DNA from: an uncultured Bifidobacteriaceae bacterium
GTDB taxonomy: Bacteria > Actinomycetota > Acidimicrobiia > IMCC26256 > PALSA-555
Reading direction: 5' to 3'
Length of the DNA: 42,104 bases
NCBI GenBank assembly: GCA_964532485.1
Contig: CAZHKE010000006.1
Coordinates: 47,280 to 89,383 of the forward strand
In this document: positions 1-42,104 of the stretch, one piece after another
How the letters are laid out: each line of letters starts with the position of its first letter
Position numbering within the stretch: the stretch's first letter is position 1
The notes under the pieces: generated by a model
What the model was told of the DNA's origin: nothing
What the model saw: only the letters and a program-made list of their open reading frames with translations
Databases searched by the model: none
Translations under genes and position numbers: made by a program

Positions 1-402
<402 letters not shown>

Positions 403-454
403 ACCCCTTGTGCGACACCAGGTTCGGGCTGCTCTTGTCCTCAGCTGGTCCTCA

Positions 455-475
455 GCGCGTCGTCGCGCAACGCGC
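455..475 (-). terminator. GC-rich hairpin just after the stop of the DUF35-thiolase gene, convergent with rnpB
   Basis: Minus-strand GCGCGUUG-CGCGA-CGACGCGC forms an 8-bp stem with one G-U pair; no U-tract. Confidence 0.3.
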
Positions 476-476
476 G

Positions 477-2105
477 TCAGGTGCCGTCGCGCCGGAGCAG
501 CAGAACGCCCGACGGCGTGCCGCCGCCCGTGGCCACGACCGCGGTGCGGGCCCCCGCGACCTGGCGCTCGTCGGCCTCGTGGCGGAGCTGCGCGACCGCC
601 TCGTAGAGGAAGCCGAAGCCGTGGGTGCGGCCCTCCGACAGCTGGCCACCATGAGGGTTGAGGGGCAGCTCACCGTCGTGCGCGATGCGGCGGCCGGCGT
701 CGAGCCAGTCCATGGCCTCGCCCGGCTCGCAGAAGCCGAGACCCTCGAGCCACGAGATGGCGTTGAACGTGAAGCCGTCGTAGAGCAGTGCCACGTCGAC
801 ATCGCTGGGTCGAAGATCGGTCCGCGACCACAGGTGCGCGGCCTGGCCGAGCACCTGTGGCTCGTGGGTCAACACGTCCTGATCCCACGACACGCGCTCG
901 AGGATCTGCGTACCGACGGCCTCGACCCGCACCGCCGGATGGGGGAGGTCACCCGCAACCGATGCGTCCGAGACGACCAGCGCGACCGAACCATCGCAGG
1001 GCACGTCGCAGTCGTAGAGGCCGAACGGGCTCGAGATCGGACGGGCCGACAGGTAGTCGTCCATGGTCATCGGGTCGCGGTAGATCGCCACCGGGTTGCG
1101 AGCCGCGTTCGCGCGGTCGGTCAGAGCGATCCATCCGAGCAGCTCGCGCGTCGCGCCGTAGCGGTGGAGATACTGGTTGGCGTTCACACCGATCCAGTTC
1201 GCCGCCGACATCGCCCCGAACGGCATGCTCCACGCCATGAAGCCGTCGATGCGGTCACCGCCCCGTTGGCCGAGGCCCAGGGCGGCGTACGTCGACTGCC
1301 ACACAGTGCGGAAGCACAGCACGTGTCGGCACAGCCCCGCGCTGACCGCCAACATCGCCTGGATGATCGCGCCCGCCGGGCCGGGAAGCTCGAAGCCACC
1401 GTTCGTCCATGTGGGGTGGATTCGCAGCACTTCTTCCAGGGCAGTGATCCCGCCCTCGTCGAACCCCATTCCCGACGCGCCGGGATACGTCGAGAGGCCG
1501 TCGATGTCGCCGCGCTCCAGGCCGGCGTCGCTGATCGCTTCCAGGCACGCGTCGACGGTGAGCGACAACGGCGGGCGCATCAGGCGTCGGCCCAACGCGG
1601 ATCGTCCGATGCCCGACACGACGACCTTGTGTTCGAAGCGCTCGGGGCTCGGAGCCGCTCGGGGCTGGGGGCGCGCGCGCTCGACAACCGGATTCGGACC
1701 GTCGAGCTCCCCGGTGGGGCTGAACAACGGCAGCCATACATCATCGTGTTGCTCGAAGCGCACCGTGACCCGCTGGCCGATCCGCACCTCATCCGGCTCG
1801 CAGTCGACGATGTTCGTGGTCAGCCGAACGGTCGGGTCTTCGTCGAGGGCCACGACCGCGACGACGTAGGGAGGCTCGAACGCCGGATGCCACGGCTGGG
1901 CGTTGACGGTGAAGCCGGCGACGGAGGCGCGTCCAGACACCTCGACATCGCGGCGGTCTCGACTGCCACAGCGCGGACAGATCGGCGCTGGCGGGTGTAC
2001 GAGCTGGCCGCAGTCATGGCACCCGTCGATCCGCAGCACGCCGTCCGAGCCGGACGTCCAGAAACGGTGGTTGCTCAGATCGAGCTGGGGGAGGGGTCGG
2101 TTCAT
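477..2105 (-). CDS. DUF35 (Zn-ribbon/OB-fold) fused to an SCP-x/Ltp2-like thiolase-fold domain; probable acyl-CoA aldolase-type enzyme
   Basis: Start reassigned to ATG 2105 (MNRPLPQLD). N-terminal CHDC...CPRC plus PYVVAVVALDE OB-fold; C-terminal YDCDVPCDG, LYDGFT and NPHGGQLSEGRTHG; no nucleophilic Cys. Confidence 0.88.
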   Translation of the reverse strand: MNRPLPQLDLSNHRFWTSGSDGVLRIDGCHDCGQLVHPPAPICPRCGSRDRRDVEVSGRASVAGFTVNAQPWHPAFEPPYVVAVVALDEDPTVRLTTNIVDCEPDEVRIGQRVTVRFEQHDDVWLPLFSPTGELDGPNPVVERARPQPRAAPSPERFEHKVVVSGIGRSALGRRLMRPPLSLTVDACLEAISDAGLERGDIDGLSTYPGASGMGFDEGGITALEEVLRIHPTWTNGGFELPGPAGAIIQAMLAVSAGLCRHVLCFRTVWQSTYAALGLGQRGGDRIDGFMAWSMPFGAMSAANWIGVNANQYLHRYGATRELLGWIALTDRANAARNPVAIYRDPMTMDDYLSARPISSPFGLYDCDVPCDGSVALVVSDASVAGDLPHPAVRVEAVGTQILERVSWDQDVLTHEPQVLGQAAHLWSRTDLRPSDVDVALLYDGFTFNAISWLEGLGFCEPGEAMDWLDAGRRIAHDGELPLNPHGGQLSEGRTHGFGFLYEAVAQLRHEADERQVAGARTAVVATGGGTPSGVLLLRRDGT

Positions 2106-2136
2106 CGCCGGCCCTCGACGACGTCGGGCGCGCCTA

Positions 2137-3414
2137 TCACACCGCGGCGTGCGCGGCTTCCCAACGGCGGCGGTACTCCACCCTCGAGACCGCGCTGACA
2201 TCGACGTCCGTCGCCCGAGCGCGTAGGGCGCCGACCGTCGCTTGCTCGCGGGGCACCGCCTGGAACGGATCGAACCGGAAGAACCGCGCGGCGTTCTCGA
2301 AGGTGATCGCGTTGACCTCTTCATCCGTGCATTCGGCCTTGGTCAGCTCGTCCCAGAGCATCTCAGGCGAGCGAGGCCAGGTGGAATCGGAGTGCGGATA
2401 GTCGCACTCCCACGCGATGTTCTCGATCCCGATTCGATGCCGCGTGAGCAGCGCCGTCGGGTCGGTGATGAAGCAAGCGAGGAAGTTCTTGCGCCAGACG
2501 TCGGTCGGGGTCATTCCAGGCTCGCCGACCTGGAGGTCGGCCCATGTCTGGTTGGTCTGGTAGCGATCCATCCGGTCGAGCATGAAGCCGACCCAGCCGA
2601 TCCCACCCTCGGACATCGCAACCTTGAGATCCGGGAAGCGCTTGAGCGTGCCCGACAGCATCAGATCAGTCGTGGCCACGGCCGAGAGCTGGCTGACGAG
2701 GAGGACGAGGTCGTCGACGTCCGCCGTCGCGGGCCGCTGGAGCAGACGGAACGCGCCGCCGATGTGGAGGCACAGCGTCATGTCGTTGTCGCACAGTGCC
2801 TGGAACACCGGATCCCAGTACTCGCCCTCGCCGAACGCGGGCAGGCCGACCCCGTAGGGGGTCTCGGGCAGCGAGATGGCGGTGACTCCCTTGCGCGCGA
2901 CTCGCTCGATCTCGGCGACCATGGCGCGCGGGTCGTACGTCGGCACGATGCTCAGCGGAAGGAACCGGCCGGGATGCTCACCGGCGACTTCGTCGATGTG
3001 CCAGTCGTTGTACGCCGAGATGACCGCGGTGGTCAGGTCCTCGTCCATGCTCGAGTTGGTGAACGACATGCCGTTGAAGCCGGCGAACGTGGGGAAGCAC
3101 AACGCGGTCTGCTGGCCGTTGGCGTCCATGTCGCGGACACGCTGTGCCACGTCGTAGACGCCGGGGCGCATCTCCTCGTAGCCGACGGGATCGATGCCCC
3201 ACTCCTTCTGCGGCCACCCCGCGACCGAGCCGAGTCCGGCGTAGCCGGTCTCCTCGCCTTGGAAGAGCCACGCACCGGTGCCGGCAGCGCCACCACCCGG
3301 GACGTACTTCGGCGCATCTGCCTGATGCTTCGCCGGAAGGCGGCCCTCGAACAGGTCCGGCGGCTCGACGATGTGGTCGTCGATGCTGACCAGCACCATG
3401 TCTTCCATCCGCAT
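2137..3414 (-). CDS. Amidohydrolase family protein (Amidohydro_2)
   Basis: SIDDHIVEP metal motif, LHIGG, SEGGIGW, WECDYPH; AAGGAG RBS upstream. Confidence 0.9.
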   Translation of the reverse strand: MRMEDMVLVSIDDHIVEPPDLFEGRLPAKHQADAPKYVPGGGAAGTGAWLFQGEETGYAGLGSVAGWPQKEWGIDPVGYEEMRPGVYDVAQRVRDMDANGQQTALCFPTFAGFNGMSFTNSSMDEDLTTAVISAYNDWHIDEVAGEHPGRFLPLSIVPTYDPRAMVAEIERVARKGVTAISLPETPYGVGLPAFGEGEYWDPVFQALCDNDMTLCLHIGGAFRLLQRPATADVDDLVLLVSQLSAVATTDLMLSGTLKRFPDLKVAMSEGGIGWVGFMLDRMDRYQTNQTWADLQVGEPGMTPTDVWRKNFLACFITDPTALLTRHRIGIENIAWECDYPHSDSTWPRSPEMLWDELTKAECTDEEVNAITFENAARFFRFDPFQAVPREQATVGALRARATDVDVSAVSRVEYRRRWEAAHAAV

Positions 3415-3538
3415 GCGACCACGCTCCTTCAGGGTGCGACTCGTGTCGCGGGTCAGGACGCATCGCCCTGACCACCCGTCGATCGGTGATTTCTACTGCC
3501 CTTAACATAATCGGCCGATCCGAAGTACGTTGTTCGCC

Positions 3539-4699
3539 GTGACGCTTGCCGCTGACCTCTACTGGGACCCCCTCGACACCGAGATCGACGCCGATCCCTA
3601 CGCGATCTGGCGGCGGATGCGGGACGAGGCGCCGGTGTACCGCAACGAGCGCTACGACTTCTGGGCTCTGTCCCGCTTCCATGACGTCGAGGCCGCTCAC
3701 CGGGATCCGGCGACCTACAGCTCGGCACACGGCACGGTGCTCGAGATGATGACGCCCGAGCTGATGACCGACGTCATCATCAACATGGACCCGCCTCAGC
3801 ACACAGAGCTGCGTGCGCTCGTGTCGCGGGCGTTCACTCCACGTCGCATCCGCGCGCTCGAGGAAAGGATCCGCGCCGTCTGCGCTGAGCTTCTCGACCC
3901 CCACGTCGGCTCGAGCGGGTTCGACTACGTCGCTGACTTCGGCGCCCAGCTGCCGTCGCGGGTGATCTCGATGCTGCTCGGCGTGCCCGAGCAGGAGCGG
4001 GAGGAGCAGCGCCAGAACATCGACCTCATCTTCCACATCGAGCCCGACGTCGGGATGTTCAACGATGTCTCGATCGGAGCGCGGCTCGCGCTTCAGGAGT
4101 ACCTGGCCGGCCTCGCCGCGCGAAAGCGAGTCAAGCCTGGCGACGACCTCATCAGCCTCTTGTGCGAGCATCTCGACGACAACGAGCTGGCCACGTTCTG
4201 CAACCTGCTGTTCGCTGCAGGGACCGAGACCGTCGGGCGCTTGCTCGGAAACGCCGCGGTGGTGCTCGCGGAGGAGCCCGACCAGCGGGCGATCCTCGCT
4301 ACCGATCCGGAGCTGTGCGCGAACGGTGTCGAGGAGCTGCTGCGCTACGAAGCGCCGTCGCCGGTGCAGGGGCGCTGGACCACCGAGAAGGTGACGGTGC
4401 ACGGAGTCGAGATCCCCAAGGACTCGAAGGTGCTCCTGCTCACCGGTAGCGCGGGTCGCGACGAGCGCGTCTTCCCCGATCCCGACCGTTTCGACGTCCG
4501 CCGCACCATCGATCACCACCTGTCGTTCGGCTACGGCATCCACTTCTGCGTCGGCGCCTCCCTGGCTCGAATGGAGGGCAAGGTGGCGCTCGAGGAGACG
4601 CTGAAGCGCTTCCCGAGCTGGGAGGTCGAGCCCGGCGCAGCGGTGCGCCAGCACACCTCGACGGTGCGCGGATACCTGTCGGTGCCGATCCGCGTGTGA
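3539..4699 (+). CDS. Cytochrome P450 (CYP123/CYP189-like appearance)
   Basis: MDPPQH, AAGTET I-helix, EELLR (ExxR), FGYGIHFCVG heme motif. Start is GTG 3539 or TTG 3530. Confidence 0.93.
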   Translation: MTLAADLYWDPLDTEIDADPYAIWRRMRDEAPVYRNERYDFWALSRFHDVEAAHRDPATYSSAHGTVLEMMTPELMTDVIINMDPPQHTELRALVSRAFTPRRIRALEERIRAVCAELLDPHVGSSGFDYVADFGAQLPSRVISMLLGVPEQEREEQRQNIDLIFHIEPDVGMFNDVSIGARLALQEYLAGLAARKRVKPGDDLISLLCEHLDDNELATFCNLLFAAGTETVGRLLGNAAVVLAEEPDQRAILATDPELCANGVEELLRYEAPSPVQGRWTTEKVTVHGVEIPKDSKVLLLTGSAGRDERVFPDPDRFDVRRTIDHHLSFGYGIHFCVGASLARMEGKVALEETLKRFPSWEVEPGAAVRQHTSTVRGYLSVPIRV

Positions 4700-4717
4700 G
4701 CTGAGACGCCCCCGGCT

Positions 4718-5554
4718 CTACTGCTGAGCGACAAATGCCTCAGGGTCGAAGTCGAGGACGATGCGACCGGTGGTGATGCCCGAGATCGTGCCGCCGTCGG
4801 TGTTCACGTTCTCGCCCGAGATGTAGGAGGCCGCGTCGCTGTTGAGGAAGATCATCGGCCCCGCCTGCTCAGCCGGCGTCGAGCGGCGACCCATGCCCTG
4901 CGCGAAGAGGTCGATGATCTGTCCGCCTCCGGCGGCCTCCTCGAACGCCGGCATCATCGGTGTCTCGGTCGGGCCCGGGCTGATGCAGTTGAGGCGAATG
5001 CCCTTCGCGTTGAGGTCGACGGCGGCCTTCATCGTCCAGATGATGAGCGCCTCCTTCGACGGTGCGTACCCGCTGGCGATCTCGTCTGGGTGCGTCTCGC
5101 ACCACGCCTTCGCCGACGCGAAGTCCGGCGTGTCGACGAGCTCCATCCACTTGGCGAGGTTCATCAGATACCCGCTCCCCGCGGTCGACGCGATGCTGCA
5201 GACCGCACCGCCACGGGTCATGTGCGCAGAGACGCAGCCGGTCAGGTGACGCGCGGCGGCGAAGTTGACGAGCATCACGTCCACGTCGCTGAAGGCGACA
5301 CCCGGCAGGCCGGCTGCATTGAACAACGCGTCGATCGTTCCACCGATGTTCTCGATCGCGGCTGTCGCGGCGTCGGGGTCGCGCAGGTCGACCGACTGGT
5401 GACTGGCGACGTCGATGGGAGGCTCCTTCAGGTCCAGCACGTGGATCTCGGCACCGAGATCGGCGAGCCCTTGGACCACGGCCGCGCCCATGCCCGCACC
5501 GCCCCCTCCGCTGACGACCACCCGCTTGCCCTCGTAGCTCAACGGACCCTTCAT
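4718..5554 (-). CDS. SDR oxidoreductase (3alpha-HSD/coniferyl-alcohol-dehydrogenase-like)
   Basis: SGGGGAGMG, NAAG, YAPSK, NCISPG; AAGGAG RBS before ATG 5554. Confidence 0.88.
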   Translation of the reverse strand: MKGPLSYEGKRVVVSGGGGAGMGAAVVQGLADLGAEIHVLDLKEPPIDVASHQSVDLRDPDAATAAIENIGGTIDALFNAAGLPGVAFSDVDVMLVNFAAARHLTGCVSAHMTRGGAVCSIASTAGSGYLMNLAKWMELVDTPDFASAKAWCETHPDEIASGYAPSKEALIIWTMKAAVDLNAKGIRLNCISPGPTETPMMPAFEEAAGGGQIIDLFAQGMGRRSTPAEQAGPMIFLNSDAASYISGENVNTDGGTISGITTGRIVLDFDPEAFVAQQ

Positions 5555-5593
5555 CGATGTGCTCCTTGACCATCTCGACGGCACGCCGATATC

Positions 5594-5606
5594 TTACTCT
5601 GAGTAA
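5594..5606. promoter_or_regulatory. Perfect 13-bp inverted repeat TTACTC-T-GAGTAA in a divergent promoter
   Basis: AT-rich palindrome between divergent SDR and DapA-like genes; overlaps possible -10 hexamers on both strands. Confidence 0.5.
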
Positions 5607-5630
5607 CTAATCCGTCTCGGGGGGTGTGTG

Positions 5631-6668
5631 ATGGTTTCGGCGCGAGATGCTCGAGACTGGGCGGCGAGCGGAGGGTTGCACGGAATCGGCAACTCGCTCT
5701 ACACACCGTTCAGCGGCCCGCACGGAGACGAGATCGACTGGGACGCGTACCGCACGCTCGTGCGCTACTGCGTCGGTCCGCTCGACCACGACATGTTGTG
5801 GCTCACCAGCGGGGTCGCGGAGTGGTGGTCGCTCACCATGGACGAGCGCAAGAAGCTCGTCGAGGTGGCGATCGAGGAAGCACGCGCCATCAAGCCCGAC
5901 GTCGTCATCCAAGCGTGCACCGGCACCGCCTCGTCGAAGGAGTCGCTCGAGCTCACGTTGCACGCGCAAGAGCACGGCGCGGACATGTGCGTCCTGCAGA
6001 CCCCACCGATGGAGGTCCACAACGGCGAGGGCGTGCTGCGCTTCTTCGAGTACGTCGCCGAGCGCACCGACATCGCTCTCGGCATGTTCAACGCGCCCGC
6101 GTCGGGCTACCTGCTCACCGCGCAGGAGATGGCCGACATCCACCACCGCATCCCTGCGGTGATCTCGGTGAAGGAGGGTCACATGGACAGCTTCATGACG
6201 TCCGCGATCCTCCATGCCCTCGCTCCCGAGCTCGTCATCTGGGAGTGCGACCTCATCGTGTACCGGGCGGGCTGGCTGCAGCAGGGCATCGTGACTCCCG
6301 CCCAGCTCGGCACGGTGGGCTACCTCTACGAGACGCCGCAGAACAAGTGGTACACGCAGTACTGGGAGCTGATCTGGGAGGACAGGATCGCCGACGCCAT
6401 CGCCTTCGCCGAGGAGTCCGGGTTGGACGAGTTCCAGGGCGCCATCGGCCGCTGGTTCGGCGAGTACCCCGGGCGCCCCGGCTACCTCACCCACTGGGGT
6501 GAGGCCCTCAAGGTCGCCGCCGACGCACTGGGTCTTCCCGTCGGAGACTACGGGCGGTCGCGACCTCCGCAGGCGCTACTACCCGAGGAGGGCAAGCTCC
6601 AGACCCGGGCCGGCTACGAGAAGTTCGGTCTGATCGGAGCGGCGGCCGACGCGCTCGCAGCGCGCTGA
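5631..6668 (+). CDS. DapA/NanA-fold class I aldolase or dehydratase (not a true DapA)
   Basis: YTPF...EIDWDA, GVAEWWSLT and Schiff-base Lys in SVKEG; FNAP replaces YNxP and TSGVAE replaces GTTGE. Start ATG 5631 or GTG 5628. Confidence 0.82.
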   Translation: MVSARDARDWAASGGLHGIGNSLYTPFSGPHGDEIDWDAYRTLVRYCVGPLDHDMLWLTSGVAEWWSLTMDERKKLVEVAIEEARAIKPDVVIQACTGTASSKESLELTLHAQEHGADMCVLQTPPMEVHNGEGVLRFFEYVAERTDIALGMFNAPASGYLLTAQEMADIHHRIPAVISVKEGHMDSFMTSAILHALAPELVIWECDLIVYRAGWLQQGIVTPAQLGTVGYLYETPQNKWYTQYWELIWEDRIADAIAFAEESGLDEFQGAIGRWFGEYPGRPGYLTHWGEALKVAADALGLPVGDYGRSRPPQALLPEEGKLQTRAGYEKFGLIGAAADALAAR

Positions 6669-6753
6669 GCTGCCGTTCATCCACGAACCTGCAAGACGCG
6701 CGACTGCGATGACCCGGCCGCGTGCAGACCGTCCAGCCTGAGGAGGCTTCGAA

Positions 6754-7980
6754 GTGCATCTGCCGATGAAGGGCGTCACGGTCCTCGAAGTGGCGCAGTT
6801 CACCTTCACGCCCGCAGCGGGAGCGATCCTCGCCGAGTGGGGCGCCGACGTGATCAAGGTCGAGCACGCGGTGACCGGCGATGCACAGCGAGGGTTGAGC
6901 ATCGGGAGCTACGCCGCCGGGACGAACTCGTTCCTGCCGCTGATGGAGCACCCGAACCGCGGCAAGCGAAGCATCGGGCTCGCCCTCGAGACTCCCGGCG
7001 GGCACGACGTGCTGATGAAGCTCGTGAGCGAGGCCGACGTCTTCTTGACCAACTTCCTCCCTGATGCGCGGCGCCGGCTCGAGATCGAGGTCGAGCACGT
7101 GCGCGAGGTGAACCCGGACATCATCTACGTACGCGGGAGCGGCCACGGTCAGCGGGGTCCCGACGCGGAGAAGGGCGGCTACGACGGATCCGCGTTCTGG
7201 TGCCGAGGAGGTAGCGCGTGGAGCGCGACCCCGCCGGACAGCCCTCGTCCCATCGCGATGCCCGGTGGTGCCTACGGCGACTCGATCGGCGGCATGACCA
7301 TCGCCGGCGGCATCGCGGCCGCCCTCTTCGGCCGGGCCGCAACGGGGGAGACGTCCGTCGTCGACGTCTCCCTGCTCGGCGTCGGCATGTGGGCGATGGG
7401 CCTCAACATGTCGATCACCCTCGCCACCGGCCACAACATCCCGCCGGCACCGCTGACCGAGCCGGCTGCGGCGATCGCGAACCCGCTCATCGGAGCCTTC
7501 CGGACCTCGGATGATCGCTGGGTCAACCTGAACATGCTGCAACCGGGCCGGTACTTCGAGGACACGTGCCGGCACCTGGGGATCGAGCACCTGCTCGACG
7601 ACGAGCGGTTCGCGACGGCCCAGGGAATCATGGACCACACCCAGGAGATCCTCGGGGTGATCAGCGACGCCTTCGCGCAGAAGCCGTTCTCCTACTGGGT
7701 CGAGCAGCTGAGCACGCTCGATGGTCAGTGGGCGCCGGAGTGGAACCTCGTCGAGCTCGCCGAGGATCCCCAAGTGGACGCCAACGGCTACCTCGTCGAG
7801 CTCGCCGACGCCGAGGGAAATCCACAACGCCTGGTGGCCAACCCCGTGCAGTTCGACGAGCAGCCACCCGCCGGGATGATCGGACCCGGGTTCGCCGAAC
7901 ACACCGATCAGATCCTGCGCGACCTCGGGTGCACCGACGAGGAGATCATCCAGCTCAAGATCGACGGCGCCTGCACCTGA
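6754..7980 (+). CDS. CoA-transferase family III (CaiB/BaiF)
   Basis: LAEWGADVIKVE, NRGKRSI, ADVFLTNF, catalytic Asp in YGDSIGG; AGGAGG RBS. Confidence 0.93.
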   Translation: MHLPMKGVTVLEVAQFTFTPAAGAILAEWGADVIKVEHAVTGDAQRGLSIGSYAAGTNSFLPLMEHPNRGKRSIGLALETPGGHDVLMKLVSEADVFLTNFLPDARRRLEIEVEHVREVNPDIIYVRGSGHGQRGPDAEKGGYDGSAFWCRGGSAWSATPPDSPRPIAMPGGAYGDSIGGMTIAGGIAAALFGRAATGETSVVDVSLLGVGMWAMGLNMSITLATGHNIPPAPLTEPAAAIANPLIGAFRTSDDRWVNLNMLQPGRYFEDTCRHLGIEHLLDDERFATAQGIMDHTQEILGVISDAFAQKPFSYWVEQLSTLDGQWAPEWNLVELAEDPQVDANGYLVELADAEGNPQRLVANPVQFDEQPPAGMIGPGFAEHTDQILRDLGCTDEEIIQLKIDGACT

Positions 7981-7998
7981 GCCACCCGCGCGCGGCAG

Positions 7999-9156
7999 CT
8001 ACGACATCGGCGTGACCTCGGCGGGGTCGAAGCCGAAGACCTCGAGTGCGTTCTCCCGGAACACACGACGGGCGATCGCTCGGTCGTCGATCAGGTTCGC
8101 CTGCCGATCGACGATCTCGCGCGAATGTGGGTACGTGCCCTCTTCGTGCGGGAAGTCGTTGCCCCACATCAGCGTGGTCTCGCCCGTGTGCACGAGGTTG
8201 TGGATTCCGATCGAGTCGCTCTGGAACGTCGAGTGGATCTGACGCCGGGCGTAGTAGCTCGGCGGGTGCGCGAGGTCCGGGTACACCGACGGATTGCCGG
8301 ACCTGCTCCCGAAGTCGCGGAACTCGTCGTACTTGCGGAAGGCGACGTTGTAGTAGTCCATCGTCTCCATCGTCCACGCGAGCCAGCCCGTGTTGTACTC
8401 GATGAACACCACGTGCATCCCTGGCCGGTCGGCGAGCACACCGGACGTCGAGAGCAACGTCGCGACTTGGGGAGCCATCGTCTGGAGGTACATCAAGTTG
8501 GCGACGGCGGCGCCAGGGCCGCGGTAGTGGACCATCTCATGGCCGGTCCCCTGGTGCATCACCACGGGAAGGCCCGTCCCCGCGATCAGATCCCACAACG
8601 GCCGCCACGAAGCGTGGTTCCACATCGGCGTGACGATCGCCGGGAGCATGATGGCGCCCAACCCGAGCTCGGCGATGAAGGTCGCTTCCGCGATCGCCAT
8701 CTCGACGTCCCACGTGGGTACGAGGCCGGCGCAGCAGAACCGGGGCGACCGCCGATGCAGCTGGTCGTGGATCCACTCGTTGTAGATGCGACAGCTCGCC
8801 TTGCCCCCCTCGGGGCTCTCGAGCATCCAGACCTGGAGCCCGATGGTCGGGAAGATGCACTCGGCGGCGACGCCGTCGGCGCGCATGACGTCGATTCGCT
8901 TGTCGGGGTCGAGCACCGCGAGGCGATCGGCCTCGGCCTGCATGCTCTGCTGGAACGCGTGCTGGCCGTCGAAGACCAGCTGCCAGCTCCCGTCTTCCCC
9001 GGACTCGAGGCCACGCATCGCCTGCTCCCGCAACGACGGCGGCAGGTTCGACGACCAGAGGTCGCGCGGTTCGTTGACGTGCGAGTCGGCCGAGATCATG
9101 CCGATCGTGGAGATCGCGCCCTCTGCCGCCTGCGCTCCTGGGTCCGTCTTCGTCAT
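7999..9156 (-). CDS. Amidohydrolase family protein (Amidohydro_2)
   Basis: SADSHVNEP, VMHQG, IEYNTGW, WGNDFPHEEG; GAGGAG RBS. Confidence 0.9.
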   Translation of the reverse strand: MTKTDPGAQAAEGAISTIGMISADSHVNEPRDLWSSNLPPSLREQAMRGLESGEDGSWQLVFDGQHAFQQSMQAEADRLAVLDPDKRIDVMRADGVAAECIFPTIGLQVWMLESPEGGKASCRIYNEWIHDQLHRRSPRFCCAGLVPTWDVEMAIAEATFIAELGLGAIMLPAIVTPMWNHASWRPLWDLIAGTGLPVVMHQGTGHEMVHYRGPGAAVANLMYLQTMAPQVATLLSTSGVLADRPGMHVVFIEYNTGWLAWTMETMDYYNVAFRKYDEFRDFGSRSGNPSVYPDLAHPPSYYARRQIHSTFQSDSIGIHNLVHTGETTLMWGNDFPHEEGTYPHSREIVDRQANLIDDRAIARRVFRENALEVFGFDPAEVTPMS

Positions 9157-9189
9157 ATGGCGACTCCTCTCGGGCCGACGATTCGTGGT

Positions 9190-10434
9190 CTACGTCGCGA
9201 GCTCGATCACAAGGGGGAGCTCGACGAGCCGACGAATCATGAGGCTCTTGTGGTGCTCCAGTCTGGTGTCGGTCTCCTCGATGGTGAAGGAGGAGGTACG
9301 GGTCAACAGGCGCTCGAACGTGATCCTCGCCTCGATGCGGGCGAGGGGAGCGCCCAGGCAGAGGTGGATGCCCCAGCCGAAGCCGACGTGTTGGCGCGCG
9401 TTGGGCCGGTCGAGATCGATGTCCTCCGGGCGCTCGAACGCGCCCGGATCTCGGTTCGCGGCAGGCCAGACGAGCACCGCGCGCGCCCCGGCCGGGATCG
9501 TCGTCCCACCGAGGATCGTGTCGCGGGTGGTCCGGCGGTAATGGCCCCGAAAGGGCGGGTCGATCCGGAGCGCCTCTTCGACGAACGTGGGGATCAGCGA
9601 CGGCTCGTCACGCAGGCGCTGCTGGAGGACAGGCTGCTCCGCCAGGATGCGGGCGCCCGTGCCGAGCAGGCTCGTCGTCGACTCGCCCCCGGCGGAGATG
9701 AGGGTCCCCAAGATGGCGAACACCTCGCCCTCGCTGAGCTCGCCGGCCTCTACGGCCTGCGCACAGGTTCCGATCACGGTCGAGGTGTTCGGCGTCGAGC
9801 TGGCTCGAGCGGCCAGGAAGGCGTCGAGCACGGGGCCGAACTCCGCCATCGCTGTGAGCAACGTCGGGCGCAGCTCCTCGGTGACGAAGCCGCCGATCGC
9901 CTCGACGGAGGAGTAGCCCTGCGCCTTGAGCGTGGGCGCGTGCTCGTCGGCGACGCCGAGCAGGCGGGTCACCATGAGCATCGGCAACGGCTCGGCGACG
10001 TCGGCCATCCACTCGAGGCGGCCGGCGGGCAGGAGTCGATCCAGCGCGTCGTCGACGAGCGCGCGGAACTCTGACTCCCGGGACGCCATCACGGCCGTGG
10101 TGAACAACGGGGTCAATATCTTGCGCTGTCGGGTGTGATCCGGGGGGTCCGCGGTCGCCAGCGCGCTGCCCATGTCGTCCATCTCGCCCGCGTTGCCCAG
10201 CACGTCGACCAGCTCGGCGGTTCCGTCCTCTGCCAGGTGCAGGAACTCGGTGCTGGAGCTCGAGTAGGTCTTGGTGTTCGCCACTACTTCGTGGATCAGG
10301 TCCATCCTCGTCACAAGGAATGCGTCGGTGCCAGGGACCTGGTGAACCGGATCGGTCTCCCGCAGCTGCGCGAAGTAGCTGTGAGGTTCTTCGACCGTTC
10401 TCGGATCGAAGAGCGGGTCGATCGTGGTCGCCAC
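9190..10434 (-). CDS. Cytochrome P450 (CYP144-like appearance)
   Basis: ADPPDH, SAGGEST, EEALR, FGWGIHLCLG; start reassigned to GTG 10434 behind GAGGAGAG. Confidence 0.92.
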   Translation of the reverse strand: MATTIDPLFDPRTVEEPHSYFAQLRETDPVHQVPGTDAFLVTRMDLIHEVVANTKTYSSSSTEFLHLAEDGTAELVDVLGNAGEMDDMGSALATADPPDHTRQRKILTPLFTTAVMASRESEFRALVDDALDRLLPAGRLEWMADVAEPLPMLMVTRLLGVADEHAPTLKAQGYSSVEAIGGFVTEELRPTLLTAMAEFGPVLDAFLAARASSTPNTSTVIGTCAQAVEAGELSEGEVFAILGTLISAGGESTTSLLGTGARILAEQPVLQQRLRDEPSLIPTFVEEALRIDPPFRGHYRRTTRDTILGGTTIPAGARAVLVWPAANRDPGAFERPEDIDLDRPNARQHVGFGWGIHLCLGAPLARIEARITFERLLTRTSSFTIEETDTRLEHHKSLMIRRLVELPLVIELAT

Positions 10435-10495
10435 ACGACTCTCCTCACCTCGCGCGGACGGAGGGGCGTGCAACCCATCGCACACGCCGCCCCAG

Positions 10496-10526
10496 CACCC
10501 TAATTTGAAACAGCATAGAAAAGCCA
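10496..10526 (+). promoter_or_regulatory. Conserved operator/promoter block, copy A
   Basis: CACCCTAATTTGAAACAGCATAGAAAAGCCA; 26/31 identical to the reverse complement of 15216-15246. Confidence 0.75.
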
Positions 10527-10547
10527 CAGGGGGGTCGACCAGAGTTG

Positions 10548-10566
10548 GTGACGAGGTATAGAAAAG
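10548..10566 (+). promoter_or_regulatory. Degenerate second operator copy B
   Basis: GTGACGAGGTATAGAAAAG matches the TTGA-N6-ATAGAAAAG core with the same spacing. Confidence 0.55.
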
Positions 10567-10594
10567 GACGGGTCGAGCGTCCGAGGAGGCGAGC

Positions 10595-11758
10595 GTGGCA
10601 GAAGAGCCCGGGCTGCGGTACGTCGACTCGGACGGGCACATCCTCGAGCATCCAACCGGGATGTTGGACTACGCCGAGGCGGAGTACCGCGACCGCATCT
10701 GGCACATCGAGACCGCCGAGGACGGCGAGGAGACGGTCGTCTTCAACGGCACCCGGACGCCGGCGAACCTCCACGCGGCGGCCGGGACGGCCGGGATGAG
10801 CGACGAGGATCGGGCCAGGGCGTTCCGCGGGGAGATGCGGTACACCGAGGTGCGTCCAGCGGCCTACAACGCCAAGGCTCGTCTGCAGGACATGGACCAG
10901 GACGGCATCGACCTGGCGGTCCTGTACCCGACGATGCTGCTGGCGCTCCAGAGCATCACCGACGTTCCCTTCACGGTCGCCCAGGCGCGTGCGTACAACG
11001 GTTGGGCTTCCGATCACACCCTGGAGGGTGAGGGTCGAATCTTCGCCGCGGGTGCGGTTCCCGCGATGCACGCGCCGGAGGATGTGCAGGGTGTCGCCGA
11101 TGAGATCCGGCGGGTCGCGACCCTGCCCGGGATGGTGTCGGTCTTCATGCGTCCGAACCCCGCGGTCGACTGGCGACCGCTCAACGACGCGGTGTACGAC
11201 CCGATCTGGCAGGCCGCCGAGGAAACGGGGTTGCCGATCGCCATGCATCCGTTCCTGGCGCCGGACCTGCCAGGAGCGTCGCTCGGGCTGCGGATCGGTG
11301 ACAAGGGGCTGTTGTTCAGCCAGGCGCTGGCCAACCCCGTCGACGTGATGGCGGCGATCATGTGGACGACCGCCGGCGGGGTGTGCGAGCGATTCCCGGG
11401 CTGCAGGTTGATCTTCCTCGAGGCCAACGGCGGCTGGATCGTCCCGTGGCTGGAGCGGCTCGACCACCACGTGGACAAGTTCCAGTGGGAGGTGGGGGAC
11501 CTGAAGCTCTCCCCGTCGGAGTACTTCCGTCGACAGTGCTGGATCAGCTTCGACCCCGACGAGTCCATGCTGGCTTTCACCGCGCACTCGCCGCTGGTCG
11601 GCGCGGAGCGCATCATCTGGGCGTCGGACTACCCGCACCCCGACGCCAAGTTCCCGGGCGTCACCGATGAGCTGACCGAAGCCCTCGAGGGCTTGACCCT
11701 CGAGCAACAGCAGGCCATCACCTCCGAGAGCGCCATCGCCCTCTACCGCATCGGTTGA
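10595..11758 (+). CDS. Amidohydrolase family protein (Amidohydro_2)
   Basis: DSDGHILE, AMHPF, LEANGGW, WASDYPHPD; GAGGAGG RBS. Confidence 0.9.
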   Translation: MAEEPGLRYVDSDGHILEHPTGMLDYAEAEYRDRIWHIETAEDGEETVVFNGTRTPANLHAAAGTAGMSDEDRARAFRGEMRYTEVRPAAYNAKARLQDMDQDGIDLAVLYPTMLLALQSITDVPFTVAQARAYNGWASDHTLEGEGRIFAAGAVPAMHAPEDVQGVADEIRRVATLPGMVSVFMRPNPAVDWRPLNDAVYDPIWQAAEETGLPIAMHPFLAPDLPGASLGLRIGDKGLLFSQALANPVDVMAAIMWTTAGGVCERFPGCRLIFLEANGGWIVPWLERLDHHVDKFQWEVGDLKLSPSEYFRRQCWISFDPDESMLAFTAHSPLVGAERIIWASDYPHPDAKFPGVTDELTEALEGLTLEQQQAITSESAIALYRIG

Positions 11759-12828
11759 TACTGCCCACTCGACGGGCGGCGCAGGATGCGACGGCCTACG
11801 ACCATGGGCAGGTCGAGGAACGTCTTGATCCCCGGTGCCGCCTCACACACCGGCGCGACCGCGTGCACCGCGTGCATGGTCGTGCCCAAGCAGGCCTGGT
11901 CGTTGTGGTCCTCACCGTGCACCCCGATCCTGGCCTCGAGCACCATCGACGGGCGCCCCTCGATGCTCACCTTCCACCCGCGACCGCTCGGCCAGTCTGG
12001 AGCGGCCTCGTCCGACAACCGAGTGATGTGCTCCACCGTGAGCGCCTCCCGACCCTCGACGACTGCCATGGCCGAGAACCGCATCGCAGCGACCGTCCCC
12101 ACCTCGATGCGGCCCGCGGCGACATCGAACGCCTCGTCGGTCACCCACACCTGGCGGTCGAAGGAGAGATCCTCGATCGTCGCCTCCAACCCGTCGGCGA
12201 CCAGCATCAGCGGAGCCACGAAGAACCCGCCGATCGTCGAAGCCTCACCCCACAGCACGTTCGGGTCGTCCGGCGCCCGACCGAAGCCCATGCCGTCGAA
12301 CAGGTTGAACGCATGGTCATACGTCGAGTAGTCGAGCAGCTCCTGCACGGTCAGCGACTCGATGTATCGGAAGATGCCTGACATCGTCAGTGGCAACACC
12401 TCTGACGCCCATCCTGGCTCGATGCCCGTGCCGTGGAACGAGGTCTTGCCCGCTGCGCACGCCTCCTCCAGCTGCTCCACGACCGCCGGACCCATGCTCG
12501 CCGGATAGATCAACGGGGTCTCGTCGGTCGAGACGACGTTCTTTCCCGATGCCAAGAGCGCACAGATGTCGTCGATCGCCGGCGCGGCGCCGTGCTCGCC
12601 CTGGGCCATGTACAGCACGCAGTCGGCGTCGAGCGCCAGGATCGCCCCGGGCTCGTTCGTCGCCGTCACGCCGATGGGCCCGATACCGCCGATCTCACCC
12701 GCGTCGCGACCCACTTGCTCGTCGCGGTAGACGAAGGCACCCACGACCTCCAGGTCGGGGTGATCCACGGCTGCCCTCAACGCGTGACGACCGATCACGC
12801 CGGAGCCCCACTGCACGACTCGAAGCAT
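11743..12828 (-). CDS. DapB-N/2,4-diaminopentanoate dehydrogenase-like (native amine dehydrogenase family) oxidoreductase, copy A
   Basis: RVVQWGSGVIG Rossmann motif, DADCVLY, GKNVVST, HGTGIEPG, VCEAAPGI..FLDLP. Confidence 0.85.
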   Translation of the reverse strand: MLRVVQWGSGVIGRHALRAAVDHPDLEVVGAFVYRDEQVGRDAGEIGGIGPIGVTATNEPGAILALDADCVLYMAQGEHGAAPAIDDICALLASGKNVVSTDETPLIYPASMGPAVVEQLEEACAAGKTSFHGTGIEPGWASEVLPLTMSGIFRYIESLTVQELLDYSTYDHAFNLFDGMGFGRAPDDPNVLWGEASTIGGFFVAPLMLVADGLEATIEDLSFDRQVWVTDEAFDVAAGRIEVGTVAAMRFSAMAVVEGREALTVEHITRLSDEAAPDWPSGRGWKVSIEGRPSMVLEARIGVHGEDHNDQACLGTTMHAVHAVAPVCEAAPGIKTFLDLPMVVGRRILRRPSSGQYQPMR

Positions 12829-12938
12829 GGCGCCGTTGCATCATCCCGAGGAGCCCGGTGCCTCGCGTTGCCGGGCCGTCATCGGCGAGCCGTGAAGCTC
12901 GTGTTCGGCGCTCGGCGATCGCGCGTCCACCGCTCTCC

Positions 12939-14216
12939 TCAGAACACCCCCACGCCGGCAGCCTCGTTGCGCTTGCGCCACTCCTCGCGGGACATGCGAG
13001 TGGTGTCGACGTCCTTCGCGAGGGCCCGCAGGGCACCTACGGTTGCGTCTTCCTTGGCGATGTGCTCGAACGGATCCCAGTCGTAGAACCTGCAGGCGTT
13101 CTCCCAGGTGATCTTGTTGATCTCTCCGTCGTCGGTGACCCCGGCGCCCTGGAGCTCCTTCCAGAGGAACTCTGGTGATTCGGGCCAGGTCGTGTCGGTG
13201 TGTGGGTAGTCGCACTCCCACGCGATGTTGTCGATGCCGATCCGGTGGCGCGCCTCGAGCCCCGACGGATCCGTGATGAAGCAAGCGAGGATGCTCCTGC
13301 GGAACACCTCCGACGGCCTCGTCGGGCCGAAGCCGAACTCGCTGTTCGTGATCCACTTCTGGTTGTCGTAGTGACGTTCGACTCGGTCCAGGTAGAAGGG
13401 GATCCAGCCGATCCCGCCCTCCGAGAGCGCGACCCTGAGGTCCGGGAAGGCACGCAGCGTCGGGCCGAAGAGCAGGTCCTGGGCGGTGACGACCGACACC
13501 TGGCACGCGATGACCATCAGGTGGTCGATCCCTGCCTCCGGAGGACGAGCGATGCACTCGAAGCCCGCCCCGATGTGGAGCGACAGGACCATGTTCTCGT
13601 CGCACAGCGCCTCGAGCATCGGGTCCCAGTGGCCCGACAGGAAGCTCGGGTATCCCTTGATGTGCGGCGTCTCGAGGAAGCTGATGCTCCTGCAGCCCTT
13701 CTTCCCGACGCGGTGCACCTCCTTCGCCGTCTCGTCGATGTCCCACATCGGAACCAGGCAGCAGGGGATGAAGCGACCCGGATACGCGGCACACCACTCG
13801 TCGATCACCCAGTCGTTGTACGACTGGAGCATGACGAGCCCGAGCTCCTTGTCGTCCGCCTCCGCGAACGTCCGGGCGTTCCAGCCCGCCATCGTCGGGA
13901 AGTTCATCGACGCGAGCACGCCGTTCGCGTTCATGTCGCGCACCCGCTCGTGGACGTCGAAGCAGCCGGGGCGCAGCTCGGTGTACGCACCGGCGGCGTA
14001 GCCCCACTCCTCGCTGGGCCAGCCGACGGTCGCGGACAGGCCGAAGGGGGTCGAGGTTGCCTCCCCTTGGAACACCCACTCATCGACGCCGAACTCGTTG
14101 CGAACGAGCTTCGGAGCCTGATCGGCCCACTTGGCGGGCACGTGGTTCTTCCACATGTCCGGCGGCTCGACCATGTGATCGTCGATGCTCACCATGATCA
14201 TGTCTTCCATCTGCAT
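12939..14216 (-). CDS. Amidohydrolase family protein (Amidohydro_2), paralog of 2137-3414
   Basis: MQMEDMIMVSIDDHMVEP, LHIGAG, SEGGIGW, WECDYPH; start reassigned to ATG 14216 behind GGGGAG. Confidence 0.9.
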   Translation of the reverse strand: MQMEDMIMVSIDDHMVEPPDMWKNHVPAKWADQAPKLVRNEFGVDEWVFQGEATSTPFGLSATVGWPSEEWGYAAGAYTELRPGCFDVHERVRDMNANGVLASMNFPTMAGWNARTFAEADDKELGLVMLQSYNDWVIDEWCAAYPGRFIPCCLVPMWDIDETAKEVHRVGKKGCRSISFLETPHIKGYPSFLSGHWDPMLEALCDENMVLSLHIGAGFECIARPPEAGIDHLMVIACQVSVVTAQDLLFGPTLRAFPDLRVALSEGGIGWIPFYLDRVERHYDNQKWITNSEFGFGPTRPSEVFRRSILACFITDPSGLEARHRIGIDNIAWECDYPHTDTTWPESPEFLWKELQGAGVTDDGEINKITWENACRFYDWDPFEHIAKEDATVGALRALAKDVDTTRMSREEWRKRNEAAGVGVF

Positions 14217-14290
14217 GGCAGGCTCCCCCTGGACGCGGCCCTTCCGAGCGAATTCCTTACGAAGATTAACATCGTCGGACACGTAGTGCG

Positions 14291-15193
14291 TCAGCCGCGG
14301 ACTCTGTTCTTCTGTGCGGGGACGACCGGCGGTGCTTCCTTCATGGCCGGCACGCCGTCCTCAGGGAGTGCGAGGGGTGGCCCGCCACCGTGAACCACCG
14401 ACCAGTGGCTGTGGTTCAGCTCGTGGAGCGTGAAGCACGCATTGAGCGAGTTGTAGAACCCCATGTTGTCGACCGTCTGGTTGACCGACTCCTTGACGAG
14501 CAGCGCCGCCATCGTCGGAACCGCGGCGACGCGACGAGCGAAGTCGAGGGTCATGTCGCCGAGCTGATCGGCCGGGAAGACCTTCGAGACCATGCCCATG
14601 GCGTGGGCCTCGTCGGCGGTGACCGAATCGCCGGTGAGCATGAGCTCCTTGGTCTTTCGGGGGCCGAACTCCCACGGGTGCGCGAAGTACTCCATCCCGC
14701 ACATGCCGAGGCGCGTGCCGACGACGTCGGCGAAGCGCGTGCCTTCGGCGGCGACGATGAGATCGCACGCCCACATCAGCATCAGCCCGGCGGAGTACAC
14801 GTCGCCGTGCACCTGCGCGATCGTGATCTTGCGGAGGTTCCGCCACCGCAACGTGTTCTGGAAGAAGTAGTGCCATTCCTGGAGCATCAGGCTCTCGGCG
14901 CCTTCCCGGGCGCCGCCATTGACCTTCCAGGTCGCGTGCTGGTTGGGGCCCGGCATGTACTCCTCCATCGAGACCTTCGACATGACGTCGTGTCCCGACG
15001 AGAACATCGGACCGGTTCCGCCCAAGATGACGACCCGTACGGCGTCGTCGGCCTCTGCGGCGAGGAACGCGTCGTTCAGCTCGACCAGCAGGCCGCGATT
15101 CTGCGCGTTGCGGGCGTCGGGTCGGTTGAGCATGATGCGCACGACGGCCCCGTCGTCGTGCTGCTCGACCAGCAGGTACTGATAGTCGGGCAT
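14291..15193 (-). CDS. echA13: Enoyl-CoA hydratase/crotonase family, EchA13-like
   Basis: LNRPDARNAQ, FSSGHD, LQEWHY...RWRNLRKITIAQVHG and FADVVGTRLGMCGMEYFAHPWEFGPRK resemble mycobacterial EchA13 as I recall it. Confidence 0.8.
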   Translation of the reverse strand: MPDYQYLLVEQHDDGAVVRIMLNRPDARNAQNRGLLVELNDAFLAAEADDAVRVVILGGTGPMFSSGHDVMSKVSMEEYMPGPNQHATWKVNGGAREGAESLMLQEWHYFFQNTLRWRNLRKITIAQVHGDVYSAGLMLMWACDLIVAAEGTRFADVVGTRLGMCGMEYFAHPWEFGPRKTKELMLTGDSVTADEAHAMGMVSKVFPADQLGDMTLDFARRVAAVPTMAALLVKESVNQTVDNMGFYNSLNACFTLHELNHSHWSVVHGGGPPLALPEDGVPAMKEAPPVVPAQKNRVRG

Positions 15194-15215
15194 GCTTCCC
15201 CCTGATCTCGGACGC

Positions 15216-15246
15216 TGGCTTTTCTATCATGCCTCAATTTAGGGTG
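15216..15246 (-). promoter_or_regulatory. Conserved operator/promoter block, copy C
   Basis: TGGCTTTTCTATCATGCCTCAATTTAGGGTG between divergent echA13-like and acyl-CoA dehydrogenase genes; includes a TAGGGT -10 candidate on the plus strand. Confidence 0.75.
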
Positions 15247-15284
15247 GCGACGCAGAGACGAGCGGCCGGCACGGGGGACGCGAG

Positions 15285-16409
15285 GTGGACGACGAGCTGA
15301 CCGACGAGCAGCGGTTGCTCCATGACACCGCGGTGCGATTCATCCAGAGCGAGCTCCCGCTCGCGGCGACCCGAGAGCTGCATGAGGACCCCCGCGGCTA
15401 CGACGAGAAGTGGTTGGCTCGTACCGCCGAGCTGGGCTGGTACTCGCTCCTCGTCGCGGAGGAGCACGGCGGCGGGAGCATCAGCGGTCATGGTCTGATC
15501 GACCTGGCGGTCGTGGCCGACACCATCGGTCGCTTCGTCCAACCGGGGCCGTTCATCTCCATGAACGTGGTCGGTGCCGCCGTCACTGCCGACGGGACCG
15601 CTGAGCAGCGCGCGGCCCTCCTTCCCGGCATGGTCGCGGGCGAGGTGGTGGCGACGTGGGCCCCGTTCGACTCCACGGGCAAGTGGGACGGCGGCCATGG
15701 ACTCACGGTCACCGCGGACGGCGACGAGATCGTCCTCCGAGGCACGAGGGGCTTCGTGCAGGACGCCCTGACATCCGACGTCCTGTGCGTCGTCGGAACC
15801 CTCGGCGGCGCGCCGGTCCAGGTCCTGGTGCCGACGCGCACTGCTGGTGTCGATGTCGAGCCGTTGACGTGCCTCGACCTGTCCCGACGCATGGGTGAGG
15901 TCACGTTCGACGCGCGCCTGCCGGCAGCCGCGCAGCTCGGTGGCGCGGGCGCCGACACCGAGGTCGCGCTCGAGCATCAGCTGCAGATCGCGGTCGTGCT
16001 CGCTTGCGCAGAGACCGTCGGCGCGCTCGACACGATGTTCGAGATGACCGTCGAGTACTCGAAGGGCCGCGTCGCCTTCGGGCGCCCGATCGGGTCGTTC
16101 CAGGCACTCAAGCACGTGATGGCGGACGTCGCGGTCTTTCTCGAGGGCTGCAAGGCCGTGGCCACGGAGAGCGCGCGGGTCGTCGATGCGGGCGGTGACG
16201 ACGCCGCGGAGGTGGTGTCGATGGCGGCGTCCTACATCGACGAGCGCGCCACCGAGATCGCGCAGCAGTGTCTGCAGATCCACGGTGGGATCGGCTTCAC
16301 CTGGGAGCACGACCTCCACCTCTTGATGCGACGAGCACGTTCGACCACTTCGTTGTGGTGCGACCCGGTGTGGCACCGCGAGCGGATCTGCGAGGTGCAC
16401 GCACTGTGA
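15285..16409 (+). CDS. Acyl-CoA dehydrogenase, partner subunit of a heteromeric pair
   Basis: LTDEQRLL, RVAFGRPIGSFQALKH, QIHGGIGFTWEHDLHL. Confidence 0.9.
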   Translation: MDDELTDEQRLLHDTAVRFIQSELPLAATRELHEDPRGYDEKWLARTAELGWYSLLVAEEHGGGSISGHGLIDLAVVADTIGRFVQPGPFISMNVVGAAVTADGTAEQRAALLPGMVAGEVVATWAPFDSTGKWDGGHGLTVTADGDEIVLRGTRGFVQDALTSDVLCVVGTLGGAPVQVLVPTRTAGVDVEPLTCLDLSRRMGEVTFDARLPAAAQLGGAGADTEVALEHQLQIAVVLACAETVGALDTMFEMTVEYSKGRVAFGRPIGSFQALKHVMADVAVFLEGCKAVATESARVVDAGGDDAAEVVSMAASYIDERATEIAQQCLQIHGGIGFTWEHDLHLLMRRARSTTSLWCDPVWHRERICEVHAL

Positions 16410-17671
16410 GCGAGATCGATGGTCTCGACGACTACCGCACCGAGATGCGCGCCTGGCTCGCCGCGAACCTGCCCGCCCGGGTCCCGGGCTCGTCGACGCT
16501 CGACGTCGACGGACTGACCCCCGAGCAGCTCGCCGACGGCCGTGCACAGCAGAAGCAGATGTACGACGCGGGCTACGTCGGCATCACCGTGCCGACGGAG
16601 TACGGCGGCCAGGGGCTGTCCGAGGCGCACCAGCGCGTCTGGATCGAAGAGTCGGCCGGCTACGCGGTGCCGTTGCCGGCGGGCGTGGCCTCGATGGTGA
16701 CCATGGGCGTGGTCCTGCCCACGCTGCTTGCAAACGCCACCGAGGAGCAGAAGCGGGCATGGATCCCGCGACTGCTCCGAGCCGAGGACATCTGGGTGCA
16801 GCTGCTCTCCGAGCCGGCCGCGGGTTCGGACCTCGCCGGCATCCTCACCCGGGCCACCCGCACAGGCGACACCTGGGTCCTCAACGGCACCAAGCTGTGG
16901 TCGTCGGGCGCGACGTACGCCGACTACGGGATCTGCCTGGCGCGCACCGACTGGGACGTGCCGAAGCATCGGGGCCTCACGTGGTTCAAGGTCCCTCTGC
17001 ACGACGAGCGGGTGACCGTCCGGCCGGTCCGCCAGGTCAACGGCAGCCTCGAGTTCTGCGAGGAGTTCCTCGACGACGTCGTCGTCGGTGACGACATGGT
17101 GATCGGCCCGGTCAACGGCGGGTGGGCCGTTGCCAACTCGATGCTGGTGTTCGAGCGCGGCGTCGGCCACATCGAGGGCCCGCGCGCGGGTGGCGCCACT
17201 TCGCAACGAGAGCTCGCTCCCGACCTCGTCGAGCTGGCGCGCCAGCGGGGTACCACGGGCAACGCCGCGGTGCGTCAGCTCATCGCCCGAGCTCATGCCG
17301 AAGACTGGGCCCACGAGCTGTTGACCCAACGCGTGACGGCACGGCTGACGAGCGGCAGCGCCAACCCCGCGTCCGCAGCGCTCGTCAAGCTGTCCATGGG
17401 CCTACGCAATCCCGAGCGCGCGATCGCAGCCGTGACCATCGCCGGGCGTCTTGCAGTCGCGTGGCGGGAGGCAGGCTCATCGGGCGAGCGCGCGGCAACC
17501 GGCTTCTTCTACGGCCGCCAGTTCGCGATCGCGGGTGGCAGCAACCAGATCCAGCGCAACGTCATCAGCGAACGGCTCCTCGGGCTGCCCCGCGAGCCGA
17601 GCGAAGACAAGGACAAGCCGTTCCGCGAGGTGCTTCGTGATGGCCAGGGCTGGGGCTCCGCGGATCGCTGA
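16406..17671 (+). CDS. Acyl-CoA dehydrogenase, probable catalytic subunit of a heteromeric pair
   Basis: GTGA overlap with the upstream stop; LSEPAAGSDLA, NGTKLWSS, EFCEEFLDDV, LVFER, IAGGSNQIQRN. Confidence 0.9.
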   Translation: MSEIDGLDDYRTEMRAWLAANLPARVPGSSTLDVDGLTPEQLADGRAQQKQMYDAGYVGITVPTEYGGQGLSEAHQRVWIEESAGYAVPLPAGVASMVTMGVVLPTLLANATEEQKRAWIPRLLRAEDIWVQLLSEPAAGSDLAGILTRATRTGDTWVLNGTKLWSSGATYADYGICLARTDWDVPKHRGLTWFKVPLHDERVTVRPVRQVNGSLEFCEEFLDDVVVGDDMVIGPVNGGWAVANSMLVFERGVGHIEGPRAGGATSQRELAPDLVELARQRGTTGNAAVRQLIARAHAEDWAHELLTQRVTARLTSGSANPASAALVKLSMGLRNPERAIAAVTIAGRLAVAWREAGSSGERAATGFFYGRQFAIAGGSNQIQRNVISERLLGLPREPSEDKDKPFREVLRDGQGWGSADR

Positions 17672-17688
17672 GCGTGGTGCGCGCCATT

Positions 17689-17717
17689 TTGAGGCATCGT
17701 TGAAAACTCGATAGTGT
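17689..17717 (+). promoter_or_regulatory. Sigma70-type promoter TTGAGG-N17-TAGTGT overlapped by operator copy D
   Basis: 17-nt spacer; the -10 ends 8 nt before ATG 17726 and there is no SD, suggesting a leaderless mRNA; 17689-17707 TTGAGGCATCGTTGAAAAC matches the operator core. Confidence 0.6.
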
Positions 17718-17725
17718 GCGCCGTC

Positions 17726-19192
17726 ATGGGCGAAGCCCGCATGCTCGTCGACGGCAAGCTCGTCGACGCCGAGGGTGGCGAGACCTTCGACAACGTCGAT
17801 CCGACGACCGAAGCCGTGCTCGGCCCGGTCGCCGACGGCTCGGCGGCCGACATGGCTGCCGCGATCGCCGCAGCACGATCCGCGTTCGACCACACGTCGT
17901 GGTCGACCGACAAGGCGCTGCGCAAGCGCTGCCTCGAGCAGCTCCAGGTCGCGATCGAGTCCGAGCAAGAGGAGCTGCGCCAGGAGCTCGTCGCCGAGGT
18001 CGGCTGCCCGATCGCGCTCACCTACGGCCCGCAGCTCGACGCACCGGTGAAGCGAGCGCTGAGCTGGCCGCGGCAGATGATCGATGAGTTCGAGTGGGAG
18101 CGCACGCTCCCGGCGGTTGACGCCCTCGGCTTCGGCATCCTGACCGCTCGTGAGGTGTGGAAGGAGCCCAAGGGCGTCATCGGGACCATCGTCCCGTGGA
18201 ACTTTCCCATCGAGCTCATCCTGACGAAGCTCGGACCGATCCTGGCGATGGGCAACACGTGCGTGTTGAAGCCGGCGCCGGACACGCCGTGGAACGCCAC
18301 CCGAGTGGGGCGTCTGATCGCCGAGTCGACCGAGATCCCCCCTGGCGTCGTCAACGTCGTCACTTCGTCCGACCACCTCGTCGGTGAGGTGATCACGACC
18401 TCGCCCGAGGTGGACATGGTGGCCTTCACCGGGTCGACCGCGACCGGCCGGCGGATCATGGAGGGCGCCTCGGCCACCGTCAAGGACGTCTTCCTCGAGC
18501 TGGGCGGCAAGTCCGCCAACATCGTGCTCGACGACGCCGATTTCGAGGCGTTCTTCGGCATGGCCGCGATGGCGTGCATGCACGGCGGCCAGGCGTGTGC
18601 GCAGGCGTCGCGCCTGCTCGTGCCCCGTCACCGGTACGATGAGGCAGTCGAGATCGCCAAGGCCAGCTTCGAGAGTTGGAGCTATGGCGACCCGAGGCAG
18701 TTCGAGAACCTCCAGGGCCCGCAGATCTCGAAGCGCCAGCAAGAGCGCGTGCTCGGCTACATCGACACGGGCAAGAGCGAAGGTGCACGCGTGGTCACCG
18801 GAGGCGGCATCCCGGCCCACCTCGACAAGGGCTTCTTCGTCGAGCCGACCCTCTTCGTGGACGTCACCAACGACATGACGATCGCCCGTGAGGAGATCTT
18901 CGGCCCGGTGCTGGCGATGATCCCTTTCGACGACGACGCCGACGCGGTGCGCATCGCGAACGACAGCCCCTACGGCCTCGCGGGGGGCGTCACCTCAGGC
19001 GACCTGGATCGCGCGAAGGCGGTCGCCCGGAAGGTGCGCACCGGGACGCTCAGCGTGAACGGCGGCATCTGGTACGACGCCGACGCCCCGTTCGGCGGCT
19101 ACAAGGGCTCGGGAATCGGCCGCCAATGTGGCATCGAGGGCCTGGAGATCTTCACCCAGACGAAGACCGTCGGATGGCCGGCCGAAGGCTGA
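17726..19192 (+). CDS. Aldehyde dehydrogenase (AldA/Rv0768-like)
   Basis: PWNFP, LKPAP, FTGS, LELGGKS, HGGQAC catalytic Cys, EEIFGP, PFGGYK. Confidence 0.93.
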   Translation: MGEARMLVDGKLVDAEGGETFDNVDPTTEAVLGPVADGSAADMAAAIAAARSAFDHTSWSTDKALRKRCLEQLQVAIESEQEELRQELVAEVGCPIALTYGPQLDAPVKRALSWPRQMIDEFEWERTLPAVDALGFGILTAREVWKEPKGVIGTIVPWNFPIELILTKLGPILAMGNTCVLKPAPDTPWNATRVGRLIAESTEIPPGVVNVVTSSDHLVGEVITTSPEVDMVAFTGSTATGRRIMEGASATVKDVFLELGGKSANIVLDDADFEAFFGMAAMACMHGGQACAQASRLLVPRHRYDEAVEIAKASFESWSYGDPRQFENLQGPQISKRQQERVLGYIDTGKSEGARVVTGGGIPAHLDKGFFVEPTLFVDVTNDMTIAREEIFGPVLAMIPFDDDADAVRIANDSPYGLAGGVTSGDLDRAKAVARKVRTGTLSVNGGIWYDADAPFGGYKGSGIGRQCGIEGLEIFTQTKTVGWPAEG

Positions 19193-19247
19193 TCGAACGC
19201 TCGGCGCGATCCCGCGTGCACCCGGTCTCGATCTGCACAGGAGGACG

Positions 19248-20774
<1,527 letters not shown>

Positions 20775-20783
20775 CCGCGAGCG

Positions 20784-21497
20784 TCAGTCGAGCTCGGTGT
20801 CGCCGAAGTAGGCGGCCTCGAGCCGTTCGGCCTTCCCCCGCAGCTCGTCGGCCGTACCGCGCAGCACGATGGACCCGCGGTTGAGCACCGCCGCGTGGTC
20901 GGCCACCTCGAGGGCGAGGGTGACGTGCTGCTCCACGAGGAGGATGGCACAGCCGTCCTCTGCCGCCGTCTGCTTCACGCGGTCGAACAGCCTCTCGACC
21001 ACGAGCGGGGCCAACCCCATGCTCATCTCGTCCACCAAGAGTGCCCGGGGCGCCTGGATCAGGGCACGGGCCATGGCGAGCATCTGCTGCTCGCCGCCCG
21101 ACAGCGCCCCTGCGCGAATGGACCACCGAGGCTCGAGGGCCGGAAACACGTCGAGCATCTCGCGTGGCGATCGGTGCCCCTTGCGGCGGGCGGCCTTGAG
21201 ATTCTCCTCGACCGTCAGCGTCGTGAACAGACTGCGGTTGTCCGGAACCAGGACGATCCCTGCCTTCGCCGCGAGGCTCGGGCGTCCTGACTTCAGGGGC
21301 TGGCCGTCGACGAACACGGCACCGTCCTGGAGCGGGAGGAAGCCTGCGAGCGTGAGGAGCAGCGTCGTCTTGCCCGCGCCGTTGGGGCCCAAGAGGGCTT
21401 GGATGGCGCCCGCGTCGATGCTGACGTCGACGTCGCGGAACGCCACCGTCCGGCCGCGACCGCCGGTGAGCCCGGAGCCCTCGAGGCGAGGAGTCAT
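20784..21497 (-). CDS. ABC transporter ATP-binding protein, LivF-like
   Basis: GPNGAGKT, LSGGEQQM, VDEMSMGLAP, LLVEQ; ATGA overlap with the upstream gene. Confidence 0.92.
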   Translation of the reverse strand: MTPRLEGSGLTGGRGRTVAFRDVDVSIDAGAIQALLGPNGAGKTTLLLTLAGFLPLQDGAVFVDGQPLKSGRPSLAAKAGIVLVPDNRSLFTTLTVEENLKAARRKGHRSPREMLDVFPALEPRWSIRAGALSGGEQQMLAMARALIQAPRALLVDEMSMGLAPLVVERLFDRVKQTAAEDGCAILLVEQHVTLALEVADHAAVLNRGSIVLRGTADELRGKAERLEAAYFGDTELD

Positions 21498-24247
21498 TCC
21501 GGCTCCGCCGCCGCGTCGTGGACGTGTCCGAGGTACGCGTCGGCGACGGCGCGGTTGGATCGGATCGAACCCGCGTCGCCCTCGGCGATGACACACCCGA
21601 AGTCGAGCACGTAGAGGTCATCGCAGACGTCGAACATGAGCGCGACGTCGTGGTCGACGAGCAGAACGCCCGTCCCCGTGGCGCTGATCGCACCGATCCG
21701 CTCGCCGAGCCAGGCGGTCTCGACGGAGTCCAAGCCAGCGGCAGGCTCGTCCAGCATGAGCGCCTTCGGGCCCGTCGCGCAGGCTCGGGCGATGGACAGG
21801 AGCTGGCGCTGACCCTGGCTCAGGCTTCCCGCGTCGCGAGCGCGAAGCTCCGCGATCCCCACGAGATCGAGCGCTTCGCCCACGATGTCGTGGCGCGACT
21901 CTTCGCGCGTGGCGAAGGCGGCGGCACGTACGTTCTCCTCGACGGTGAGGTCGTCGTAGAGCTCCAGCGACTGGAACGTGCGGGCCAGCCCGCGACGCAC
22001 TCGCTGGTGAGGGGGCAGGCCGTCGATGCGGCTGCCGTCCAGCACGACGGCCCCGGTGGCCTCGGTGAAGCCCGAGATGGCGTCGATCGCACTCGTCTTG
22101 CCGGCGCCGTTGGGGCCGATGAGGCCCACGATCCCGCCGGCAGGGATCCGCAGGGAGAGCTCGGCGACCGCGACGACGCCCTCGTAGTGGACCGTCAAGT
22201 GGTCCACCTCGAGGACGTCGGGCGTGCCCGGGGGCGGGGCATTGCGCGGCGTGGCTCGGGGCGAGGCGGACGTCAGGCGGCTCGTGCGGGAAGGGTCGGT
22301 CGGGGCGCCGTCACGCTTCCGGCGCCACGCGTCGAGCCGGTCCGCCAGCCGGTGGCCGATGCTGGCGAGCCCCTCGGGATTCTGGATGAGCGTCACGATC
22401 ACGGCGACACCGCTGATGATCGCGAACCACTCGCCGAGGTCGATCCACTGGTCGGCCAGGTAGAACACGACACCATCTGCTATCAGGACCCCGGCCAGCA
22501 GACCGCCGAACACCGAGGTGACGCCGGCGAGGTACGCAGTAGAGAGGATGGTCAAGCCCCCGAGGGCGGTGAAGCTGACCCAGGTGACGGTGCCGAGGCG
22601 GTAGGCGAGGAGACTGCCCCCGAGCCCGGCGATGAACGAGGCGAGACCGAAGCTGACGACCTTGACGAAGGTCACGTTGATGCCGATGCCGGCCGCCGAA
22701 CGCTCGTTGGCCCGCACCGCCAGCATTGCTGACCCGAGGGATCCGGTCCGCAGCCGGGCCACACCGAAGGCGACGAGCGCGCAGACCAGGAGGCACAAGA
22801 AGCCGAACGGCAGCCGCGGAAACTCCGTACCGAGGCCGACGCCGAGGTCGAGACCCAAGAGCGTCGGCTGGGTGACCCGGGCACCGGAGGCGTCGATGTA
22901 GTCCGTGTTGCGGAACCAGACCGCTTCCAGGCCGAACGCGAGGGCGAGGGTCACGACGCCAAGCGTCAGGCCTCGCAGCCGCAACGCAGGGAGGCCCACG
23001 AGCACGCCGATCGCCGTTGCCGCGAGCGCAGCGAGCAACGGGGCGATGGGGAACGGCACGCCCCAGCTCTCGGTGAGAAAGGTGAGGACGAACGCGCTGA
23101 CGCCCGCGATGGCCAGCTGCGCCAGGGACACCTGCCCGGCGTAGCCCGTGACGACGACCAGCGAGAGTGCGATCACCGCGCCGATCAGGGTCGTGATGAC
23201 CGCCAGCCGGGCCGAGCCGCTGGTGAGGACGAGGGCCCCGGATCCGACGGCGAGTCCCACGACCATCGCGGTCGCGATCGACCGGGGTCGGGGCGCCCTG
23301 CCGAGCGGCGTCCGCAGCAGCGCGCCGCGCTCGGGGACGGCGCGGCCGGTCACGAGGAGTGCGATGAGCATCACGACGAGCGGGACCATGTCACCGACGC
23401 CGGCCTGCGGAATCCACGAGTGGAGCCCTGACAGGTAGACGAGCCAGGCCTGGACCATCCCGATGAGGATCCCGGCCAGGACGCTCGGCACGAGGTACTG
23501 GAACCTGCCGACGATGGCGGCGGCGAGGGCAGGTACGACGAACAGCGTGTAGGAGGCCGGTGTCACGGGGGCCAGCGGAGCGATGAGGATGCCGGCGATG
23601 CCGGTGACGGCACCGCTGACGATCCAGTTCAAGAGAGCGATCCGATCGGGCGAGATGCCGCTCACGTACGCGCCCATCTGGGACTCCGCGGTGGCTCGGG
23701 TGTGGAGGCCGAACGGAGTCCATCGGTAGAGCGCGGTGATCGCCAACGTGAGCACGACCACTGTGGCGGCGAGGTAGAACCGGTCCGACAGCAGCGCCAG
23801 GTCTCCGAACGTCCACCGTTCGGACGGGTAGATCGCGGTCACGCTCACCGGAGTCGTGCCGAGCCGGTTCGACATCAGCGACTGCAGGACGACGAGCACG
23901 CCGAGCGAGGCCACGGCACGAGCGAGCGGAGGGGCGTTCCTGAGCGGGCGGAAGACGACGACGTACAACAGCGCGCCAAGGAGCGCGGAGATCGCCAAGG
24001 TCAGCAGCAGCGCCGGGGCGGGGGCGACCTCGCCGGGGAGGTCCACGGTCGTCGGCAGTCCGGGAACGATCAGCAGGAGCTTGCCGTCGCGGAGGAACGC
24101 GTACGTGTACGCCGCGTACAGGGCTTGGGCCCCCGTGGCGAAGTTGATGACCCCCGACGCCCGGTACGTCAGAACGAGCGCGAGCGCCAGCGCCGCGTAG
24201 GTTCCTCCGTTGCCGAGTCCGAGGAGTGACGACGCGAAATGATCCAC
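21494..24247 (-). CDS. Fused Liv-type ABC permease-permease-ATPase (LivH-LivM-LivG-like)
   Basis: SGVINFA (LivH-like), GYAGQVSLAQ and PALRLRG (LivM-like), GPNGAGKT...LARTFQ...LDEPAAGL (LivG-like). Confidence 0.9.
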   Translation of the reverse strand: MDHFASSLLGLGNGGTYAALALALVLTYRASGVINFATGAQALYAAYTYAFLRDGKLLLIVPGLPTTVDLPGEVAPAPALLLTLAISALLGALLYVVVFRPLRNAPPLARAVASLGVLVVLQSLMSNRLGTTPVSVTAIYPSERWTFGDLALLSDRFYLAATVVVLTLAITALYRWTPFGLHTRATAESQMGAYVSGISPDRIALLNWIVSGAVTGIAGILIAPLAPVTPASYTLFVVPALAAAIVGRFQYLVPSVLAGILIGMVQAWLVYLSGLHSWIPQAGVGDMVPLVVMLIALLVTGRAVPERGALLRTPLGRAPRPRSIATAMVVGLAVGSGALVLTSGSARLAVITTLIGAVIALSLVVVTGYAGQVSLAQLAIAGVSAFVLTFLTESWGVPFPIAPLLAALAATAIGVLVGLPALRLRGLTLGVVTLALAFGLEAVWFRNTDYIDASGARVTQPTLLGLDLGVGLGTEFPRLPFGFLCLLVCALVAFGVARLRTGSLGSAMLAVRANERSAAGIGINVTFVKVVSFGLASFIAGLGGSLLAYRLGTVTWVSFTALGGLTILSTAYLAGVTSVFGGLLAGVLIADGVVFYLADQWIDLGEWFAIISGVAVIVTLIQNPEGLASIGHRLADRLDAWRRKRDGAPTDPSRTSRLTSASPRATPRNAPPPGTPDVLEVDHLTVHYEGVVAVAELSLRIPAGGIVGLIGPNGAGKTSAIDAISGFTEATGAVVLDGSRIDGLPPHQRVRRGLARTFQSLELYDDLTVEENVRAAAFATREESRHDIVGEALDLVGIAELRARDAGSLSQGQRQLLSIARACATGPKALMLDEPAAGLDSVETAWLGERIGAISATGTGVLLVDHDVALMFDVCDDLYVLDFGCVIAEGDAGSIRSNRAVADAYLGHVHDAAAEPE

Positions 24248-24308
24248 CGACCGACCCGCCGCTCTCGGGCTACGCCACTGCTAGTGATCTCGTGCCAGGT
24301 GATCTCGC

Positions 24309-25580
24309 CTAGCTCGCAGCCGGGTCCTCCTCACCCAGCGTCTTGAACGTCGTGATGTTCCCTTCGTCGTCGAGAGTCGTGTACAGCACCTCGTTCGCCG
24401 CACAGATGGCCCGCCCGGTCGGGTCGGCCTTGCCGTTGCAGCGGAAGTGCTGCCCGCCCGTACCGGGCATCACGCTGTCCGGCATCGACTTGATCGCCTT
24501 GGTGACGCTCGCGGGGTTCACCGCGCCCTCTACGCCGTTCGCCGCGATGGCGAACGACGAGGCCACGATGAATGCTACGAGGCCGTTGTTGGCCTCAGGG
24601 TCGGCTCCCGACTCCCCGTACTCGTCGAGCACGGCGAGGTACTGCACGACCGATGGGTTCGACTTGTCAGCGAACGGCGTCGTCGCGCCGACGGTGACTC
24701 CTTCGAGGAAGTCTCCGGGTACCGCGTTCCTCGTCACATCGGTGATGCACTCCTGGATCGCGACCACCTCACCCTTGAAGCCTGCGGTCCGCAAACCGTT
24801 GAGCGCGGCGGCGCAGAACGAGTCGTTGCCGACGATGTTCACCACGCCCTTCGGGTTGTCCGACACGACCTGCTGCATCTGCGGCGTCATGTCGGCGGTG
24901 CCGGGCGGCACCTCGACGATCTCCAGCTTGCGCCCCTGCGCCTCGATGCGGCTCCGGGCGGCCTCGACCGCGTCGACCGCGGCAGGGACACCGATGACGA
25001 CGGCAGTGACGGTCTTGGCGCCGTTCTCCTTGGCGATGCCCGCAGGCAAGTCGCCCAGGAGGCCGTTCGGGTTGGTGAGAGCGAACGTCCTCTTGTCGTT
25101 CAGCAGGTCCTCCTCGGTGATGCCGTAGAACATCACGGGGATCTTGGCCTCGTGCAGCACGGACCAGAGGCTCTCGGCCTGAGTCGAGTTGGAGACGAAG
25201 ACGCCGGCCACCCCGTCGCTGATCAATTGGTTGGCGCAGTCAGCAGCCTTGCCCGGGTCGGCGTCCGTCGTGCACACGATCAGGTCGATGGGGTGGCCGC
25301 CCAGCCCACCCATGTGCTCGTTCAGCCACTTCACCGTCGCTTCGGCGGCCTGGATGTCGATCTCGTTGCTGATGCCCTCACTCACGCCGTCCGCGATCAT
25401 CCCGATCTTCGCCGGTGTCCCGCTGGCCTTGTTCTTGGGCCCGAGCGGGTCCCCAGAGGACTCACTCGTCGACGGGTCGTCGCTCCCCGTGGCCGAGGCC
25501 GCGCTGGTGAATGCCGACGTCATCAGCAGCGCCGCGGTCAACGCGAGACCCGCGCTCCGTCGCGCCCACTTCGCAGTCAT
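24309..25580 (-). CDS. ABC substrate-binding protein, type I (LivJ/K-like)
   Basis: Signal peptide MTAKWARRSAGLALTAALL..ASA; NEHMGGLGGHPIDLIVC, DPGKAADCANQL, DMTPQ; lies upstream of the Liv permease. Confidence 0.88.
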   Translation of the reverse strand: MTAKWARRSAGLALTAALLMTSAFTSAASATGSDDPSTSESSGDPLGPKNKASGTPAKIGMIADGVSEGISNEIDIQAAEATVKWLNEHMGGLGGHPIDLIVCTTDADPGKAADCANQLISDGVAGVFVSNSTQAESLWSVLHEAKIPVMFYGITEEDLLNDKRTFALTNPNGLLGDLPAGIAKENGAKTVTAVVIGVPAAVDAVEAARSRIEAQGRKLEIVEVPPGTADMTPQMQQVVSDNPKGVVNIVGNDSFCAAALNGLRTAGFKGEVVAIQECITDVTRNAVPGDFLEGVTVGATTPFADKSNPSVVQYLAVLDEYGESGADPEANNGLVAFIVASSFAIAANGVEGAVNPASVTKAIKSMPDSVMPGTGGQHFRCNGKADPTGRAICAANEVLYTTLDDEGNITTFKTLGEEDPAAS

Positions 25581-25630
25581 CCTCGTTCCCCCCTGATGAT
25601 CGAAATGTTGACGATGAATCAAACGCCGCG

Positions 25631-25660
25631 CACGCTAGTTGACGCAACATAGAAAAGTCA
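25631..25660 (+). promoter_or_regulatory. Conserved operator/promoter block, copy E
   Basis: CACGCTAGTTGACGCAACATAGAAAAGTCA in the binding-protein/TetR divergent region; one base shorter than copies A and C. Confidence 0.7.
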
Positions 25661-25783
25661 CGCCCCCCAGGGCGGGGCCGGGACTCGAGAGGGCTGCCCA
25701 CGGCTCTCGGTTCCCCGTCCCCCGACCGACGAGTCAGTAGGTTGAAGGACAGTGATGCCAGTCAAGAGAATGCGCTGAGGAGC

Positions 25784-26440
25784 ATGCCTCGAACAGGCGA
25801 GGACACCGTGAGCCCGCAGCCCGCGCGCGCGGCGGTCGGCCGCCCAGCGGTCATCAGCCTCGACGACGCGCTCGAGGCCGCCACGGCCCTCGCCGAACAG
25901 GTGGGCATCGACGGGCTGACGATGGGCCTCGTGGCCGAGAAGCTGGGAGTGACTGCGGCGGCCCTCTACCACTACGTGCCCAGCAAGCAGGCCCTCGTCA
26001 ACCTCGTCGTCGACCGGGCGTTCGAGAAGGTCCAAGCGCCGGCGGTCGACGCCGGAACGTGGGACGAACGACTCCGGATCTTCGAGCGGGCGGTTCGCGC
26101 CGAGCTGCGGAGGCTGAAGTGGGGGACTCCGGAGGTCATCGTGAACGGCGAGCCCCCGGCGTCGCTCCGTCGCCTGTTCGGAGTCGGCATCGACATCCTC
26201 TCCGAGACGGGCGCCGACGAGCGCGAGGTGATGCTCGCCTACACGACCGTCTACGCGTTCATGGTCGGGCAGCTCTGGTTCGACAGCGCGACCAGCGACC
26301 TCCCGGTCGGCGAACCCTTGCAGATCCGGGTCGCGGCCGAGGAAGCCGGCATCACGAACGATGCGCTCTTCGAGCAGGGCATCGAGATCGTCATCTCCGG
26401 CCTCCGCCAGCGCCTCGAGCGGTCGCAGCGACAGAAGTAG
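25784..26440 (+). CDS. TetR/AcrR family transcriptional regulator
   Basis: HTH GIDGLTMGLVAEKLGVTAAALYHYVPSKQAL; TetR_C-like FEQGIEIVISGL; GAGGAG before ATG 25784. Confidence 0.92.
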   Translation: MPRTGEDTVSPQPARAAVGRPAVISLDDALEAATALAEQVGIDGLTMGLVAEKLGVTAAALYHYVPSKQALVNLVVDRAFEKVQAPAVDAGTWDERLRIFERAVRAELRRLKWGTPEVIVNGEPPASLRRLFGVGIDILSETGADEREVMLAYTTVYAFMVGQLWFDSATSDLPVGEPLQIRVAAEEAGITNDALFEQGIEIVISGLRQRLERSQRQK

Positions 26441-26538
26441 CCGCGAAGGCCATGACGCGGCGTGCGCGCCGCGTTTTCTAACGCGAACAGGAAACCTCGG
26501 ATACAGTGACGCCCGGTCCGAGGAGAGGAGTTCGCGCG

Positions 26539-27810
26539 ATGACCATCAGCGTCGAGGAGTTCGTCGAGCACTTCGACTTCACGCACCCCGACTTCCCGAA
26601 CCTGCCCCCCGACTTCATCTGGGAGGTGTACCGGCGCCTGCGGGCTCAGCGACCGGTCGCCCTCGCGCAGAACCGGTACGACCAGCCCGGGCTGCCGAAG
26701 AAGGAAGCCGCCGAGTGGCACATCATCGGTTACAACGAGGTCTACGAGGTGCTCCAGGACTCGAAGCGGTTCTCTTCGAAGGTCTTCGGCGTCAGCACGG
26801 GTCTCGAGGGCAGCATCATCTCGCTCGACCCACCGGAGCAGAACCGAGACAAGAAGTTCATCAACCCGTTCTTCTCGCCCGAGCGCATGCGGGCCTTGGA
26901 GGGTCCCGTTCGCGACGCCGTCGATCGCGAGATCGACTCGTTCATCGAACGTGGCTCGGGCGACCTCGCGCGCGTGGCGTGGCGCGTTCCCGGACTGATC
27001 CTGTTTCAGGAGCTCCTCGGCTTTCCGCCGGGCGACGTCCAGGGCATTCTCGATGCGATGCATCCCGAGATCGAGGGTGACGCCCCTGACATGTCCGACA
27101 TGGAAGTCGCGGTGGGAATGCTGTCCGCGCTGGTCGCGTACTGCACCGATCAGCTGATCTCGCGTCGCGACAACCCGGCGCCCGACGAGCTCAACGTCTT
27201 CGACCACCTCTTGCACACGAGCATCGATGGCGAGGACTTCCCGTTCGACAAGATCGTGGCCAACGCCGTGCTGCTCGTCGCCGCAGGACTCGAGACCACG
27301 TCGAACGCCCTCACCAACGCGTACGTGTGGCTCGCACAACACCCCGACCAGCGCGATCGGCTGGTCGAGGATCCGACCATGATCCCCAAGGCTGTCGAGG
27401 AGCTGATCCGGTACACCGGGTCGGTCCATGGCCTGGGTCGCATCGCGGTGGAGGACGTCGAGGTCGGTGGTTGCCCCATCAAGAAGGGCGACTTCGTGAC
27501 CCCCAACTTCGCGGCGGCGAACCGAGACCCGCGCGAGTTCGACGATCCCGACGAATGCATCATCGACCGAGACCCCAACCGCCACCTCGCCTTCGGCGCC
27601 GGTTACCACCGGTGCGTCGGTTCCAACCTCGCTCGCATGGAGATGCGGGTTGGGATCGAACAGGCCCTTGCCCGGCTCTCGGACTACCGCATCCCCGACG
27701 ACCGGTCCGCGACCTACCGGCACGGGCTGATCCCGGGGTACCCGCACATCCCGGTCGAGTTCACGCCGGGGCCACGCCGGTTCCCGGCCGAGGTGACGGC
27801 GCCGTCATGA
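26539..27810 (+). CDS. Cytochrome P450
   Basis: LDPPEQ, AAGLETT, EELIR, FGAGYHRCVG; GAGGAG RBS before ATG 26539. Confidence 0.93.
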   Translation: MTISVEEFVEHFDFTHPDFPNLPPDFIWEVYRRLRAQRPVALAQNRYDQPGLPKKEAAEWHIIGYNEVYEVLQDSKRFSSKVFGVSTGLEGSIISLDPPEQNRDKKFINPFFSPERMRALEGPVRDAVDREIDSFIERGSGDLARVAWRVPGLILFQELLGFPPGDVQGILDAMHPEIEGDAPDMSDMEVAVGMLSALVAYCTDQLISRRDNPAPDELNVFDHLLHTSIDGEDFPFDKIVANAVLLVAAGLETTSNALTNAYVWLAQHPDQRDRLVEDPTMIPKAVEELIRYTGSVHGLGRIAVEDVEVGGCPIKKGDFVTPNFAAANRDPREFDDPDECIIDRDPNRHLAFGAGYHRCVGSNLARMEMRVGIEQALARLSDYRIPDDRSATYRHGLIPGYPHIPVEFTPGPRRFPAEVTAPS

Positions 27811-27909
27811 ACGGGACCGTGAGTCCGCCGGCACCAGCGCGCGGTGCGGTCTCGACTCTGACAGACGACGATCGGTCCCGGCCGCCCCAAGCACCGAGCC
27901 AGACGTTGC

Positions 27910-29145
27910 GTGAGCGACCAGAGGGTTACTGACGTCATGCCGCCGCTGGAAGGGATCCGCGTCGTCGACCTCGCGCTGTGGGCGGCAGGCCCGGGTGCGG
28001 GCGGCGTGCTCGCGCACTGGGGAGCCGACGTCGTCAAGATCGAGCAGCCGCGAAGCCCCGACCCGGTACGGGTCATCGGCGGAACCGCGGAACCGGGTGG
28101 TGCGAGCGTGATGTTCAAGCACTACAACCGGGGCAAGCGTGCGATCGCGCTCGATGTCGCAGCCGACGAGGGCTACGACATCCTGCGCCGCCTCGTGCTG
28201 CGCGCCGATGTCTTCTTGACGAGCCACCTCACCAAGACGCGACAGAAGTTGAAGATCGACGTCGACGACATCCGCGCGATCAATCCCGAGATCGTGTACG
28301 CGAAGGTGACGGGTCAAGGGCCCGCAGGGCCGGACGCGGAGCGCGGCGGATTCGACCTCGCGACGTTCTGGTGTCGCGGCGGTCTGGCCGACACAGCCGC
28401 CAAGGCCGCAGGTGTCGAGCAGCCGCCTTCCATGATCGGACACGGCGACGGTGTGGCCGCCTTCACGCTCGCCAGTGGGATCTGTGCTGCCTTGTTGCAG
28501 CGCGAACGCACGTCGACTGCGCCAGTCGTCGATTCGTCGCTGCTCGGAACCGCGATGTGGATGCTCGGCCCGAACATCGCCAGTGCGCAGTTCCCTGACG
28601 CACCGAACCACGCTTCGGTCCCTCGTGAGCTCCGAGGTCCGTCCGTCAACTGCTACAAGACGAAGGACGACAGGTACGTGCAGCTCGTCTTCCTCGGCGG
28701 CGAAGCCGACTGGCTCGACTTCTACGAGCGCGCCGAACATCCGGAGCTCGCGGGCGACCCACGGTTCGCGAACGTCGCCTTCACCGGCCCGCTGGGAGGC
28801 CCCGACGGTGCCGCGGCCGTGGCGGCGCTCGACGAGATCTTCGCGGAGCGCACTCTCGACGAGTGGCGAGTCCGCCTGTCAACGGCACGAGGCGTGTGGG
28901 CGCCGATCCAGACCCTGGAAGAGCTGTACGACGACAGCCAGACGACGGCCAACGGGTTCATCCGGCCGGTGGCCGATGCACCTGATGGTCTCAAGCTGGT
29001 GGCGCCGCCGGTGCTGTTCGATCAGGACCCGGGCGACCCCGGGCGGGCTCCCGACATCGGGGAGCACACCGACGAGGTGCTCCGGGAAGTGGGGTTCAGC
29101 GAGCTGGAGCTCACCAGGTACCGCGAGCTCGGCGTCATCGCGTAG
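27910..29145 (+). CDS. CoA-transferase family III
   Basis: LAHWGADVVKIE, NRGKRAI, catalytic Asp in HGDGVAA, APDIGEHT. Start GTG 27910 or ATG 27937. Confidence 0.92.
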   Translation: MSDQRVTDVMPPLEGIRVVDLALWAAGPGAGGVLAHWGADVVKIEQPRSPDPVRVIGGTAEPGGASVMFKHYNRGKRAIALDVAADEGYDILRRLVLRADVFLTSHLTKTRQKLKIDVDDIRAINPEIVYAKVTGQGPAGPDAERGGFDLATFWCRGGLADTAAKAAGVEQPPSMIGHGDGVAAFTLASGICAALLQRERTSTAPVVDSSLLGTAMWMLGPNIASAQFPDAPNHASVPRELRGPSVNCYKTKDDRYVQLVFLGGEADWLDFYERAEHPELAGDPRFANVAFTGPLGGPDGAAAVAALDEIFAERTLDEWRVRLSTARGVWAPIQTLEELYDDSQTTANGFIRPVADAPDGLKLVAPPVLFDQDPGDPGRAPDIGEHTDEVLREVGFSELELTRYRELGVIA

Positions 29146-29250
29146 CAGATGAGCATTGCGCGGCCTCACCGCTTCGACGACGTCGCGTCGAACGCCCGGT
29201 CCGTCGACGAAGGTCGTTGCACGCCGCCGCGTCCGAGAAGGGGGGCGTGA

Positions 29251-30498
29251 ATGTCGAGCCGATCTGAGCGCCCGCTGGGCAACGTTCGGATCTGCGACTT
29301 CACCGGCCAGCTCGCCGGGGCAGGCGCGACCCGAACGCTCGCCGCGTTCGGCGCCCAGGTCATCCGGGTCGAGGATCCGGTCCGCCAGGGTCGCTGGGAC
29401 ATGCTCCGGGGCAGCGGACCCTTCGTCGACGAACGCCGAGGCCCCGAGCTCGGCGGCGGGTTCAACAACCACAACGTCGAGAAGCTCGGTGTCACGATCA
29501 ACCTCAAGGACGAACGGGGGCGTGACCTCCTGCGCGAGCTGATCGCGACCAGCGACGTGGTCACCGAGAACTTCGCCGGCGGCGTGCTCGCCCGTCTGGG
29601 CTTCGGGTACGACGACCTCCGCGAGATCCGCAACGACATCATCTACGTCTCGAACAGTGGCTTCGGCCACACCGGGCCCTACTCGGCGTTCAAGACGTGG
29701 GGCCCGGTCGTCCAGGCGATCTGTGGCCTGTCGTTCCTCTCCGGGCTCCCTGACGAGCCGCCCGCAGGGTGGGGCTATTCCTACATGGATCACCTGGGCG
29801 CCGACTTCATGGCGCTCGCGATCCTCGCCGCGCTCGTACACCGCCGACGCACGGGTGAGGGCCAATGGGTCGACATGTCGTCAATCGAGGCCGGGATCAC
29901 CCTCGATGGCCCCTCGATCCTCGACCACAGCGTCAACGGGCGCCCGGCGCGACGAGCGGGCTCGCCCGACAGCAACCACAGCGCATCGCCGAGAATGGTG
30001 CCGCACAACATCTTCCCCGCGGCGGGCGAGGACCGATGGGTTGCCATCGCGTGTCGTGACGACTCCGACTGGGCAGCCCTGGCCAAGGTCATCGGTGAGG
30101 CGTGGGCGAACGAATCCCGGTTCGACGACCTCGCAGGCCGGTACGCCGCGCAGTCCGAGCTGGACGCCCGGATGGCTCGATGGACGAGCACGCGTGACCG
30201 CTTCGAGCTCGCGGCCGAGCTCAGAGCGGTCGGCGTGCCGGCCAGCGCCGTCCAGCAGGCAGTCGACCGCATCGAGCACGATCCCGGAACCTCGGCGTGG
30301 GGGCTGTGGCCCCTCGTACGGCACCCGGAGATCGGTGAAGTCCGGGTCGACGGGATCCCCGTCCATCTGTCCGAGGCCGACTGGGTGATCGAGCGCGGCG
30401 CTCCACTCCTCGGTGAGCACAACGACCGTGTGTTCGGCGACTTCCTTGGACACACTGCCGAGGAGCTCGCCGCACTTCGCGACGCGAATGTGATCTGA
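29251..30498 (+). CDS. CoA-transferase family III, catalytic subunit (BbsF-like)
   Basis: LAAFGAQVIRVE, NVEKLGVTINL, DVVTENF, YMDH catalytic Asp, APLLGEHN. Confidence 0.92.
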   Translation: MSSRSERPLGNVRICDFTGQLAGAGATRTLAAFGAQVIRVEDPVRQGRWDMLRGSGPFVDERRGPELGGGFNNHNVEKLGVTINLKDERGRDLLRELIATSDVVTENFAGGVLARLGFGYDDLREIRNDIIYVSNSGFGHTGPYSAFKTWGPVVQAICGLSFLSGLPDEPPAGWGYSYMDHLGADFMALAILAALVHRRRTGEGQWVDMSSIEAGITLDGPSILDHSVNGRPARRAGSPDSNHSASPRMVPHNIFPAAGEDRWVAIACRDDSDWAALAKVIGEAWANESRFDDLAGRYAAQSELDARMARWTSTRDRFELAAELRAVGVPASAVQQAVDRIEHDPGTSAWGLWPLVRHPEIGEVRVDGIPVHLSEADWVIERGAPLLGEHNDRVFGDFLGHTAEELAALRDANVI

Positions 30499-31739
30499 TG
30501 ACGCCCGCAGGCGGCGCGCTCGCCGGGCTCCGAGTCGTCGAGCTCGCCAGCGACCATGCGGCCTTCGCCGGGAAGCTGCTCGCGGACTTGGGCGCGGAGG
30601 TCGTGCTCGTGGAGCCGCCGGGCGGACACCACAGCCGCGGCTACGAGCCCTTCGTCGATGATCGGCCCGACCCCGAGCGGAGTCTTTGGTGGTGGCACTA
30701 CCACACCAGCAAGCTCGGCGTGGTGCTCGACCTCGAGGACGGCGCCGACGTGACGCGCTTCCGACGGCTCGTCGCGACAGCGGACATCGTGCTCGACGGC
30801 GAGGCGCCGGGGCGGATGTCCGCGCTGGGACTCGACTTCTCAGACCTGCGCGCCGGCCACGATGAGCTCGTATGGGTCTCGGTCACTGCCTTCGGACGCG
30901 ACAACCCGCGGCGGGGCGAGCCGTTCACCGACCTGACCCTGCTCGCGGGTGGCGGTCCGGTGTGGTCCTGCGGCTACGACGACCACAGTCTGCCGCCGGT
31001 CCGCGGCGGCGGGAACCAGGGCTACCAGATCGGCTCGGTGTGGGCGGCGATCGGCGCGCTCACCGCGATCCTCGCCCGCGACGTCACGGGTCGCGGGCAG
31101 CTGGTCGACGTGAGCCTGCACGCAGCCGCCAACGTCACGACCGAGGCCGCCACACAAGCCTGGCTGATGACCGGTGAGGAGGTCTCGCGCCTCACCTGCC
31201 GCCACGCGGCGCGCCAGGGCAACGTGAGCCAGCAGACGCTGGCGTTGACGGCCGACGGCAGGTGGATGAACACGGGGGTCCCGCCGCGCACGCCGCGCGA
31301 GTTCAGCGCCCTGTCGGAGTGGCTCGACGAGCTCGACCTGCGCGACGAGTTCCCCGAGACCGTGTTCCTCGAGCTCGGCGCGAAGCGTGAGACGATCGCG
31401 TTCGGTGACATCGGTGTCGACCCGGTGCTCACCGAGATCGTGAGCGCCGGACGCGAGGCGATGATGTTCATCGCATCGAAGCTGAGTGCCGACGACTTCT
31501 TCGTCGGGGGCCAACGCAGGGGTCTGACGTGCGGGCCGGTGTACGCGCCCGAGGAGATCATGGCCGACGAGCACATCACCGCGCGTGGGTTCCCCACCGC
31601 CGTTCACCACGACGATCTGGATCGGGACGTGGTGTACCCCGGTGCGCCATTCGTCATGTCGGCGACGCCGTGGCGGATTGCCCGGCGTGCCCCGCGAATC
31701 GGTGAGCACCAGCATCTCGTCTTCACCCCGTCGTCGTGA
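30498..31739 (+). CDS. CoA-transferase family III, subunit lacking the catalytic Asp (BbsE-like)
   Basis: TGATG overlap; LADLGAEVVLVEPPGG, HTSKLGVVLDL; NQGYQ at the catalytic-Asp position. Confidence 0.88.
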   Translation: MTPAGGALAGLRVVELASDHAAFAGKLLADLGAEVVLVEPPGGHHSRGYEPFVDDRPDPERSLWWWHYHTSKLGVVLDLEDGADVTRFRRLVATADIVLDGEAPGRMSALGLDFSDLRAGHDELVWVSVTAFGRDNPRRGEPFTDLTLLAGGGPVWSCGYDDHSLPPVRGGGNQGYQIGSVWAAIGALTAILARDVTGRGQLVDVSLHAAANVTTEAATQAWLMTGEEVSRLTCRHAARQGNVSQQTLALTADGRWMNTGVPPRTPREFSALSEWLDELDLRDEFPETVFLELGAKRETIAFGDIGVDPVLTEIVSAGREAMMFIASKLSADDFFVGGQRRGLTCGPVYAPEEIMADEHITARGFPTAVHHDDLDRDVVYPGAPFVMSATPWRIARRAPRIGEHQHLVFTPSS

Positions 31740-31767
31740 CGTATCGACCCGAGAGGACTTCTTGAAG

Positions 31768-32592
31768 ATGTACGAGGAGATGTTCAGGTTCGACGGCAAG
31801 CGAGCCCTGGTCGTCGGTGGCGCGACCGGCATGGGCGCAGAGGCCGCCCGCATCATCCAAGGCCTCGGGGCGGAGGTGACCGTCATGGACAATGCCGACG
31901 TCCAGATGGCGGACGTCGCGGGCGTCAAGCTCGATCTCCGTGACCGTGCCGGCATCGACGCGGCCGTGGACGCGCAAGAGGGGCCGATCCACGCGGTGCT
32001 GTCGTGCGCGGGCGTTGGCGCTGGCTCCCCCGGCATCCATCAGGTGAACTTCATCGGTCAGCGCCACCTGATCGAGCGGCTCATCGATCAGGACAAGCTG
32101 CCGTCGGGGTCGGCCGTCGCCATGATCGCCTCGATCGCCGGCATGGGTTGGGAGGCGAACCTGCCGACACTGCTCGACTTCCTGGCCACCCCCGACTTCG
32201 AGGCTGCCTCGAAGTGGGTCGAGGAGCACCCCGACCAGACCGGCCCGGCCGAGCTGACGATGGACTACGTCTTCAGCAAGCAGGCGATCTGCGCATATGC
32301 GGCGTCTCGCGCCTTCCACTTCTTGCAGCGAGGGATCCGGATCAACGCCATCATGCCGGGGATCATCGATACGGCACTCGCCCGGGCGAACGACTGGTTG
32401 AGCTACGACGAGGACTGGCGCAGCGCCGTCTCGATCGAGAACACGCCGGAGAAGCCTGCATACCCGTTGGTGTTCCTCTGCAGCGCCGCAGCGAGTCACG
32501 TCAGCGGGGCGACGCTGACGGTCGACGTCGGTTGGACGAGCTCGCAGATGACAGGCTCGTTCACCTCAGGCGCACTGCCCGCCGCCGACTGA
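31768..32592 (+). CDS. SDR oxidoreductase, related to 4718-5554
   Basis: VGGATGMG, SCAG, YVFSK, NAIMPG; start reassigned to ATG 31768. Confidence 0.88.
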   Translation: MYEEMFRFDGKRALVVGGATGMGAEAARIIQGLGAEVTVMDNADVQMADVAGVKLDLRDRAGIDAAVDAQEGPIHAVLSCAGVGAGSPGIHQVNFIGQRHLIERLIDQDKLPSGSAVAMIASIAGMGWEANLPTLLDFLATPDFEAASKWVEEHPDQTGPAELTMDYVFSKQAICAYAASRAFHFLQRGIRINAIMPGIIDTALARANDWLSYDEDWRSAVSIENTPEKPAYPLVFLCSAAASHVSGATLTVDVGWTSSQMTGSFTSGALPAAD

Positions 32593-32616
32593 CCCCGAGA
32601 CAGCGAAGGAGCACCC

Positions 32617-32817
32617 ATGCGCGCGATCGTCGACCGCGACCGTTGCCAGGGCCACAACCGGTGCTACGCGGAAGCGCCGACGCTGTTCGACCTCGACGAC
32701 GAGCTGAAGTCCGTCGTCCTGGTCGACATCGTGCCGACCGACCAAGAGGATGCGGCGCGGCGCGCCGAGCGCAACTGCCCCGAGCGCGCGATCACGCTGG
32801 TGGACGGAGATGGATGA
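32617..32817 (+). CDS. 3Fe-4S ferredoxin (P450 electron carrier)
   Basis: CQGHNRC...CPERAI (CxxHxxC-Xn-CP); AAGGAG RBS. Confidence 0.93.
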   Translation: MRAIVDRDRCQGHNRCYAEAPTLFDLDDELKSVVLVDIVPTDQEDAARRAERNCPERAITLVDGDG

Positions 32818-33250
32818 ACCGTCCGCCGACGTGAATGAGCACGTCCTCTACCCACCGATGCCGGCCCCGGACGAGCTCAGCGCCTTCTTCTGGGACGGCA
32901 TCGCCCGGCACGAGCTGCTCGTCATGCGCTGCACATCGTGCGGATGGCTCCTGCATCCGCCGAAGGGCTCGTGCCCGCGCTGCCTGTCGACATCGCTCGC
33001 GGTGACCGACCTGTCGGGCCGGGCCTCGCTCGTCACGTGGTCCCAGCCCATGCAGTCCCACGAGCCCTACTTCCAAGCGCGGGTCCCCTTCGTGTTCGCC
33101 ACCGTCAACCTTGTGGAGCAGGAGCCCTTGCGCTTCGCGACGAACCTCGTCGATTGCGACGAGGACGCGCTGCGCATCGACCTGCCGCTCGTCGTCACCT
33201 TCCGCGACGTCGCGCCGGGCTGCACGTTGCCGCTCTTCCGGCCGGCCTGA
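32810..33250 (+). CDS. DUF35 Zn-ribbon/OB-fold protein (ChsH2-C/BbsA-like)
   Basis: FFWDG, CTSC...CPRC, LRFATNLVDC, LPLFRP; overlaps both neighbouring genes. Confidence 0.9.
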   Translation: MDEPSADVNEHVLYPPMPAPDELSAFFWDGIARHELLVMRCTSCGWLLHPPKGSCPRCLSTSLAVTDLSGRASLVTWSQPMQSHEPYFQARVPFVFATVNLVEQEPLRFATNLVDCDEDALRIDLPLVVTFRDVAPGCTLPLFRPA

Positions 33251-34419
33251 TGGTGAACGCCAGCAAGCGGGTCGCGATCGCCGGCGTCGGCTACTCGGAG
33301 ATCGGTCGCCGCCTGCCGCACTCCGACGACGAGCTCGTCCGCCAGGCCGTCACCGCCGCGCTCGACGACGCGGGCATGACGACATCGGACATCGACGGGA
33401 TCGGCACCTCCGGCGGCGTCGCCCTCTCGATCGGGCAGTTGCTCGGGATGATGCCGCTCAACTGGTTCTTCACGTCGACCCAGATCGGGCCCGCGTTCTC
33501 GGAGACGGCGGTCATGACGATCTCGGCCGTCGCCTCGGGCGTGTGCCACACCGCGCTCGCCATTCGACTCATCCGTCAGGCCGGCGGGGGCCGGCCTTCG
33601 CTCGAGGCGATGGCGGCGATGACGGGTCCGCCGGACGGGCCCCGGCGGGTCGGCGGCGACCAGCAGTGGACGGCGCCGTTCGGCGGCAGCATGCCCGCGA
33701 CGTTCCTCGGCGGGTTGCAGATGCAGCGCTACATGAGCGAGTTCGGGGTGACGCAGGAGCAGTTCGGTGTTCACGCGACGATCCAGAGGGAACACGCGGC
33801 CCGGAACCCCGATGCGCTGCTGCGCGACCCGCTGACGCTCGACGAGTATCTCGCCTCGCGCTTCGTGAGCAAGCCGGTCCGCCTCCTCGACTGCGACTAT
33901 CCCTGTGACGCGGTCTCGTGCGTGATCTTCACGACGGCCGAGCGCGCGAGAGACCTCCGGAAGCCGCCGGTGCTGGTCGAGGCCTGGGCGATGGCGGGTG
34001 TGAGCGATCTCGACATGACGCTGCTCGACGACTTCACGGCCAACTCCGTCGCGCCGTGCAGCGAGGCCTTGTGGTCCCGAACCGACCTCCGGCCGTCCGA
34101 CGTGGACACTGCTCACCTCTATGACGGATTCTCGGTGATCTGCTTCGAGTGGCTCGAGCACCTCGGCTTCTGCGGACGCGGTGAGGCGGGGGCGTTCGTC
34201 GAGGAAGGCAAAACTCGTCTCGGTGGTTCGCTCCCGCTCAACACCGACGGCGGGGCGTGCAACGTCGGTCGCCGCCACGGTGCCAACTTCTGCATCGAGG
34301 CGGCGCGCCAACTGCGCGGCGAGGCCGGTCCTCGCCAGGTGCCCGGTGCCGAGGTCTCCGTGTGGTCGAACGCGTCCGGCGCCTTCGCCGGCGCGGCGCT
34401 GTTGACCACGGATCGGTGA
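33250..34419 (+). CDS. SCP-x/Ltp2-like thiolase-fold protein
   Basis: TGATG overlap; VAIAGVGYS, LLDCDYPCD, LYDGFS, NTDGGACNVGRRHG. Confidence 0.88.
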   Translation: MVNASKRVAIAGVGYSEIGRRLPHSDDELVRQAVTAALDDAGMTTSDIDGIGTSGGVALSIGQLLGMMPLNWFFTSTQIGPAFSETAVMTISAVASGVCHTALAIRLIRQAGGGRPSLEAMAAMTGPPDGPRRVGGDQQWTAPFGGSMPATFLGGLQMQRYMSEFGVTQEQFGVHATIQREHAARNPDALLRDPLTLDEYLASRFVSKPVRLLDCDYPCDAVSCVIFTTAERARDLRKPPVLVEAWAMAGVSDLDMTLLDDFTANSVAPCSEALWSRTDLRPSDVDTAHLYDGFSVICFEWLEHLGFCGRGEAGAFVEEGKTRLGGSLPLNTDGGACNVGRRHGANFCIEAARQLRGEAGPRQVPGAEVSVWSNASGAFAGAALLTTDR

Positions 34420-34422
34420 CGA

Positions 34423-35346
34423 TCACGCTGGGTCGATGATGCCTCTGCGCTCGAGCGTGTCGCGGATCCCGTCGCGCCAGTGAACGGAGCACTTGCCGAT
34501 CATGTCCTCACGGCGGGTGTTGTCGGAGATGAAGGTGTCGAACGCTACGGGGCTCTCGACGAACTCGGCCTCCAGGCCGGTGAGCTCGGCGACGTACTCG
34601 ACCATCTCGCGATCGGACACCGGTTCGTCGCCGGCCCAGTTCACGAGCGTCGCCGGCACGGACGCAGCCTCGAGCAGCAGATGTGCCTGCGCGGCGATGT
34701 CCTCGCCGGCGATCGGTGAGCACATGTCTTCGTACCCGATCGGCTCGGGGATCGGCTGGCCCGCCGACAGCAGGTGGTACGCCATCACGGGCAGGCCACC
34801 ATGGCCGGTCCAGCTGTAGCCCACGTTCATGCGGGCGATCGTCGTCGGCAGGTCGAGCATCCGAGCCGCAGACCGAACGGCACCTTCGGTTGCGATCTTC
34901 GCCACCGGGTACCCGGGGTCGTAGCTCGCCATCCCCCCGAGAGCGTCTGTCTCCGAGTACGCGTGGTCGGGGTGATCCTCGTGTCGCCGGTAGACGCAGA
35001 AGCTGCCGACGTAGAGGAAGGCATCGGCGTTTCGGCAATGCTGCATGAGGAGCGCCGTCGACTCGGCGTTCTTGGCGATGCCCTCGTCATGGTGCTCCAG
35101 CCCGCCGACCGGGTCGATCGCCGAGTGCACGACGTGGGTGAAGTCGTCGGGCAGCATTGAGTGGTCGCCCGTCTTCATCTCCCAGAGGATGGTCTTCACG
35201 CCCATCGCTTCGAGCTCGGCCTTACGTGTGGGGTCGGTGAAGCGCGCCGGGCACCAGACCTCGTTCTTCGCGACCATGTCCTCGACGATCGGTCCGGCGA
35301 TCTGGCCGGTACCGCCCGTGATGAGGACCTTCTTGCCCTCGATCAA
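34423..35346 (-). CDS. NAD-dependent epimerase/dehydratase (extended SDR)
   Basis: ITGGTGQIA, GSFCVY, YPVAK, ARMNVGY; TTG start behind GGGGGA. Confidence 0.87.
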   Translation of the reverse strand: MIEGKKVLITGGTGQIAGPIVEDMVAKNEVWCPARFTDPTRKAELEAMGVKTILWEMKTGDHSMLPDDFTHVVHSAIDPVGGLEHHDEGIAKNAESTALLMQHCRNADAFLYVGSFCVYRRHEDHPDHAYSETDALGGMASYDPGYPVAKIATEGAVRSAARMLDLPTTIARMNVGYSWTGHGGLPVMAYHLLSAGQPIPEPIGYEDMCSPIAGEDIAAQAHLLLEAASVPATLVNWAGDEPVSDREMVEYVAELTGLEAEFVESPVAFDTFISDNTRREDMIGKCSVHWRDGIRDTLERRGIIDPA

Positions 35347-35380
35347 CGCTTGTCCCCCCGATTCTCGTGGAGCTCGACGA

Positions 35381-36445
35381 TCAGTTGCTCGGCTTCTGCA
35401 GGCTGTGGCGCCCGGTGATCATGGGCAGGTCGAGGCACGTCTTGATCCCGGGTGCCGCGTTGCACAGCGGAACGACCGCGTGGACGGCATGCAAGGCGGT
35501 GCCGAGGCACGCCTGGTCATTGTGGTCCTCACCGTGGATGCCGATCTTGGCCTCGAGGACCATGGACGGCAGGCCTTCGACGGTGACCTTCCAGCCGCGC
35601 CCGTTGGGCCAGTCGGGAGCGGCGTCGTCGGACAGGCGGTTGATGTGCTCGACCGTGAGCGCCTTGCGCCCCTCGACGACAGCAGTGGCCGAGAAGCGCA
35701 TCGCGGCAACCGTGCCGGCCTCGATGCGGCCCGCCGCGATGTCGAAGGCCGTGTCGGTCACCCACACCTGGCGATCGAAGGTGAAGTCGTCGATGGTGGC
35801 CCCCAGGCCGTCAGCGATGAGCATGATCGGCGCCAGGAAGAAGCCACCGATCACGGACGCGTCGCCCCAGAGCGCGCTCTCGTCGTCGGGGGTCTTGCCG
35901 AAACCCATGCCTTCGAACAAGTTGAACGCGTGGTCGTAGCTCGAGTAGTCGAGCAGCTCCTGGACCGTCAGCGACTCGATGTGGCGAAAGATGCCTGACA
36001 TCGTCAGTGGCAGCACCTCGGAGGCCCAGCCGGGTTCCACCCCAGTGCCATGGAAGCTGGTGCCGCCCTCCGCGCAGGCCTTCTCGATGCGGCCGAGCAC
36101 CTCGGGGCCCATCGCCGCCGGGTAGATCAACGGCGTCACCGCGGTCGATACGACGTTCTTGCCCGACGAGAGCAGGGCGCAGATGTCGTCGATGGCGGGG
36201 AACGGATCTTGCTCGGCCATCGCCATGTAGATGACGCAATCGGCATCGAGGGCGAGGATCGCGTCGCGATCGTTCGTCGCCTTCACACCGATCGGTCCGA
36301 TGCCAGCGATGTCGCCGACATCCTTCCCGACCTTCTCGTCGGTGTAGACGTACGCACCGACGAGCTCGAGGTCTGGGTGATCAGCGGTCGCGGCGATCGC
36401 GAAGCAACCGACCGGACCCGTGGCCCACTGCACGACTCTGAGCAT
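35381..36445 (-). CDS. DapB-N/2,4-diaminopentanoate dehydrogenase-like oxidoreductase, copy B
   Basis: RVVQWATGPVG, GKNVVST, HGTGVEPG; colinear with 11743-12828. Confidence 0.85.
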   Translation of the reverse strand: MLRVVQWATGPVGCFAIAATADHPDLELVGAYVYTDEKVGKDVGDIAGIGPIGVKATNDRDAILALDADCVIYMAMAEQDPFPAIDDICALLSSGKNVVSTAVTPLIYPAAMGPEVLGRIEKACAEGGTSFHGTGVEPGWASEVLPLTMSGIFRHIESLTVQELLDYSSYDHAFNLFEGMGFGKTPDDESALWGDASVIGGFFLAPIMLIADGLGATIDDFTFDRQVWVTDTAFDIAAGRIEAGTVAAMRFSATAVVEGRKALTVEHINRLSDDAAPDWPNGRGWKVTVEGLPSMVLEAKIGIHGEDHNDQACLGTALHAVHAVVPLCNAAPGIKTCLDLPMITGRHSLQKPSN

Positions 36446-36633
36446 GGGGGCGACTATCGCACTCCTCGGCAGGATTGTCTATGGTCCATCGAAAACAGTC
36501 TCCTGGGTGGGAGCTCCTGCGCCCACGTGTGCAGCCGCCATCCGACCGAAAGCGGCCTCGCTCCGGATCCGGGCCACGACGACCAAGGCGTCGGCATCGG
36601 GTGTCAGCTCACACGAGACCCGCCGCGCCAGAC

Positions 36634-36669
36634 GGCGAACAGCCAAGAAGAGGCGAACAGCGAAGAAGA
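36634..36669 (+). repeat. 18-bp tandem direct repeat (2 copies, 1 mismatch)
   Basis: GGCGAACAGCCAAGAAGA followed by GGCGAACAGCGAAGAAGA, directly before the SDR RBS. Confidence 0.85.
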
Positions 36670-36677
36670 GGGGAGCG

Positions 36678-37430
36678 ATGGGAGGTGAGCTCGAGGGACG
36701 CCGGGTGCTCGTCGTCGGCGCGTCACGCGGCATCGGCTACGCGGCGGCGGTGGCGTGCGGCGATGCCGGCGCGCGCCTCGCGGTAGCGGCGCGCACGACA
36801 TCTCAGCTCCAGGCGCACGCTGACCGGCACGGTGCGGCCGTCGTGGACTGCGACGTCTGCGACGAGGCCGGTTGCAGAGCCGCGGTCGACTCGGCGGTGT
36901 CGGCGCTCGGCGGACTCGATGCGCTGGTCATCACCACGGGGATCACCTCCTTCGGAGACGTGGCCGAGTACTCGAGGAGTCGACTCGAGGACGTGTTCGC
37001 GACGAACGTCTTCGGGCCGCACTCCGTCCTCGCGGCGGCCGTGCCGCACCTCGAGCAGTCCGGCGGGCACGCGGTGGTGCTCAACTCCGAGAGCGCCCAG
37101 TACGTTCCGGACCCCTGGCCGGGCATCGGTGCCTACATCGCATCGAAGCGGGCGCTCGACTCGTTGGTGCGCTCGTACCACGTCGAGCACCCCGCGGTCG
37201 CGTTCACCAGCTATTTCGTCGGTGCGACGCTGACGAACATCTCCAGCGAGGGCGCCGAGCCGTACCTCGGTCGCTGGCTCGAGAAGGGCTACCTCGAGGT
37301 CACCAACGCGCTCGTTCCCGAAGACCACGGTCGAATCATCGTCGACATCCTCACGGCGGGGGAGCGCGTACGCATCGACGCCGTCGGTGTGCGCCCGCGG
37401 CACATCAGCGGCGGCATCGTCGAGTTCTGA
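36678..37430 (+). CDS. SDR oxidoreductase
   Basis: VGASRGIG, LGGLDAL, TNVFG, YIASK; start reassigned to ATG 36678 behind GGGGAG. Confidence 0.88.
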   Translation: MGGELEGRRVLVVGASRGIGYAAAVACGDAGARLAVAARTTSQLQAHADRHGAAVVDCDVCDEAGCRAAVDSAVSALGGLDALVITTGITSFGDVAEYSRSRLEDVFATNVFGPHSVLAAAVPHLEQSGGHAVVLNSESAQYVPDPWPGIGAYIASKRALDSLVRSYHVEHPAVAFTSYFVGATLTNISSEGAEPYLGRWLEKGYLEVTNALVPEDHGRIIVDILTAGERVRIDAVGVRPRHISGGIVEF

Positions 37431-37441
37431 GGGAACGTCCG

Positions 37442-37867
37442 TCAGCTCGCGGACTGCGTCTTGGCGTTGACGACGACGCGTCGCGTCGTGAAGCGCCACG
37501 CATCCGATCGCCGCAGCTCGTCGTGGTAGCGAGCGGCCAGCGTGATGCTGAAGGTCCCGTCGGCCTGGCGACTCACCACGGCGAGGTCGCTCACGCAGCG
37601 CGCCGCCGCTCCGTCGAGATCGATCTCGATGTTGGAGAGCATGTGCGAGGTCGACGGCCGGTCGAAGGGGCTGGCGCCCGCAGCGAAGACTTCGGCGATG
37701 GCCTCGCGTCCGACGGCCACGCGGCCCATCAGGTCGAGCCGGCCGTCGGGTACGAACAGCTCGGGCACCTCGGCAGTGCGCCCGTCGTCGACGAGGCGGC
37801 AGTAGCGAACGAGCAGGCGCTCGATCGCCCGCTCGTCGACCAGCCGGTCGACGGCGTCGTCATCCAT
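37442..37867 (-). CDS. NTF2/SnoaL-like protein (BaiE/LinA/scytalone dehydratase-like)
   Basis: AIERLLVRYCRLVD, LFVPDG, GREAI, SHMLSN, RYHDEL..WRF. Confidence 0.87.
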   Translation of the reverse strand: MDDDAVDRLVDERAIERLLVRYCRLVDDGRTAEVPELFVPDGRLDLMGRVAVGREAIAEVFAAGASPFDRPSTSHMLSNIEIDLDGAAARCVSDLAVVSRQADGTFSITLAARYHDELRRSDAWRFTTRRVVVNAKTQSAS

Positions 37868-37983
37868 TCCCGACGTCCTGGCTGAGGTGCGCGGTCATCG
37901 AAGACTCCTCGGCTCTTGTAGTAGGAATGCCATCATTATTAGGGTTTTGGCTCGGTCCGAACAGGCCATCCCAGGGGGACGTC

Positions 37984-39243
37984 GTGACAGACCAACCGGC
38001 CGGCGGCGACGAGACGACCCGCGCCGGCGCCCCATCGCCCGAGAGCGCGAACTCGGCGCCACGACGCATCCTCGAAGGAGTGCGTGTGCTCGAGCTCGCA
38101 ACCCTGCTCGCTGGGCCGTTCATCGGAATGCTGCTCCGCGACTTCGGCGCCGAGGTGGTCAAGGTCGAGGATCCTGGTGGAGGCGACCCGTCACGCGGTT
38201 GGCCGCCCAGCGCGGGTGGGATGAGCGTGATGTTCGCCCGAGTGAACATGGGCAAACGGTCGATCGCCGTCAACTTGCGTGACCGCGCCGGTCAGCAGCT
38301 CATTCGTGATCTCGCGGCGACGAGCGACGTCGTGATCGAGAACTTCCGGCCGGGTCGCCTCGCGGCCTGGGACCTCGGGTGGGACCGGCTGAAGGAGATC
38401 AACCCGCAGCTCGTGCTGGTGCACGTGACGGGGTACGGACAAGACGGACCGTACCGGGACCGGCCAGGCTTCGGTGCCGTTGCCGAGTCCGAGGGTGGAT
38501 TGGCGTACGTCAACGGGTGGGCGGACAAGCCACCTGCGATCGCTCCGTTCGGCATGGGTGACTCGATAGCGGCCATGGCCGGAGCGCTCGGCGCCGTCCT
38601 CGGCTTGCTCGACGTCGCCAACGGCCGCAAGGGACGCGAGGTCGACATCGCGCTCTACGAACCGACGATCGCGTTCATGGGAGACACGATCCTGCGATAC
38701 ACGCTGACGGGGGATGTGCTCGAGCGAGGCGGCTTCAACGTGACGGCACCGCGGGGGTGCTACGAGACGTCCGACCAGCATTGGATCATCATCGCCGGGT
38801 CGAGTGAAGCGGTCGTCCATCGCTTGTTCGAGGCGATGGGCAGACCCGATCTGGTGACCGATGACCGCTTTGCGACCAACGCGGCGCGCATCGAGAATCG
38901 CGCGGAGGTCGAAGAGATGGTGAGCAGATGGGTCGCGACTCAAACTCGCGAAGGCGTCCTCTCGATCCTTCGCGACCACGATGTCGCCGCGGGCCCGGTC
39001 AACGATTCCAAGGACATCGCCGAGGACCCCGTGTTCCGCCAACGGGGAAGCATCAGAGAGGTTCGTAGCGAGCGCTTCGGCGGCACCGTGCTCTGGCCGG
39101 GAGGAGTGCTGAGAACGACCGAACCTGTCGCCGACTACGTCGATCCCCCGGATCTCGGCCGAGACACGGACGACGTGCTGGCCGAGCTCGGCGTGGCGCC
39201 CGAACGACGGGCCGAGCTCCGCTCGACGCATGTCATCGGGTGA
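37984..39243 (+). CDS. CoA-transferase family III
   Basis: LAGPF..DFGAEVVKVE, NMGKRSI, DVVIENFRPG, GDSIAA catalytic Asp; start probably GTG 37984 (GGGGGA upstream, TAGGGT -10 at 37940). Confidence 0.92.
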   Translation: MTDQPAGGDETTRAGAPSPESANSAPRRILEGVRVLELATLLAGPFIGMLLRDFGAEVVKVEDPGGGDPSRGWPPSAGGMSVMFARVNMGKRSIAVNLRDRAGQQLIRDLAATSDVVIENFRPGRLAAWDLGWDRLKEINPQLVLVHVTGYGQDGPYRDRPGFGAVAESEGGLAYVNGWADKPPAIAPFGMGDSIAAMAGALGAVLGLLDVANGRKGREVDIALYEPTIAFMGDTILRYTLTGDVLERGGFNVTAPRGCYETSDQHWIIIAGSSEAVVHRLFEAMGRPDLVTDDRFATNAARIENRAEVEEMVSRWVATQTREGVLSILRDHDVAAGPVNDSKDIAEDPVFRQRGSIREVRSERFGGTVLWPGGVLRTTEPVADYVDPPDLGRDTDDVLAELGVAPERRAELRSTHVIG

Positions 39244-39252
39244 GGCGTCGCG

Positions 39253-40830
39253 TCAGTGGCTCGATGATCGATCTTCCGGCCACAGCGCGGCGCGCAGCTT
39301 GAACTTCTGGATCTTGCCGGTGCCCGTCTTCGGGAGCTCGCCGAACACGACCCGCTTCGGCGCCTTGAAACGCGCGAGCCGGTGGCGCACGTGTGCGATC
39401 AGCTCGTCTTCGGATGCGGTGGCACCAGGTTGGAGCACGACGAATGCGTGTGGCACCTCACCCCAGCGTTCATCCGGTGCAGCCACGACCGCGCACTCCA
39501 GGACGGCCGGGTGGGCGGCGAGGGCCTGTTCGACCTCGATCGAGGCGATGTTCTCACCGCCGGAGATGATCACGTCCTTCGACCGGTCCCGCAGCTCGAG
39601 GTAGCCGTCCGTGTGGATGACACCGACATCTCCGGTTCGCAGCCAGCCCTTCGCGTTCGCCTGGGCGGTGGCGTCCTCGTCGCGGTAGTAGCCGAGCATC
39701 ACGTTGTTGCCTCGCAGCACGACCTCGCCCAGCGTCTGTCCGTCGGCACGGACGTCCTCGCCGTTCTCGTCGACGACGCGTAGAGGGATGCCGATCTGGT
39801 TGACGACACCTTGGCGTGCCTTGAGCCGCGCCCGTTCGGCGTCGTCGAGCCGATCCCATTCGGGCTGCCAGTCGCAGATCACGGCCGGCCCGTAGGTCTC
39901 GGTCAGCCCGTACAGGTGGGTGACGTGGAGGTTGAGCGCGGCCATCCTGGCCAGCAGCGCCGGTGAGGGTGGTGCTCCACCGGTCATCACGCTCACCGGG
40001 CGCTCCGAGGGCCCGGCGTCCGCCCATGGGCCGTACGCGATCGAGGTGAGCACAGTGGGTGCTGCGTTGAAGTGGGTGACCCCGTCATTGCGGATCGCGG
40101 CCCAGATTCGTTGCGGATCGACGCGGCGGAGCTCGACGTGCGTGCCGCCGGCAGCTGTGACGGCCCACGGGAAGCACCAGCCGTTGCAGTGGAACATCGG
40201 CAGTGTCCACAGGAACACGGTGCTCGGCGCGAGTCGGGTGTGAGCGCTCATCGCGATCGCTTGTAGGTAGGCGCCGCGGTGGCTGTACATGACGCCCTTC
40301 GGGCGTCCGGTGGTACCGCTCGTGTAGTTGAGGGCGAGCAGCTGGTGCTCGTCACTGACCTCGATGCGCGTCGGCGACGCCTTGGTGAGGGCCGCCTCGT
40401 AGCCGTCGTCGGATCCACCAGCGACGACCAAGATCATGTCTGGCCGTCCGTCGGCGAGCTGGGCGCCGACGCGCTCGAGCTCGTGGTCGACGATCAGCAC
40501 GCGAGCGTCGCAGTGCTCGACGATGTACGCCAGCTCCGGCACCGACAGCCTCGTGTTCAAGGCGTTGAGGACGGCCCCCGCCCACGGCACCCCGAAGTGG
40601 GCCTCCAGCAGCGTGTGCGTGTTGGGAGAAAGGACCGACACGACATCACCCAGTCGGACGCCGAGCTCCGCGAGGACACCCGCGAGGCGTTCGCAGCGTT
40701 GGAGAAGCTCGCGGTAGCTGAGCTCCACGTCCTCGCCGACGACGGCGGGACGCTCGGCGAACGCGCTGGCCGCGCGATCGAGGAACGACGTCGGCGTGAG
40801 CGGCACCGCCCCGAACGGTGACGAGGTCAT
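39253..40830 (-). CDS. Acyl-CoA synthetase/AMP-binding ligase
   Basis: YTSGTTGRPKG, LPMFHCNGW, YGLTE, RTGD, DRSKDVIISGGENI, LPKTGTGKIQK. Confidence 0.94.
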   Translation of the reverse strand: MTSSPFGAVPLTPTSFLDRAASAFAERPAVVGEDVELSYRELLQRCERLAGVLAELGVRLGDVVSVLSPNTHTLLEAHFGVPWAGAVLNALNTRLSVPELAYIVEHCDARVLIVDHELERVGAQLADGRPDMILVVAGGSDDGYEAALTKASPTRIEVSDEHQLLALNYTSGTTGRPKGVMYSHRGAYLQAIAMSAHTRLAPSTVFLWTLPMFHCNGWCFPWAVTAAGGTHVELRRVDPQRIWAAIRNDGVTHFNAAPTVLTSIAYGPWADAGPSERPVSVMTGGAPPSPALLARMAALNLHVTHLYGLTETYGPAVICDWQPEWDRLDDAERARLKARQGVVNQIGIPLRVVDENGEDVRADGQTLGEVVLRGNNVMLGYYRDEDATAQANAKGWLRTGDVGVIHTDGYLELRDRSKDVIISGGENIASIEVEQALAAHPAVLECAVVAAPDERWGEVPHAFVVLQPGATASEDELIAHVRHRLARFKAPKRVVFGELPKTGTGKIQKFKLRAALWPEDRSSSH

Positions 40831-41027
40831 CGGCGGGTCATTCGCGCGATGCCGGCCCTGTGGTGCCCTGCCCTCTCTGGGCAGCGGCTGATCATCACAA
40901 CGAATTGGCTCGAATCGACGCCCCGCTGATACTGCACTTCCCTCGTGTTGCGACGCGCGTGTCGAGGCGGCATGCTAACAATCATCCTAATCAAGTCGAA
41001 GTCGTCGCTCATCGAGGGGGGAGGCGC

Positions 41028-42104
41028 ATGACTCGCACCGCGAATCCGACGGCGTTCGTCGGCTGCGGGTACACCGACGTCACGCGCCACCCGGCCAAGT
41101 CCGAGATCGACCTCGGCGTCGAGGCCTGTGCGCGTGCGGCCGAGGATGCCGGCCTCGAACCCGGCGACCTCGACGGGATCAACATCCAGGTCCACCACTA
41201 CCCACCGCCGGACACGGGCGAGATCGTCGCTCGGCTCGGGATGCACGAGGTCAAGTGGACCGAAGACGGCGGGATCGGGGTTACGGCGATCGCGCGAGCT
41301 GCCGACGCGGTCGCCCGCGGGAGATGCGATCGAGTGGTGGTGTGCAAGATCATGAACACCGTGGCGCCGGTCCTGACGCCGCTCATCGACCCGGACACCG
41401 GGAGGGTCGGGGGGCAGGCCCAGTTCGACGTCCCGTATGGACTCGGCTACACGATGCAGGGAATCGGGCTGACGACCCGTCGCTGGATGCATCGCTACAA
41501 GATCACCTCCGAGCAGGTGGGTTGGCTCTGCACCACACAGCGTGAGCACGCCCGCCTCAACCCGCATGCGGTGCTCCACGATCCGCTGACCCTCGACGAG
41601 TACCTCGCGTCGCGCTGGATCGCCGATCCGGTGCGTCTGCTCGACTGCGACTATCCCGTGAACGGTGCCTACGCCTATGTGATGACGCGCGTCGATGCTG
41701 CTCGCGATCTGCGGCACCCCCCGGTGCTGCTCCTCTCGTGGGCCGAGTCCTCCCACGACCAGATGGCGTACAACAACCTCCCCGAGGAGCTGGGCGACGG
41801 GCCGACCGGCTGGCTGTCCGAGATCTATCGAGACGCGGGCATCGGACCGGATGAGCTCGACGTGTGGATGCTCTACGACGGCTTCAGCTTCTTCGCGATG
41901 CAGTGGATGGAGAGCCTCGGACTGGTACCTCGCGGCGAGTCGGGGAGCTACGTCGAGGGTGGTCGACGGATCGGCATCGATGGGGAGCATCCGGTCAACA
42001 CTCACGGGGGACAGCTCTCCGAGGGGCGGCTGCACGGCGCCGGTCACATCCTCGAAGCCGTCCAGCAGCTGCGGGGGAATGCCGGCGCCCGCCAGGCCAA
42101 CAAG
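41028..42104 (+). CDS. SCP-x/Ltp2-like thiolase-fold protein (3'-truncated at the window edge; absent from the ORF track)
   Basis: GGAGG RBS, ATG 41028; hand translation gives MTRTANPTAFVGCGYT...LLDCDYPVNG...LYDGFS...NTHGGQLSEGRLHG, open to base 42104. Confidence 0.9.
   Translation, partial: MTRTANPTAFVGCGYTDVTRHPAKSEIDLGVEACARAAEDAGLEPGDLDGINIQVHHYPPPDTGEIVARLGMHEVKWTEDGGIGVTAIARAADAVARGRCDRVVVCKIMNTVAPVLTPLIDPDTGRVGGQAQFDVPYGLGYTMQGIGLTTRRWMHRYKITSEQVGWLCTTQREHARLNPHAVLHDPLTLDEYLASRWIADPVRLLDCDYPVNGAYAYVMTRVDAARDLRHPPVLLLSWAESSHDQMAYNNLPEELGDGPTGWLSEIYRDAGIGPDELDVWMLYDGFSFFAMQWMESLGLVPRGESGSYVEGGRRIGIDGEHPVNTHGGQLSEGRLHGAGHILEAVQQLRGNAGARQANK

Follow-up and report, generated by a model that had tools for sequence, protein, structure and literature searches.

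A non-palindromic 19-base motif at promoter candidates of a catabolic gene block, a possible repressor operator

The window analysed here, a stretch of 42,104 nucleotides, contains a contiguous block of about 18 kb (7999-26440) that carries all the motif sites described below and comprises six candidate operons. Its enzymes are a P450, three amidohydrolase_2 proteins, an enoyl-CoA hydratase, a DAP_DH_C-like oxidoreductase, an acyl-CoA dehydrogenase pair and two aldehyde dehydrogenases. The gene content of the block is as follows:

7999..10434, minus strand: putative target operon, P450 (9190-10434) and amidohydrolase_2 (7999-9156)
10595..11758, plus strand: putative target, amidohydrolase_2
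11743..15193, minus strand: putative target operon, enoyl-CoA hydratase, amidohydrolase_2 and DAP_DH_C-like oxidoreductase
15285..17671, plus strand: putative target operon, two adjacent acyl-CoA dehydrogenase genes
17726..20774, plus strand: putative target operon, two aldehyde dehydrogenase genes
20784..25580, minus strand: putative target operon, branched-chain-type ABC importer
25784..26440, plus strand: single-domain TetR-family regulator, candidate binder, matching TetR_N (E 1.9e-12) and TetR_C_1

The P450 and amidohydrolase_2 genes were assigned to one predicted operon because they share a strand and are separated by only 33 bases. The importer consists of a substrate-binding protein, a fused permease-permease-ATPase and a second ATPase, and the acyl-CoA dehydrogenase pair resembles IpdE2-type enzymes with a score below the family cut-off. 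Such islands and enzyme genes are massively paralogous in the lineage of this genome. The source bacterium is uncultured and high-GC, and occurs in salt-marsh metagenomes; no sequencing run recorded as RNA was found to contain the stretch. The TetR-family protein (218 aa, one TetR_N stretch, alternative start at GTG 25808) is encoded by the only regulator gene in the window, as the first-pass annotation had stated; among 32 TetR_N matches in the genome, it is the only one on its contig.

Five sites, whose positions and sequences agree with those given by the first-pass annotation, match the motif TTGA-NN-CA-NN-ATAGAAAAG: three exactly and two with three mismatches. All five lie in gaps between Pfam-supported genes, confirming their intergenic placement. 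The sites and the −10 candidates around them are:

10505..10523, plus strand: site 1a, exact copy TTGAAACAGCATAGAAAAG, between the P450 (minus) and amidohydrolase (plus) genes
10548..10566, plus strand: site 1b, three mismatches with ATAGAAAAG intact, in the same orientation as site 1a and 43 bases from it
15219..15237, minus strand: site 2, exact copy, between the enoyl-CoA hydratase (minus) and acyl-CoA dehydrogenase (plus) genes
17689..17707, plus strand: degenerate site with three mismatches, sharing the 9-mer TTGAGGCAT with site 2
25639..25657, plus strand: site 3, exact copy, between the substrate-binding protein (minus) and TetR (plus) genes
10497..10502, minus strand: TAGGGT −10 candidate towards the P450 gene, 2 bases from site 1a
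10501-10506, plus strand: TAATTT candidate, overlapping TAGGGT at 10497..10502
15240..15245, plus strand: TAGGGT −10 candidate towards the acyl-CoA dehydrogenase gene, 2 bases from site 2
15236-15241, minus strand: TAAATT candidate, overlapping TAGGGT at 15240..15245
17712..17717, plus strand: TAGTGT −10 candidate of the aldehyde dehydrogenase gene, ending 8 bases before the ATG at 17726
25632..25637, minus strand: TAGCGT −10 candidate towards the substrate-binding protein gene, 1 base from site 3

With up to three mismatches allowed, the window yielded these five matches; when its sequence was shuffled 100 times the mean was 0.05, and no shuffle (0/100) reached five. Across the draft genome (3,404,724 bases, 70.6% GC), only the three exact copies in the window were found, against 6.5e-5 expected from composition, and the four genomic occurrences of ATAGAAAAG likewise all fall in this stretch. 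At up to three mismatches the genome holds six matches, five of them in the window, versus 3.3 expected and three for the reversed pattern; because of this genome-wide count, the 3-mismatch copies are convincing solely by their position. In a genome-wide weight-matrix scan, the five sites scored at least 26.8 and the next best match 15.4.

The 15 specified positions are the same in all three exact copies. Of 12 pairwise comparisons at the four N positions only 2 show agreement, and the flanks differ. Sites 1a and 2 lie in the 31-base blocks at 10496 and 15216, which are identical at 26 of 31 bases, as had been reported, and the genes served by the exact sites (P450, acyl-CoA dehydrogenase and binding protein) lack mutual homology. 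Judged by sequence, constancy of the 15 positions amid variable N positions and flanks, next to non-homologous genes, points to selection on the motif and not to recent copying.

No dyad symmetry was found in the motif: at the best centre in any of the five sites, 6–7 pairs out of 12 are complementary. On the opposite strand the motif becomes CTTTTCTAT-N2-TG-N2-TCAA, with two 4-base blocks whose centres are 10 bases apart and a TG midway. The best-conserved half is TTTCTAT, and the TCAA half, N6 away, is kept in all three exact copies. The motif can also be read as a T(T/A)GA repeat, 11 bases apart. Two weaker half-sites proposed at 26473 and 36475 do share a TAGAAAA/TCGAAAA-like half with the motif, but have nothing else in common with it.

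All three exact copies have one orientation relative to an adjacent TAGGGT or TAGCGT (TAGSGT) and are spaced 1–2 bases from it, in line with the −10 candidates that the first-pass annotation had placed beside the core at three sites. Each also contains a second, internal TANNNT (TATGCT, TATCAT and TATGTT), and such hexamers adjoin or overlap four of the five motif sites; the hexamer of site 1b, TATACC, is not usable as a −10. Neither hexamer at the exact sites has a recognisable −35 beside it, and a sigma-70-type match was found at none of the sites. Whichever candidate −10 hexamer serves, the exact copies sit inside a predicted core promoter. Site 1b ends 29 bases before the GTG at 10595, and the degenerate copy at 17689 lies, in the opposite orientation as described earlier, across a TTGAGG-17-TAGTGT promoter candidate, covering its −35 (TTGAGG) and spacer. 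Two terminator-like hairpins on the minus strand, adjoining sites 1b and 3, were rejected as terminators because no minus-strand gene ends there.

These arrangements bear on the earlier proposal of an autoregulated, orientation-independent repressor operator. Promoter overlap, taken there to fit a repressor, is supported at the level of −10-like hexamers. Orientation independence is overstated, as it comes down to the lone degenerate copy at 17689, the exact copies being fixed relative to TAGSGT. Nor does the geometry of site 3 establish the suggested autoregulation: within the 203-base gap between the TetR gene and the divergent binding-protein gene, it abuts the −10 candidate directed towards the ABC-transporter gene, and the only TANNNT directed towards the TetR gene (25738-25743) lies about 80 bases past it.

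To look for conservation, we searched other genomes for the motif with at most one mismatch. Neither 60 relatives nor 263 other genomes of the order contained clustered or credible copies. Of the 263, 5 carry one or two matches each, six in all. Four of the six lie within long open frames of low-GC loci (34–47% GC). G080 and G212, both high-GC, account for the remaining two, each an isolated match that we attribute to chance; in G212 it overlaps a start codon located between two genes on the same strand. A scan of 185,579 GTDB species representatives for the motif followed by YCA, an extension that may hide variant sites, returned 28 lone matches, all in unrelated taxa and mostly low-GC, a count close to a rough chance estimate. 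The first-pass annotation had looked to conservation upstream of orthologs, and the collections searched held no close ortholog of the TetR: the best among the 60 relatives is 34% identical, and 400 genomes sampled from the class yielded none at E 1e-25. Metagenome contigs supplied homologs that are 49–51% identical. A weight-matrix scan of 156,589 bases of TetR-homolog loci gave nothing credible, its top hits starting at an ATG inside coding sequence. Upstream of the nearest relatives (33–51% identity), the candidate sites differ and are palindromic; the palindrome candidate of G004, which encodes the 34% homolog, occurs once in that genome. A likeness noted by eye between site 3 and the region upstream of a 49% ortholog (17 of 27 bases) was discarded as expected by chance on a rough estimate. 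Support for the motif from beyond its own genome is nil.

We compared the module with known systems. KstR and KstR2 control actinobacterial steroid catabolism regulons through palindromic boxes, in each case a TetR-family repressor acting on one repeated box at many divergent P450, acyl-CoA dehydrogenase, hydratase and CoA-transferase operons. The present block is similar in its TetR-family candidate, its divergent P450, acyl-CoA dehydrogenase and hydratase operons and its single repeated box, but its motif is non-palindromic. Using motif strings taken in part from the first-pass annotation, we found two matches to the KstR pattern in the window (12296 and 35913), both inside paralogous coding sequence, and none to the KstR2 pattern, in agreement with the earlier statement that the motif resembles neither box. 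The KstR model scored the TetR at 32.7 bits against a cut-off of 280.

A closer likeness in sequence is offered by the box of the TetR-family regulator AmtR of Corynebacterium glutamicum, given in PMC2723105 as tttCTATN6AtAGat/aA. According to the same paper, TetR and AmtR both read CTAT half-sites, which are inverted with a gap of 5 bases for TetR and 6 for AmtR, by means of Thr, Gln, Ser/Thr, Tyr, Tyr/Trp and His (PMC2723105). Written as CTTTTCTAT-N6-TCAA, the motif reproduces the left half of this box (TTTCTAT) and its N6 gap; both motifs may also lie on either strand in promoter regions, and the candidate binder here is likewise of the TetR family. The second half is the unrelated TCAA instead of ATAG, and therefore there is no palindrome. 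AmtR governs a genome-wide nitrogen regulon, whereas the present motif is confined to a 15-kb stretch. The protein itself, whose closest solved relatives are TetR class A/D, SimR and ActR, differs at the positions concerned. Alignment with TetR(A) 5mru gave T27->M47, R28->G48, Q38->A58, P39->A59, W43->H63 and H44->Y64, and the CTAT-reading positions (TetR 27, 38, 40, 42, 43 and 44) are occupied by M47, A58, A60, Y62, H63 and Y64. Relative to the readers named in PMC2723105, Gln, Thr/Ser and His are thus replaced, and only the Tyr (Y62) is retained.

Asymmetric operators had been called atypical for TetR proteins; they are indeed unusual, yet examples have been published (PMC4895335, PMC5500506, PMC11667970). 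Ms4022 recognises three motifs of 19 bp that are not palindromic and have a conserved 9-bp part (PMC4895335), and GdmRIII is another TetR-family protein with a non-palindromic site (PMC5500506). The present case resembles Ms4022 in pairing an actinobacterial TetR-family protein with asymmetric 19-bp sites that have a conserved 9-base end, several of them near the regulator's own gene (PMC4895335). It differs in sequence, the Ms4022 motif AANNAGCACNCCGTCGA being unrelated, and in that Ms4022 is an activator with sites mostly outside the −35 and hundreds of predicted targets (PMC4895335), whereas the five sites here include copies inside predicted core promoters. Mce3R of Mycobacterium tuberculosis has a double TetR fold with two non-identical HTHs about 32 Å apart and binds an asymmetric 25-bp operator (PMC11667970). 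In both systems, lipid/steroid-type catabolic and transport genes are preceded by an asymmetric operator, in the present case a putative one, whose two recognition points differ and are separated by about one helical turn. The Mce3R chain comprises two TetR domains, unlike the single-domain local TetR, and the only double TetR of the present genome is encoded on another contig, which has no motif copy.

Taken together, we give roughly even odds to the motif being a cluster-specific repressor operator, probably of the TetR encoded at 25784. The 19-base motif would serve as the operator in a promoter-operator module controlling the block of about 18 kb (7999-26440), with the single-domain TetR-family protein (25784-26440) as the likeliest candidate repressor; promoters, binding protein, repression and ligand are all inferred. 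At the exact sites, the motif would fall within the core promoter of one of the two flanking genes, supplying its own TATNNT and ending 1–2 bases before TAGSGT. At sites 1a and 2 it would also cover the predicted start point of the back-to-back promoter on the other strand (TAATTT/TAAATT), and therefore a single bound protein would shut down both divergent operons. The repressor would be released by a pathway substrate or intermediate, which by analogy with KstR-type regulators could be an acyl-CoA. In favour of assigning the operator to this TetR, its gene adjoins a target gene and site 3 lies in their shared upstream region. From a homodimeric TetR one would expect recognition of two like half-sites; against the assignment, the operator is not an inverted repeat (at most 7 of 12 pairs at any centre in the five sites), its unlike TCAA half is fully conserved in the exact copies, and site 3 adjoins a promoter candidate directed away from the TetR gene. 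That a single-domain TetR homodimer reads an obligately asymmetric operator, in which a T-rich CTAT half of AmtR/tetO type and an unrelated but equally conserved TCAA half share the same pseudo-dyad spacing around a central TG, strikes us as unlikely. On that reading, operator asymmetry would fix the polarity of the dimer relative to the back-to-back −10s, and therefore the protein would lie over one core promoter and over its partner's start point.

The same asymmetry would suit a regulator encoded elsewhere, whether a protein whose two DNA-reading heads differ, a heterodimer or a binder of direct repeats. Two unlike conserved half-sites at a spacing of 10–11 bases are what a two-headed protein such as Mce3R reads (PMC11667970), the local TetR lacks the CTAT-reading residues, and the genome encodes one double TetR (C30:6366-7718, two TetR_N stretches). 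We nevertheless regard an outside regulator as rather unlikely: upstream of the double TetR gene lies a repeated AACTAAC of its own, motif copies are absent near that gene and everywhere beyond the window, and a regulon lying within 15 kb and adjoining a regulator gene, in a window with no other, is most simply served by that gene. The fixed geometry of the exact copies could instead reflect an alternative-sigma promoter, composed of CTTTTC, TATNNT, a CA start point and the nearby TAGSGTG. All three exact copies keep one orientation and spacing relative to the gene that they face, each has an internal TANNNT followed 5–7 bases later by a C-A step and then by the second TAGSGT, and neither hexamer has a recognisable −35. 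Identity at 15 positions over three promoters, however, is far tighter than usual for one sigma factor; the copy at 17689 is flipped and faces no gene, yet keeps 12 of the 15 positions and shares its 9-mer with site 2; the site 1b hexamer is unusable; and a three-promoter regulon within 15 kb, with none elsewhere in 3.4 Mb, would be odd. A sigma promoter is on balance improbable. Most improbable of all are functionless remnants of small duplications from island assembly, even though the likeness of sites 1a and 2 (26 of 31 bases) includes the flanks, sites 1b and 2 have in common a downstream 10-mer, AGCGTCCGAG, that occurs ten times in the genome, and the genome family is full of paralogs of these enzyme genes. 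Against such remnants, the exact copies differ solely at the four N positions and in their flanks, the neighbouring genes are not mutual paralogs, and every copy is at a promoter-like place.

Most likely, then, the motif is an ordinary kind of switch element whose sequence is unusually lopsided, and its interest is modest. It offers a testable handle on an uncultured bacterium, with five sites, one candidate regulator and six candidate operons. Should the TetR not bind, the block would be one more local regulon; should this single-domain protein bind the lopsided site, it would be a well-defined addition to the few asymmetric operators of the TetR family. If the homodimer did read an obligately asymmetric site, it would provide a directional operator in a family whose sites are considered symmetric except where the protein is duplicated, as in Mce3R. 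The releasing ligand, once found, would name the substrate of the island.

A search of the window for the 19-bp motif (TTGA-NN-CA-NN at one end; 15 specified and 4 N positions) at up to three mismatches recovered three exact copies, at 10505–10523 (+; site 1a), 15219–15237 (−; site 2) and 25639–25657 (+; site 3), and two copies with three mismatches, at 10548–10566 (+; site 1b) and 17689–17707 (+). These are precisely the five sites of the first-pass annotation, whose coordinates and sequences were correct on inspection of the window, as was the identity of 26 of 31 bases between the blocks at 10496 and 15216. Across 100 dinucleotide-preserving shuffles, matches averaged 0.05, and none of the shuffles reached five. 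The draft genome (3,404,724 bases, 135 contigs, 70.6% GC), in which the window is C6:47280–89383, contains three exact copies, all in the window, against 6.5e-5 expected from base composition. At up to three mismatches it contains six, five of them in the window, with 3.3 expected and three obtained with the pattern read backward, so the two degenerate copies are persuasive by location alone. When the five sites were turned into a weight matrix, they scored 26.8–33.7, the next best genome position reaching 15.4. ATAGAAAAG occurs four times genome-wide, always within the window, and TAGAAA 12 times; the window contains six of these, the extra two being the 26480 half-site and 3495.

Pfam and NCBIfam scans of the 44 candidate reading frames of the window outlined a predicted dense catabolic island, and each of the five sites is intergenic with respect to the genes found, as had been claimed.

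Genes and motif copies of the island (genes from Pfam/NCBIfam scans, copies from the motif search)
7999–9156, −, amidohydrolase_2
9190–10434, −, P450
10505 and 10548, +, sites 1a and 1b
10595–11758, +, amidohydrolase_2
11743–12828, −, DAP_DH_C-like oxidoreductase
12939–14282, −, amidohydrolase_2
14291–15193, −, enoyl-CoA hydratase
15219, −, site 2
15285–17671, +, two acyl-CoA dehydrogenases
17689, +, degenerate motif copy
17726–20774, +, two aldehyde dehydrogenases
20784–25580, −, branched-chain-type ABC importer (ATPase; fused permease-permease-ATPase; binding protein)
25639, +, site 3
25784–26440, +, TetR

Further P450, CoA-transferase III, SDR, ChsH2-like and thiolase-like genes flank these on both sides. 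The TetR gene carries the sole TetR_N match on contig C6 (32 in the genome) and the leftover gaps are too small for another regulator gene, which bears out its description as the only regulator in the window. An apparent 157-base gap proved to hold a gene for a 66-aa single-cluster ferredoxin (32617–32817; Fer4_15, E 3e-16), a likely redox partner of the island P450s. The 8.6 kb from 9190 to 17800 matched each of five related genomes (G001–G004 and G007) with at least 56 partial DNA hits; the lineage carries very many amidohydrolase_2, acyl-CoA dehydrogenase and P450 paralogs.

The three exact copies are identical at all 15 specified positions, their N positions agree in 2 of 12 pairwise comparisons, their flanks are dissimilar except for a CA two bases past the motif and a nearby hexamer, and the genes they face are mutually unrelated; such a pattern argues for particular bases being under selection and against recent copying. 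One to two bases past each copy lies a −10 candidate, TAGGGT toward the P450, TAGGGT toward an acyl-CoA dehydrogenase and TAGCGT toward the binding-protein gene, and a second TANNNT in the same direction sits inside the motif (TATGCT, TATCAT, TATGTT). All three are thus in one orientation relative to their target gene, which corrects the orientation independence first proposed; the degenerate 17689 copy is flipped. TANNNT is the actinobacterial −10; in this genome it is twice as concentrated in noncoding DNA as its reversed control word, an excess to which stop-codon avoidance contributes. At sites 1a and 2 an opposite-strand TANNNT (TAATTT, TAAATT) overlaps TAGGGT back to back; from it, transcription of the amidohydrolase and hydratase genes would begin within the motif. 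The flipped copy shows TTGAGG, 17 bases and TAGTGT, with 8 bases between the end of TAGTGT and the ATG at 17726, and looks like a leaderless-type promoter candidate. Site 1b has no usable hexamer alongside, and a sigma-70 consensus scan found no match at any site. Whichever hexamer serves as −10, the motif falls between about −36 and +10 of a candidate promoter at four of the five sites, the region where repressors act.

Several other elements accompany the sites. At sites 1b and 3 the AAAAG end is immediately followed by a GC-rich hairpin (10566–10582 and 25661–25678). On the minus strand both hairpins score like terminators, but no gene on that strand terminates there; on the plus strand they would lie 5′-most in the amidohydrolase and TetR leaders. 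The 10-mer AGCGTCCGAG, common to sites 1b and 2 (10576–10585, +; 15207–15216, −), lies a few bases past the motif, just ahead of the amidohydrolase and hydratase ribosome-binding sites; it occurs 10 times in the genome and could reflect either a leader element in common or shared ancestry. TTGACGATGAATCAA (25607–25621), a TTGA-N7-TCAA inverted repeat between the site 3 −10 candidate and the binding-protein start, would lie in the ABC operon leader. In the interval from the TetR stop to the following P450, GTTTTCTAACGCGAACAGGAAAC (26473–26495) forms an imperfect inverted repeat (GTTTTCT/AGGAAAC) with the motif's TAGAAAA half, 6 bases before TACAGT. Upstream of the P450 at 3530, GATTTCTACTGCCCTTAACATAAT (3487–3513) has a motif-like layout, TTTCTAC and TTAA before a −10-like TAACAT, but is one base shorter and scores too low for the weight matrix. 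The KstR-type pattern matches twice in the window (12296–12309 and 35913–35926), at equivalent places within the coding sequence of paralogous DAP_DH_C-like genes; these matches reflect a conserved peptide and were rejected as operators.

The motif is indeed non-palindromic: at all five sites, at best 6–7 of 12 pairs were complementary at any centre. Read on the opposite strand as CTTTTCTAT-NN-TG-NN-TCAA, its CTAT and TCAA blocks are separated by 10 bases centre to centre, the conserved TG step lying at the exact midpoint, a geometry that fits a dimer with two reading heads. In PMC2723105 the AmtR box is tttCTATN6AtAGat/aA, and AmtR and TetR both read CTAT half-sites, six and five bases apart, respectively. 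The motif's T-rich CTAT half is identical to the left side of this box, whereas the motif's second half, TCAA, shows full conservation and differs from ATAG. Among solved structures, those closest to the window's TetR are TetR class A/D, SimR and ActR (E 7e-10 to 1e-7); in alignment to TetR(A), the residues that this study names as CTAT-reading have changed (T27→M, Q38→A, T40→A, W43→H, H44→Y), Tyr42 alone being kept. These replacements and the conserved TCAA half disfavour a simple AmtR-like reading. Among TetR-family proteins, non-palindromic sites are described for Ms4022, with three 19-bp motifs sharing a conserved 9-bp part (PMC4895335) but unrelated in sequence to ours, and for GdmRIII (PMC5500506); DarR has an unlike, weakly bound half-site (PMC10636190), and Mce3R owes operator asymmetry to two TetR domains in one chain (PMC11667970).

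The genome's one double TetR (C30:6366–7718; two TetR_N stretches) has no motif copy nearby in the genome search and its own AACTAAC repeats upstream, two copies 75 bases apart. GTAACTAA also lies upstream of this Mce3R-like gene, with a P450 gene downstream; its three genome occurrences are on C30 (listed at 6280 and 6353–6361), at C63:7097 and at 5603–5610 of the window, the last in a 43-base gap between an SDR gene (4718–5584, −) and a DHDPS-like gene (5628, +), adjoining a TTACTC-T-GAGTAA palindrome. It may mark another small regulon whose site is asymmetric.

The genomes and contigs searched provided no external evidence in favour of the motif reading. At up to one mismatch, no credible copy was found in 60 relatives or among 263 other genomes of the order, where four of six matches lay in low-GC loci inside long open frames and the other two in high-GC genomes, one of them overlapping a start codon; with the motif extended by YCA, a scan of 185,579 species representatives yielded 28 isolated hits, in unrelated taxa. 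A look-up of sequencing runs that contain the stretch listed none of RNA. The TetR has no close ortholog in the collections searched: the best match in relatives had 34% identity, a search of 400 genomes of the class with a cut-off of E 1e-25 found none, and three metagenome contigs carried homologs of 49–51% identity. On two of these contigs and for the 34% homolog, the TetR gene is again divergent from a P450 gene, so the pair may be the older arrangement; upstream of these relatives lie different, palindromic candidates.

The motif is very probably a working cis-regulatory element. We favour, at a probability of about 0.5, an operator of a cluster-specific repressor, probably the local TetR, which would bind it within the candidate promoters and be released by a pathway compound. 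A local regulator is suggested by the confinement of the regulon to ~15 kb and one genome, and this TetR by its being the sole local regulator and by the position of site 3 in its upstream region. A regulator encoded elsewhere, with two unlike heads or a specificity for direct repeats, is a tentative second choice. A directional promoter read by an alternative sigma factor seems improbable, since the 17689 copy is flipped, the exact copies agree completely at 15 positions and 3.4 Mb contains no further copies; the pattern of differences among copies makes functionless duplication remnants very improbable.

The motif is real, sharply defined and genome-unique. Its wider significance is modest unless binding by the local single-domain TetR is shown; it is of an ordinary kind, a putative operator of a local catabolic regulon, and its unusual feature is its two unlike conserved halves.
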